A stretch of DNA of 64,000 bases from Klebsormidium nitens. Taxonomy: Eukaryota; Plantae; Klebsormidiophyceae. The notes beneath the pieces were generated by a model, which saw nothing but the letters and a program-made list of their open reading frames with translations, searched no databases and was not told where the DNA came from. The stretch is from positions 62,001 to 126,000 of the forward strand of contig DF237057.1 of the NCBI GenBank assembly GCA_000708835.1, in the 5' to 3' direction. The translations under genes were made by a program, and so were the position numbers. This document shows, piece after piece, positions 1 to 64,000 of this stretch (the stretch's first letter is position 1; every line of letters begins with the position of its first letter).

Positions 1-417
1 TGAAACTCCGTCTGACGTGGCATTCGAAGTGGCAACTATATTTTGGCGCGAAGGTTTCAAACCTTGCCATTCAAGTTGGCGCCAAATTGTGTTTCTTCAA
101 GGAAGAATTCAAGAAGTTGAAGTTGGAAGCCTTCAACTTCAAGGCTTCATTGTCAAATTCAAACCCACACTGATCACCAGGCTCTGTCGCAGGACTCCAA
201 TCCGGTCACCGCTTTGCAGAAGAGCATCCGCAAAGTTGATGCACGCCCAATCACTCTTCCAAGAAGTCCTTGCGTTCCCTTTTGAGTTGTAAGGATTTCT
301 GCACGGGTGCTGTCAATATCGGATCTTCAAAGTCAACTAATACTATATTGTCCGACCGTTCCCAGCGGCACGTCAGCAATCCAGCTTAGTTCATTTGCGG
401 CATACTTCTCATTTCAG

Positions 418-3003
418 GAAAAGAACTGTAGTTCGCTAATAGATCAGGCAATCATCCCAACGGGATTTGAAGCAGGACCTGGAGAACCCATACAGCGGCC
501 ACAGCGCATGTACCAGGTGGGATGTGATTCCGCTTTAAACTTAATTCGTCCTGAAAGCTACAAGGATACTAGTTTATTTATCAAGTGTTCTTTACTTTGC
601 TTCTCTTGTGCTCTCGTGAGTAGTTTGATGTCTAGTTTCATGCAAGTTTCCGCTGCATCCAATCTGGTGCTTTGAAAAACATACTGAGTATCTTGGAGAT
701 ATCTTTCGTCCGCTTGTGTGAAGTGCAGAGGTTGGATTCTTAGACATCTTCAATGATGTTCCAGTGCTTTGCATTTCAACAGCGCATAGAGATTTCTGCA
801 CTCCAGCTTGGCAAAGTGGCTAGAAAACTCTGCATCAAACTAAGCCTGTAACGCAATTTTGAGATACCAAGCGAATAAAATTGTCATCTCTGAGTAATCA
901 CAAGGAGAAGTTGGATACCATGAAAGCTAACTTCAGATTGCTGATGTCCCAGGGATGGCTGAACCCAAGAAGATCTCCAGCTGGTTAGCAGCAGCGAAGG
1001 CAGCTCCGTCCAAATCGCCGACGCCGTCCCCGCCTAATCACGTCTCCATGGTGAGGGTTTCTCGGCTTCACTAAGCATCTTGCTGTCAATCTTGCTGTCT
1101 ACTTGGTTGATTTGATCCATAAAATGGAAGTGACAATTAAGTCTGCTTGAGTGAAAAGATATTGGACATGCAGAGGTTCTGTGTCTCCCTCGCTTTTCTT
1201 TTCAGCCACAATGGATAAAGCATGTATGGGAGTGCCTGACGACAAAGGTATTGGAGCAAACCAAAACACTCTTCTTAGAATGGCTAGTCAGAAATTTCTC
1301 TTTACTGCTCATGGACTATAGAGAATGGCAGGATGCCCATTCTGTGACTCACTTCTTTTGATAGGCTGTTGCGTTGCTTCCATGCGAATCCCTGCAGCAT
1401 AATGATAACCTAATAACCTAATGTAACCAGGACTCTCTCATCTTCGTCACAGCTTGCGGCTTTGTGCAACACTGAGGTCAGCAAGGACGCCGATGGTTTT
1501 GTGACGGTGGTCCGAGCTAGGAAGTCTCGGTCCCCCCAGAAAGGGAGCGAGCCTCCTCTGCCACAGGGGGACGAGTTCCCTGCTTTGAAGAGTCCCCCAA
1601 AGAGGGGCCAGCCATTAGAAGGGCCTGTAAAGACCAGGAAGGAGGGGAAGAGGAAGGACGGGCATAAGGACAGAGCAGAGAACAAGCGAGAGGAGAAAGA
1701 AGCCGGCAGATTGGGAGAGTCGACTGGCATCATGGAGAAAAATGCTGGTGCAGAGGCACCGGACCTCAACCGAGGGGAGGGGAGCAGGATCAACACTCAG
1801 GAAAGACTCCAGGCCCCGACAGGCCCTCTGGAGAAAGAGCAAATGGGGAGCAATGGAAAGAGCAGAGAAGGGGGTCTCACAAAGGCGATCAGCGAGGCGG
1901 GCAAGTTGAGGGTGCCCCCCTCGCGTGAGGTCACTGCCGAGTTCGACGGCCTCATGACCGAGCTCCTGAGTGGCCTGCGACTACAAACGTCAGGACAGGG
2001 CCTCTCCCCGCCTGTCACGGCAAGCCCACAAACGCAGGGCCCTGTCCAGGCAACCTGCGCGCCCCCCCAGAACAAGGTGGTGCTCTCCCCCCAGGTGCAA
2101 AAGGCCCTTGCAGCGCCCCCTAAAAACGGCCCAGTAAACCTCACTGAGAGGGCGCCCCCCCTGTCACGGAACCTGTTCCCAAACCCCCCATCGGTTACTA
2201 GAACCGCCCCCCAAACCCTGGTTACTGGTCCTCGGCCGCCCACTCCCAAGATCACAAAAGTCAAACCCCCTGAGCCAATTCTCACCCCTGCCAGGGGCCC
2301 GAATCCGAACTCTTCCGAGCAATCTTCCACCCCCCAAACCAGGGAACTGTCGTTCTTCGCAGTCCCTCCAAAGACCCCAAACCCTTACTCTCCCAAGTCC
2401 GTGCTCGACCTTTCCAGCCCCGAGGGATCCCCCATGCCACGTCAGCAGACCCCGGCCAATCAGACGCCGCCAGCTAAGCGCTCGGCGTACCGGCCTGCGA
2501 TGCACGCTGACCCGAAGAAGGTCATTGGGCGGAAGGCCGAGGCCCAGAGCCCCTCGCCGGAGGTGGTGACGTCATCTCCGTTCAGCTACACGCTGTGGGC
2601 CCCTCCGCTGACATCAGCGAGACTCTCCTCGGCGGAGGCAGGTGTCCTGCGAGAGTCTCCCTGCAACGTGGTTAAGGAGGTTAACCCAGCGAAGGGCAGC
2701 CGGTTAGGGGCGTGGTTAGGGAAAGGGTCGTCCGGTTTGCTGGAAACGGAGAGCGAGTTTCACCAGGCCCTGATTCGGGGGGTGTTTACACAGCCTACGC
2801 CTTTCCAGCAGCCCACAGGTGTGCATACGGGGCATGAGGACGACGAGTTGTGTTGCAAGATCTGCTTTGAGAGGGAGAGCAACTCAACGTACCTGTGTGG
2901 GCACACTTTGTGCAACGACTGTGCAGAATACATTCACGTACATAAGAAGATCTGCCCGTTCTGCAGTAAGCCGATAGAAAGTGTGCTTAGAATGTTCACC
3001 TAA
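418..3003 (+). CDS. Pro/Ser-rich low-complexity protein with C-terminal RING-HC (C3HC4) finger, putative E3 ligase; 5' end uncertain
   Basis: Exon 1453-3003 follows the acceptor tcgtcacag and ends CKICFERESNSTYLCGHTLCNDCAEYIHVHKKICPFCSKPIESVLRMFT. Phase-compatible upstream exons: 937-1050 (IADVPGMAEPKK...HVSM|gtgagg; ATG at 955) and possibly 418-516 (ttcag|EKNC...RMYQ|gtggga). Confidence 0.78.
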
Positions 3004-3674
3004 CAGTGGTAACAAGTTTTCAGGTCAAAGTACTCAAGAGTGTACATTAGCTAGCTGCCGCCAGGTCGAATAGTAACTTTTCTTGATAGTTGTAGCTCAC
3101 TGGTAGATCTACTGTGCCATCATTTTCTTGGTGCACTTTCAAGTTTAATCCTGACGTTTAAGCCTGCGCTGCCATCGGGAAGTGGACCGTTGGGGTTTGC
3201 GAACAGCATACCAATTCTGGGATATTTTGAACATGTGATGGCATGCACGTGTGCATAAGCATGCGGAATCAAATGTTGCGAGGCCTGCAAATGCCACATG
3301 TACGCTTAACATCGTGCATCTAGCACTACAGCAGCGGTTCGATCGTGGCCTAAAGCACAATCTAGCTACATTGTGCGCTCCGATCAAGAGGACGAGGATT
3401 GACTCGTGTATACGGATCCAGTAGAAGAGATACTTTGTCGGAGTGGTCTTCCCGTTCCAAAATCGCGTGCAACTATGTTGCATGATCGTGCATCCCAGCC
3501 AACAGAGTCGCTTGCCGTAATGTATGACAAAGGCCAGTACCGATACAAGAGGCTAAGGATCGAACTTAGAAAACTCGTTATCGCACCCCAACGGCGCTCA
3601 AACAAGAAACCAAGATTGAAGTCTAACAACGATTCGCCCTTGAGCGCCCTCTTTTCAAAGTGGAGGACAGTCAG

Positions 3675-6600
3675 TCATTTCTGATCTAGGCTGAGAGCCC
3701 GTTCCAGTTGATTCAATTCGGCTTTTGTTCGCAATGCGCTCTGCAGTTGCCGCACCCGAGAGAGCCACGTGGCAGCGTTCTCGCCGTCCACTGCGACCCA
3801 AGGAACGGCTGCGAATGCCGGCTGCTCCCACCACTCGTGAATGAGCCGCCCCACCCTGCAGATGACGCAACGCTGACGTCAGCTCGCACGGGCGGAAAAG
3901 GTATGCTTCCGGAGCTTTCGACGCTGCTTACGGGACGCTGAAGGATCTCTCCGTAAGGGCCGCGTAACCTATAAAAGCGAACGTCGCGGAACAGCGATAC
4001 AATGATCCTCTCAGATTGTTCCACGTAGAAGTACCAGTGAGCTCTCTTTTAGTGATCGAAACACTCCACGCATCTTCGTCGGAACACGTACGACGGCCGG
4101 CCACCGAACCTCACCTTTCCGAGTCCTCAATCGCAAACCGCGCCTCGTCCACCGCCGCCCGGATCCGCGTCAGCGTCTCTGACGTCATCTCCTCGTCTTG
4201 CGCCGCGGCTGCTGCTGCCACGTCCTCCACCGCGTTCAGAAGCTCCGGCCGCGCGTCGCTCGCTTCGTCCACCGCAAAACGGCCGTCGGAAACGAGCGCG
4301 CTCAAAGTTTCTGCTTCCTGCAGGATTTGTTAAGAAGGGAATTAAGGGAACTGGAGTTGAAAGCGAGCCGAAAGTGGCGTTCAGTGGCGTCTATCATGGC
4401 GTTGTTTCGTCCACAGCAAACGATTATAGGAGCCAAAAGCGCTCAGAATTTTCGCTTCCTGCACTAATCAGAAATAGGATGTTATAGATGATCCTTGTCA
4501 AAGGCGGGCAGAAGTTTGGTATTCGATGGCGTTTATTGTGGCATGTCTGTGTTCTTTCAGAAGCTCCGGCCGGGCGTCGCTCGCTTCGTCCACAGCAAAT
4601 CGGCCGTCAGACACAAGGGCGCTCAGAGTTTCTGCTTCCTGCATCATTCGGAAAAAGATGGATGTTGAGATCCTTTCTGGCGGTTTTGAACCGTTTGATG
4701 AGCTCCAAACGAGCTTCGAGAGACAAAGCGGCCGTCGGAGACAAGCGCGCTCAGAGTTTCCGCTTCCTGCACAGTCAAAGAAAGCAGAATGATATGAAAG
4801 ACGGATTTAAGAGATGCGTCTCAAGTGCGGGCAGCAATCAGGTGGCGTTTCTGTGTTTCTTCATGAGCTCCGGCCGGGCGTCGCTCGCTTCCGAACCGGC
4901 NNNNNNNNNNNNNNNNNNNNNNNNNNNNNNNNNNNNNNNNNNNNNNNNNNNNNNNNNNNNNNNNNNNNNNNNNNNNNNNNNNNNNNNNNNNNNNNNNNNN
5001 NNNNNNNNNNNNNNNNNNNNNNNNNNNNNNNNNNNNNNNNNNNNNNNNNNNNNNNNNNNNNNNNNNNNNNNNNNNNNNNNNNNNNNNNNNNNNNNNNNNN
5101 NNNNNNNNNNNNNNNNNNNNNNNNNNNNNNNNNNNNNNNNNNNNNNNNNNNNNNNNNNNNNNNNNNNNNNNNNNNNNNNNNNNNNNNNNNNNNNNNNNNN
5201 NNNNNNNNNNNNNNNNNNNNNNNNNNNNNNNNNNNNNNNNNNNNNNNNNNNNNNNNNNNNNNNNNNNNNNNNNNNNNNNNNNNNNNNNNNNNNNNNNNNN
5301 NNNNNNNNNNNNNNNNNNNNNNNNNNNNNNNNNNNNNNNNNNNNNNNNNNNNNNNNNNNNNNNNNNNNNNNNNNNNNNNNNNNNNNNNNNNNNNNNNNNN
5401 NNNNNNNNNNNNGGCCATCGGAAATAAGAGCGCTCAACGCTTTGGCTTCCTGCGGGATGTGTAAAGAAGGGATTCATGAAGATTATTGTCACATGCGAAC
5501 CGAAGTGTGGCGTTTTTCATGGCGTTGTTTCATGACCGCCGGCCGGGCTTCGTCCACGGCAAAGCGGCCGACGGAAACAAGCGCGGTCAAGGTTTCGGCT
5601 TCCTGCAAAATCAGAAAAAGACAAAATAGATCTCAATGGAAGGGATTGAAGTGATGCGTGTCAAGTGCGGGCAGGAATTTAGTACCGCTTCTTTGTTGAT
5701 TCATGAGGTCCGGCCAAACGTCCCCCACACGTCGCTCGCTTCGTCCACGGAGAAACGGCCGTCAAAAGAAGCGCGCTCAGAGTTTTCGCTTCCTGCATCA
5801 GTCGAAAAAGGGGAGTTGAAAACCATCCTTGGCAAAGGCGGGCAAGAGTGTCGCATTTAGTGGCGTTTATTGCGGCGTTTCTGTGTTTATTCGTGAGCTC
5901 CAGCCGGCCGTCGCTCGCTTCGTCCACGAAAAACGGCCGTCAGGAACAAGCGCGCTCAAGGTTTCTGCTTCCTGCAAGGAGGGACGACCGAGGGTCGTAA
6001 GCAGCCGTTAGACGAGAGCGCGCACAGGGCCTCTCGTGAATATATCGTCAAGAGTCAAGACTACCTATAAAATGGTTTCAGATAGTTGGCCCGGTTAGCG
6101 GATAGAGACAGCTGTGGGGCGGATAGCAGGCTTTGTAAGGGCTGAATTATTAGTAGACAGGTTCTTAATGTGGAAAAGCACTTGAGACTGGGCGTGAGAG
6201 AAGCCCCCTTTTTCCTCTTACTGGCCTTGCTCAATGAATGCAATGGTGCAAACTTTTCGCCCCAACCCTAATCTACTCGAGTGAGGAAACAGGACTCTAC
6301 TCAGGGGTTTGTACTTTCCAGGTTTAGCTTAAGCTAAAAATAGAATGAATTTCAGTCTGACCTGAAGCTGCTTCGCGACCGCCGAGATCACCCCCGCCAC
6401 CGACGCATACTCCGGGTGACAAAACGCGAGGCCCTGTAAAACGCGCGGCAGCGCCTTGTCCAGAGTGTGCCCAGACTGGCCACCGGCCGCCGCAAGGCCT
6501 CGGGTCCGCATGGGCGACCCTGCTGACGTGGCAGCCGACGATTGGAGGGCCGACTGGTGGTGCCGTGCGGTGCGCGCGCGCTGGAGGGCGGAGAGCGCGG

Positions 6601-9600
6601 CGAAGTTGCCGGACGCGGCTTCCGACAGGGTGCCACGTGTCAAAGCCTCGTGAGCATCTGCAAGGGAACCAAATGGAGCTTAATTGTAGATGTCCGCCGC
6701 ACTGGCACGTCTGAGATCCTAGAACGACGTCGGAAGACCATAACGGAAGACATACGGTGTGAAACTCGTGATTGTGGGAACTGGGTCCTTGGCGCTACGC
6801 CAGATCAACGTTTGCGGCCCTGACTACTAAGCACACTGCAGGACTAAACGACATTTGTTGTCGATGGTCAACTTTTGAAGTCAATGAAGTGTGAGGACCC
6901 ACCCGTTCCGGTCTCCGCATACTGGGGCGGAAGCATCAGTGCGGCGCCGCCACAAACCTTTCCCTCTTGCGAGCCACCATTCCCCCCGCAACACCAGCAA
7001 GAAGCTGAAACGTTTGATGGCGGGCGCCGAATCACATTCAGTTTGACCGAATCCGCTCCGTTGGACTTACCTGTTCCGGTCTCCGCCAGCTGGGGCGGAA
7101 GCGTCCGGTGCGGAGCGGCGACAAACGCCTCCATCTCCCGGGCCACCATGTCCCGGCCGCGCTGAGCGACCTCCCGGAGCGCCCGTCCGAACGGCGCGAC
7201 CGTCCGCAAAGAGAGGGCACGTGCCCTGTCCGAAACGGCCCCCCAGGCTGCCGCCAACTCCTGCGGTCGCGAACAGCGAGCGCGTCATTTGTTGCGGGAA
7301 CTGACGCTTCAGAAGTCTGCCTGCGCTCGTTGCTTGCTCTTCCGGGCGTGTGGTTTTGATACTTGCGACCACATTTTCAAAGATCTTGGGACGTCTTTTA
7401 ATGTCTTTTTTCTTGCGACATTTTGATCTCGAGTATGTAAAGGGGTCGTCCAATTGGTTTACCCTACCGAACAGAAACAGTCGGCCTGTTTGTGATCGGT
7501 CATCTTTTGCCGCCGGCGGGCTGAACGAGGAGAACATCTTCATGATCCTTCAGAGTTCATTTCTTCTCAACAACTAACATCTGAAGCCCCCTGTTTCAAC
7601 TGTCCATTCCCGGCCAATACCCTCCAACCCAAGTGCACAGAGAAACCAGTCGCTTACGTGCACTGCCCCAAGTCCGATACTCTGAAAACCCAACCCCTCA
7701 TCCGGCCAAGGATACATCCGAGACGGCCCAAGCGAGCTGAAGCACAACGAACTGAAGCAATTCAAAAAACCCTGAATGCTCAAACCCCTCACGTCATTTT
7801 CCTTGCACAGGTCATTGTGAAGCGCTTCTAGCGCCGCCCGCCGCGCGTCGAACTCGGTGATCCGCTGCCACTTCCGCCGGAGCAGGAGTTCCGCTCGTTT
7901 CCGCTCCTCCTTCGCTGCAGTCAGCCGCGCAACCTCCGCTTCCAAAACGGCCGTCGCCGCTCTCGCGCCGGCAAGCTCCCGTTCTTGCGCCCAGACTTGA
8001 AGCTGCAAACACTGGGTTCGTTCCGTCATTCTGTGAATTCCGTTCCGTTCAGGCCACTGGAGCATTGAGAGGAAAAAAATGGCTGACAGATTCGAAGTCT
8101 AGCACGGCCGCCGGCCCCCTCGTAGTCAACGACTCCGGTTCCTGGGCCCAGACTCGAAGCTGCAGTTTGGAAGCAGCAAAAGTCCGGTTCCGTTTGTTCC
8201 GTGGGTTCGGTTCCGTTTCGTTAGCTAAGCAGCATTGGAAAACAAAAGCGCGCAATCTTCGCTTCCGAACCAACTGCAGCGGCTTTTGAGCCAGCGAGCT
8301 CTGGTTGTCGGGCCCACACCTGAAGCTGCAGGGGTGCAACTTCCGCTTTCTTAGTTCCGTTCCGTTCCGTCGTTTCTTTCTGCCGGTTGACTGAGGAACT
8401 ACATCACTTCCCACTCGAGCACGGCCTCGAGTTCAGAATTTGAGCACGTACTAGCCCCAAACCTACGGGACCGTTCCGTTCAATACAGTTCCTTACACAC
8501 TGTCTCATTCCTCAAGGACTTGCAACAGTGAAGACTCACGAGGGTGGGTCCCTTCTCACCGGATTCCTTCTTAGATCGTTTCCCGCGTCCCGGTCTTTGC
8601 GCTTGCCCCCACGAGTTGGATCAAATTGTTTCGTTCGATTCGGAAAGCACGAAAACTTCCGAGAAACGAGCAACCCTTTCCCTCCGATCCACCTTCAAAA
8701 TAGTTTCCTGCGTCCCACTCGATCCGCTCGCCTCCAGCACCGCGCATATCACCTTCTCTACGTTCCTTTTGCTTGAGAAAGAAGTAAACCCGCAGAGAAA
8801 AAGCGACTTCTAAGTCCTTCTCATCCGACCCACCTCCAAGATCGTTTCCTGCGTCCCGCTCTTCGCGCTCGCCTCCAGGACTGCGCGCATCGCTTCTTCG
8901 GTTCCTCGTTGACTATCATCTGCCTGCGCGTAGGCCTCTTCCGTACGCATGAACTGTGCGACGTGCGCCTTCTGCCGCTCGCGCAGCAGCGCCAGGGCGG
9001 TGCGCGCGCCGCCGAAGTCGGCGCCGGAGTGGGCGTCTTCCACGATCTTGTTGTTCTCGTACTTGTACCTAGAGGGATAGAGGGAAAATTCAAGGTTGAC
9101 TTCGTTCCTGCATTAGTTGCAAGTGCTGACGGGTTTTCCTAGCACGAGCGTCCTGAACAATCTCATGTTCTCGTATTTGTGCTGAACGGGAGAGCGGCAG
9201 AAGATTGAGCTTTGAGTTGTTTTGGTGAGTTAAGGTATTGCTCAAAGGTATTTCCCCGAGAGTTGAAGCAATCTGAACAGAGGAACAACCGTAACAATGC
9301 AGCCGGTATTGTTGCTCGTCACACTTTCCCGCTGGCCTAGAGGGGCCTTCCAAATTCCACCCACTACAAGAGTCTGGAGAACCTTCCGCAACTTTTACAT
9401 GATCGTCATCCAAGAACCTGACCAACAAGGCAATACACGTCACGTTTAGGAAGCCTGTCGTTCCATTGTGCCCCGGGTAAAAGTTATGCTGCAAAACAAT
9501 TTAGCGATTTGCGTCGTTCTAGCACACAACTACTTCGAAGAACTATCTGTTCAGTTTCAAACGTGCCCTGTCGATGCCGTCCTAAAGGTCGTCCGCACTC

Positions 9601-12171
9601 TCCGCTCACCTTAATCTTTCCGCATCCCCCCGAATGTCGATCCGCTCCGTCTCGCCTTTCAGGGCTTCCGCTGCGGCGCTCGTACAACTCGCAACCGCCC
9701 GTAGCAACTCCTGCGGCGCCCGAAGCAGCTCCGATAGCTTATCCAACATTCCCGGCGGGTAATCCCCCAGCACATCTCGTATGACGCCTCCCAGAAAGAC
9801 CTCACTGCCAAGATACGTCACGGCCCGCTCCGAAACCTCTTCCCGGCCTGTTGCTTGCGCGTCCCGCTCGTCGGCCCCCCAGGGGGATCCCCCTCCGGTG
9901 TCGTCAAACTCACTGTGGCCTTCTTGCCATCCGGGTGACCTCGGCGAAGCGGACCCGAAAGCACCGTCCGTGTCGCGCGTTTGAGCGTCCGAGGTGTTGG
10001 TACGAGCGTCCGAATCGGTCGGATCCAGGTCCGCATCGTCCGAAAGTCGGAGCTCCGGAACGCTCTCCGCGATCCGCTTCTCCAAGAGACCGGCCAAAGC
10101 TTCGCAGGCCTCCCGCACCTGGCGCTCGGTCGCAGTTTCCAAAAGCGGGGCTCCGGACGCCAAGTTCGGGTCCGAACTCGGCTTGCCGGACACTGAAACT
10201 GTGCTATCACTTTGAACCGTGCTCGCATGACCCGCATTTTCAGGCACCCTAGCGCTGACACTGGTTGAGCTCGATCTGGAAGAGGACTGGGTCGGTTTAT
10301 AATCTCCGGGCGTTTCGGATACCTCCGCTCGTTTCACCGTCGAGCTCAGGGCTAACGAATCGCGCACCGCCACCTGGCGCTCAAAGACCTGCTGCGGGGC
10401 CGCCTGTGCGGCGCTCTGTTTGGCGGTCCGAGCGTGGGCGATGTGGACGTCCAAACGCTGCTTGCACGTCCGGAAAAGGGCAACAGCGTCCGACATCTGG
10501 CGCTGGTAGGATTCCAGAGCGACGATCCGAAACTCCTGGTCGCTCCGCTCCATTGCATCCCTGTGAGGCCAGAAGACGTGACGCTTAAGTTCGGATATCG
10601 TTGGATAAGAGCAACCAGGAAGTTTTGAACAGAGTCATTAGGAGAGGGTGAGAGAACCACTTTGACAGGATCAATAAGCCAGTCTTTCAGAAACAGGCAT
10701 CACAGTCAAGCATGCTTCCAGCAACAACAATGTCTAACCTACGAAGCCGCAGATTACAGCTTCCAAGATCGTTTCAGTCACACCTCCAACAGGCTCACGA
10801 TGGGGAAATCTGGTTTGAAAGCAAGCTGTGAAGTATCATCGAGATGCCCCAAGACGATTGTTCAGCAATACTGCCGCCATCGCAAATCCGATGAGGCTTC
10901 TTTATCTGCAACTGTTTGGTTCTGAAAAGGGAGCAGAATCACGTCTCATCAGCAAAGCTTGATCCACTCGGACTCACGAGATTGACTCTGCGTAACTCAC
11001 CTGTCACGCTGCAACTCCTCTCTTGCGCCGTCCTCCATCTGCTGCTCCAACGAGCGTTCCAAATCTGCCACCTGATCTTGCAACCGGGCCACCTGCCCAC
11101 AATTTGAACAGGGCGTCAGACCACTTATGCTACTGAATAACTATGCCCGGCTTGTTGAGTACGCGGCCTTTAGTAATAATATGCAGTCAGGCACACCCCC
11201 GGAGTGATAGTTTTGGACTACACCTGTTGGCACCGGGACTACACTTTTTGGAATGCGCATCCGCTATGTATTTCATTCATCACAAGCCCCATTCTAAAGT
11301 TTAGCACCTTTAAAAGGTTTGGGACTCTTCACCTCTGCTTGGGCTGTGGCCCTTTGTAGAAGCGCCTCTTCTCTGCCGGTCTCCCCGGGTTTGTCTGTCC
11401 ATTGCCCGTCCAGTGTCTCCCCTGTCCAGCCTTCATGCCGCCCTTTCCTGTCCCCCTGGCCATGTACAATCAGGTTTCGCCGAATGTCCCGCACAGTCTT
11501 CTCAGATCGCACCTGCAGATGATTGATCGGGTGAGTTGATATTGACTTCCGAGGGGTTTGTTTGCTTAGTTGGTAAGTTGAAGCACGTTGGTTAGGGCCA
11601 TGTTTCGGCTCCCACTGTGTAAACTTCAGAGACTTCTTCTTCTGGAAAAATGGTAGGGCAATGTTGGTCAATTCCTGCCACATTGCAACACGATCTGAGC
11701 TCGGACGCCTGATAAGGATCATACTTGCAAGGCAAAGGAGACCAAACGTTTTAGGAACCATTATGCAAGACCTCTGCTCTTTTGGAGCAGCTGTTCAGAG
11801 CAAGCACTGAAGAATTACGAAGACGAATCACGATCTCAGATTGCGAGGAGTAAATCAGCTTCCCGGATGCTTCATGTCAACAAAGTTGTTCCGGCTGGTA
11901 AAATCCAGTGGCCACAATTGGATTTGTGGACACCAGCAAGAGATTGAACGACGAGGACAACAGAGTTTATGCGAGACAATGGAGCATAGCTTCTCACCCG
12001 TTCTACAAGAAACTTCCACACGGGAGCCAGGTTGCCCCGACATATCTTCCGGAACGAATCGGCATCCAGCGGAAAGTCGTCGGCGGTCCGATCCGGAGGA
12101 CGATACTCCATCTCCCCAGTCACCCACTCTAGTATACTCTCCGGGTGTGGGTGAGCAGCAGAAGCTGCCAT
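3675..12171 (-). CDS. AUG5: AUGMIN subunit 5 (HAUS5 family), about 10 exons
   Basis: Exons approx. 12171-11998, 11512-11334, 11092-11001, 10560-9610, 9070-8833, 8004-7793, 7260-7073, 6657-6362, 4317-4115, 3855-3675. All have GT-AG boundaries and the phases checked were consistent. Peptides match plant AUG5 as recalled: [89 protein letters not shown]. Confidence 0.93.
4240..5975 (-). repeat. Tandem array of degenerate copies of an AUG5 acceptor plus exon start (at least 8 besides the real exon; period about 130-190 bp), interrupted by a gap
   Basis: Recurrent tgcag|GAAGC(A/G/C)...AGCGCG...GACGGCCG...GGACGAAGCGAGCGACG starting near 4317 (functional copy), 4457, 4638, 4766, 5449, 5602, 5792 and 5971, plus a partial copy at about 4866-4900. 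Confidence 0.9.
4901..5412. other. Assembly gap (N run) within the AUG5 intronic repeat array
   Basis: Run of N flanked on both sides by repeat units. Confidence 0.99.
8090..8775 (-). repeat. Degenerate copies of AUG5 exon boundaries in one intron: two acceptor/exon-start copies and two exon-end copies
   Basis: ctgcag|CTTC(A/G)(G/A)GT(G/C)TGGGCCC near 8330 and 8165 mimic the real exon start at 8004 (LQVWAQE). ggaggcgagcg...gggacgcaggaaac at about 8690-8770 and 8555-8610 mimic the exon end at 8833. Confidence 0.8.
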
Positions 12172-12457
12172 TTTGCTTCTCTTTGGGGTGCCAACAAAAA
12201 GTCCAAACCGACTTCGCGCCGATGTTGCGCTCCTCAATTGGTTTGCGAGCGCACTGTCTGATCTTACCACCAGGTCTCGGCAGACACTTGAAAGTGAGCT
12301 CGCATATGAATGGGGCTTTCCCAAGCCTCAACCTTTTTGTTCGACTCTCAATGTCAGCTCAGAGTTGCGGCATTGGCATTTGCACGCATTTGTTGACCCA
12401 TTCAACTTGAATTTGAATTTCAACTTCAAGGCGTGCACACTAGTGGCAGCAGGTGCC

Positions 12458-12744
12458 GTAGTCCAACGTGACGATTCCGAATAAATAAATAATTATCTGC
12501 GTTCGGAAAGTCAGAGATTCAGATTTCCCATTCGGAAAGTGAAAATTTCGGAAAGGTAAAATAACCCTGAAATGGTCCTCGGAAGCCGTAAAACTGCCAA
12601 AAGCAGCCAAAAACTCCCCTTTTGAGTGAGACCATAGGGCATTCGGATTTTGGTCGGAATCAGCATAAATAATTCCACTTTCCTGGTCGGATTGTTGGAA
12701 AATAATTCGAAATAAAATCGTTCGGAATCATCACGTTGGACTAC
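12458..12744. mobile_element. MITE-like element, about 285 bp, with 24-bp terminal inverted repeats
   Basis: gtagtccaacgtgacgattccgaa (12458-12481) pairs with ttcggaatcatcacgttggactac (12721-12744) with one mismatch. The interior is AT-rich and non-coding with recurring ttcggaa. TA at 12459-60 and 12742-43 could be a Tc1/mariner-type target-site duplication (TSD). Confidence 0.55.
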
Positions 12745-13186
12745 AGGATTTTGAAGGACTTGGCGCCAACAGTATCCTACGTCAACTTCATACCCTAAAG
12801 CTTGAAAATCAGAAACCCTAAATGGACTACCGGTAGGTATCATGGAAGCTCAAGTGGGTACGGTCGAATGTCACGTGTCATGGATCATAACTTATAAGAC
12901 CAAATTCCGTACTTGACGGAGTTGGTCGAGCTGTGCCCGCAGTAAATGCATGTCTGCCACCTGGGCGCGGCGGATCGTGTTGACCACTCATCATCCAGTC
13001 AGACCAGGAACCGGGTGTTCGTGTCGGTACAGTACCTGACGGTACCTTTCGGGGGACGGAAGTTTTACATGATCCAAAAAGAGAAACAGCAGGATTCATC
13101 GAGGCCGTCGGCACCGTATTCAACGATCAGGATGGCTGTCACCGGTTGCCAAATCCAACCACAAATCCTTGGGGCCGCCGAAACGT

Positions 13187-13240
13187 GCCACGTTGGCAGC
13201 GGCCAAAAGTGCTAAAAGAGTTTGAGGCTGCCAACGTGGC
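13187..13240. promoter_or_regulatory. Perfect 14-bp inverted repeat with a 26-nt spacer; each arm carries an ACGT core (arm 2 reads CCAACGTGGC, ABRE/G-box-like)
   Basis: gccacgttggcagc (13187-13200) is the reverse complement of gctgccaacgtggc (13227-13240). It lies in the region between the divergent AUG5 and GATA genes. Confidence 0.45.
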
Positions 13241-16200
13241 GGGGAAGATCCGTTTGAAGTGGTCTGCAAATTGCGCGCGGCGGCATCTTTCAAGTTTCTA
13301 ATTCGCCTTCCCCCTTTTGAAAACGCAGGAGTGACTTTCTAGAATCCCGCATCCCCGGAGTGCTCGAGGCAGCAAAGTGACTTGGACTTGGTACTGTGCG
13401 TGTGTACGTGCACCTAGCACAAGCAGTCTGAATGTACCTACAATGCCTTTGGAAATGCGCGCGCGCAGGTACAAAATGAAGCATTTACCTACGGTATGAT
13501 GCAAGCGGCTGGGGCGAACCCCTCCCTCGGACCTCCTCCAAAATTTTAAGTCGTGACTCATGAGGCAGAACTTCGCAGAAGGTCAGCGGAGTTGGAAGAG
13601 GAAGCGCAACAGCTCTATGGTGCAATCCATAAAAGTTGTGCAACAGCAAATAGCCCGCCAAGGAGGTCTTGACGATGTTGCCTAGCATAGGGTTGACAGG
13701 TGCTATGCATTGAGTTGCTCAGAGCTTAATTGCTCAGATATTGAGTGGGGTGGTGATCGCCTCCAGCTGAAACGCTGGTGGTTGTGGGCCTGGGGACTTG
13801 GTGGCGGGGCCTAGGAGCATTGAGTTGAGATGAAAGGCAGCGTGCTCTCGGCAGCCGGGCAAAGCATGCTCAGCGATGAGGAATTTGCAGGTAGGGCGCT
13901 TCCCTATCGCTCAGTGTGTTTCTCAACGTTGTTTACAGGATGAAGCCTACCACTACACTTCGTTTCACATTCACTTGTTGCAACTCTTAATAGTGGCCCT
14001 TAGACCCTGCTGATTGGTTAATGGACTCATTGCTTTGAGCTTGCCTGTGATGACCGTCACTTCAGGTGGCATTGATTCCATGGAAAATAGTGCAAGGGCT
14101 ACCATGTGACCTTATTGCATTGGGCCTCCCTCATCAATCTGCTCACTCATATTATTCATCAGTACTTTTTTTTTTTTTTTTTTTTACTAACTCCTTCCTT
14201 TCCACATTCGATTATGATGCCAGCAGTGCCCCTTCGCCCCAACACATTTGGAGTCTTTGTTGCATGGCAGATGAGGTTTGTCGAGCAAATCTCTGGAAAG
14301 TGTGTGGTTCAGCAGCATCAAGGGCTCCGTATTGATGGCCTCCTCAGTATGAAAGCTTTTTTTGATTTCATAGCCCTAAATCAGAGAAAGGAAGGCCCTA
14401 CACGATCAGGAGTGGAGCCTAGGTAGGAGGAAGTGCCCCTTAGCAGAGACCTCTCCTAATACTTCCCAGCAACATCTAGAAGTGGTGGTTCTTACCCTCG
14501 TAGGCACGTGGCATCGCCACAACAAATCAAAGAAGAACCGTGCGACTCTGTGTATTGTTCTGATTGCATCATCCAATCTAATGGCAAGGCGCTTTGTCAA
14601 ATGCTGGTGTCATTGCCCTCTTTGCACCTTACATCATGCAGTTTGGCAGGCTAGCGGGTAAGCTGCGAGTGAGGTGTGCGCCTTGGTCTAGTTTGATTCC
14701 TAGTGGTCAGCGAATCTTAATACCCCACCTGAAAGTGGTTGTGTCATTCCTTGTAAGCTGCATTGCTCTCTCAAAGCAGATGGTGGGGCAGGGCTGTGTT
14801 TCTGTTAGGCTTGATCAGAGAATTTTGGTTAAGGATTTGGTTCGGATGATGCCCTGCAGCTGAGATGTCTCAAACGTAGCGAGGTACTTGCATTGGGGGT
14901 TAGGGGCACGCAGACTCTTTGGGTTGACCATGTCTGGAGGGGATGACCACTTCTCATCGCACTCTGTGCTAAGGTTGCCCTGCTCATGTTTTTAGATGTG
15001 TTTGGCTGAGCTTCAGTACTCAAACATTTGAAGCTGACAAGGGGGGGGGAAGACTTTTGGTGACGCTCAATGTTTTCCAGATTAGTGCCCTGCATTGACT
15101 GGTGTGGAATGGGGTCAGAGGCTAGCAACAGGATACAGTCTCTGACTGCATGACAGCCTTAGCGCTCAAATTTCTGCCTATGCCTTCAGACTTCCAAGGT
15201 TCAGTTAAATTGTACCAGAGTCAAAGCGCGAATCTCAGCTGAGTGCAACGCAATGTCACCACTTAAACATGCCCTCTCCAGTCTCAAGCTGACTGTTGCT
15301 CCCACAACAAACCTTGTGAAGGCGTCACTGGGCTTCCATCTCAGATTTCATCTGCATTCAAATTGTCTCTACTGTAGCTACGCATGTGTCAGACTCCAAG
15401 GATAGCGAGTCCCTTTGCTTTAGCATTTTTGAGCTGTCTTCTTGAGATACTTCCGCCCTTTGACTAGCATTGGGCGCTCAATGAACGCTTTCGAAAACAG
15501 ACTGCATTTGCCTTTTTACTAAACCCCGCTGGCACCTTCAGAGTGGGCTAAGCTTGTGACTCTCAGCACGTCACTGGAGCGGGTCTGTCAACCACGTAAT
15601 CACCCCACTTTCCACCTCACACCTGCTGAACACTTCTCCTCTGTCGTGAGGCTGGAAAACTTATCCTCGCTTTGTCCCAAACCCTCTCAACATTGATATT
15701 AAGTGTCTAACGGAGGGGATGCTGAAGTTCTGACGGCATTCCTGACCTTTAGGGTCTAGTCAGCTGCAACTTCCTCTTGCTTTGTGTTGGCATGCTTTCG
15801 TTCCACCTTGCTTGTAAGGTTGTTGCTGGACGGATGTCATTCAGGTCGTTCTCAGCTGCCATCTGTCCACCCTACCTTCCAACACCTCTTAGCAAAACAC
15901 AAAGTCTCAGCATTGCTTAGTGGTGATGTGTCGGAGGCTTTGGTTACATTCTTATGGCGCGTCATATCCTTGTTGTGGATATTCCCTTTTTGCCCGGTTT
16001 CCAAACTCTTCACTGCCACTGTTCATTAAAGACTCACCTTCAGCTCAACAGTAAATCCATTTCTTGTGACGCCACCATTTTCCTCCATGCAGCATTTCAT
16101 TACACTGATTTTTGAAGTCTCTCTGCTTGAATTCCAAGTCCGCACGTGTTGCTGATCATCCTAACGTGTTGCTGACCATTTCAGACTCCATTGAATACTC

Positions 16201-16419
16201 TTCATCTCCCAAGTCTTTTGAAAGTCTTTGCTTTCACTGACGAGAAGCTCACTGAAAGCCTTAGCTTTGAGTAAGGGCGGCCCCCTTACTCATATCCATA
16301 TGCTTTCCTTCTCTTTCAAGTTTTCATGCTTTTCTTTGTTTAATTCTCTGTTTCCTCCCACTTTTTTCTCCGGATCCACCTTACTTGTGATATGAACATC
16401 ATAATCACGTCATTCCCCT

Positions 16420-16650
16420 TCGCCAATTCCCTCCTGCTCATTGCTCAGCTGCCCCTCAGCAAGGGCGGCGACCTCTTTAAATCTCTAGAATCCCCAGATT
16501 CTTTTCTGTACTCGATCGACAAAAACTCACCCCCCCAGTTCTTACTATGATATGTATTCTCCTGTAATTCGTTCCTTCTTCCTGCAGACTCCCTCCTGCT
16601 CATCACCGAGCGGCCCCTCTGCAAGGGCGACGATTTCCCCTTGCTTCTGC
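16420..16650 (+). repeat. Two degenerate upstream copies of the GATA-exon start
   Basis: ttccctcctgctcattgctcagctgcccctcagcaagggcggcgacctct (about 16427) and cag|actccctcctgctcatcaccgagcggcccctctgcaagggcgacga (about 16588) match the real cag|attccctccttcttatcactcagcggcccctttgcaagggcgacgacctct at 16825. Confidence 0.8.
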
Positions 16651-16824
16651 TTTTAAAAGTTGCAGAAGCCCCAGGATTCTTCCCTTGTTTTCAGGCACCA
16701 GCAGCCCCCAGTTATGACCGTGATCTTAATAGTTTCTTCTCCTTACCAACAAGCACCAACATCGAGATTCGAATCCCTTGCTGTCACGTGCAAAAGTGAA
16801 GGTTTACCGGCTTTTCCCGCGCAG

Positions 16825-19800
16825 ATTCCCTCCTTCTTATCACTCAGCGGCCCCTTTGCAAGGGCGACGACCTCTCCAAGCAGCGGTGCGGTGTGTGCGG
16901 GACAACCAACACGCCCTGCTGGCGTAAGGGGCCCGCCGGCCCAAAAACGCTGTGCAATCGCTGCGGGGTACATTGGTACCAGAACAAGGACCGCTGGGAT
17001 CTGATTGTGGAGGAGCTGCGAGCAACTAGAATGGACGACACCGTCGAGCAGGCGAGCGCGCCGACGCGGACGGTCATCAAGAAGAAGGTGAGGGGGTGTG
17101 CTCTTGATGATGGACTTGTTTGGAAGTACAAACCAGTTGTGAAGCGGAGCGGTGTTTACTTTTCCATGGTGGTTTATTTCAACTGCTTGAAAGCCTCAAG
17201 GACTCATTTCATTGACTTTGCGGTCTAGATGTTATGTGATCAGCTACAGGCCATTTTGCGTGCTTGATGAACAATAGACTCATTGTTCAGCAGCTTGCTT
17301 AGAAGGCATTGCATGCAACATATGCGACACGAGTACAAAGCAAACACTTCGAAGCAATGCTGGCTATGTTGCTGCATCTTCTGGGCTCTTTTCTTTCTAT
17401 GGTGCTTCTCTTTTCTTTGGCCCCCCAGCTTGACTGCAATATTGCAAATAAGGTCGTCAACCATGAGGAAAGATGAGCGGGCAGGGACGAAGACTGGAAC
17501 CAGGATTGAAGCCAGTTTTATACCCTCTCTGACGTTCTCTACTTTCTTCCCCATCCCTGCAAGTCATAAGCAGGCAGCTAAACCAAAAATACAACTGAAG
17601 AAGGACGGAAATAGAAGAAGAAGCGCTGTTTTTCTGTTCTATCTTGAAAATCTTTACACTTCTCTCCAGGTCGACCCCCGCAGCGCGGAGGCCCACCCCG
17701 CCGTCCCCGACTCCCAGCGCTGCGTCAAGTCCAACGGGCGCGGCTGGCGCTGCAGTCAGCGCAAGGTCTCCGGCTACAGCTACTGCGCGCACCACCAACG
17801 CAACTGGGACGGCCACGAGAAGCAGTGGCGCAAGGCCTTCCCGAACCTGGTCTACCCGCGCAAGTCCAAGAAGGCGGCGGTTGTTGCGGACGGGGGCGTC
17901 GCGGTCCAGAAAGACGGGACCGTCCGGAAACGGGAGCGGAAGCCGAAGCACCCCGGAGGGGGGGTTGCACTGCCCGAAAAGTGGGGGCGGAGCTCGAACG
18001 TGCACCGGACGCAATTCGGACGCGACTCGGACGGCAGCTCCGAGCCGGACTACGTTGACTCGCGGCTCGGGAAGGTCCGGGCGAAGTCGTACGGGGTCCG
18101 GAGTCCGAGAGGCCCTGCGAAGGAGGGGAGCGGCTCCATGATGCACTTGGTGCTGCCCTCGGAGACGGACGAGCTCGGCGGAATGAGGCCTACGTACATG
18201 TCGGACGATGACGACAGCCAGCTGTATCACGGGACACAGCTGTCGGAGGAACCGGGGGAGTCGTCGGAGAGTGCGAAGGAGGTCAGGAGTCCCAACCAGA
18301 ACCGGGCAGGTGAGGAGACGGGGGTTGGTTTAGGGCAGTAAAGAAGTTGCTGTCGGAGATTGGTCTCGTTTTATACCTCAGATCAGAGGAGGAGTCGGGA
18401 TTCTTACAACGCGCATGTCTGTCTTCGTGATCGGATCCGAGGGCAAAAAGGTTCTCGACACTGTCTTTGCAGATCTTTCAAACATCTGTGTTCCACTCTC
18501 GGAAACTTGGTTGAGACGTCCTTGTTGTCAGAGTGCATAGGGCCGATCTTATTGTCACTCTTGTCGCAAATCTGTGTCTTGTCCCTGCCATTCGAGCTTT
18601 TTCCCCATGTCTTGGGTGTGATTCGACGGCCTTTCTGAGTCCTTCCAAGGATCACGAGAAACTTCATTGCGCCAATGGTAGCATACACTGCAGCCCTTCC
18701 TTTTTGTTTCAAACAGATCCCAATGCCTTCCTTCTGGCGAAGGTCCGCCTTCAGTTTTTTTCAACACTAACGAGAGCTTCTTTAACTGAGCATCTCCTTA
18801 CTTTGCAGATCTTCAGCCCAAGCAAGAGCCATCTATCCGCTCTGAGGTCACCACCCTCTCCCCCCCCCTCAAGGCCAGCCATCCCGAACCCCCTACCGAG
18901 AACCAGCGGTGCGTTATGAAGGGAGGCACCGGTTGGCAGTGCCCACGCCCCCGGCAAAGTGGCCTTCGCCACTGCCAATATCACACCGAAGCGCGGCGCG
19001 CAAAAGCGGCGTTGCAAAACGGGTTAGTGGGTAAACAAAACGGGTCAGGCGCGGGCGATGACGATACGCTGAGCAGCATGGAAATCCTGATGCGGCTGCA
19101 GCTGAAGAGGAAGCGCTCCGAAGAGGAGAACGAGACCCGGCGGGACGGGTTAGCGGGGTCCGGGTTAGGCCTAACCTGGAAAACGAAGATGCGGCGACGG
19201 CCGTTCAGCAGCCGGGGGGGCCCCGTGGCGGACGTGAAACAGGGGTCGGATCTGAGCCAGGACAGCCCCCGGCCGAAGAGGGAGATCGACCCCCCCGAAA
19301 CGGAGTGGGGGGGTCGTCGCGAGGAGGAGGACGACGCGGCGTATCTAGGCGTGGAGGAATTGCGGAGGCGCCTGGAGCAAAGCCGGGGGGCGGTCGCGGC
19401 GCAGCAGGAGAGGAACGAGGCCGCTGGCCGAGAGCTTATGAAGGCCAGGGAGGGGCGGCTTATGGCGGAAAAGCGGTTGGAGGAGGCGAGAAGGGAGGCG
19501 GAGGGGGGGGAGGATGCGGCCGCAGTTGAGAAGCTGAGGAAGGCGGTGCAGGCGGAGCGGGCGGTTGGCTGCGCGCTGCAACCGGAGGTGAGCGTCGATC
19601 CTTAATGTTACCGTTTCGTTCTTGTGCTGTAATTGTTTGGGAGTTATTTCAGGTTTTCGTACGTTGTTCATCAGCGAAGGTGGGAGATGTGTTTCACAGG
19701 TTACACCCGCGAGGCCAGGGCTACCTGCCGATTGACCATGCCCCTTTTCTCGTCCATTTTTTTACTACTTCTGCAATCCACCCCGCCCGATATCTGTTTG

Positions 19801-21030
19801 ATCTGTACCTCTTGCTAGAGGATGCTGTGCGTTTTGTACACCCTCAGGCCAGAGGACCACTTTCGAGACTCTACACCAGGCAACATGCCACTCTTATTCA
19901 AGGAATCGAACGAATCACACTCGCTGACAAGGCTCGTCGTCGTTCAATTTCGCAGGCCCTCAAACTTGCGGACCAGTTCCAGCACCAGGCGCTACTGCTG
20001 GCGAAGCAGGACGCCCATCTGACCGACCTCCGGACGTCCGCAGAGGAGCTCCGTGGGGAGGTGGCGGTGCTCACGGCTGAGAAGAAGGAGCTGCAAGTGA
20101 GAAACTCTCGCATCTAGTTGTCAATCACGAAGGCAATGTGACGGTTGGAAAATCCTCGGGGGCTGGAAGTGGAGTGGCTTCAAGGAGCTGCGTCTGAAGA
20201 GTTTTTCATTCGCCCGTAATCCTTGTGTGCAACAGCAACGATTTTGGCTTGGGGCTCGAAACCAGGCCTTAGCGATTGTTTTTAAAAGCCCAAATAAGTA
20301 CTAGATCAGTTTTTCTGGATGGAAGAGCGGGCTGAACGGTTCAACGCACTCCTGCCTTTGTCGATGTCGAGGAGCTAATCAATAGAGACGTCTCTATGAA
20401 GGTTTCTGAGACTGCGCTGCTGCTCTGAGTTGTTCGAGGACAGGGGAATTGAGAGGTCGGAAAGGAGCTCAGCTGCTCTCAGAAGGTCACGGATACCAGG
20501 TCGTTAGTACATCAGAGCTCCTAACAATACCGCCAGTCCCAGGTCAAACAAAAGAATGGGTCCGCTGCCGTTCTCGCTACTCTAGTTCTGACGTACGTCT
20601 GTCATCATTGCAGGCCCAGCTGGCACTGCTCCAGAAGGCGAACGCGTGCACCCTGTGCGTCTCTGGCAAGCCCGCCAGCGCCGCGCTCATGCCATGCGGC
20701 CACTTGTACTGTGGCACATGCACCGCCGAGTTGCTCCCACGAGCGAACGGCGTTTCCGCACGCAACTTGACCCCGGCCATGGATGCTCCCAAGACCGAGG
20801 GGCCGTCGGATGTTGTATCGGCAACGACCACCGAGACTGGTGTTAAGGTTATTGTAGAAAGCGAGGGACAGGTGGTAGAAAATGAGGGATTGGTGAGAAC
20901 GTCTAGGTGTCCCTGCTGCTCGGTCGAGGTGCAGGGACGGCTAGTCGTTCAGAAGCCGGCGCCGGTGGACGAGGAGATGGACGGCGCCGTTAGCTTGCTG
21001 GGGCTGCTCACTAGTGAGAGCTCCCAATGA
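16825..21030 (+). CDS. GATA zinc finger - WRC - WRC - coiled coil - RING-HC protein; true start further upstream (possibly the ATG at 13830)
   Basis: Phase-consistent exons 16825-17087, 17670-18309, 18809-19587, 19956-20096, 20614-21030. GATA: [27 protein letters not shown] (C-x2-C-x18-C-x2-C). WRC1: [29 protein letters not shown]2: [26 protein letters not shown] (both C-x9-C-x10-C-x2-H). RING: CTLC...[10 protein letters not shown]...CPCC. Confidence 0.85.
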
Positions 21031-22515
21031 AAAATCCACATTGCGATTGGGCCCGGCTCTGCCTGTCAGCGGGCTGCGGCACAAGCGTTGTAAATATACC
21101 ATGCGTTTGAGTTAGGGCCTATGTACACGACCTGGAGCGCGTTTACACTAGTTGTAATTTGTGGGGGGTGGTTTAGGGGTGGGTTTAAGATAGTCGCTGG
21201 CGTACTGCGAGAAGCCACGTGGGTCAGGGACGCGTGAGGAACGCGTCGCCACTCCTCTAGTCAGAGGCGTGCGGTCGCGGTTCCGAGTCTCGATGACTGA
21301 GGTGACTGTGTTTGGAACCAATCTGGGGTAGTGTACTGTTTGTGGACAATAGAAGCGGATGGCTAAGCAACGCTCTAAGCTGAAATGCTACAGCTAAGAG
21401 CTAAAACACTTGTTTTGGTGTAGGTGTTCTTGTTCCTCTTCGCCTCTCGTTTGTGGAAAAGCAAAGTGTAGATGTAGCTTCTTGTCATGTTCACTAGAAA
21501 TGTTCAAGCAGACAAGTGATTAAATGGCAGCCATTTTTCGTAGGTGGGCAATTATGAGCCCTGATTTTATGGACAAATCCTGGAATTAGGGCAACTTTGA
21601 GATTCAAGAAATTGAGGCTTTCTTGGCTGATCATTCAATCAACTCAATCTTTCATGGAGTTCTTTTGGCCGTAATTATAGGTCACATGCGAGGGTTATTG
21701 GTATCGTGATTCTGCGGCCGGCATGGTGGGAATGTCGGACGAGGGTTTGCCTGTATGTGTACTTTTTCCGCGATCATCATATGCAATCAGCTTCATGAAT
21801 TGAGGGGATTTTTGCACTGGCTGCAAGACTCACATGTGTGCACGGTGGTTAAATAATACTTTAATCCGATCAATCTTGCATTTATTGGAATATTTTGCTG
21901 CCGACATGTTGAATGGTCATGATATTAGTATGCAGCCGCCCGGCGGAAAGAGACCATATGTCGATGATATCGCGTTAATTCGCGAGTCACTATATATTAC
22001 GATACAGCACAAGTGACTGGCATGCGCCATGCAAAGGCCGCCATTATGCATGCACAAATGATTGCAATCGCGTCCCAAACTAGATGTGCGCTTGATCGTC
22101 TAGGCGGCGATGCATGATATATAGACTGAGCATAGATCTTCAACTTGCATATGAAACGGAGAATTGAATGAATTTTAATATGTATATTTTGCAATGATAC
22201 TATCTAAGCATAGTGCATGATATTAGATCATGCAATCATATACCTTCGATCATCCCATTACGACACAATGAAGGGCACGCCTGTGTACATGCAAACATCG
22301 TTTTGATAATGATGAGCCACATGCACAGTCATACATGTGACGGTAAGGTTTGCGTGAAACCAGCGTAATTGTTGTCAAAGAGATTCATAATGACCGTATG
22401 CGAATCATTCGGTAGTCATGTCATGGCCTGGTGCCAGACACATGGTCACGCACGCAGGATCCGTCAGCTTATATCTAAACCTTTCCATTCCGTTGATTAG
22501 TTACTCGTTCGAAAT

Positions 22516-25500
22516 TCAGGACGTCCTTTCAAGCAAAGTTGCCCAAAGTATGATACCGATCAGAGTCACTGCCGGGGGCGCCCATGCACCAACGCTTGGG
22601 GCAAGCGCTCCTTGTTGGCTCAACCGTGACAAGCCCTTAGCAGCGAGAGTGTACGGAAGCAGTAACAGGGCGGCCTTTTTGAAAGGATCGCTTCGGCTAT
22701 TCCTCGGAGATGAGCTCAATGTTGACATCGCGCCCACCTGAAAAAGATGTAAAACGCAGAAATACTCAAACTTACGATATGGGCCGTGAAAACGCATGGC
22801 CTTCAAATGCGTCGAAGGCGGGCGTACACAGATGCATCGGCAGATGGTGATAGGGAAGCCCCTGAGCGGCTGCTCTCATCGCCAGCTATGCACCAGCCAA
22901 AAATCTGATCGAGACGAAAACGACCACTCGGGGTCGATAGCTACTTGGATAGTCCCAAATGAGCGTCGCTCTCAAGGCACACGAACAACCAAAAAAGGCG
23001 CAATAATCGATGACTTGCAGCGAGCGTTGATCGAAGTCTGCCACTCGGTCCTTTAGGCAAAAGCCGCAAGCCTTCAAACTATAACTGTCGCACAGATAGG
23101 AACTCTGGCTTTCACAAGGCACAACGGCTTCGGCACACAAAAGCTCTGCCACACCGCAACAGTGTACACGTGGCGGTAAGTCTAGCTGCCGACGCTCCTT
23201 TCGCTTCGCTTACCATCGCGTAAATGGCACACGTCAGCACGGATGCATCCCGTTGACTTAATAGCCACCTCGCCTTCCAAGCTGGGCTCCCGGGTCCGCA
23301 TTCTGCTCCAGTTTTCCTCTCTCTTTCGATAACTCTGGGCAGAAGAAAACATGGATACTATTGAAGGGTTTCAGGATCAAGAACCGGGTTTCCTACTTCA
23401 AAACTTACCAGAATTGCAAGAGATGGAGCATGGAAAGAGAGCTCCAAGTTCGGAACACTTTGTCGCACAGACTTCTGATCAAAACGGATCCTCTGTTAGG
23501 GGTCAAGGAGATGCGTCTTTTGACGGGCTGCTGAAAAGCTGCTAACTCCCTTGACACCATCGTGAAGCTTATTGAGCGGTCGCCAACAATGAATGCCAGA
23601 GCGCCTCTTTGCCTCTAAAGCCAGATCTCAGAAAATAAATCTCAGTTGCTCAGAACAATCCAACCTCAGGCCTCTTACACGGCGATCTAGGCCGTTATCG
23701 CTAGCTGACTATGGCAAAAAAATATCGCCTCGGCCACTTATTGGGAGCGTCTGAAAGGTAAGCGCAGAATGGTGTAGCGGGATGAATGCTGACCTCTGTA
23801 TCTCCCCTCGGGTTTGATCGTGCAGGTCTGCAGTGGCTCGCACAGCGGCTTTCGCGACGTTGGGCATCGGGACGCTTAGGCTTTGCATCTGCTAAAAGGG
23901 GGAAACGCAGTGATCACCGGAAACGCTAGACAAAGTACTTGCTTTCAAGTTTTCGGGCGTCAAGGCGCGCAGGCTTATGCATCTGTAAGGAACAGAGAAA
24001 CGCAGCAATCAGTGGAAACGCTTGACGAAGTACTCGCTATCGCCACATTGGACATCGGGACGGTTCGGCGCCGCATTTATTGATATAGAAAAACGTACTT
24101 TTCAACGGAGAAAACTTGAGAAGTTACCAGCTTTCGCTACGTTAGGCAGCGGAACGCTTCTGTGACACAAGTATTGAGAAACGCAGCGATCAATGGAGCA
24201 GGGCAGAGAGTTGCTCTCATCTTCTCTTTCTATGTCTCTTCTTTCCGTGCTTCGGCATTCGTTTGCCGCTACTCCCCGTCTACTCCAAAACCTTCTCAGA
24301 TGCGACGCTAGAGATAAACCTATCTCTTGACTGATGAGTAACGAGGAGAGAGTGGAACCCGGACTTCGCAGTAGTAATCAAGAAGCGAGTCGCTAATATT
24401 ATTTTGGCTTGAGGGCAGAACTGCTTTACGTCACTTACTTCGTTTCGTCATCAGAAGTGCACGCTCCACAGTAATTTCGTAAGCGCCAGCCTGAACTGTG
24501 TAATATTCAATGAACGAGGGCAGAATATCTGCGGACTGGAGTTATCACTTAGGAACCGGATGTTGCAAAGGCAATTCCAGGCCAGCTGAAGCGTCCCGAT
24601 AGATTGCGATCTAATGTTTCACCTGGAGCGTTGACTTGGATTCTCCCGTGCGATCCATGTGTAGGAGCGTGGCGTCGTGGAATCTCCACACCTTCGCGGC
24701 CCAGTCCCATGCGCAGCTGCCAGCTGTCAGCACCTGATTCGCCGAAGCAGGGCTCGATCAGACGTGAAACATGTGTCACCGCAAATCCAGGGTCCATCAT
24801 CCTGACAGTACTGACATATATACGTGTATTGGTTTACTCTGCAATGGTTAGCATGTTTCCGAAACGGAGAGGAAGTTATGAAATGCTGAGTGACTTGCGA
24901 GCATCCTTTCGCAAGGTCAAGGGCCGGAAACCAGGGTTCTTCCACTTTACAGTTATGCTAGTCCTAGGAGGATTAAGGGAACGCAGAAACGCACTCGTCT
25001 CTGAGAATATAGCAAGTCGATGCTGCTACCAAAATCGACGCTCACACAATGACAATCCAGTCGAGAGGGACTGGATTGGAAGACAGCCTCTGAAGTGAAG
25101 AAGACCTTGAAGCGCCTCAAGACGCTGCATGAAATGGACAAAGACGGAACACACTCGATCACAGCAAGTCATAGGACAAACCCGGTAGCGCAAGAACGAT
25201 GAATGTCCGGCAAACAAAATGTGGAGGATAGACTGTTGCTCAGCTGATCATTACGATGGAACGCACTGGAAAACGAACGGCCTAGCGGCAGGACGATGAA
25301 TTGGAACGGAGTGATATCGGAAGCGCACCCGATGCACCTCTCCGTCGGGGCTGCAGTCCAGAACCGTGACGCGTTCCATTCTTCCCCCCTCTAGTTTCTG
25401 CGCGTACCAGACCCGCTGCAGCTGCTTCCCGGCTCGGCCCGCTGCCGGCCCGTACTCGTGATAGATAACGTCATCCCTTGCCTTGAGAGTGTGCAGATCG

Positions 25501-27487
25501 GTGGTGAGCGCAGTCTCTACAAGCTGGTGCGCTCTGCAGAAAGAGTTCACAACGAGCGTGAATGGGGGCAATCTGCATTAGTTGTTGGGGCAAATCGAAC
25601 CGGAGTTGTTGGTGTATGAGCTGGTTGTGAGACAGATGAAGTGATAGATTCGTAGCTGATGTGTTTCCGGCCGATTGGGAGGGGGTGTTAATTTCTGCTG
25701 TGCAAAGAACCGATGGTGGAGAATCAATGCAAGGCTTCTGAGGCTACACCCAAAATGGGGACAAGGTCGGGAACAGAGACTTGTCAGTCCACGCATCAGG
25801 AAACATCGAGGAGCTTCTTGAGATCTGGTTGTATAACGGTTTGTCCAGAACAGCTACTCTTGCCAGTCCAACGAGCTTGATCAAAGCAACTGGACATCCG
25901 ACCAATCAACCCATCGGAGTCCTCCCATGAAGACGCTTCCTTCTTCAGAGAAGCTCTATATCAGAACCCTTGTAACCAGTGCACCGCTAACCTCGTGCTG
26001 CTGACCGGTATCAATACCTCGTTAACCCCCAGGGTTAGCAGCCCCGCCAGTGTCGCGAGCAGCAGAGGGGCCATCAGCAAGCGCGCGTTTGACACTCCCG
26101 CAGATGCGAGCGCTCCGAGCTCCCCCCTTTCCTGGAGGCTCCCTAACCCAAAAAGGACTCCGGAGAGCGTAGCGAGTGGGAGGGCGAGGGATAGAAAACG
26201 CGGGGCTTGGAGTAGGGCGGCGCCGAAAGCTACTCTCAGGGGGAGTCCTGAAGATGGAGCATAAGGGAAGCGTTAGAAGTGATGGTTGAAATGCATGGAG
26301 ATTTGCGTTCTGTAGGACAAGGGTTTAATGGTGAAGAAAAGCTCAGGGGTGTGGATAGAACAGAAGTGTTGGAGCAGGCACTTCCAGTTCCTCTTGGGGT
26401 GAATTCTGGACAGGGAGTTCTAGCTCCAGATGGAGAGGTATGATTGTGACATCGAAGTGGGTGGAGTAAGAAACACTGCATACTCAGGGGCAAGCTGACA
26501 ATCTGAGCACCGTACGAAAATTTTGTCCAGGATGCAGGTGTCTGCTCCGATTGAAATGGCAGGGTATGTCGCTGGAGTGAATGGATGGCATTGCCCCGGT
26601 GGCAAAAACTATTAAACTCCTAGGGTAGCGGCGTTAAGCTGCAGTGGTTCCTCTGGATAAACTAGAATGCAGGGCTGACATTGGGCTACAAGAGGGGCAA
26701 TGTGAGCTAGTGTCAGGAAAGGGCAGAAACGAGGGGGGAAATGAGATATAATGTAAGGAGGGGGCAGAACAGAGGGGGCGAAGACCTAGAGTTATGAAAA
26801 GGCAAACAGGAGGAGGAAGAAATGAGATATAATCAGGAGGGGGCAGAAAAGAGGGGACAAATGAGACAGCATCGGGAGAAGGCAGAAAAGAGGGGGAGAA
26901 TGATATAGAACAGGGAGAAGGCAGAAAAAGGGGGAGAATGAGATAGAGACAAAAGGGGACCGAAAATTGCCAAACTCACCAGCACTGACCACCTCTCTGA
27001 TCAGCTCCACAAGCGCTCCAAGCGACATCCCCAGAAAGGCACAGAGCGCCAGCGCCATGACAAAACCCGGAAGCATCGATCGCAAAATGTATTTGTCCAG
27101 AACGCCCCCCAGCCTCAAGCTGGCACCTGCTTTCTCTGCAACTTTAGGAAGATAAGCACTTGTGTCCTTATCTCTTTCGCCCTTTCTTTCTCCTCTTCCC
27201 AGTCTGCCTGAGTCCATCGCTTCTATCCCTATAGAGGCATGATGGCTTGTCAAGCGGCCACAATTGCTCAGAAAGTATTTGTTTGGCCACCATTGCGATT
27301 TGCATTGATCACTGAGCCCCGGTCTTCTTGTGAGCTCCTCAGATTTCCAATAATGGTTTCTCCTGATGCATCGCAGAGGGATCAAAGATAGTGCATTGTT
27401 GGCAGAAAATGAACGGCATTGAAATTGCACCACCAGGTTGTGCCGCAAGAAGTCCACCGAAGTCGCATTGAAGCAGGGAGCAGACAT
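22516..27487 (-). CDS. LptF/LptG (YjgP/YjgQ, Ycf84-like) lipopolysaccharide-transport-type permease, nuclear-encoded, probably plastid-targeted
   Basis: Seven exons, 27487-26980, 26247-25992, 25533-25338, 24733-24623, 23888-23794, 23334-23214, 22737-22516, sum to 1509 nt (502 aa) with consistent phases. Motifs: LDKYILRSMLPGFVMALALCAFLGMSLGALVELIREV; LQAPRFLSLALPLATL...GELGALASAGVS; periplasmic-type region VWYAQKLEGGRMERVTVLD...AWDWAAKVWRFHDATL; C-terminal GALAPSVGAWAP. About 130 aa of Ser/Arg-rich N-terminal extension precede the first motif. Confidence 0.87.
26720..26960. repeat. Purine-rich minisatellite (about 40-bp unit, about 6 copies) in intron 1 of the LptF/G-like gene
   Basis: Repeated ggcagaaaagagggg(g)agaatgagata...ggag(a/g)a units. 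Confidence 0.75.
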
Positions 27488-27660
27488 GAGGTGAAGGGAA
27501 AGCGCGGACAAGGAATGCTCGGAGCGAGTAACTTTTGCAGAAAGTTGACTACTAAGGGAAAGCGCCTGGTCATCAAAGGAAGGCGCGTTTGGCAGCTAAT
27601 GCCAAAGGTGGGAAAGTCGCCATTACAATCTGCGAAAGGTGGTTGCTAGTTACGAGTGTT

Positions 27661-27686
27661 GGGGTTTTAGGGGTTTAGGGTTTTGG
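27661..27686. promoter_or_regulatory. Telomere-like motifs / telo-box (AAACCCTA) in a short bidirectional promoter region
   Basis: ggggttttaggggtttagggttttgg lies between the divergent ATGs at 27487 (-) and 27805 (+). Confidence 0.55.
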
Positions 27687-27804
27687 AAATTAGCAACATG
27701 TTCCCCCACAAAGTTGCTCCATGAAAGTCCGAGGACTGCTTTCCCCCTTCCTTGCAGAGGAATTCTTGAAGGAGCGGGTTTGTGAGGAGCAGAAGAAGGG
27801 GAGA

Positions 27805-28989
27805 ATGCAAGCCGTCTGCCTCCGCCAAGCAGAAAATGCTGCCCTTATTTTGGTGGAATCTTGGCAGAATGGGGCCCGATGCCACATAGAACCACCTCCG
27901 GTGCTTAGGTTGGATCGATATAGATGTCGCAGGCAATTCACCCTGAAGCAAAGCGCTGTCACACCTCTTTGCTCTTGGAACTTTCTTGCAACACCAAAGC
28001 GTGCCAGGATTGTGAATGTTAGCTGTGAGGGGGGCATTTTGGCAGGCAGGGGAGCAGAGCGAGTTGCTAGGGGCGTGAAGACATGTCTTCGTTGCGGCGT
28101 TAAGTATACTGATGATGAGAATCGGGAAGATGCATGCCGCTTCCATGGACATACTACAGGTATGTATGCAATTAGACGCACATTACTTTTTCCTCCATGT
28201 CCTATACTTTGTCTAGTTGCCCTTGTTCTTAGCAATTAGAGCGTGGCTGTGATTCAATGGCTACTGAGTCTCCAACTCAATGGCATGATAGCTTCTGCCC
28301 AATCTCTCATAAAAGCTGGACTGATTCAGGACCCCGAGACTTTCTGTGAGCAATGGGACGATCGTACCACGTTGGGCCCTGAGCTGATTTTTAAAACCAC
28401 ATTTTCCCTGAAATGACCTGCCCCTGATGCATCAGAAGTTCAGAGACATGATGGTGGAACTTGCCATCATAAGCACTGAGGTGCCCGACCGTTGATCTCA
28501 AAGCACTGTCTAGGGTGATGAGTCTGTTGTAACAGCCATTGATGAAAGTTCCTATGTCAGTTGCATGGATGAAATTTCTATAGACTGTGTTTCAAGTTCT
28601 TCCATTGGAACGCTTACTGTGATGTAGCGCGCAACACATGGTTTGCGTGGTTGGCCCCTCCAAAATCAGTGCCTCAGTTTTGGAGGGACGAAGGGGCAAG
28701 GAAGGCAAGCCTTTCTTTCCAATTGATGGCAGTCTGCTTCCACCTTCTTGCTTCGTCAGGTGATAGAGGCTACTTTGCCCTTGCTCCTCCTCACCAAGGA
28801 GTAGACGGCGATTGGACTGAAGATAGTGGAATCATAGTTTACAGATGGAATCAAGAAGGCAACAGACCAAACTCTGGAAGGAAAAACTGGAAGCGCCGAT
28901 GGACATGTTGCCAAGAATACAAGGAAGATGCTCCGCCGTGTCGAACGGGGCCTCATGTAAGTTATGATGATGGTTACACGATGTTTTGA
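27805..28989 (+). CDS. Conserved plant Cys/His-motif (putative Zn-binding) small protein with a transit-peptide-like N-terminus, 2 exons
   Basis: Exons 27805-28159 and 28760-28989 (phase 1 junction). KTCLRCGVKYTDDENREDACRFHGHTTG/DRGYFALAPPHQGVDGDW...WTCCQEYKEDAPPCRTGPHVSYDDGYTMF resembles an uncharacterised land-plant family as recalled. Confidence 0.82.
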
Positions 28990-30371
28990 GACACGCCTTA
29001 ATTGACCGGCAAAGTTGATAGCTGGGCCATGTTTGCAATTCCGATCCTGCAACCTTTGATTTCGCTTCATTTCCACTGCCTCTTTCTGGCACAGCTGTGA
29101 TAACTTCGATCAGCTAGCCTCAAATTGATGGGCATCATTGGCAGGCTCATTGAGCATGCATCATGGCAACGGTTGATTAGGCACTTTGTATTGCAATCAA
29201 TCACACGTAGCAGTTCAAAAAGCCCATGGGCACATGGCTGGGCGCCGCGCACCATGTGTGGCACAGGCTTCAACAATAGCCTGATTGTTTGCTTAAAGCC
29301 TGATTAATTCAGATCATGATTGGTTGCGCAGCTCCGAGTTTGACTTAATGACTTAAAAGTGATTTTATGCTTGTAGATCGATATCATGTACGCAGGAACT
29401 TTGGGCCTGCCTACCGCAACGCGCGCAACACATACTATGTCTGGCTACATGGATAAAGGCGGCCCGCGATCGTTCGCATGACATGCATGATAGAATTATT
29501 TCACCTGGGCTTGCATATGGATATGTGCATATATATGACCGTCATGCACGCCGCAACGGTATAGTAGATCAAGCTTTAGCTCTGATAATTGCGCTCAACG
29601 TATGGACTGGTCAGTGGTGCGTATAGATTTGTGAAGACCTGCCCCTTCATGTTGTCTGGATCTTGAATGACCATTGACAGGGGTGGGATTGAGGCCACCG
29701 TACATGTGCAGCAAAAGGGTGATATTCACGTTACACGTGTTCGTTGTAGAAACATGGCCATGCGAATAATGTGCATTAACACTGCCATATTGTACCTGCA
29801 CACCCGCCCCATGCCTTTGATTTCGCGAATTTAAAAGAAGTGTCCGTGTAAGCATGAGCTTCAACGGCGTATCATGAGTTACATCAAGATACAGCAACCA
29901 CACTCTCATGCGGTCCATACTGACGGCAATACCTACAAGTAGGTATATCCACCTGGCACCCAGCATCTGCTCTGTATCACGACACTATCTGGCAACTTGC
30001 CGCTAGCACGCTTGAACTGTAATTGGGACCCTTCCTCGAAAATGCAAGGATAGAAATGCAGCACGACTGGTTAAACACGGATGTCGCTACTCTCAGTTAG
30101 TCTCTGGAGAACTGCAGCTGCGTTGCTACCTGTCATCTGAGAAAGCGATTGCCCTTTTGACTTTATCGTGCCTTACTGCGCAACCGTTCCAAAGTGGATC
30201 AGACGGCGCCGAGCTTTGCGCTCTTGTTTTGCCCTGCAAACAGACCTAGCATCCTAACATTCTCTAAGGGCAGAGCCCTTGCCTAGCGAACCGCACCATA
30301 AATCATCAGCTTTCGGACTCTGATCATGTTCCGACATACATAAGGTGAACCGATCTTTCAACGACAGCTAT

Positions 30372-33300
30372 CTATTGGGTCCAAGGGGTGACCTTGCAGA
30401 GAGGCTGGGAACCGTCCCAGTCTTTGAAGATGGCCAGCGCCATAGCTTTGCCAAGCGCCTCTGCAACTGGCATCGCCACCGCATTTCCGACAAGGGTGTA
30501 CCTGTAGGCGAATTGAATGTCAGCACAAAGCCTCATCAAGGGCAATACGGAGGTTTTTACCCCAGGTTTTTAACCGACATTCACGTGAGAGAACTTCAGA
30601 AGCTCCATAGGTAGTTGACACCAGAAACACCAAGAACGATTTGCCCTCGTTTGCCACTTCCTCTGAATGAACGGTCAGGTTCCTTGTGAAACCAAGGCGG
30701 CACGCTCAAAGATCCTGAAATCTGCAGATGCCGTGACAGATGATACGAGGCTGAAGCCAGGAGCTATCATGCGTCGTTCCAGATGAGAGGCAAAAGGGAA
30801 AGATTCGCCATGACGATACGGCATTTGTAGGACCAACTACGAGGCCACGGTGACATGCAACCTTTCCAAGGACATCTTCTTTCGTTTTTGTCTTGGTCTG
30901 CCAAGATACATCCTGCAGATCGGCCAACTCAGATGCTGACCAACTGCCTAAAGCTACTGCCGCCACTCGCCAGGAAACTGTCCGCACGGGTATATCACGC
31001 ATCGGTGCGCGGGACTGAAAATCCATGAGTACGTGAAACTCACTTGTTCTTGGGATGGTCCCCCATGAGCTTGTAGTAGTCAGGGAAGCCTTGTAGGCGC
31101 GCGTTCTCTCGGATGCTCAGCACGCGGTCCTGGTCAGGGTGCAGCACCCGCTGGTTGTGCGGCTCTGCGCGCGTCACCACTGTCGCGACCGTCTCGTCCC
31201 ACCACAGGCGGCCGAAGGGCCTGCACGGAAAAAATCCGGGTTAGCAACTTCCGGGTTAAGGGCCGGGGTTAACACGGCTGTGAGGTTTCTGCTGTGGTTA
31301 GGTACCGAGCAAGAGCACCCAGTGACTGAAAAGGTGTCTCCAGCGACTCCGAGAGCAATGGTTGAAACGGAAACGCACCTATCCAAACAAGACGAAAAAT
31401 AACCACTGTGAGACCCGGGGTCTCAGAAGCAGCTCGTGGAAAGATCTATCTTTCATAAGCAGAGGGTCGGGGGCTCTGTGATGTACCAAACCAGCAAATA
31501 CGATGCCAGACGCTCTTCACATAACAGACAAGATGCTTCTAATACGTGGGGAAGGACGGTCTTTGCTCACTTGAACGACTTGCCCTTGATGAAGCTGATT
31601 GCATAGTCGGGCACGATTGGCTTTCCGGACGGGAGGAGAGGCCGTGCTGTCCGGATGACGGTCTTGTCGTCCGAAGTCTCCACTCCAGGAAGGTCACGGA
31701 AGTTGGCCCCCTGCGTCCGAAAATGGAGATGACGTCAGGCTTGCGACATCAGGAATATGCGTCGACCGAGTTGACATTTCTTGTGATTGCTACATCGAGT
31801 CACTGCGTTTGATGGTCGTTCCTTGAACGTCTCGTCCATTGAACATTTGTCGATACAATGTCCATTCTTTGATGGATATGCAAGGCATCTCCATCCTCCG
31901 GACAAACACGATTGCTGCCAGTGGGTGCCTCGGATAACGCACTGTACGCTAATGGAGGTTTCTTAAGATTGCTCTGTGGCTGCCACTTCGACGACATGCC
32001 TTTAAAGAGAAGGCCGGGCGACCGTTCACCAAAAGGGGACGGGCCACTTTCAAGGCCAACGTGGATGCTTATTCGACAAAAAACTGCACCCTGAACGAAA
32101 GTGGCTTACCTTCTTCTTGGGGATCATTGATGACCGGCCAAGGTCGTCCTCGTTCATGATCAGCGAGTGGTGGTCGTTCACGACCAGGAAATCTTCCACC
32201 ATCTTCTTCCCTGCAACCGAAACAGAGGAGTCGGCTACAGTCTTCGCGATCGTCCGTTCGTTCGTGTTTCTGGTCCGAGTTCCTGGTCTGGATGTGACGC
32301 TCTCCCTCCTTTCGCTCTCCCTCTTTTTTCGCAGAAATGTCCAGCCAAAGACCGGCAGCGATTGATAAAAGAAGGGCCTTAGGAAGAACGAAATAGTAGC
32401 AAAGTTGCTGTTTTCAACTTCACTTGCTCCTTCACAGTGCCAATCAACCGTTCTGATGAAAAACTTACTGTCCTCTTGAACTAACGTGTAGGCAGCTTTA
32501 AACTCTCTACACAGTAAACCTCTTAACCCCCTTTACCCAGTGATCTAAGAGATACGTCCGTGAGGCAGCTCAAATCAAAACCACCCTGGATACCCGTACT
32601 CCAATTGTGATTCATATTTGCTAAACCCTAGTTCTGGTTAAACTTAACCCACCTGGCGGCGGGCGGCGCACTTGCCGCTGGAACTCGCAGTCGGGCGTGC
32701 CCGTATACGGGACGATGTCGCGCCGCTCGTTGTTCTCGATGGGCGGGAGGTCGCGCAGGGCGTCGCCAAGAACTAGAGCGGGGGACAGGTTGGCGCCCTC
32801 GTGCGTGTCCTCGTCGTATGCGACCATGCTGTGCGTCCAGTCCATGGGAACGTGGTTGCGCACCTTCTCGACCATGTGCGTCGGGAGGGGGTACGGGGGG
32901 AGCACCTGGAAGGGGGGGAGAGGAACTTGTGGACGTCGTCAGAATTGAGACGGAGAAGCTGAAGGAAAACCGCCGATGAGCGTCTGCTATGCACGGCGGC
33001 TGAGAATCCTTTATAAGTGCAGGAAGGCAAGGGCAGGAGCAGGAGTGAAAATGTTTTCTTCTGCTCACGGATCACGAACGGTTTCACTGTTCGACGTTTT
33101 TCATACTGGGCAGGCATTTCGGGATGAGCGGACTGTGTGATGCGTTGCTTCTGCTCCTCGTCACCCCTTCCCCTTTTTTCAGATTGATCCATTGAAACGG
33201 TTGCTAACCATGTATGTTTGGACGGCAGAAAACATGAAAGTTGTCCGGTCGTCAGTGAGTCCATGTACAGAAAGAGGCACAAACACTTGGAAAGATGTCT

Positions 33301-36300
33301 GCCCTATATGTAACGGTACGCTCAGAAAAGGCTGCACAAAAGAGATAGCCTGCGGCTGTTGTTACAAAAGCTGGATAGGTGAAGGAAGGTAGGAGCACGT
33401 ACCTCTCCTGGAGCCGCCCCCCACACGAAGGTCCTCATTCTGAATTGCGGGACACCGAAGCTGCCCGCCACCAGAAGTCCAACGCGCGACTGCAAAAGGG
33501 TGCAAGGAACCTCAGACATGGGCGACGCCAACTTGGGCTTTCCAGGGGTTTTTTCGTCATCAACCTCTTTTCGTGTCCACATACATCGACACTAGGAAAC
33601 CATAAAACCTTTCGTGATTCCATCCTACGTTCCCTGCGCAATCTGCCTGCTTGATTCCATCAGCTTACTAACGGTTTGCTTCCAGCAGCTTAGTGACGAA
33701 TGCTGTCAATTCAAACACGCCAACTAGGTAACGAAATCCCCGACGGCTCAAGCAAACGCACAAAGCATGTTTCCGCAAGCTTCGGATTCGGGAAAGCAAG
33801 TGCCCCAAGTTTCACATGGTCATCGTCAAGGCTCAATCAGTCAGGCTAGCGGGGTGACGAACGAAGTTATACGACGAGACAAACCGTACCTGGTAGCCCA
33901 TGTTCACCAGCCTTCTGATCGCATAGCGCCCTAGGATCCCGTCCCCGAACTTGAGGATGTCTACCACGTTCTCCATCAACACGTAGCGAGGCCTTAGGAG
34001 CTGTGCGATGTCCATGAAGACTGGGAAGGTGCAAAGAAAGAAGACGAGGTCAAGGATAAGACAAGAATTTACAAAACCGATTCAACCCCGGCTTCCTCCA
34101 GACTGCAACACGTTGACTTGAGATGCGAGCGTCAAATGGCCGTCAAGTCAAGATTCAGGGCCTTGCGGGCAAGCAGACGACTAAATCGACCTCCACTCAC
34201 CATATTACAATTGCGGGGAGACGTCAGATGATATCTCGAGATTTGACGACACAATGGACGTTACTTCGATACGGCTGAGCCCCCTTTACAAGTCATAAGA
34301 AACTGAGAGTCCGAAGGGGGTCGGAATGATTTTTAACTGTCTACTCAGCAGGAACAGGGTTTCAGCAGCTCACCAATGACCTGCTTGTTCCTGGGGTCCA
34401 TAAGGGGCTCGTCCTTGTTCCGGAAGCGGTTGAAGCCGCTCGCTCCCTGGCAGGGCGGTCCGCCGCAGATGAGTCCAACGCTTCCCTGTGACGAAAACAG
34501 AAGGAGCAGGATGAGACCTGAAGATGGTTGTTTAAGAAAGCTCATAGTACGGTGAGTGTGGAGCGCTGTTCAGCATTGAAAAGTGTGATGCATGCGCTAA
34601 AGTCAAGCCTGGCAATATGAAAGATGGAGAGTTGTTTCAAAATCCTTGATCGGTCTGGGTTGCCAAAATCTTGTCTCGAGGAACCCAAAATGTACTTGAA
34701 GGGACAGAAAGAGCTCAAGCGCACCCTCTCAGGAGGAAATCCGTAGACTGTTGCTCAGTCAGCTTTTAGAAAGGAGGACATCAATTGTCTAAAGCGTCAC
34801 AATGGGGGGATTCCCCATGATCCGAGGACTTTGCTGGCAGATTGCAGGAGATAATTCTTCCTCAGATTAGCACGCAGAAAAGCAGTGCATTGATAGCTGC
34901 AGTTGGACGATTTTGTTGTGAAAACGGGGCTTTGTTACAAACCGACCTCGTGTCCGGAAAGTTTCTTTCAAGGGCCTGGTTTCAGCATCTTGTGCAAAGA
35001 GTCTGCTGAAGGACTCGGCGCAAAGGAGAGAAAGGAAGAACGAGATGCCGAAAGGTGCTCACTGGGAGTGGCAGGATCTGCTGCTCGACGCCCCTTTGAA
35101 CGAATTCCTTGAGCAGGTCGGGGCAGCCACTGCGCAAAGAAGGGTGTCAGGAACTTAGTAAGCTGGAGTTGACACCGAAAGAACATGGAGCTTGCTCGGG
35201 AGTCTGCACCTTTCAGTGCCGCGCTCTTTCAGATCAGTGTTCCAATTTGAGATTTGGAAGGGAAAGTCTGGCTTCGACCAATTAGGCTGCACCACATGAC
35301 CTCAAGCATCAAAAAGCGGTTTTGGAAGGTGGTTTACATGGACCCAAAAGCAGGCTTTCCCTGTTTCACAAAAAAGATAAGGACAACGCCTTTGCTACTT
35401 TGCCCTGATGCAAGGGTAAACCGGTCCGTCTTCAACCCTGCAGCTACTATTAGAGTGAGAAGAAAACACCCCGGCGTCGTTACATCTCTCTTACCGCAAA
35501 ACCAATTCCGGTGGTTTTCGAAGTGATACAGACCCCGTTTACTTACTCTGCCAGCTCTTCAGGCTCCCACGTGTCCCACTCCTCCGTGTAGTTCTTCCAC
35601 CGGATCTGTACCCACGTGAGCAAACATCAAGCAGCCGACTTTCACACTCCGAAGCACGTCCAGCACCCATCTTCAGTTGGGCTCGGAAGTTCCGTCACCC
35701 AGAAGCAGAGGGAGGTCAAGCAAGCAGTCCTTTCAACCGTCTCAATCATGTCTTCCTAACAACATCGATTCGAAAACTTCCGCCTCCCTGAAGCATCATC
35801 TTCCTGGTTTTTGGAGTGGGGTTGAAGCCTCGGTGGGTTTTTTCAACGCTAATCGTCTTTGCATATGCTGCCAGAGACTGAATCGCTTCGACCTCCGTAA
35901 TCGTGCAGATTGTCGTGTATTCTTCAGAAAGCTTACGAGGTTCACAATCAGATTATTTAACCGTTAGGAGTGGACCCAAGCTAGCTTTCACGAAACTCAA
36001 TAACAAACAGCGCCATCGACGGCTCAAACAAAACCAAACGTTCCAGAAACGGCCTGCTTGTTGACAGGAGACAGGACGCCCACAAAACGCAAAAAACAGA
36101 AAAATGGTGGGATTGAGACGGAGGCGATTTCAAGAAAGATGGCGTTATGCTACAATACTTGCAAGGCAACGGCACCAGGAAGATTAGGTGCCTTTGAGGG
36201 TCTACGGTGGCCAGAGGTGCGGAACAGGTAGATTCGGGGGTACTTTAAATGTTAGTCGAAGCTCATATCTTGTGAATTATGAACTCCTTTCTCGAGAATC

Positions 36301-39300
36301 GTGAGGAAAGCAAAGGATGGGAACAAAGCCCTGACGAGCTGGCCTTCTCCCGGACAACAAGACAGAACGCCGACCGACGGAATGACAAGAGGATAGCAGC
36401 GAGACGAAGAGACGGAAAGAGATTGATATGGCGGTAGCAACGCGACAAAGCGACGCAAAAAAAATTGACAAGACGTTAGCAACGAAATAAACGAGACGGA
36501 GGACAGAAGAACCAAGCTCACCCGGTACTGCAGCCCCCGGAAGTTGTGCTCCTTGTCGCGGTGCCAGCGGACGCCGTAGACGTACTCGACCTCGTACACG
36601 TTCTCGTCGACCAGCTCCTCGTCGTCCTCGCTTAGCTTCTTCTTGCCCTTGGAGGCGACCTTGGCGGGCACCTTGGCCTTCTTTGGTCGCCGCTCCTCGT
36701 CCACCTCGAGCGGGCTGGAGGAAAGAGAGAACAACATCCATTTGGCATCTTCTCGCTTCTCAAAAGAACTTGATTCGCTTGATTGGTCTTCTGCTTTTGA
36801 GAGAACTTTGGCGGGCGCCTTGGCCTTATTTGGTAGCCGCTGCTCTTCCACTTTGAAGGGCGGGGAAAGAAGAAGACCGACTTTTTGTTGGGCACTCTGG
36901 ATATCTAATCTGTGCCGATTTTGTAAATTTCAATATTGATCACCATAAGAGCAACAGCTGAAGCCTCCCTAGTTTGGATTCCTCTAAAGCGTTGAAACGG
37001 CCTCTTACTTCTGTTGGAAAAGGAGCGACGCCCCCAATAGCGTTTACTTGGAAATACGCGCTGATTGTTGCCTATCAAAGTGTGGTAGTCAGCGATTTCA
37101 AGGCCAAAATCTGCTTGCCACAGATGATGAGCCGTCCAGTGCCATGCAGCATCGCAACAGCCCGCAGAAGTCAGCCCCTTGCTGTCTCCTTCGCGGGTCT
37201 GATTACGATTCCTTCAACCCAATTGTAGAGGATTTTGCAAAACCTTTCAATGGTCTGAGAGAGTAACTTGCAGATTGTTGGAGCAGCTTCATGATCAGGG
37301 CCACCGTCCTCACATCTCCTTCGCATAGTCCACCTCCTTCTTCCCCCGAACACTGCGCCTCCCACCGGCTGCAGTGGCTTTCACAGCCTTCTCCTGCCGC
37401 TTCCGCTTCGTTCCAGTCTCATTCTCCCCCTCGTCAGGAACCTCGATTGGCTTAGTGGGAGACCCTTCTGTAACTGGAAAAGAAAGCGTGTATGCTTTCA
37501 GTCAAAAAATGGATCTGGTGTACGAAGCTGGCCGGGCAGTGTTGACGATCTTTTGTAATGGGACAAGGCAATCGTTTGCTGAAATTGAGCTCGCGTGCAT
37601 GAAAGCGAATTGTCGTTTGCTCTTACGCTCCGAGCGGCAAGCGTCAGCACTCCACAAGTTGCTAAGATTATTTCTACTCTCATTGACACTCGCATGAGAA
37701 GATCTGTAAGCATGCGCCAACGACGCTGCCGCTGAGGAGTGCATACGACGCATCTCAATCTTGGCCTATACTGGCTCTACAAATTGGGTTCCTCGTCAGA
37801 ATCGGCAGCAGGCAAAAAAGCTCAAAAGCACACGTCAGTCTGAGACCACCCCAAGAATTTACCCACAATCGAGACCTTCGTCAAGCGAAACCAATATGAA
37901 GCACTCACCCTCGGCTGGCCCGGTCTCCTCGTCCACCTTCTCCTTCCCCTTTGCATCCGGCGGAAGCACATGCGTAAACAGCCGCAGCGCTTCGCTCTTT
38001 GGCGGCTCCCCGCCGCGCCCCGTCATCGGGTCCGCCTTCGTCGACTTGCTCTTCTTGGCGGCGGGCGGCTTGGCAGCGGCGGCCGGTTTCTCCTTAGGGG
38101 CGGCGGGCTTCTTGGCGCGCTTCTTCTTCTTGGTCAGCTCCTCCGCGAGTTCGTCGTCGAGCACTTCTTCCTCGATGAAGACCGACTCGAAGGCGTCGTC
38201 CTCCTCGAGCTCAGCAATAGCTTCTTCGGCGCTCAGGCGGTAGTTGGGGACGTAGCTGTGTGAGCAAAAACCTGAGTTAGAACAGGTTTTTACATTTGGA
38301 GAAGGACGAAAAGTCCGATTTTGCACGGGTTCTTCGTCGAGCACTTCTTCCTCGACTAAGACCGACTCGAACGCGTCGTCCTCCTCGAGCTCCACGATCG
38401 GCGCCTCGTCGGCGCTCAGGCGGTAGTTGGGGACGTAACTGTGGGCGAAAGACTAAATTAGAAGCAGGATTGTTTTTAAATTGGGAAGGGGACGGACTGG
38501 CTGATTCCGCACGGGTCATTCGTCGGGCACTTCTTCCTCGATTAAGACCAACTCGAACGCGTCGCCGTCCTCCTCGAGCTCCGCGATCAGGGCCTCGTCG
38601 GCGCTCAGGCGATAGTTGAGAACGTAGCTGTGGGTGAAAGACTATTTTACAAGCAAGATGTTTTTGAATCGGAGAAGGTCAGAATGCTTGATTTCTCAAG
38701 GGTCATCCGTCGAGCACTTCTTCCTCAATGAAGACTCAAATGCGGCGTATTCTTCGGGTTTCTAGATGGGCGCTTCGTCGGCGCTCAGATGGTGCTTGAG
38801 AACGTAATTAATGTTTATATATCGGGTTAAAAGCAAGTTTAGACGAAGGGTTGGAAGCAGGAATATTTGGATTAGGTATTGTAAGAGTTACTAGGTTGGA
38901 GGCTTGGTGGTCTTGCTGGGGCACAGAAAACCCAGAACTTCGCCAAGGCGCACTAAATCCCTGAAAGACGTTGCAAAGGAATGCGGCAACCCTGGCACGG
39001 CAAGTCTTCCTGGACCTAAAGCTACAAATCAGGGATCCTGGGTATACTCTTCGCGTTTTTCATCTTAATGAAAAAGTAGTTTGAAGAAATTTCGCAGCAG
39101 TTGCAAAGAGGATAGCCACAGCGACTTGGAGCACCGAGCATAAACAGCCTCAATCTTGCCACAGATTCTTACGGACGCATACTTTAGATTGGACGGGCAG
39201 GCAAAAAACAGCTGACTACCCATGATACGGAATAGGCAAGGGTGGAATTTCGTCTGCTGCACTAAACTTACGTTGAGCGGATGATCTTGACTAGCTCCTC

Positions 39301-42300
39301 AGGCAGCTGGTAGTCCGTCTCCCCATCGACATAGATTTTCTTGAGCCGCAGCCACTCGATGCAGACCATGAAGAAGTTCTCTGCTGACTCGTTCCGCACC
39401 TGCACGAGAGCAGGAGCTGCTGTCTGCGAAATGCAATGAGCACCTGAAGGCTGCATGAGTCGACACAGAGCTGTGTTGAGAGAAATCTCAAACCGCCAAA
39501 CGATCCAAACCTGTCAGTGGGCGTGCAGCGCATCCAGTCTAATGATTACCAAGGAGCAGCGCTTCTGTCAAGAACGAATGTCAAAACTTCTTGAGCCTAT
39601 GCTGGCCAACTTTGTGATCTATTCTTACACTCGTTCCTGGAGGTTCAGTTGTGTCTGATTGTGCTCCCCGTAAATCACGAATTTCTTTTCAATCAAGTAA
39701 CAGATGGAGTAAACGGGCTCTCGAGGCAACGCGGCTTTGGAAGCACTCACGTGGGTCTCCGGGTGGTTCAGCTTGTACGTCTCGCTTGCGCACTCCATCA
39801 TGTCAACGGCCCATTTCTGCAAGAAGGACAAATGACTGCTTCTTGTGCTGTTGTGCGAACGAGGAACTTCTCTTGACGGTACGAACAAAGAAGACAGCTT
39901 GTTTCCAGCATCTAGCCGGCCCACCGGAAAACCGAGTTGTAGTTATAATTTGGGACCACGCACATCGAGCAATCCTCACTCAGAAAAAATCCTGGTCATC
40001 AGAGAGCGAACCGGCCTTCAAAGACGCACAGAAGCTTCATATCTTACACAGGAGCTGAGGCAATACGCAGCGCGTCCAGATCGAGCTGACGGCAATGCTG
40101 CTCAAGGAGAAACTTCGGAACAATGAAAGTAGCTCGACCACCTATCGCACTAGGCAAGAACACCCCTTGTCTGTTGAGGCCCAACCATCCTCGTTCTGTT
40201 GATTAAAGAGTACATCTGATTGCGCAAACGCTCATCTATAAACGATATGTCCGAGTCGATCCGTAGTTTCTCAGCAGAAAGCATGAAATGATACACAAAG
40301 CCAGACCGTACCAAGTGACTTCTCCATCAACTTACGTGATGCAGGGTGACCCCCGCCTTCCCCAGGCCGTGTCCAAGCCCTGTGGACATGCCCCCGCACC
40401 CCGCGTACATGTCGAGCACCGTCAGGAACTCCTGAGCCTTCGGGTAGTTGTGTCCGTCCAGGAAGTCCTTCAGATTGGCGGTCTTGGTCGGGCCTTTCGT
40501 GGGTGCGCCTCTGACCTTCCCTTCGACCTCTGCAAAAACCGCAAGGGTCTCGTAAGGACGGCCCGGAAAATTATTGCTTCTCTAACCGCCGCTTCTTCCA
40601 GGCGTTGAATCTGCTGGATCTGTCACCAACTTCGAATGGCCCGGAAAGTTTACTGTTGAGAAATGGATGGCCACGGGCACGAGTTTTGCACATCACAGCA
40701 CGTTGTGGATCTATTTTGTGGTGTCGTCCCGCTCTGAGCAGCACGTTGTGGATCGTTTTTGTGGTGTCGTCCCGCTCTGAGTGCTTGCTATCAAACGCTG
40801 CCAAGAACCTCTAAAATATTTCGCAGTCTTTCGCAAGAAAGTTTAGAACATCCTGATGACCCTGAAGCCACACTGGCGAGTAACGACGGTCAACGCGGTC
40901 GATCATCTTTGGTCCACTTCTATACGTTTCAACCCAGGACGCCGTGCGTTTTCTTTCACTGTTTTTGTTGTTCAGGATAGCAGGCTTGATGTTAAGAGAC
41001 TGATCCCATCCGTGCGTTTAGAACTTCGCAATTGCAGTCGTCTGCAGAGATAAGCTGAGTAGACAACAAACCTGGCTGGTTCGACGCAGGAGCAGGCTCC
41101 ACCTTCTTGGGTGCCGGCACCGTCGCGGTGACAGTCGCCGTGGCTGTGACCTCGACCGTGGTCGTCTCAGGACCAGTAATGGCCTTCTTGACCGCAGTTG
41201 CGCCCTCGAAGGCCGCTTGGACTGCCGCCCCGATCTTCGCCGTTACTGTGGCCATTATCTTGGCCTCTGGTGCAGCGTCTTTAGTGGAGGGTCCGGGCGC
41301 AGCTGCGGCAAGAACAAATAGGACGAAACCCTCAGCAACAAAGCTTCTTATAAGGTCGGCTTGTGCAGCATGGAATGTGCACGTCATTCTCGCTATGTCT
41401 ACGCAGAGATCGAGGTGGACTACTTCGAAAATGACGAATGAGTTTTGGGAGCGCTTTAGTGTTAGTCTGCTGGGAATTAGACGCTTCAATTGGTTGGTTC
41501 CGCTTGAGACCTCGACTTGGCGACAATCATCGTGGGCTCCTAAACAACGACGGAGACCAAGGGAAGGAGATCGGCTGGATTCAGTAGTGCCTTGTCTTGT
41601 AACTTGAGCTTGAACTCCCTCCCTCGAGGAAAGCAGAATACCCTCACAAAGTCGAGTCACGAAAGTGTGGAAGCAGTACCTTCTGCCGCCTTCCCTGTCT
41701 TCCTTGCTGGCGGAGCGTTTTCCGCCTCCTCGTCCTCAGAGTCCAGCGCAACTGGCTTCTCCGCACTGCCCAGCTCCCCTTTCTGAGGGCTTGGTTTGAA
41801 GATCGCCCGGGAGCTGGCCCTTCTGGTTCTGCCAACTGAAACAAGAAGAGAATTGAATCAGGTTAAATTGAGGACATATACAACCCCGTGAGGTAGTTCA
41901 GGGGGGACGGTTGGACTGCTGGAGGCCAAAAGGCCCCAATGAGCGAAGAAAGAAGGGGGGATAAGAAGAAAACAAGGTCCATCTATTTTCTTGGTGACAG
42001 GCCGAGAGGAGTTGGTTGTCTTGGTTCGGATATAGCAAAACGGTCCGTCCTGGTACGTGACATTGAACATGTCAAAAACCGGACGCAGAAGAAAGTTGTT
42101 CGAGCGAGCAGTGAGCAACTTCCACGTTGGCAGTACGTCCAGCCACCCTATCCTGTGTGCACCAAAGCACCAAAGACTTTGTTTCTCTTTCGGAAGTAGC
42201 TAGAGCTTGGACAGACAGATTGGGTCTGACTTTTGACACGCACCGCTTGTGGTAGCAGTGGAGGGGGTCGCCGGCACCGCGCTCTCCTCAGCCCTCGCCT

Positions 42301-45300
42301 TGCGCAGCGGGCGCTCCTTCGCTCCCTCCACCTTGGCGTCAGACTTGCTCGGGGTGCTCCCTCCGGAGAGCTCTGTGAGCGACACAACCTTCTTTGAGGG
42401 CGTCGGTTCCGAAAGGCGCTTCTCCAGGCCCACAACGTTGACCTTGCTCGGGGTGTCTGGGTCGTCGTCTTCAGAGGGAGTCGCCTGAACCGAAGGGCCT
42501 GGGTCGGAGGAGGGGCCTGCCCTGCTCGAGGGCCCGGGATCGGAGGAGGGCCCGGCCTCGTTTGGGGCCTCTGCGGGACATCAGGAAAGAGGTTTGAGTC
42601 TCTCAAGGTCCGACGGGGCAGCAGTCGGACAGGGTTGGCCACGAAGAGGAACCAGTCAAGGGCAAGTTTTCCTCAGCAAGTTCTGCCATGTTTCGGATCT
42701 GTGATGCAGTGTGATGCAGTGTGAGAGAGGCCTGTTTCTGCTGATGTGTCGGGTGTTCCCTGTGATCTTTGCAGTGTTATTTTTGGATAGTCGACCTTTC
42801 CTGATCGATCTCAGAGCCCAAATATGACAAAGCTGGAAAAAGCGAGGATAAAGTCCTGATTGATTTCGCTCGGTACTAGATCCATGAGAAGACATCTTGG
42901 AAGAGGTCTTGGATTGAAAGTGGGTTGCCGTTTTGCGTGCACAGGGATCCGTATTTCTCCTCTGATTAAATCTTTCCTTCCAGCTTTTACAATAACTACG
43001 TTGCAAGAAGAGTATGCTCTTCTCGGTCTGTGAAACGGAGTGATTCCTGCACGCTTTGCCCTGGTTGATGGATACTTTGATGCTTTTGATGCTTTCTCGT
43101 CCAGATGATGGATGGCCTCACCCAAGACCCCAAAAGCTTCAGCAAGGTCTGAGGTTTTCATGTGAAGCTTACCAGCCTTTACAGAGGCGACGACAGCCTC
43201 CTTCCCAGCTGCCTTTTTCCCCTTTTCAGCCTTTGTCCGTTTTCCTACAGTCTCAGTCGGTGGGGGTGGGACGAATGTGTCCACCGGTCCCGCAACGCTG
43301 GCGGCAGGGCTGTGGCCCTTGTGTCTCGGCATGTTGTCAGGGTTTGCCTGCTTGTTCGGCCGTAGCGGGTTCACACCAGAGACTGCAAAGTGGACATTGT
43401 AATGAGATATGGGGATCGAAGGAGCAAGGGGAAAAAGCAGGAGATAGAACACAATATAAGGCAGATGCAACCTGAATCCAACTGGGAAGATTAATGACAA
43501 ACTCAGATGCCCCTGAAAAGGGCTCAAGCTACCTTTGGTGCCTTGGAAGATCTTACAAACGGAGTCATTACTTGCAGGCAATGAGGAAGCAACCTAGCGT
43601 GCTCACCTGGGCCAGGCGTGTGCTGGATCGAGTTGTATGACTGGGCCCAGTACGAGTTGTACCAGTAGTCGCACTCCGGAATTGGCACGCCTGCTGCCAC
43701 ATCCTGCAAAAGGTGAAAAAAATGAGCATACTTACAAGATTTGAAAGCTCCATTTCATGAATTCTGCTCAGAAGGATGAAAGCTTCCAAAATCTCCGCGT
43801 TGATAGCTCCTGTTTCTTTTCTGAGGGAAAGACTCCAGTTGGGAGCCGAAACGGCCCCTCGTTTGAATGTTGAGAAATTTGTGATCACTTTGGCATAACG
43901 TGAATCGTTTTGGCATCCAAGCAACCTTATGCTCTGAAGTATGTCCGAGTTTCAAGGACTCTGCGCAACTGTTCACTGCAATGATTCAAACGTTTCAGCC
44001 TCTGCGAATGAATGAAATGGTTTTTTTGCCCAACCTTAGTAAAACGACCTAGCATGAGATGACACGACCTTCCGCTGTCTGCTTGCAGAGCAGGGTAGAC
44101 GGGTAGCTGAGTTGGTACTTACTGTTGGTGGCACATACACCACCGTCAACTTGCTCTTTATGCACCCCAGAGGATTGTCGTTCTCGTCATTGTTGCTCCA
44201 GTCAGAGAGCAACACCATCTTGTCATGGATATGTCCCCCCTTGACAGCGCCAACGCTTCTCAGGACCTGGAGAATGTGCGTAACGAACAATTCGTTCCAG
44301 CTTGCCTTACAAACCTTTTGCAGCTGAGCATGGCAGTTGAGGAGCTTCTGATGCATGAAGATCAGACGGGCAAATGCGCACCAAGCAGCGGAGTGGTTGA
44401 CTTTTCTCCACACGGCTTACAATCGGCGGCAAAAAGTACGGACATCCGGAGACAATGCACAGAACTTAAGCAAATGGACACCCTGCAGTAACTAGGAGTA
44501 AGGGACTTTGTGCGGCGACCAGTGAAGTGTGAGCATCCTGCAGCAGCAAATGATTGGCACGAAAGCAGGAATCTCGGCCTTGCGGACATGGGTAATCCAT
44601 ACGTTGATGAATCCAGACACAAGACGGGGAAGGCATAAAGCATTGAGATGGAAGGCGGGAAGGCCCTGCCAGCAGTTCTGGTGTAGCAGCTGCTTACCGT
44701 GTCTGCAACCCTCCAAAACCATCGTGCATGGAAAATCTTCTCCCGTTTTGGGCTTTCAAACAACTCGTAGATAATCGCAACGTAGTCAACATCGGGACCC
44801 TGCAGCAAATTATGTTGGTTACTGGGGGACAAGGATTATTCTTGGCCGACTGACAGACTAAGTCAAAGAGCCTTATACAACATGTGCGAATCTAAGTTGC
44901 ATCCACATCAAGTAGCCTAAACACACCTGCTCTGGATAATGCTGACTCTCTTGACAGAGAAACCAACAGACTGTGCTGAAGTGTTTGAGACATACCTGTA
45001 CTGCAACAGCGTCCCCAAGCGAGACAACGATGCCGTCTACTGATGCTTGCTCATAGTGCGCGGTGGCTAGATGCTCCCCATTCACCTTAGCAAGGTTCTG
45101 CGCAGCAATAGTAACGATGAGGATTTGTGCTGTGTGCCTTCAGAACTTGAAACTGAATACACGAGAGGAATAAGATGCACATTGCCTCTTGTAGCCACCT
45201 TATCCAACAGCGTGTGCAATGAATGGCTAGACCTGCAAACTCTTACTTCATAAAGCACCGGCACATGACTGCAACTGTTGACAGGCCTCTAACCAAGGGG

Positions 45301-46761
45301 AGCAACAGCCTGACTCCATCCACACCGATTGCTTTCAGGGGATCCGTCAAGTAAGAAGTCGAGTAGGTTCATATATAGGTTCATGTTGACCAGTATGCTT
45401 GACAAGGGATCCCATCTGCTCAAGACTGAAAACTGCATACTCGAGTGTAGTAGCCACCACATAGAGCATGGCAATGATACAGTCTCTGTATCTGGATGAC
45501 TGTCATCACAAGGCACTGGAAGAGCATCATCTAATGTTGTTTGTATGTGAAGCTTGAGACTGGACTCAGTGTGTTTGAGTGACTTGAGTAGGTGACCCTG
45601 CCTGCGAGAACGATGTGAACAAAAGATGCTATGATTCCTTTCTAACACATCAACAGCACAGGCCTTGACTTGCTTCAGCTCTTGCAGCTGTGATTCAAGG
45701 GAACTCCTGCTTACCTCGTTTGATCCATACCGATGAGGCCAAAACTTCTTGGCCTGATCCTTTGGAATTGGTTTTCCAATCCAGAGCCCCTCCTCCTCTG
45801 GGGCCTCAACCTTCTTTTTCGACGCCTTTGAAGGGCCTTCTACAATCTGGGTATCTTCTTCGGTCTCTGTTTCTGCTAGCTCATCGTAAGGAGAGTCTTT
45901 CTCCTCCTCAATCTCACTGACTGGAGAAGCCTTCCGCTTAGCATTGCGAGCCTTTGGCTTGGGTTTCTGCTTCTGCTCCTGCGGCAGGGAGGTGAAAATA
46001 ATCTGAGAATCGTCTCACAGATCTGAGAATCATCTCAACTGCAACTTCAAGTTGCAGTTGACGGTCATTGCTCAGTCTGTGTGCTGTAACCCAGCAAACA
46101 AAGGTTGGACACTTGGATAGAGGCAATCTGCGCGATTGTACTGAAAGTTAATTGCTATTCATCTATCAATGCAACTCACAGTAGGTCCAAAGGAGGCACC
46201 TTTTACCAAGACTTGTCATGTGACTTTTGAAAACGGTAAACAAGTTCTGGAAACGACCATTTTCCCGACCATCTGCTGCATCGAGGCTCCTAACGGAGTG
46301 GTCAGTACTGACCATCTACCGTTGTCAAAGGAGGGATTCCGAAGCGATGCTTTATTTTCTCAAATGCGCCAGCTGACCCAGACTTGAACAATTTTGGACA
46401 AGGCGGCAGCAAGTTCACAAGTTATTCCTGATGAGATAGGGCAACCATTTAGGAAAATTGCATTTTCAACCAGTTAAAGGGTCCAATTTGCTACGAAGTG
46501 ACTAGAATGTTCCGTGGAACAACACAACATACTGATCACCAGGTATCTGCGTCCTACCTTCTGCTTCTGCTTCCGGGCTGGACGAGACGGGCTGACAGCC
46601 TCCACCCCTCCAACATCCTCGCTCACGGAGACGCCACTCACCCCCTCAAAATCGCTGGGTACCTCGTCCCCTGCCTTGCTGCTGTCAATGTCCATTGCTG
46701 AAGGGCGAGCTGAGCTCTTTCCCTGACGCCCCATGCCGATGTTCCAGAGCTGTTTCAACAT
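30372..46761 (-). CDS. CMT: Chromomethylase (BAH + C5 DNA methyltransferase with embedded chromodomain), about 23 exons; start codon uncertain (46761, 46734 or 46695)
   Basis: BAH: HYEQASVDG...[11 protein letters not shown]...RWFWRVADT...CDYWYN. Motif I: [14 protein letters not shown]. Chromodomain: YEVEYV...[15 protein letters not shown]. Motif IV: ICGGPPCQG. Motif VI: LMENVVDIL. Motif VIII: PQFRMR. Also GANFRDLPG and [11 protein letters not shown]; motif [15 protein letters not shown]; motif [11 protein letters not shown]; stop at 30372. One phase inconsistency at about 35121. Confidence 0.95.
38140..38810 (-). repeat. Four tandem copies (about 185-bp period) of a CMT acceptor plus exon start, one functional and three decaying
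   Basis: cacag|(C/T)TACGT(C/T)C(C/T)CAACTA(C/T)CGCCTGAGCGCCGA...GAGGAAGAAGTGC units at about 38257, 38438, 38627 and 38805. Confidence 0.9.
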
Positions 46762-47522
46762 GCCATCAGCTCTGAGAAAGGAATTGGGTGATACCGGTAC
46801 CGTCAAGCGTCACTTCGAGGGGTGTTACTCAGTGTTACTACTTAGATCTTATCCACACGCGGCCCTCCTTTCAAATTTTGTTCAAAGTGGAAGAAACATT
46901 GTAACGATTTGAATGTAGTCAGCCTTTCTGTGATTTTGAATTTCAGTGTTCAATGCCAGAGCTGGAGCAATTGCCAATTTCTATCCATCTTCGCGTGTTT
47001 TGGCGGGAGATTCTTTGACCGTCGATAGAGCGGGATTCAATATCGTACGGACGAGTTCGAATACTTTGGATTTCAAATTTTCATCCTACCCAGGTGGGTC
47101 GCCGAATCTTGCAATGGGGCTTTCTGATACCGCATTGGCTCCGCAGTTTGGGGTACCGAAAACGCGGAAAGTCAAGCATCGACGGTCGTCGACAGTTGTT
47201 GGAAAAAATGATGACGTCAAGATGACGGCAGAAAAAATGGCTGCCAACCTCAAAGAGCTTCCTCGTCGGACCTAGCTTGCTGTGAGCAGCCGCACTGCTC
47301 ATGGTGTCCAAGATACATGCATTTTCAACTTTGCATATTGTAATGCATTCCAAAGCTGAACTGTAGGGACCTTTTTGAGCTTCAGGGATGCACATTTACC
47401 CCTTGTACCAAGTCCGCATAGCGTATCGTTTGTATTTGGACGCCGTAAGAGCTTAGTTTTGCACCTTGCAGCAAGCTTCAAGCAAGGCTGCAATTGCTCA
47501 AATGAGCATGCTGCTTACCGTA

Positions 47523-48251
47523 NNNNNNNNNNNNNNNNNNNNNNNNNNNNNNNNNNNNNNNNNNNNNNNNNNNNNNNNNNNNNNNNNNNNNNNNNNNNNN
47601 NNNNNNNNNNNNNNNNNNNNNNNNNNNNNNNNNNNNNNNNNNNNNNNNNNNNNNNNNNNNNNNNNNNNNNNNNNNNNNNNNNNNNNNNNNNNNNNNNNNN
47701 NNNNNNNNNNNNNNNNNNNNNNNNNNNNNNNNNNNNNNNNNNNNNNNNNNNNNNNNNNNNNNNNNNNNNNNNNNNNNNNNNNNNNNNNNNNNNNNNNNNN
47801 NNNNNNNNNNNNNNNNNNNNNNNNNNNNNNNNNNNNNNNNNNNNNNNNNNNNNNNNNNNNNNNNNNNNNNNNNNNNNNNNNNNNNNNNNNNNNNNNNNNN
47901 NNNNNNNNNNNNNNNNNNNNNNNNNNNNNNNNNNNNNNNNNNNNNNNNNNNNNNNNNNNNNNNNNNNNNNNNNNNNNNNNNNNNNNNNNNNNNNNNNNNN
48001 NNNNNNNNNNNNNNNNNNNNNNNNNNNNNNNNNNNNNNNNNNNNNNNNNNNNNNNNNNNNNNNNNNNNNNNNNNNNNNNNNNNNNNNNNNNNNNNNNNNN
48101 NNNNNNNNNNNNNNNNNNNNNNNNNNNNNNNNNNNNNNNNNNNNNNNNNNNNNNNNNNNNNNNNNNNNNNNNNNNNNNNNNNNNNNNNNNNNNNNNNNNN
48201 NNNNNNNNNNNNNNNNNNNNNNNNNNNNNNNNNNNNNNNNNNNNNNNNNNN
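47523..48251. other. Assembly gap (N run)
   Basis: Run of N between the CMT 5' region and the BSL 3' region. Confidence 0.99.
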
Positions 48252-49629
48252 TGTTCCATGAGCTCAAAGATGAACATGGAATGTTTCATATGCATACATT
48301 GTGAGTTTTGAGCTGCGGCATGCTGCTCCACCTAGATGAGGTGCCATGGCTTACCGCCAGTGCCAAGGCAGACCTTGCTCAAAGCAGCTTCAATTGTCCC
48401 TCCTTTGTCCCAACCAATTTCTGTTGCTCAGTCGATGTCTGGTGTGCCAAGCCTGATTAGGCCCCTTCTTCATCGAATCGACAATTCCGATCGGGCGGTT
48501 TGTGGCCCAGCTTTTTCATCGGACGGTTGCGGTATCATTTTGGTCAATCCCTCAGGCAAATTCAGATTCGGCGCTCCACCTGACCTAGCACCGATTCCGG
48601 AAGTGCGGTATTTACAGAATACGGTATTGGCGATTCTGGCCCGTCTTGTCTTGAATCACGGACCATGAGGAGTCCAACGTCGGTGGGCGGCCCACGTCCA
48701 TTTAAGCCTAGTACGGTAGATACCTTTACCTTAGAATATCATGGCTTGCAGGTGGAATTGCAGGCGCAAAGGGATCGCTGTTGAGACCTGCATTGCATAT
48801 ATCAATTAATCATGATACTTGTATTACGGTACTCCTATACCTATACCGTATACCGTATATACCACATTATTGACCACAATGCAATCAAGTCATACGCATC
48901 CCGCCATGTTGATTGAAGAAACAGTGACAAACTACGATCGTCCCTGTACGTAGTATTTGTGTTTATGAAAACCATGTGCATGCATGACATATGTCGCTGA
49001 TCATTATATGGATATTCGACTTGCAACATTGCGGGATGTGAAAACTAATTACAGGACCTTAGGAAGCCATATGTTCATTCGCAATTGTGCACCTTTTTAA
49101 TGATGCAAAAGAACGTTGAAGCACATTGGATGATAGAAATATAGAGCAGGCGTTCTCAGGGCATTCGAGGTTCTTGCAAGGATCGAACATATTCGATACA
49201 TTCAACATTTGACCTAGGTAAGCTTGAGACTAAGATGGAGCCTAGTAAGATATGAACGAGGTGGTCTTAAGGAAAAGGAGGCTGCATCTTCAAGCGACTT
49301 CTGCTGCCTCGTTTGATCATCCTTACAACAAACCGACCACATGACAAGAGAACTCCGCCATGTCATGCTAGCCTAACCTTCCTCCAAAAAAAGATAGTCG
49401 TTCGTTTTTGCAGGAAGGCTAAGGTGTTGCAGCAACAGAGATGACCCCTTTGACCGAGCTTTTGCAACTCACGGACTGCTTACCTATTTGATCGACCAAC
49501 TTGTGCCAATGTTTATACAAACCCACGGCGCACCTAAAGCACTGTCCTATAAGCCTAAGCAGACGTATTGCGCTGTTAAGATTCCTGAACAAAGCACATT
49601 TGTATAAGCTGGCGCCTAGCTAAAAAGAC

Positions 49630-52600
49630 CTAAATCCAAGCTAGCGAACTCCGTTGCTGCGCCTCATTTTGTGGCCGCCCTCGAGTAGGGGTTGGGGGTC
49701 GTTGTACGTTGAGCTCTTGCATCCACGTGTCCTCCGAATCGGAGTCGTTGTTTGCTGGGCCCGGAGGGGGAAGCGGATGAATAAGCTTAGGGACCACCAC
49801 AAGATCTCGGCCCAGAACTAAGATGGCCCCTGCATTGTTCGCCGTTCCTGCATAGAGGGGCCAAAATGAGACTCAAATCTTGAAGGCTTCGACTGCAAGA
49901 TTCTCGGACAAAATTCTTCTGTCCTGCCCAAAACAACCCCAACTGAGCTGAACCACTTACAGCTCCTCTAGAAAACTGGTGCGACAAGCAATCCCACGCA
50001 TGCAACACTTCAACGATGCTTCAGAAGTGGAAGAAGCTCCTAGATGGGCCACGCTCCGCCCCAAAACTTCTAACCAGACATGAAGTGGGGGTGAAAGTGA
50101 TCGCAGAAGTTACGGTCTGATTGACGAGTCAAGCCGACCGAGAGGCGTCGTGGAACAAACATTCGTACATATAGTAACGGAATGGGTATGCTGAACAATC
50201 TGACGGGGTGTAGTACGCAACCAACGGGTTTGACCAAACACCCTTTGAGCCAGAAGTGAGAGCTGGAGAAAGTGCTCACCGCAATAATTGGTGGCTGAGA
50301 ACAGGGTGATGAGGTGGCCCATTGCGAAGCGCTCGAAGCCGTCCATGACGCACTCGTGGGCCCTGACAATGAGCTGCAGGTCGTTCTCCTTGCAGAAGTC
50401 GCGGACACGGTCCGGCTGCAGTGGGGCAGAAACACAGCTCGTTAAGTCCGGCGGTATCAGAGTTACGATTCCCTTTTGACAGGACCAAAATCCCAATGTA
50501 AATGGCATGCTTCCGACTCACGACCTGAGACTCAAACTGATAGACGGAAGTCAGATTCTACCGACGCCTTCGCTTTTTAACAGAAAAGCAGATTTCCTGA
50601 TGTACATAGTATGCTTCCGAGTCAAGACTTGAACTCACATTGACGAACGAACGACTGCGGAGCACTCTTCACAACAGCGTTGACATTACAGCTCTCTGAT
50701 TCCGACACTTTCATCTTATGAAACTTGATGTCCGCGCACACGGGAACACCATCCAATTGAGCAGGCCAATGGCTTCCTCCATTTACTCATGTCACTATTT
50801 ACACCGTTTGATGGGGGAGACAAACGCGGAGCAAATGACGAGAAGGACAACGAAAGGTAACGAGCAGAGAGTCAAGAGGGCAATTGTCCAAGAAAAAGGC
50901 AGACTCGACCAAGCTGCACGGACAAAAGATGCCAAGTCTTTTTACAGGACCGGTCACTCTTGCCAAAGTACATGCAAAGCAGTGCCTTGCGCAACTCACC
51001 CCGAACGTGACGAGGCCCGGCCCCCGCGCGTTCGGCCGCAGCCCCTCGACGCTGTCGTTCTCGGTGGGGTCCGACCAGAGCAGGTCCATTAGGACCACCC
51101 GCTCACGGTCCGTCCCCGCGTCCATTGTGAGCGGTCGCTGCAGCGCCTCGATCTGCTCCACCTTCTCGATGCTCCGCCCGATGCCGCCGTGCATGCAGAT
51201 GATCTTGTTCTCGATCATGGCGGCGAGGGGCAGCCAGTTGAACAGCTGGTTGATGCGCTGCCAGGCGTAGATGCCCGGACCGTCCCCCTGGAAAAATATA
51301 ATAATAATCCCATGAGGTTCCGATTGACGAAGTAGGAAAAAGGTGAGTTAGATATTATCTCTGAAATATTACGGCGGGGGTCAGCCGTCTTCAGGCCTAT
51401 TTAATGAGCTGCAGGCATAGACTCCTTCGGTCCACCCTTTGTATCAGAGAGGGTAGTGAGTAAGTGCTTGATTGAGCAGAGACTGCGCATCTGGTGTTGC
51501 TCTCGTGCTTGACAAGAGGCTTGAGCGATAACAGTAACTGAGGCTTGCCTGCCAGGCAGAGACCGCCTCCGTCAATCCTTACAAGAACTAAGACAGAAAT
51601 AATACCTATCACTAAAGAACGCTCAAGAGTATTCGCGAGCCTTTCGAACACATGCAGTGTACTTTTGTCCGTGGAAAAGACTCACGACGATCCTAACGCG
51701 TGCAACAACAAGCATCAAGCAAAGATGCGGCACCTCTCTTATGCGGCGCCTCTCGTATCAGTCAAGCAACTTAGAAACAAGAACAAGCGTCAAGTGAGAG
51801 GGCCTTGGCTCACCATCCGCTCTATGCACTCAATCCGGAAGCCAAAAAGCGCATTGATGTCGGCAGCTTCGTGGTTCCCTCTTATCAAGTGGACACTCCG
51901 GGGGTACTCGATCTGCAGAAGAGAACCAGATCCGGTGGGTCAGTGAAAGCCGAAGAGATGAGATTCAAGAAAGAGTGACAGGGCGTCGACAAATGGTCAA
52001 TTAACCAGACTGCCTCAAAAAATGCAAATTGTTCAGCTTCGTAATAAGTTGAACCAAAGCATGCGGCACCTTCAGGAGGCACAAGCAGGACGAAAGAGTA
52101 AGGGCAACGAGAGGAGTGACAACAGCGCCAGTAACGGACTGTTGCGCATCTCGTATCACCCTCAAGATTCTTAATTTGACACGACAACTACCCCTGTAGC
52201 CCCATGGTACGCCGGAAGGTCGTGCAAGAGCACCTTCAAAGAACAACGAACCCTCTCAGAAACCGGATAAGGAAGTCCAGATTGGCTGAGACACAAGTGC
52301 CTCACCTTCAACGCTAGCAGGAGGCAGATGGTTTCGAGCGAGTGCTGGCCCCGATCCACGTAGTCGCCCAGAAAGAGGTAGTCTATGTACGTGATGTCGC
52401 CCGCCGTCGAGGGCGCCCCGTACTCGTCGAAGAGGCGCATCAAGTCGCCGAACTGACCGTGCAGGTCGCCGAAGAGCTTGATGGGCGCGTGGAGCTTCAG
52501 GACGCTGGGCTCCTGCTGGAAGTGCTGCTCCGCCTTTTCACACAGCTCGGCTGCAGGGGGTAAGAGTGAGTGTGAATGAGAATCAGAAGGTCTTTCTGGA

Positions 52601-55600
52601 CAGCTTAAGCATGCATCAGAGTAGCTAGGCTGCAGGGTAAACCGCTGTATTTACTAGAGCAAACTCTCGACAGCCTTGCCTGGTAAGCTGAAAATGCTGG
52701 GGGAAAGAGGTTGAGGCAAGGAGACAATCTTGCAAGCGCTAAAGCTGTAGAGGACGAGACAGCACGAAAACGCCATCTTTAAAGGGGATTTTTGCGGACA
52801 AATTTACACAAGCATCTTAGCGGGATATTTAACACCGAAGCTGTAAGGACGGTTGTGGAGTGAATCATAGATTGTAAACCAAGCTCACCTATCTCGGGCG
52901 CTTCGAGGAAGAACTTGCGGTTCGTCGGCGGCTTCCACCCGCGCGGCTTGAGCAGCGCGCTCAGCACCTTCTTGTGCACCCCTTGCAAGCTCATGCTGCG
53001 GTCCAACATCTTGTTCACTTCCTTCCCATGCGAACTGTCTGGCGTCCCGAAAGAAACCCGCCGCCCCTCGTTCTCGAACTGGTCAATCGAGAGCTGCCGG
53101 ACAAGGCCCCCGAGCGTTCCCCCCGCGACTACGACTGCCCGGTGGAAGAGCCTGACGTCAGGCGTGACGTCCCTGTCAGGGTTCCGTTGCGTTGTAGTGG
53201 CGACAGCGCGGGCTGCCGCCTCGGCTGCGCGGCCGGTTGCCGTCTGCTTAACCTCGGGAGACGTTTCTCGGTTGGGCTCCTCCGCAGCCATCTCCATCTC
53301 CTCTTCGGGTTTCGTCTTTGCCTGCACGATTAACGGGAATGTTCAGCAACGGACCCAGGTTCATACCAATTCGTAAGATGTTTTGGACTGCAGAGTAATC
53401 GAATCACCTGCAAATTTCGCTACAGCCTTTCTAATTGCAAGTGAGATAACGTTGATAGAAAAGCCTCACAAGAGACGCCAATCTGGGATCGCGTGGTCTA
53501 CCACCAGCGGCTTGCATACTTTCAAAGAATTTGCGTAACTACGTTGAGCATGATTTACAGCAACTCCCGCACAATCTATAAACAAGAAAGCACAAAACAA
53601 TTGTCTCCTATTTCGCCAATACCTTTCATAGAGGCCACACTGTGTCTGAAGTCCTCTTTTCTTAGGATCGTGATGGGCAGTCGATACAATGCGTCTTTCC
53701 GAGATGCCTCGAATCCATGCCTTCCTCACCTGCAAGATCGCGCTCGCCGCCGCAGCCTCCTCTGCGGCATTCTGTACCAGCGGGCTGACGTCACCCTGTT
53801 CCAAGTGGTGCGTCACTGCATTCTCCGTGCTGATGTCCATGTTGGCATCCCCCTGAACTGCCGCAGCCACAGGCTCCTCCATCAGCACCGTCTCAGGATC
53901 GTCGCCGGACGGCTTCGACTGCAAAACGAAGGAGGAGAAATTCGGTTCTGGTAGCACTCTAAGCAGAAACGTAGCTTGATCAGAACGGATCCGGCTTGTC
54001 TTATTGGCTGACGACTTTTGGCTGCAAATCAAGTTCAGCAAAAAACGAACAAGCCTGCAAAGGTTGGGAAAACACTGCGGCTTTTTTGAGAACCCGCAAG
54101 TGGGTTCTGGGTAGTCGTGAAGCCAACACCACATCCGCAACAAGAAACTCAATTGAGGCCGCACAACGCTTTTCAGTGTGTCAGTACACCACAACCGCAA
54201 CCATTCCAAAAAGAAGCAACACGTGGAGCTGAGAGGTACAGAGAGGTACAGAATGGACGAACCTCCGTATTGAAGACGTAAAAGAAACCAGGCAAGACAA
54301 GGAATTACATTGCATAACTTACTTTGGGTGCGGCATTTGCCGGTGGTCCCTGGACCGTCGGAGTTGACGGCGAGTCTGGCGGCGACATAGTCTGATTGGC
54401 CGCCTGAGCTCCGATTGCGGCCGCACTGGCTGCCAACTCAGACGGAGTTGACGTGTCCTCCTGGACCAGCATGTCGTCCAACAGGACGCCCCCCCTTAAG
54501 CCACCATAGATGAATACCTGCTCACGTAAAACGAACTTAAGATGTTAGCATCAAAAAACAATCGGATCGATTCAACTCGCAAGCTCATCGCCTTCTTCAG
54601 TCAACTTGGTTTCTATAACCGTGAAGGAGATGTAAAGACGAGCCGTTTACACACTTGCTATGGTAGATCTTTAATGAAACCGAACTCGTCCATGAGCAAT
54701 CCCCACTACGACTTGCCACTTGTTCCTGCTATGTAAGTCAATCGTACCGTACGCACCTTGCTTTGCCTCTCACACATACAGAACCGCGGATGCCTTCCCA
54801 CAAGAGTACACATCACCCCCGCACACTGTAGTGCCCTCTTCAGAAACCTACGTCTCAATCCGCGAAAGAAGATTCCGAAGAACAGCATGCAAGTCTCTAC
54901 CTGTGCAGAACCCGAGTAAGTGGAAATTTGCAAAACCGAAGACAACAAGGAGGATATCGAAGGACATAGCAATCTTCCACAACCCCAGGACCAGGAATCG
55001 TCAACTAACCTGCTCTCCAACGGCAGCCGCCGCATGCCGACACCTCCGGAGCAGCTCCGCCATGCTCCCTGACTCGGCGCTGCTATCTGCGCTGTACCGC
55101 CCCGGACGGGGGCTGGTGACGACCGAACGGCGGTCACACCAAACGCCGGCGGCCGTGTCCAACACTGTAGCCAATGGTGGGGCACTCAGAAGAGGACGGC
55201 AGCGTCAAGAACGAAACAGTGCGAAATGGCGGGCTCCAAACGAGGCGAAAGCAAAAAGCGAGGAGGGTGAGTCACGGAACGTCTCCTCATCCGTTACTCC
55301 TTCCAAAGGTTCCAACGGCTTTACAGCAAGGAGTTAGAGCAGACGAACCGCAAAAAATGGCAAGCCAAAAAGGAACCGGGCAGCCTTGGAGAAGCTTGCT
55401 GTTCACGCACTCGGTCCTCCACAGGAGCCGACCGACCTGGAGTTCCGCACAAGTACTCCACAGTCATACTTACCAGCTATGCTAGACGCATCGTCCACCA
55501 TCCTGCCCCCCCCAAGCGCGCCACCCGACACATGCAATCTGGCATTGACAAATACAGCGGCGTGCTGGTACCGAGGGGACGGAGACACCCCAGGCGCGCT

Positions 55601-58600
55601 GGCCCATTCCCACCGGCCGTCACGATGCCGGGCAAGCCCAAACGCTCCGGCAAGAGGAACGCTGCTACTGTCTCGGCCACCGCAAAGGAGGAGGAGACCG
55701 TCGGAGCGCGCGCTGGCGGTTGCATACCTGTAGAAACAAAGATAAAGGTTGGATATGCTTCCAAGAGCTTGGCAAGTCTCCTTCATGGGAGAGTCGAGGG
55801 ACCACCATCAACAAGATCGACTGCGCAATAACACCGGAGTTGTTCTTTGGCTCAGTCCGTTTCGTTTTTATAATCTCAACAGGCTCTAATAACTTCTATA
55901 CGTGGCAAAGCTTAAAAACGACCATTCTCTAAGAGGAGAGAACTTCTAGGGCGCAGAACAAAAGCGCAGAAAAGCAATCCCGAAAAGCTTCAGGACTTAC
56001 ATGCACGGCGGAGGCCCTTCTCCCTCTGTCTGGACCTCCTTCCACTCGTAGGGCTTTGCAGCAGTATCCAGGGCCCACACGTCCGAGAGGGGACGCTTGC
56101 CTGCATCACAGGGAAGAGGACTCAGAAAAGGAATGCTCAGATAAAAGTCATCGACAGACCATGCCAATACTTCTTCAGTTAAGCGTTGTGGAACCTGTTT
56201 CACTTTTACAAGTTACAGGTTAATCATAGTGAGGTGCGATCTCAGGTCCACGGGTCGACCGTTCACTTCTTGAAGCTTTCGTGCAGCTTGGCAGACTCAC
56301 TACTGTAGGATGCAATGTGTAAGAACGCGTTTCTTGAGAAGAACACGGTATGGCTCATTGAGATCAGGGATGCAAGTATCTGCGTCAATCCTCACCGTCG
56401 TTGCCACTGATTGACAGAAGGAAGCGCTGCCCCACAAGCGCCATCACGTGACCATACCTGGGACCTGGGCCAGGGCCCTGAACAACCACCCTGCAAACAG
56501 AATAACTTTGTCAAACCTTACTCACTAGTCTCGTCTCTTCTGCTCATCCATTTTCCCCAACTTGGAGGTCCTAAATGCATTCAGAGAGAGAAGGCTTGAA
56601 CTCCAACGTAAATGATTCCGGTCTACATCCTTTTAGTATCTTTTGAAGACTGTTGTCTTTTCAGCAGTCCCTTCACTCTTCCTTTGTTGAATCGTAATCC
56701 TTTTGGAATCAGCCTGGAAGTGTCGTGTCTACTGACAACAGATTGCAGCTAAACTCAATCTTGTGCAGCAATCAAAAGGCTTAGCAAGGCGGGGAAACAA
56801 CATGTTGACAGAGCTTGCAGACCCTTCGCCAGTGCAGGGCGGACGCACTACACCAGATGAGAACGCTCATGTCCTCTGCATCATCCCATCTACGGGGCTG
56901 AATAAAAAAGAAATTGGATACTGCACAATTGTACAAGCATTTGAGCTGAACGGCAATCTCTACCCTCGGCTCCTCAGTCTGACAGTCTGTTTCAGAAGTG
57001 ACTAGCATCAGGGCTTAGGAAGAACAGGGCTCACAATAGCTCCAAGATCCTGGCACCCGTGGCTTTTTCTGTGACTAGCATCAGGGCTTAGGAAGAACAG
57101 CGCTCGCAATAGCTCCAAGATTCTGGCACCCATGGCTTTTGCTGTCCCTCAGAAAGGAGCACAGGAACGGAAGACACACCTATGCCAGCGGGGTTTTGGC
57201 CCTGTCAGGTCTAGGACATGCAGATCGTCCGTCGCCAATCCTGCTGGACCAATGCCCCCCTGCACGACAACCATCGTGCCGACTGCGGTCGCGGCATGCG
57301 CTGCCCTTGGAGATGGCGGCTCTCCAATCGGTTGAAGCCTGCGAAAAGAACAAACGTTAAGCATATCCAAAAAGCCTTTTCTTCCCGTCATAGGTGGGGA
57401 CAACGTTTGTGAACTTCTTTGTCCAGTCATGAGGTCTGAAACAGCAATAGCAAATGAGGAAGGGCCTGACGGTGTTGAATTGCTTAAGGCTTGAGGCATG
57501 GGCAAACTAGCGAGAGACAGCACAACAAAGCTGGTCAAAGAGGTTGGCAGCAGCACTGTGGCTTCAACAAGAATCCAAAAAAAAGAGCGCTAGTGTGGAG
57601 ACGCACATCTATATTTCCTTTCTGTCATGTATCGCTCGTCATTGCAACAAGATCGTCTCATTAACTCGTGAATGCTACGCTACGAGTGAGATTCATTCTG
57701 AACGGGTGACCTATAGGGGCAGTATAAACAACGAGGCCCTCCAGATCCTGCTGTGCACTTTTTTCAAGCTAAGCTCCTCTTCAAGAGACTTGCGACATGC
57801 TTGCGCGAGCTAACAGGGAATTGTATAGCAGTCCAATCAGTGAAAGGGGCTCCGTCGCAAGTCAGAATCCAAACCCTAATGGCAAGAGTAAAAATAAAGC
57901 TTCTACACAAAGGACAGAATAACCGGGATGACTTACTTGGTCCATGTCTTTGTTGCAATATCATATGCGTGCACGTCTGCTGTTGCTCCAGCCAATCCTG
58001 CAGAACGGAGACTTGCTTATTTAAGGAGAGCGCAACGGAGTGGTACAAGCGAGCGGAAATCCTAGGAACACTCTCATGCACTTGAGTAAGTTTCCGCCAA
58101 GTAGGGAGCAAGTTCCGGAACTTGTTGACAAGTTACAGCACTCTGCGTCGCCTTGCAAGTGGAAGTAGAAAGGAAAACCATCGCTGCTTGGAATTGTCAG
58201 CATTTGTCAAGCAAGGTAAGGGGACCTTCGCAGCCATAGATTGTTGGAAAAACGTTTCAAATACTGCATGTGTAAGTAAGGGAACGTCGCGCAGTATGCT
58301 ACACCTTCAAGCCCTTCTGTCTATGCTACTGGTGCAGCCCCAAACAGTGCAAAATGCACACAGATGCTCACACCCTCTGCCTTCAGAAAAAGTAGTCTAT
58401 CCAGCGAATAGAAACCTTCACAATGTTGCGGATCATTTTTCCTGTCACTGAAGGACCTCCTATGTGATCCTTCACTCAGCAGAGTGTGTTTAAAGGAGAA
58501 TCTATGCAACAGTTGCCTTTTGGTAGCACCTTGTAGAATCCGTACCAGAGGCAAACATAGCCGCATGTCCCTGATATCATAGAAGGCAAGCAAGAAGTTG

Positions 58601-59122
58601 CTACTATCCAATGGTCGATGCCGTCGCAAACATGTTTGCAGGAATCATGCAGATAAATCTGAGAGCTTATGACATAAACGCGTCCACATCTAAACCCCGC
58701 CATTCCAAATTCTCCATGTTTTTCTGCGGAAGGATGAAATGCGTTGGAGCTTGCTTCCTGAACAGATGGTAAAACGCAAAAGAGCGAAGCCCTGACCGAT
58801 TCTCATGGTCTTGACTTAAGCTGCCTGAACATCATTCTGAACCCTACAATCAGAACAGGCAAATGGACTTACGAATCCCTGCTCCACCGCCACTGCCTCC
58901 TGGACCAGCTGCGCCCCCGCTCCCTTCCAAGGCAGTCGCTCCTCCAAAAAGGATCAACCTTGGACCTACGTAACCTGACGAGCCTGGCTCTCCTGAAGGT
59001 GCTAGCGCCGTCAGCGTATGTCCACAACGGGGACCAGGCACATCCCCAAGCGTTGACAACAGGCTAGGGGTTGGCGCCGGGCGTGGCTGATCGCCTTCGA
59101 CCATTGGTTCAGCATCCCCCAT
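49630..59122 (-). CDS. BSL: BSU1-like Kelch-repeat serine/threonine protein phosphatase (PPKL family)
   Basis: N-terminal [11 protein letters not shown]...[13 protein letters not shown]; Kelch repeats [22 protein letters not shown] and [25 protein letters not shown]; linker [21 protein letters not shown] motifs: [59 protein letters not shown]-terminus [20 protein letters not shown]...SLAWI*. Confidence 0.97.
57000..57141. repeat. Near-identical direct tandem duplication of about 73 bp in a BSL intron
   Basis: gactagcatcagggcttaggaagaacag...ctccaagat(c/t)ctggcaccc(g/a)tggcttt occurs twice in succession. Confidence 0.9.
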
Positions 59123-60865
59123 GATGAACCGCGCTTTCAGCTAAGTGCCAAGTCAGAGGTAAAAGTCTGCAACAAGTTTTCCGCCCGTGACATGCATTCT
59201 TTGGTAGACAGTGTCTGCTGAACTCCCACCTTCCTAAGCGAGGAAATCGGATCTCTCAGTGCTTGCAACCATCCAAATGGTCACAAAGGCGCCTTCCTGC
59301 CACTTCTGCTTTTCAGCTGTCTTGACTGCTTTCGCGCCATGGTGAGCCTGGACTGCGCACGAGCCTCTCAGTATCAACTAGAGCGAGCATGTTTCGCTGT
59401 GCAAAGTCTGATGTCAGCATGTATAAGCATGTGGCTGCTCCGTATGCTGTCGATATACATCCACCTTCTAATCTGACGGTTGCAAGGAGTTACAAAATCC
59501 TTACAGGTGATTGGTATGTTCTCTAACGTCAGATGTAACTTTCCTATGTAACACCGACGGCCCAGGTTGCGGACATGCTAACAAGGGTACGGTTGCGGGG
59601 TTAGAGCCCAACTTCGACCTTAACCTGAAAACTCGATGAGGGTGTCCTCGCCACGAGTCTAGCAAGAGGCTGCCACGTTGCATCCGAACAGCTAGCAGAT
59701 CAAGGCATCCTTTTCAATCTAGCTTCTTTACATCTTCAGCGTAGCCTCGAACCAAAGTCTTAGTCGCAAAGTTTTACCATACTGATCTCCGAACCTCTGA
59801 CAAATCTGCAGCTCGACTAAGGAGTCCTGCTTCCAGGATCGCTAAAAGGCAAGCTGAGCAAATGAGCCCCCAGTGAATCTATTGTCCTCGATCTTTCCGC
59901 ATGATTTCGAGCGCTCAAAGCCAGCAGAACTTGAAAATGTTGCAAAGCCTGAGAGCCTGAACAATCGACTCTCTCCTGAAGGCTGCTGTCGATCCTCGGA
60001 GACCTGATGCGAGAATCGGAAAAGCATCATGGTACGGGTCTGAGCTACAGAGCGAAGGCTGACGACCTCGATCAAGTCAGAAGCTCCTCTCTTGGAGGTG
60101 AGACTAGACTAAGAGACTTGTCGCTGTGTGACAGAGACTTCAATTTCTGTACGTTCAGAAGCCACAAGACTCACAAGACGGCCCTAATGATTTCACTGAT
60201 TCCATGGATCCAGCAGTCTCTAGTTGCAGATCACCTCTCATTCGACCTCGCTCGGCTTTCCCTGAACAAAAAGTTCATTTCAGGATTGAGTGGTGAACAA
60301 AGGCCAGAATCTCAGTGACAGATGTCTCATGTACGTAAGAAACATGTTGCTTACGTTCTTAAGAATGCTACTTCGGCCGGACGACTTTGGCTTATACTGA
60401 TGCTACTGGATAACAATTGTGAGCTTGTAGCTGCCCTCAATCTTATGTATCCTCGGCGGCCATGCCAAGGAGCCGACCATTTCGAGTCAAAACGGAATCT
60501 GCCTTCCTACCGAAATCCGTTCAATAGAAATCAGTAGATTGCTCCTGGTCCGCCTCCCCTGTTTTTGTTCGTCTTCGGTTTGAAAATCGAAGCGTTTAGT
60601 GTAGAAAAGCAGGAGAACTTTTTCCGACTTCCCACGGTACCGCTTGACCGTTAGGAACAGTATTCGCTCTTGACGAACTTCCGTCTTCTTTTTAAATCCA
60701 GATTTCCAGTCAGGTTACATCACTTGCAGCCACACAGTAAGTTTTTTGTTGCAAGTCTGCGCGGCAGATATCTGGTTTCATTCTGTTCTTTCTCGATCCT
60801 GAATACCTGATGTACTGATGCTTCTCCTCCTCCTCTAGTGCTGCGCACGCGCGTCTCGTCGACTC

Positions 60866-61990
60866 ATGAAGATGACACGTGTCCAGCTTCTCTTCATGTT
60901 CTGCCTCCTAGCCGTCATGGCTGCTCGAGTGGCGGCCGACTCTGGGGTCAATCCTACTTACACGCACACTTTCTGGCGTGACGTCAAAAACCCCAACCAG
61001 TAAGTCCACAGCCACTTTATTCTGAGAGCGCTAGCGCGCACCTGATTCTCGCAGATGCTAAGCTACTAGGAAAACCACTCGAACTCAAACATGCTTCGCA
61101 GTAGTAATTTGTGGTCAGCGGACTGAAATTTGCCAACGTAGTTGTGCCATGATATTGGAAAACTTCCGTTTGCGGGTGCCTGACAAAGCTTCGGCCCACC
61201 CGTCTTGGATGAAGAAATGGCCTTCGACATTTCGGTTAGCTTGTTCCGGCTCCGTTCCGGACCCGGAACGGATCCAATCGCCGTGATCGGAGAGCTCTGG
61301 CAAGAACAGTGGTTCCTAACGGTATGCCTAGCTGCTCAGTACAATCCTTATCTTGATAGATTGCCACTAGCTGCAATGCAGCCAGCGATCGCTTTGAAGG
61401 CGCTGCGATCGCAAAGGGTTGAATCCGCCCAACACAATTGGCAGTCAGTCTAGTCAGTCTAGTACCAGAGATTTTCCTTCCTCAATCCGCGGACTGTACA
61501 GACGTGTTATCTTTTTGGTACTCGAACCTAATAGAGGTAAAATGTATTGAAAAGCATTCAACTTCTCAGGCTCATGTCTCGCACCTGAAAACGAAATCGA
61601 AGACTCCGACGTGATGTCGACAAGCCTTTGGTATCACGTTACCCGATCACGACCAGATTTTAGCAATTCCCCAAAAAGAGACACTTATGCAAGTGACAAA
61701 AAACGGTTCAACTTTGCTCACTTTCAGACAATCCATCGAGCGTCTCCCTCCTTCTTCCAGATACTACAGCGATTTCCACCGGCTGGCGACTCACCTTCCC
61801 AAGTGACGTGTCCCGCATGGTCGCCTGCCAGTGCGCTCCCTTCGTGACGTCAGCGGACCGCCCGGCGAAGCACGGCTGGGCGCACGATCAAAGTGTCAAT
61901 AACGCCGGCGTCGCCAAGGGCCGCATCCTCAGCCGGAACGAGGCCGGGACGTCGACACCAGACCCCGACGCCGAGGCGTGCATGAGGTAG
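60866..61990 (+). CDS. Small predicted secreted protein of unknown function; internal exons tentative
   Basis: Exon 60866-60999 encodes a signal-peptide-like MKMTRVQLLFMFCLLAVMAARVAA and ends at a strong donor (gtaagt). Candidate exons 61240-61321 and 61469-61517. GC-rich last exon 61761-61990 (TTAISTGWRLTFP...VACQCAP...EACMR*). Confidence 0.55.
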
Positions 61991-63055
61991 ATTCTGAAGG
62001 AGACGTACCCGACGCTCGAGATTGTGCTCACTGTGTTGTGCATTTTAGGACCGCTGTTTCTAGTGTTACTTATTTTGTGGTGTACAGCAGCCTGCTTCCT
62101 TGGATGCAATGACGAAGGGTTGTTCGGGTAATAATGCTCGTCAGGACTTGATATGCCCGCGTCCTCGGCCAGGCTTCATCCATTTAAATGCCAGAGTTTT
62201 AAGATGATCTTATTTTCATGCAAGCCAATTGTTCAAACAAAATGCACAACGACGGATTCAATGATTGCAGTCGAATGATTGCAGTCGAAGCGAAGCTGAC
62301 TACTTTGAAAGTCTGATCTTCCGGGCCCGTGCTTAAACGCTGATGACAATCTCTTGGGAAACGTCGCGGACGGTTATAAAATCTTCAAACAAGGACGCAG
62401 AACTTTGAGAAAAGCTTCTATAATTGAAGAAATTCAGGTAGGTTGCTTAATCTACCTGTGGATGCAGCTAGAGCTATATGGCATATATGCCCATGGTTGA
62501 GTTTCCGAGTATGGTTAATGAGCATGGAGACTTCCGAGCGCATGGTTGATCGCTTCTTATCATCGGAATATCTCGATGAGTGCACCAATGATGGCATTAT
62601 GAGCACCATGCCATGGGCATTGAATCCGTTATAATCAATGATTATAGCGTGGCACCCTCAACTTATACATGAATGAGAAACAGCGCATGTGCAAGTCTTT
62701 GACTCAGTCGGTCACTGATACGGCTCGCTACGTCCTGAATGGCCGGCCCGTTGCATGGCGAGTCTAGTCGAAACGACTCGACCTAAGACATAATACTGTG
62801 ATTGAGCTGCAAATCAATCATGCTTGGATCTGGTGCCGCCGTGGGTAACCGTGTTTGGTTGAAAACGACATTTAAAGCTCAAGTGAGATGGCTCCACAAT
62901 CCAACCTAGATGCATGCATGGCACTTGCTAGACTTATAAGACCGATAGATATGTCAATCGAGAACCCACTTCTTAATATGCTTTGAGCAGTAGTCTCCAA
63001 AAATCAACTTTGTTTAGGGTACAACATCTAGGACGAATCAAGTCTTGGACTGTCG

Positions 63056-63990
63056 CTATGATAACGTCAAACCCAGAGCCCTTGCCGCCATTTCTTCAAC
63101 CCCACCCAAACTCGAAGTGCCGCTGGTTTCGGAAGGCGAACGAAGTTTCTGCCCAATCACGGCGCACACTTCCTGCAGGAGTGTTTCGCGTTCCTCCGAC
63201 GGTATTCGAGCCGACAGCCCATCGCCCACCAGCTCGAGCTTCGCCTGCAGATTTACGAGTGAGAAGACTCAATCTTTGAATGACCTGTTCCGCACCACAA
63301 CGCCCTGTATGTCCGACCTACTGTAACTTCCCTGTCATTTAAGTGGGGGGGGAGAACAGCCGCAGCTCATAGAGTATACCGAATCTAATTTCAATCCCAA
63401 CAAGGACGTCCGTCGCCTGCTCGCAAACAGGTCATTTCTAAGCAAAAGGGCCAGGAGAGGGGGCTTCCCATCATCTTATGACAAAGCCAAGCCACCTTAC
63501 GTGCAGGTCCAGTTCGGGTCATCGTTCGAGCTTCCCGAGAGGCTGAACTTTGAGCTTACAACTGCCTAGAGAAACCGCCTTCCGACTCCGACGGACGGGC
63601 CAGGGTCTTCTCATATTCAGGGGCCCTTAGGAAACAACTGAAACTTTGCTCCCCAAGAGGCGAAGATTCTGAGCCGAAACGCTCGATTAAGCCCAAGTGA
63701 GAATCCAAATGGACATCCAGATAACCCTCGTATATACATAGCACTGTGGCGAGCTGAGGAGATGAAGACGACAATCGACGGAATGCGACCAGTAGGAAGC
63801 GAATCAAGAAAACAGAAAGCTTCGACTGGTCGCAAACAACAAAAAGTAAGACGATGAGGACAGTACAACTGACGGGACGCCCCGTGCCCCTCACCGAATC
63901 AAGAGGCAGCGGAAAGGTGGACAGAATGAGAGCCAGGCCCGCCAGCTCTTGTCGAAGCTCCTTGATTCGCCCTTGCTTCATCAGTGCCTA
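63056..63990 (-). CDS. 3' exons of an unidentified multi-exon gene that continues beyond the window
   Basis: cgtag|ALMKQGRIKELRQELAGLALILSTFPLPLDS|gtgagg; tctag|AVVSSKF...DDPNWTC|gtaag; last exon ctgcag|AKLELVGDGLSARIPSEERETLLQEVCAVI...LGLTLS*. Joins between these exons were not fully resolved. Confidence 0.55.
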
Positions 63991-64000
63991 CGGGAAAATT

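Follow-up and report, generated by a model that had tools for sequence, protein, structure and literature searches.

We found that a 64,000-nt stretch of the Klebsormidium nitens genome (the window) very probably carries, at positions 13830-21030 of the forward strand, a single six-exon nuclear gene whose 766-residue product unites one GATA finger, two WRC fingers and a RING domain (Table 1). The predicted protein consists, in order, of a short N-terminal peptide, the GATA finger, the two WRC (C3H) fingers, a long helix of ~140 residues ending in a heptad segment, a C-terminal RING resembling those of the IAP proteins, and a conserved tail. The linkers separating the two WRC fingers are acidic and Ser-rich, and include a KRKR patch. 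Judged by these domains, from which both ubiquitin ligation and DNA binding are deduced, the gene probably encodes a nuclear, DNA-targeted RING E3 ligase.

Table 1. Coordinates of the exons, domains and repeats of the six-exon gene, numbered from the first nucleotide of the window
Feature	Position	Strand	Description
E0	13830-13890	+	start exon: ATG; 20 codons + 1 base; phase 1 out; GT donor
E1	16825-17087	+	carries the GATA finger; AG/GT borders; phase 1 in, phase 0 out
E2	17670-18309	+	WRC1, then conserved acidic and Ser-rich linker
E3	18809-19587	+	WRC2, KRKR basic patch, invariant 30-residue block, long helix
E4	19956-20096	+	47 helix-prone residues with heptad pattern (coiled-coil-like), immediately N-terminal to the RING; phase 0/0
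E5	20614-21030	+	last exon; RING and tail; TGA stop at 21028-21030
GATA zinc finger	16887-16979	+	Pfam PF00320; CX2CX18CX2C
WRC finger 1	17706-17798	+	Pfam PF08879; CX9CX10CX2H
WRC finger 2	18898-19005	+	CX9CX10CX2H; W-Q-C in K. nitens, W-R-C in L001 and P0056
KRKR basic patch, nuclear-localisation-like	19105-19116	+	within E3
Invariant 30-residue block	19162-19251	+	within E3; four-way alignment
Long helix	19315-19575	+	within E3; AlphaFold2
RING	20647-20919	+	within E5
RING insert, 62 residues	20722-20907	+	between ligand pairs 3 and 4
Acidic-hydrophobic tail, invariant	20965-21024	+	within E5, C-terminal to the RING
Two extra 57-nt copies of 'acceptor + start of E1'	16422-16478, 16584-16640	+	intron 0; repeat search

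A preliminary description of this locus had joined five canonical exons in one frame, beginning at 16825. All five proved to be real and have GT-AG borders, but a sixth, the start exon E0, had been overlooked. Because E1 is entered in phase 1 and contains no ATG ahead of the GATA finger, position 16825 is not the start of the gene; the ATG lies in E0. With this exon included, the spliced coding sequence measures 2301 nt (766 aa), all junctions from E0 to E5 are of the GT-AG type, and the reading frame is unbroken. The two 57-nt repeats within intron 0 (74% and 84% identity between copies), the second of which retains a CAG acceptor, have no counterpart in the orthologous contig L001 (blastn) and are probably dead local duplicates. 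Elsewhere in the window, low-GC bins with six-frame ORFs at about 4.9-5.4 kb were rejected as features, being N-run assembly gaps; low-GC bins at about 47.4-48.3 kb look similar to these gaps.

The evidence for one gene comes from the metagenome contig L001, which carries a collinear orthologue. The islands of conservation between the two sequences coincide with E0-E5 (blastn), and the only conserved intron sequence is one short second copy of the E1 3' end, inside L001 intron 1. The ten splice sites are of the GT-AG type in K. nitens and L001 alike and keep their phase; exon lengths modulo 3 are identical, every difference in length being a multiple of three, and both split codons, including the one at the E0/E1 junction, encode Asp in both species. 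The E0 island matches L001 5480-5540 with 79% nucleotide and 75% amino acid identity (dN/dS 0.13), and in both species an in-frame stop lies 2-3 codons 5' of its ATG. Amino acid identity is 87% for E1 (dN/dS 0.08), 70% for E2 (0.30), where the acidic linkers are conserved, 72% for E3 (0.24) and 83% for E4 (0.19), and E5 has a dN/dS of 0.24. Pooled pN is 0.165 versus a pS of 0.499, with per-exon dN/dS values of 0.08-0.30 and not a single stop. No in-frame ATG ahead of any finger, which could serve as an independent start for internal exons, is shared by both species. Taken together, the coincident islands, the preserved splice sites and phases, the indels in multiples of three, the low dN/dS and the lack of shared internal starts make it very probable that E0-E5 form a single gene under selection. 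Moreover, the zinc ligands of the fingers are all conserved in four lineages, the stop codon in E5, where the gene terminates, is conserved as well, and the neighbouring gene HAUS5 is syntenic with the orthologous contig. The earlier proposal that the four zinc modules belong to a single gene and not to two is thus borne out by the orthologue comparison. Since neither a cDNA nor a spliced protein of the GATA-WRC-WRC-RING gene was present in the databases searched, we infer the single transcript from the genomic sequence.

An in-frame ATG at 17313 in intron 1 of K. nitens, upstream of E2, might be taken as the start of a WRC-WRC-RING gene (E2-E5) wrongly merged with a small neighbouring GATA gene (E0-E1), but it is missing from L001, in which just 14 open codons precede E2. 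Although the databases yielded no transcript and the frame stays open past E1 into intron 1 (for 46 codons in K. nitens and 20 in L001), conservation ends at the E1 donor and restarts at the E2 acceptor, the donor, acceptor and phase (0/0) are kept, and intron 1 contains no conserved candidate 5' exon; such a merger is therefore quite improbable. Still harder to credit is that the gene is decaying or without function, or that its motifs are arranged by chance, an idea to which the failure of the databases to yield any annotated or spliced protein might lend itself. It is contradicted by the selection data: stops are lacking, indels come exclusively in multiples of three, dN/dS stays low at a pS of about 0.5, and the ligands persist in four lineages.

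The GATA finger is clearly recognised by Pfam (47 bits, E 1.9e-12, cut-off 26.8; 47.8 bits in L001), and its spacing falls within the family pattern CX2CX17-20CX2C. A loop of 18 residues is characteristic of GATA fingers of the plant/fungal type, and the closest solved relative is Arabidopsis GATA18 (PDB chain 8j48_D, E 7.9e-13). The finger is highly similar to that of GATA18, a class B (HAN/GATA18) member of the plant GATA factors (PDB 8j48), from which the K. nitens protein differs in its fusion to WRC and RING modules and in two local features visible in an alignment to GATA18, GATA3 and GATA1. These are a Cys in T-P-x-W-R, a position occupied by Leu or Gln in the GATA fingers of plants, and the sequence H-W-Y-Q-N-K-D directly after the finger, in place of a Lys/Arg-rich basic tail. 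Because of this Cys and the missing basic tail, DNA binding by the GATA finger is not assured. None of the domains HAN, LLM, CCT, TIFY and ASXH was detected by Pfam in the K. nitens exons.

Both WRC fingers have the exact CX9CX10CX2H spacing. WRC1 scores above the Pfam cut-off of 28.6 (36.1 bits, E 5.2e-9). WRC2 lies below it in K. nitens (21.6 bits, E 1.8e-4) and above it in the orthologues L001 (32.2 bits) and P0056 (31.9 bits), and its four ligands are all conserved. When the WRC exon was compared by sequence with the PDB, no solved structure matched it. The WRC domain has been described as the DNA-binding domain of the GROWTH-REGULATING FACTORs (GRFs; PMC6507847; PMC7380329), which are defined by a QLQ domain N-terminal to WRC (PMC6507847). 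The K. nitens protein shares with them the CX9CX10CX2H finger and lacks QLQ, for which no exon gave a Pfam match at E up to 1. Its nearest WRC fingers, at most 51% identical, occur in small WRC-only, multi-WRC and JmjC-linked proteins and not in QLQ proteins; likewise, a Pfam tally of the 49 WRC proteins that the exon-2 search brought up, which include WRC-only, multi-WRC and JmjC-linked types, contains no QLQ among its families. Since, in addition, the family has been seen only in a handful of closely related genomes, the special relevance to the origin of the GRF-type WRC domain previously suggested is not supported, and on present evidence the gene has no bearing on that question.

What the preliminary description called a coiled coil is a long predicted helix. 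AlphaFold2 predicts long helices in E3 (exon residues 169-231 and 236-255, pLDDT 82-94), the model being confident in the helices only and not in the WRC2 part, but these helices follow no single heptad register (p about 0.2). A significant heptad pattern is confined to E4, with a hydrophobic occupancy of a/d positions of 0.79 versus 0.61 in shuffled sequences (p about 0.01). No look-alikes of E3 were found in the ESM Atlas.

The RING is recognised as zf-C3HC4_3 (29.8 bits, E 5.3e-7, cut-off 27), the match covering only the first half of the domain (profile positions 2-33 of 49). Its ligands are arranged as CX2CX12CXHX2CX2C, followed by 62 residues and a final CX2C. Ligand pairs 3 and 4 are thus set apart by an insert of 62 aa in K. 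nitens and 68 in L001, while the last loop of classical RINGs measures 4-48 residues. Consequently, the exact ligand spacing earlier ascribed to all four zinc modules holds for GATA, WRC1 and WRC2, but not fully for the RING. All eight C3HC4 ligands are present, and wherever a homologue extends over them they are conserved: all four homologues keep the last pair and the tail, and the three that are full-length also keep ligands one to six. The fourth, P0059, begins inside the insert and covers only the last pair and the tail. By sequence, the best solved relatives of E5 are IAP C-terminal RINGs, including the preceding helix (4auq_B and 6hpr_A). In common with the RINGs of ML-IAP/BIRC7 (4auq), cIAP1 (6hpr) and XIAP, the K. 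nitens domain has a pre-RING helix and a C-x2-C...P-C-G-H-L...C-x2-C pattern; it differs from them in the 62-68 extra residues between pairs 3 and 4, in the 28 residues that follow the core, and in the absence of a BIR. In the ESM Atlas, E5 is similar to RING clusters only (scores under 0.9), and an AlphaFold2 model of E5 built from a two-sequence alignment was unusable (mean pLDDT 34). In view of the long insert, the half-only Pfam match and this low pLDDT, an intact RING cross-brace is regarded as putative. A RING ORF at 1462-3003 of the window was tested as a relative of E5 and proved unrelated.

These peculiarities would also fit a transcription factor with a RING devoid of ligase activity, the insert having turned this RING into a zinc-binding module for interaction or dimerisation and the tail acting as an activation or partner-binding motif. 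Such a role, which we consider doubtful, would be in line with a loop outside the classical range, the partial Pfam match, the failure of AlphaFold2 to fold E5, and the invariance of the C-terminal tail in four lineages along with the conserved acidic linkers of E2. Against it stand the eight ligands, conserved wherever covered, and the conserved IAP-like pre-RING helix, as well as the likewise conserved residues that follow the final ligand pair and appear to resemble the IAP C-terminal tail. Moreover, parts of the insert are conserved among the homologues, which suggests a structured addition rather than decay. The close similarity of the GATA core to that of the DNA-binding plant protein GATA18 and the role of WRC as the DNA-binding domain of GRFs also make it unlikely that the protein is a RING E3 whose fingers recognise substrates by binding RNA or proteins instead of DNA, even though the GATA finger is unusual at DNA-contact positions and has a weak basic tail, WRC2 reads W-Q-C and falls under the Pfam cut-off in K. 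nitens, and the WRC exon is without a solved match.

As a DNA-addressed E3 ligase, the protein would enter the nucleus, where its GATA and WRC fingers would guide it to particular sites on the DNA. It might pair through its helix and RING, by analogy with IAP-type RINGs and JMJ24, and the RING would then recruit an E2 and ubiquitinate either the protein itself or nearby chromatin and transcription proteins. We tentatively suggest a more specific 'address plus ligase' arrangement, a possible lineage-specific one, in which three sequence-specific DNA-binding fingers from two plant families (GATA and WRC) would direct a dimeric RING E3 to defined sites in the genome, where histones or co-bound regulators are ubiquitinated.

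The architecture, singled out as unusual in the preliminary description, remains so: nothing like it was seen among the proteins searched exon by exon, and the literature searched yielded no account of a GATA-WRC-RING protein. The database searches used single-exon queries, the protein homology search being confined to a range of target lengths that excluded proteins of 766 residues, and in the exon-2 search of 1.84 billion representative proteins the matches to the same gene were genomic fragments only. None of the 49 other WRC proteins retrieved with this exon has the GATA-WRC-WRC-RING architecture. Exon-2 homologues include P0001 and P0002, and the relatives found so far are metagenome and read-archive contigs, 60-93% identical to the K. 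nitens gene. Exon-2 and exon-3 alignments against a collection of metagenome contigs, which seemingly lacks those of P0001 and P0056, gave pattern matches and no confirmed relative. So far recorded in no more than a few closely related genomes, the family looks lineage-restricted.

Another streptophyte-algal protein, from Coleochaete scutata (EukProt EP00245_P000993; P0038), also has two WRC fingers and a RING on one chain, together with a coiled coil that corresponds to the coiled-coil-like segment predicted in K. nitens. It differs in its reversed order (RING-TRAF zinc finger-coiled coil-WRC-WRC, with the RING N-terminal), its TRAF/Sina fingers and its lack of GATA, and shows no similarity to the K. 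nitens protein beyond the WRC fingers. The nearest functional analogue is JMJ24, a KDM3-type protein with the order WRC-RING-coiled coil-JmjC (its WRC is given here after the preliminary description, the term being absent from the paper cited below). JMJ24 is associated with chromatin, as the K. nitens protein would be, and its single chain likewise includes a RING and a WRC finger, with a coiled coil where the K. nitens protein has a predicted coiled-coil-like segment. In Arabidopsis the RING of JMJ24 is an active E3 and its coiled coil mediates dimerisation (Deng et al. 2016, PMC4743055). The K. nitens protein differs in having a GATA finger, two WRCs and, at its C-terminus, an IAP-like RING interrupted by a long insert; moreover, neither JmjC nor zf-4CXXC_R1 matched any of its exons in Pfam, which places it outside the KDM3/JMJ24-like proteins.

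To our knowledge, JMJ24 is the sole WRC-RING protein with demonstrated E3 activity, and the gene described here would extend the small set of WRC-RING proteins by one. Proteins of the GATA and WRC types play central roles in regulating plant growth, and much of the regulatory toolkit of land plants took shape among the streptophyte algae. As the family looks lineage-restricted, the reach of the finding is limited. If true, it would provide a simple model of ubiquitination directed to DNA sites, and the 'address plus ligase' arrangement would link a DNA motif to local ubiquitination within one polypeptide, a route that has not been described for GATA or WRC proteins. A conserved protein in which both kinds of finger are tied directly to a RING would mean that early streptophytes were recombining these DNA-binding modules with components of the ubiquitin machinery.

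A GATA finger, two WRC fingers (WRC1 and WRC2) and a RING are encoded in a gene model of six exons, E0 to E5. When the sequence was read and translated, the five exons claimed in the preliminary description (E1 to E5) proved to have AG/GT borders and compatible phases. The start proposed there, at 16825, has been moved: no ATG precedes the GATA finger in E1 and only nine open codons lie upstream of the E1 acceptor, while the real start lies upstream, in E0, whose outgoing phase is exactly that required by E1. With E0 included, the coding sequence comprises 2301 nt (766 residues plus stop).

Exons of the gene and its upstream neighbour, with Pfam matches (run exon by exon; cut-offs: GATA 26.8, WRC 28.6, zf-C3HC4_3 27 bits) and comparison with the orthologous metagenome contig L001
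Feature	Window position	Strand	Borders, phase, position	Pfam match	aa identity	dN/dS
E0	13830-13890	+	ATG, 20 codons and one base, then GT donor		75%	0.13
E1	16825-17087	+	AG/GT; phase 1 in, phase 0 out	GATA, 47 bits, E 1.9e-12	87%	0.08
E2	17670-18309	+	AG/GT; phase 0 in, phase 1 out; frame as in ORF 17283-18341	WRC (WRC1), 36.1 bits, E 5.2e-9	70%	0.30
E3	18809-19587	+	AG/GT; phase 1 in, phase 0 out	WRC (WRC2), 21.6 bits, E 1.8e-4, below cut-off	72%	0.24
E4	19956-20096	+	AG/GT; phase 0		83%	0.19
E5	20614-21030	+	acceptor AG; phase 0; stop TGA at end	zf-C3HC4_3 (RING), 29.8 bits, E 5.3e-7	65%	0.24
HAUS5 (augmin subunit 5)	7070-11761	-	equivalent to HAUS5 in L001

A word search with exon 2 retrieved P0001 (62% identity, JGI metagenome) and P0002, and L001, the contig that bears P0001, contains an orthologous gene. 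The pieces called there by a prokaryotic gene caller (GATA, no domain, WRC, RING) have the same order and strand as in the window, and in both cases a HAUS5 gene lies upstream, head-to-head with the gene. Using blastn, we found that the conserved islands shared by window positions 12001-22000 and L001 are E0, E1, E2, E3, E4 and E5 (68-85% nucleotide identity). Conservation falls exactly at each donor, returns at each acceptor and stops at the E5 stop codon; none was detected by blastn in the introns, except for a short second copy of the E1 3' end in L001 intron 1. The ten splice sites of L001 all follow GT-AG at homologous positions, exon lengths modulo 3 are identical (the differences of 6, 12, 36 and 15 nt are all multiples of three), and each of the two split codons specifies Asp in the window as in L001. 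Neither coding sequence (2262 nt in L001) contains an in-frame stop, and pooled pN is 0.165 versus a pS of 0.499. These comparisons indicate that every exon is under purifying selection and, with the orthologue, that the gene model is real.

Two short blocks between HAUS5 and E0 (12947-13251), conserved between the species in blastn against L001, may represent a shared bidirectional promoter or 5' UTR. Intron 0 carries, upstream of the true E1, two extra copies (16422-16478 and 16584-16640) of a 57-nt segment composed of the acceptor plus the first 53 nt of E1, both absent from L001. The copy at 16584-16640 retains a CAG acceptor and, as read from the sequence, has an open frame of approximately 70 codons that runs to about 16797; used as a decoy 3' splice site, it might give rise to a truncated product. 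The copy in L001 intron 1 (L001 9009-9059, blastn) includes the E1 donor.

A reading of the locus as two genes requires that E2 or E3 have a start of its own that is conserved, and comparison of the window with L001 revealed none. For E2, an in-frame ATG occurs in the window within intron 1 (17313), and in L001 the frame is open for just 14 codons upstream of the exon, with no ATG. For E3, an intronic ATG is present in L001, and in the window the frame is open for just 7 codons upstream, again with no ATG; the first Met of E3 itself falls within WRC2. The ATG of E0 is preceded in both species by an in-frame stop 2-3 codons upstream. The missing start, together with conservation that tracks the exon borders, argues for the single gene originally claimed, and E0 to E5 very probably form one transcript.

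The GATA finger has the ligand spacing CX2CX18CX2C, and its best solved relative is Arabidopsis GATA18/HAN (8j48_D, E 7.9e-13). It differs from plant GATA fingers in having Cys where their T-P-x-W-R motif has Leu or Gln, and in lacking the Lys/Arg-rich tail directly after the finger. Both WRC fingers have the spacing CX9CX10CX2H, and WRC2 exceeds the Pfam cut-off in relatives (32.2 bits in L001, 31.9 bits in P0056, a JGI match). They share only 34-40% identity with each other and at most 51% with any WRC among the database matches, the closest of which belong to small WRC-only or multi-WRC proteins of land plants and not to GRFs. The linker in E2 contains acidic and Ser-rich motifs conserved in L001, and E3 contains a KRKR patch together with a 30-residue block invariant at 29 positions across four lineages. 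The coiled coil suggested in the preliminary description is retained in part: AlphaFold2 predicts long helices in E3 (residues 169-231 and 236-255, pLDDT 82-94), and the heptad pattern is significant in E4 but not in the E3 helix.

The RING of E5 (CX2CX12CXHX2CX2C, 62 residues, CX2C) resembles C-terminal RINGs of the IAP type, as does the helix ahead of it (4auq_B, E 9.5e-4), and the stretch that follows the last ligand pair presumably resembles the IAP tail. A partly conserved insert of 62-68 residues separates ligand pairs three and four, and the acidic-hydrophobic C-terminal tail is invariant at 19 of its 20 positions. The mean pLDDT of the AlphaFold2 model of E5 is only 34, which leaves the RING fold putative. 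A different RING, a canonical zf-C3HC4_3 (Pfam, E 1.8e-8), ends a Pro-rich open frame of 513 codons at 1462-3003 (+), which is probably the terminal exon of a separate RING E3 gene; its sequence is unrelated to E5. A low-GC bin with six-frame ORFs at 4902-5412 proved to be an N-run (assembly gap) with spurious ORFs, and bins at about 47.4-48.3 kb, with similar signs, are probably another gap.

Exon 2, searched exhaustively with HMMER against 1.84 billion representative proteins, yielded one match below 1e-30 (fragment P0001) and 49 others, 47 of which fit the Pfam WRC model. According to Pfam, GATA is present in one of the 49 (P0036), RING in one (P0038) and JmjC in three; GATA and RING occur together in none. 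A full-length model of the gene was not matched; since no length filter was applied, it should have been hit if present in that library. These modules are combined differently in other algal proteins, P0036 (Logan) and P0038/P0054 of Coleochaete scutata (EukProt). P0036 is a 1489-aa protein with several GATA-like fingers and one WRC; P0038, a transcript, has its RING at the N-terminus and two WRCs at the C-terminus, with TRAF/Sina fingers and a coiled coil as well. In streptophyte algae, WRC seems to have been shuffled freely.

Exon 3 matched P0055 (93% identity, Logan contig of 3264 bp) and P0056 (67%, JGI contig of 147,717 bp), and exon 5 matched P0057, P0058 and P0059; all five are genomic ORFs running into introns at the exon borders, and P0059 and P0055 (both from contigs of 3264 bp) probably lie on one contig. 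At least four related lineages emerge from this, and among them every zinc ligand is conserved in each homologue that spans its position. P0025, P0031 and P0053 (Logan/JGI contigs of 10.8, 21 and 58 kb) have in common only a 21-residue motif after WRC1 and diverge just before it; they may represent a diverged paralogue, and the pattern would fit an intron inside WRC1. Scans of metagenome contigs with exon-2 and exon-3 alignments confirmed no further relatives.

Kim (2019, PMC6507847) reports WRC from streptophytes and Mamiellophyceae, in 26 Pfam architectures, with one GRF in Klebsormidium. GRFs are defined by QLQ plus WRC (Fonini et al. 2020, PMC7380329). No exon of the gene matched QLQ, JmjC, CCT, TIFY or ASXH in Pfam. 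The protein is therefore neither a GRF (no QLQ) nor a KDM3/JMJ24 protein (no JmjC), and it lies outside the described plant GATA classes, since their companion domains are missing. The proposed relevance to the origin of GRF WRC domains finds no support, given the lack of QLQ and the nearest WRCs. A survey of 5,335 plant GATA factors, 10 of them in Klebsormidium flaccidum, does not mention WRC or RING (PMC11608367), and the literature searched contained no description of a GATA-WRC-RING protein. The architecture, unfamiliar already in the preliminary description, is real and apparently undescribed.

By analogy, the protein would work most like JMJ24, as a chromatin-targeted RING E3. We take JMJ24 to carry a WRC as well. 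JMJ24 has a RING and a coiled coil; it is active as an E3 and forms dimers via the coiled coil (Deng et al. 2016, PMC4743055). The protein described here would be nuclear and would reach DNA through its GATA and WRC fingers; the helix and RING would mediate pairing, and the RING E3 would target the protein itself or chromatin proteins nearby. The leading alternative is a transcription factor that uses its RING for interactions only.

A streptophyte origin would fit both the plant-type GATA finger and the WRC domains, and so far only a few closely related genomes have shown the architecture. It joins known domains in a new way, is conserved and under selection, and amounts to a domain shuffle within a narrow lineage.

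Follow-up and report, generated by a model that had tools for sequence, protein, structure and literature searches.

A nuclear gene of Klebsormidium nitens for an LptF/LptG-family permease of cyanobacterial ancestry, with a possible role in the plastid envelope

The gene KFL_001080110 of Klebsormidium nitens, a green alga related closely to land plants, lies on the minus strand at positions 22516-27487 of the analysed window, a stretch of 64,000 nucleotides of scaffold DF237057.1. Exons were placed by threading the public protein GAQ82336.1 (415 aa) onto the window, and each exon junction had a single GT-AG solution, giving seven exons and six GT-AG introns. The reading frame is intact over all seven exons, from an ATG at 27487-27485 to a stop codon at 22516-22518. 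An earlier, sequence-only reading of this DNA had proposed exactly these ends and this seven-exon frame; the length of 502 aa that it gave was a trivial miscount, the full model from the ATG at 27487 being 505 aa. The region contains no N gaps. Elsewhere in the window, low-GC blocks with ORFs in all frames were rejected as features, as they correspond to N gaps, and tRNA and Rfam scans of the 64,000-nt window gave no matches. The exons are the following:

27218..27487, minus strand: exon 1, upstream part; 90 codons from the conserved ATG, not in the public gene model
26980..27217, minus strand: exon 1, annotated part; charged linker, start of the LptF/G domain (LDKY motif) and TM1, placed by threading
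25992..26247, minus strand: exon 2; TM2, coupling helix with the invariant Glu122 (GAQ82336.1 numbering) and TM3
25329..25533, minus strand: exon 3; end of TM3 and first half of the beta-jellyroll (strands 184-243 in the AlphaFold model)
24623..24733, minus strand: exon 4; central strands of the beta-jellyroll
23794..23888, minus strand: exon 5; final jellyroll strand and the next helix, placed by unique GT-AG threading
23214..23334, minus strand: exon 6; lineage-variable linker and TM4 (region of the Q-R-D-A motif), placed by unique GT-AG threading
22516..22737, minus strand: exon 7; TM5, TM6 and the stop codon

A cyanobacteria-only profile matched five of the seven exons, and these matches were collinear and abutted in profile coordinates: the annotated part of exon 1 (profile 23-69 at 27118..26978, 19.2 bits), exon 2 (68-154, 49.4 bits), exon 3 (152-220, 33.8 bits), exon 4 (219-257, 17.3 bits) and exon 7 (321-391, 16.5 bits). 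The Pfam profile PF03739 (LptF_LptG) matched exon 2 alone with 59.2 bits (cut-off 27.9) and exon 7 with 23.3 bits (profile 292-350 of 353). The upstream part of exon 1 and exons 5 and 6 had no match of their own to either profile, and their placement rests on threading, orthologue alignment and shared intron positions. Exon 1 ends in phase 1 with the donor CTG/GTGAGT, and the DNA of exon 4 is 89% identical to that of a related Klebsormidium-like genome. Exon 5 aligns with the conserved L-x-V/L-P-M motif of the orthologues, and the RDA...C..Y motif of exon 6 is kept in all of them; the intron positions upstream of exon 5 and downstream of exon 6 are common to the moss Ceratodon. The reading frame and the domain matches are far beyond chance.

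A HMMER comparison with PF03739, which had been proposed as the check on an LptF/LptG-type permease, with the lack of a hit counting against it, matched GAQ82336.1 at 159.5 bits (cut-off 27.9) over profile positions 1-350 of 353. The family assignment is borne out by this full-length match and by a fold match to LptG and LptF only. The AlphaFold (AF2) model of GAQ82336.1 (pLDDT 88.2, pTM 0.81) has N-terminal TM helices at residues 39-79, 83-119 and 138-177, a six-strand beta region at 184-277 and then helices at 319-350, 359-383 and 389-414. The architecture predicted beforehand (three N-terminal TM segments, a beta-rich region and C-terminal TM segments) is seen in this model, and six TM helices with a beta-jellyroll between TM3 and TM4 are the fold of the LptF/G family. 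In a Foldseek search of the PDB, the best 30 matches were all LptG or LptF chains of LptB2FG structures (probability 1.0), followed by LptC and the N-terminal domain of LptD, via the jellyroll. Profile match and predicted structure together show membership in the LptF/G family and a complete modelled fold.

The likeness to proteobacterial LptG and LptF of the type VI transporter LptB2FG (PDB 5X5Y, 5L75, 6MHU, 6MIT, 6MJP, 8FRL) concerns the whole length of the fold. Both belong to the same Pfam family and have six TM helices, a jellyroll after TM3 and the coupling-helix glutamate, but they share only 17-19% identity in the Foldseek structural alignments. E122 of GAQ82336.1 aligned to E88 of LptG, the LptB-docking glutamate of the coupling helix, and it does not vary among 49 sequences from streptophytes, plastids, cyanobacteria and other bacteria, in which Glu122, Gly130 and Pro95 form the only three invariant columns. 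The proteobacterial permease is a heterodimer of F and G, whereas Klebsormidium probably has one permease type, acting as a homodimer, and its gene is nuclear, with introns and a presequence-like extension. GAQ82336.1 scored under the NCBIfam equivalog cut-offs for both LptG (TIGR04408, 105.7 against 240) and LptF (TIGR04407, 82.9 against 230), so a specific assignment to one or the other was rejected and the protein is filed as “LptF/LptG family”, leaning towards LptG; the cyanobacterial orthologue is likewise under these cut-offs (LptG 195.7, LptF 146.4). At the columns aligned with the lysines of Klebsiella LptG at chain residues 34, 40 and 41, which we take to contact lipid A phosphates, Klebsormidium has E, V and S; if those lysines do make this contact, the permease may carry something other than classical phosphorylated lipid A.

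The ATG at 27487 is in frame with the annotated start at 27217, and the open stretch between them adds 90 codons. In the related Klebsormidium-like genome, the ORF begins at the same Met (MSASCF vs MSAPCF), and no Met is present at the position of the annotated start. DNA similarity between the two genomes begins exactly at the ATG at 27487, with none in the 300 nt upstream, and indels between them in the upstream part of exon 1 are multiples of three. By these comparisons, the ATG at 27487 is better supported than the annotated start, and the public gene model appears to start 90 codons too late. The upstream part of exon 1 has a dN/dS of 0.81, against 0.33 in the remaining exon 1, and the first 60 aa contain 8 R+K and 4 D+E. 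Ahead of the domain, the 505-aa model carries ~128 aa, which agrees with the extension of about 130 aa noticed in the sequence-only reading. Such an extension, conserved, fast-evolving and basic, is present in all nuclear orthologues, where the pre-domain length is 80-174 aa; in cyanobacterial and plastid-encoded proteins it is 3-29 aa. The extension looks presequence-like (transit-peptide-like), with a composition that would fit plastid or mitochondrion alike.

The neighbours of KFL_001080110 on its 198-kb scaffold are eukaryotic (RING, HAUS5, WRC/GATA), synteny around the gene is kept in the related Klebsormidium-like genome with conservation confined to exons, and the Ceratodon orthologue has introns at five of the same six positions, in the same phases. 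The gene is therefore not contamination, and the proposal of a spliced nuclear gene holds. That the family is otherwise bacterial, with its closest non-eukaryotic matches in cyanobacteria, could be taken as a sign of bacterial assembly contamination or of a recent horizontal transfer from a bacterium, but the chance of this is negligible: the six spliceosomal introns, five of them at positions common to the moss, and the synteny in a second genome refute it, and the streptophyte proteins form a monophyletic clade, inside which the branching broadly matches the species tree. Compared with the related genome, exons 2-4 have a dN/dS of 0.03 at a dS of 0.47 (0.01 for exon 2, 0.03 for exon 3 and 0.04 for exon 4), which is what would be expected of a functional nuclear gene under strong purifying selection. 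An orthologue of zygnematophyte type is carried by a Logan contig of 2.6 kb and unspecified library type; the contig has no introns, which fits a spliced transcript.

Orthologues were found in Mesostigma, Chlorokybus, Chara, Closterium, Mesotaenium and two mosses, the gene being present in every sampled streptophyte algal class and in mosses. Their alignment shows that the linker between jellyroll and TM4 differs by lineage, with large inserts. In vascular plants, liverworts, hornworts and Physcomitrium, no homologue was detected by a word-indexed protein search; this search recovered few relatives (2, 5 and 3 matches in three runs) and missed known members, so the gene is to be considered “not detected” in those plants rather than shown absent. 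With no homologue detected there, the role of the gene would be dispensable in vascular plants. A gene that can be lost in this way might also be a decaying relic without function in Klebsormidium. This is very improbable and is contradicted by the frame kept intact over seven exons, by the low dN/dS at a dS of 0.47 and by retention of the gene in at least five classes of streptophyte algae and two of mosses.

In a careful tree, with which a quick tree agrees, the streptophyte proteins form one clade (support 100/100). This clade is nested in a larger one (100/98) whose labelled members come without exception from cyanobacteria or the Galdieria plastid, the labelled bacterial sample being cyanobacteria only (relatives were gathered from four cyanobacterial sequences) and the non-cyanobacterial comparators mostly unlabelled representatives and Deltaproteobacteria MAGs. 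Within this sampling, the nesting shows a cyanobacterial/plastid ancestry of the gene, and the endosymbiotic transfer suggested earlier gains its support here, as descent from the cyanobacterial endosymbiont lineage. The transfer to the nucleus probably predates the divergence of the streptophyte lineages.

In the tree, the group directly ancestral to the streptophyte proteins is the cyanobacterial permease encoded in an OstA-like/lptB/permease operon (e.g., Stenomitos frigidus, locus positions 4995-6182). It aligns with the Klebsormidium protein over the full length at 25-30% identity, and the two have in common a motif around E-L-V-R-x-V-x-x-x-G-L-P after TM1. The cyanobacterial gene is operon-linked to lptB and has no presequence, whereas the nuclear gene of streptophytes stands alone and encodes a diverged linker between jellyroll and TM4. 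Among 73 cyanobacterial loci, lptB was directly upstream of the permease orthologue in 63, an OstA-like ORF preceded lptB in 57 of these 63, and no second permease gene was found within 5 kb of the loci. In the plastid genome of the red alga Galdieria partita (AP025529.1), lptB is located immediately before the permease gene, and its product matched TIGR04406 with 294.9 bits (cut-off 240), which shows that an LptB-permease pair persisted in a primary plastid. The YjgP/YjgQ permeases of G. partita and G. sulphuraria (YP_009051151.1) belong to the same cyanobacterial/plastid clade, without specific grouping with the streptophyte proteins. Unlike the latter, they are organelle-encoded and have neither extension nor introns.

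We consider it fairly probable that the product of KFL_001080110 serves as the membrane subunit (TMD) in an ABC lipid extractor of the LptB2FG type (type VI), presumably in the plastid, and that the gene came down from the plastid's cyanobacterial ancestor and has been kept under strong purifying selection. The extension would be a transit peptide and the protein would reside in the inner envelope of the plastid, its jellyroll turned towards the intermembrane space, topologically equivalent to the periplasm. The permease would pair with an LptB-type ATPase, probably as a homodimer, given that a single permease gene stands beside lptB in cyanobacterial operons and in the Galdieria plastid genome. 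ATP-driven closure of the TM cavity would then push a glycolipid from the outer leaflet into the jellyroll, and OstA-fold or LptD-like partners (of the TGD4/LPTD1 type) would take the lipid onward in the direction of the outer envelope. Candidate cargoes are a lipid A-like molecule and a glycolipid of the plastid.

The same protein, with the same ancestry, might instead be imported into mitochondria and extract a product of the plant Lpx pathway from the mitochondrial inner membrane. The basic extension, poor in acidic residues, fits either organelle, and the LpxA-K and KdtA proteins of Arabidopsis have been reported as mitochondrial. Such a location is nevertheless improbable, since the family is cyanobacterial and not alphaproteobacterial in the tree and the eukaryotic protein closest to it is encoded beside lptB in a plastid genome. 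The known plant LptD-type barrels, TGD4 and LPTD1, which are LptD orthologues, are likewise in the plastid outer envelope of Arabidopsis (PMC12096540).

A plastid protein that is no longer driven by LptB, i.e., an ATPase-independent scramblase, a lipid-binding scaffold, a thylakoid protein or the partner of a different ATPase, also appears unlikely, if slightly less so. A partner is not known from any streptophyte, the scores are under both equivalog cut-offs and the jellyroll-TM4 linker is lineage-variable with large inserts, all of which would suit a changed function. Invariance of the coupling-helix Glu, Gly130 and Pro95, the dN/dS of 0.01 in exon 2, which encodes the coupling helix, and a full jellyroll modelled with high confidence argue against it. 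The reading as an LptB-driven plastid extractor receives indirect support from the Galdieria lptB-lptF/G pair, the invariant Glu and the TGD4/LPTD1 barrels. These data suggest that part of a bacterial lipid-export machine may still work in plastids of streptophyte algae and mosses.

In Arabidopsis, the Mla-like ABC importer TGD1/2/3, with TGD4 and LPTD1, is likewise a bacterial envelope-lipid machine kept in plastids. TGD1 is an MlaE-type permease with a fold different from that of LptF/G, and the direction and cargo of the TGD system (import of phosphatidic acid) are unlike LPS export. To our knowledge, no LptF/G component is known in Arabidopsis. TGD4 and LPTD1 represent the outer-membrane end, of LptD type, of the ancestral Lpt pathway to which LptF/G also belongs (PMC12096540). 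More tentatively, and with some doubt, streptophyte algae and some mosses might still run a plastid Lpt bridge, in which a homodimeric permease, a nuclear LptB, an OstA-fold bridge and TGD4/LPTD1 would export a lipid A-like glycolipid or a galactolipid from the inner to the outer envelope.

LptB2FG, whose permease draws lipopolysaccharide from the inner membrane, is regarded as a bacterial machine. In an ABC classification, type VI is confined to the table of prokaryotic transporters, and the entries consulted in the table of eukaryotic ones are all of other types (PMC8386196). In our literature searches, we found no paper linking LptF/G to streptophytes or plastids. Searches for LptF with Klebsormidium, LptG with streptophytes or bryophytes, plastid-genome lptB and ycf84 returned nothing, and the sole match for YjgP with plastid concerned chlamydial signature proteins.

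How lipids pass across both plastid envelope membranes is a long-standing question, as is the role of the plant lipid A-like pathway and of the LptD-like outer-envelope barrels. A constrained nuclear LptF/G gene and the lptB-permease pair of the Galdieria plastid offer a concrete handle on envelope lipid transport. If true, a plastid Lpt bridge would be the first eukaryotic type VI ABC transporter, and the permease would be the ancestral inner-membrane partner of TGD4/LPTD1, lost towards vascular plants, in which other systems such as TGD1-3 would handle envelope lipid traffic. The apparent absence of the gene from vascular plants would place in time a shift in envelope lipid transport in the course of land-plant evolution.

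An exhaustive search of 1.84 billion representatives with the translation of exon 2 (window 25964-26272, minus strand) returned as its best match a 415-aa K. nitens protein, with 98% identity across the exon. This product (hereafter P0001; GAQ82336.1, KFL_001080110, UniProt A0A1Y1I0P2) is named "Permease YjgP/YjgQ family protein"; the gene model and this automatic family name are already public. Its source locus on contig DF237057.1 (GCA_000708835.1) is identical to window 19516-30217, so the window is streptophyte-algal nuclear DNA. Searches and the fold model used P0001, the exons one by one and window 27218-27487 (minus strand). Threading of P0001 on the minus strand gave a single solution at each junction, all GT-AG with CAG acceptors, and the reading frame across each junction was checked with short flanks of about 30 nt.

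Exons of the permease gene from the threading of P0001 (window coordinates)
27217-26980, minus strand, exon 1 (annotated part)
26247-25992, minus strand, exon 2
25533-25329, minus strand, exon 3
24733-24623, minus strand, exon 4
23888-23794, minus strand, exon 5
23334-23214, minus strand, exon 6
22737-22516, minus strand, exon 7

The sequence-only reading had proposed an intact seven-exon frame, which was recovered on this strand with the same stop and with ATG 27487 in frame; the open frame stood, while its length of 502 aa was corrected to 505 aa from this start. Exon 2 alone passed the PF03739 threshold (59.2 bits), and exon 7 alone fell slightly under it (23.3 bits). A profile made of 80 cyanobacterial proteins only matched five exons on the minus strand, collinear and abutting in profile coordinates (23-69, 68-154, 152-220, 219-257 and 321-391). 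Exons 5 and 6 taken singly matched neither profile; they are backed by the threading, by conserved motifs seen when the orthologues are aligned, and by a moss that has the adjoining introns at the same positions. Intron 1 contains a degenerate 39-bp tandem repeat (window 26722-26966, 3-6 copies, 67-79% matches, purine-rich on the plus strand), which explains why a long but spurious ORF reads on past exon 1; intron 1 shows no conservation in a related genome. About one third of intron 2 (window 25534-25991; intron positions 209-375) aligns to that genome at 68%, in contrast to introns 1 and 3.

The related genome is represented by L002, a 21.8-kb Logan contig of a Klebsormidium-like organism, collinear with window 38788-24615. 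The aligned share was 97-100% for exons and 0-36% for introns. The orthologous ORF on L002 (P0180) starts at the same methionine as ATG 27487 (MSASCF vs MSAPCF), and the public-model start M-D-S-G corresponds to E-H-A-G. Position 27487 is precisely where DNA similarity sets in; none of the 300 nt before it aligns. This ATG lies 270 nt upstream of the annotated start and adds 90 codons, in which the frame is kept through two indels, both multiples of three. Because of the shared methionine, the similarity border and the frame-keeping indels, the longer model was preferred over the database model: the upstream start at 27487 is better supported than that at 27217, where L002 has no methionine, and the start of the public model seems to lie 90 codons too far downstream. 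These extra codons evolve fast (dN/dS 0.81 vs 0.33 for the remainder of exon 1). Nuclear orthologues carry 80-174 aa before the domain vs 3-29 in cyanobacterial and plastid-encoded proteins, and judged from sequence the extension has the character of a targeting presequence.

PF03739 covers P0001 at profile positions 1-350 of 353 (159.5 bits), confirming membership of the LptF/LptG family. By sequence, its closest solved structures were LptG first and LptF second. NCBIfam scores also ranked LptG (105.7) over LptF (82.9), both far under the equivalog cut-offs, as was likewise the case for the cyanobacterial orthologue; we therefore filed P0001 as a family member that is neither orthologue, and assignment to LptF or LptG specifically was dropped. 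An AlphaFold model from a 49-sequence alignment (pLDDT 88.2, pTM 0.81) showed six long strands at residues 184-277, with three long helices ahead of them and three more helices at the C-terminus, the very arrangement of transmembrane segments around a beta-rich region that had been read from the sequence. The best 30 Foldseek PDB matches were all LptG/LptF chains of LptB2FG(C), with probability 1.0; beyond these, LptC and the LptD N-terminal domain were matched via the jellyroll. Only three columns of the 49-sequence alignment are invariant: Glu122, Pro95 and Gly130. Glu122 pairs with LptG Glu88, the coupling-helix residue seated in the LptB groove.

Comparison of the window with L002 over exons 2-4 (188 codons) gave dN 0.012, dS 0.468 and dN/dS 0.03, with no stops, which excludes a pseudogene. 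Introns, eukaryotic neighbours and collinearity with L002 exclude bacterial contamination. A zygnematophyte-like orthologue of 600 aa (P0002) is encoded without a break on a Logan contig of 2.6 kb and unspecified library type (L003); its ORF runs across every intron position of the genomic copies, a pattern compatible with a spliced transcript. Five of the six Klebsormidium introns are matched in Ceratodon by position and phase, so the gene was already nuclear and intron-bearing in their common ancestor. Neighbouring ORFs in the window carry RING, HAUS5 and WRC/GATA domains.

Ordinary nuclear neighbours in the window
17283-21030, plus strand, WRC/GATA-type gene with RING-like exons
9606-10553, minus strand, HAUS5 (augmin subunit 5) exon
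1462-3003, plus strand, RING-finger ORF

A head-to-head neighbour begins about 230 bp from the permease ATG. Its first ORF (27721-28239, plus strand) contains a motif rich in Cys (C-L-R-C-G ... C-R-F-H-G-H) but matches nothing in Pfam, and a conserved block there (27785-28989) aligns to the related genome at 70%; a bidirectional promoter may serve both genes. tRNA and Rfam scans of the whole 64-kb window gave no match. Runs of N at 4901-5412 and 47523-48251 are assembly gaps, and account for low-GC blocks and overlapping multi-frame ORFs on both strands.

Orthologues were found in the algae Mesostigma, Chlorokybus, Chara, Mesotaenium and Closterium and in the mosses Ceratodon purpureus and Sphagnum balticum; a fragment from a metagenome (P0006) shares 97% identity with the Sphagnum protein. 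The exhaustive search gave eight matches at E < 1e-10, seven from these streptophyte algae and mosses; the eighth, P0008 (812 aa), was matched over two stretches and appears to be a bacterial LptF-LptG fusion. Vascular plant, liverwort, hornwort and Physcomitrium proteins were not detected by the exhaustive and moss-seeded searches, whose sensitivity is limited. An unplaced member, P0062, is a GC-rich LptF/G-domain fragment on a 1.6-kb metagenome contig (ENA ERZ18628823, L086 759-1529) with 59% identity to Klebsormidium and a presequence-like, Ala/Arg/Pro-rich N-terminus of 145 aa ahead of the domain; its source could be a green alga not sampled so far, perhaps a chlorophyte. Two public models join the domain to other regions, a Ty3 capsid-like one in Chara braunii (GBG74879.1, P0004, 1426 aa) and PPR repeats in Closterium (CAI7921612.1, P0031, 1028 aa); both are probably merged adjacent genes, not real fusions.

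The best-scoring prokaryotic matches of full-length P0001 were proteins of 376-401 aa, and one cluster among the best matches was the Galdieria plastid-encoded YjgP/YjgQ protein. When the genomes of 185,579 species were scanned with four of the 376-401-aa proteins as seeds, 80 loci were returned, mostly cyanobacterial by record title, with several only "uncultured bacterium" and one Actinomycetota; two further proteins of the 376-401-aa set bear the names Synechococcus and Pleurocapsales. The careful tree (IQ-TREE, LG+C20+F+G4, 52 rows by 370 columns) united all eight streptophyte sequences in a single clade (100/100). This clade was nested in a larger one (100/98) in which every labelled member is cyanobacterial or from the Galdieria plastid; labelled Deltaproteobacteria and the remaining representatives fell outside. 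This nesting bears out the cyanobacterial or plastid ancestry suggested earlier, and a quick tree of 76 rows agreed. The branching among the streptophytes, with the two mosses paired and the zygnematophytes grouped together, is as expected under vertical descent.

Of 73 cyanobacterial loci that extend far enough upstream, 63 have lptB directly upstream of the permease in the same orientation, and in 57 of the 63 an OstA-like ORF lies ahead of lptB. In Stenomitos frigidus the order is an OstA/LptA-like ORF, lptB (TIGR04406, 336.7 bits), then the permease. No second permease gene was present within 5 kb. The plastid genome of Galdieria partita (AP025529.1, L084 7228-9110) also has lptB (TIGR04406, 294.9 bits vs an equivalog cut-off of 240) directly upstream of an LptF/G-family permease; hence the pair survived in at least one primary plastid. 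It is flanked there by infC and cytochrome c genes, and no literature on it was found.

Beyond the established family, fold, coupling residue, ancestry, constraint and nuclear gene structure, a mechanism can be proposed. The N-terminal ~128 aa would direct protein import, placing the permease in the plastid inner envelope with its jellyroll in the intermembrane space. The main rivals of this model are a role independent of LptB and a mitochondrial location, where the permease would serve the Lpx pathway of plants. Under the plastid model, a dimer, probably a homodimer, would sit on two LptB-type ATPases, and a glycolipid would be drawn out of the outer leaflet, taken up by the jellyroll and handed on towards the outer envelope. 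In Arabidopsis the plastid outer envelope contains the LptD orthologues TGD4 and LPTD1 (PMC12096540). In the alignment of P0001 with solved structures, Klebsormidium has E, V and S at the columns pairing with three Klebsiella LptG lysines (chain residues 34, 40 and 41). If those lysines bind lipid A phosphates, the residues hint weakly at a cargo other than classical phosphorylated lipid A.

No paper linking LptF/G to streptophytes or plastids was found in the literature searched, and in the accessible part of an ABC fold classification, type VI (LptB2FG) appears in the prokaryotic transporter table only (PMC8386196). For the biology of the plastid envelope, the LptF/G-family gene of Klebsormidium is of genuine interest.
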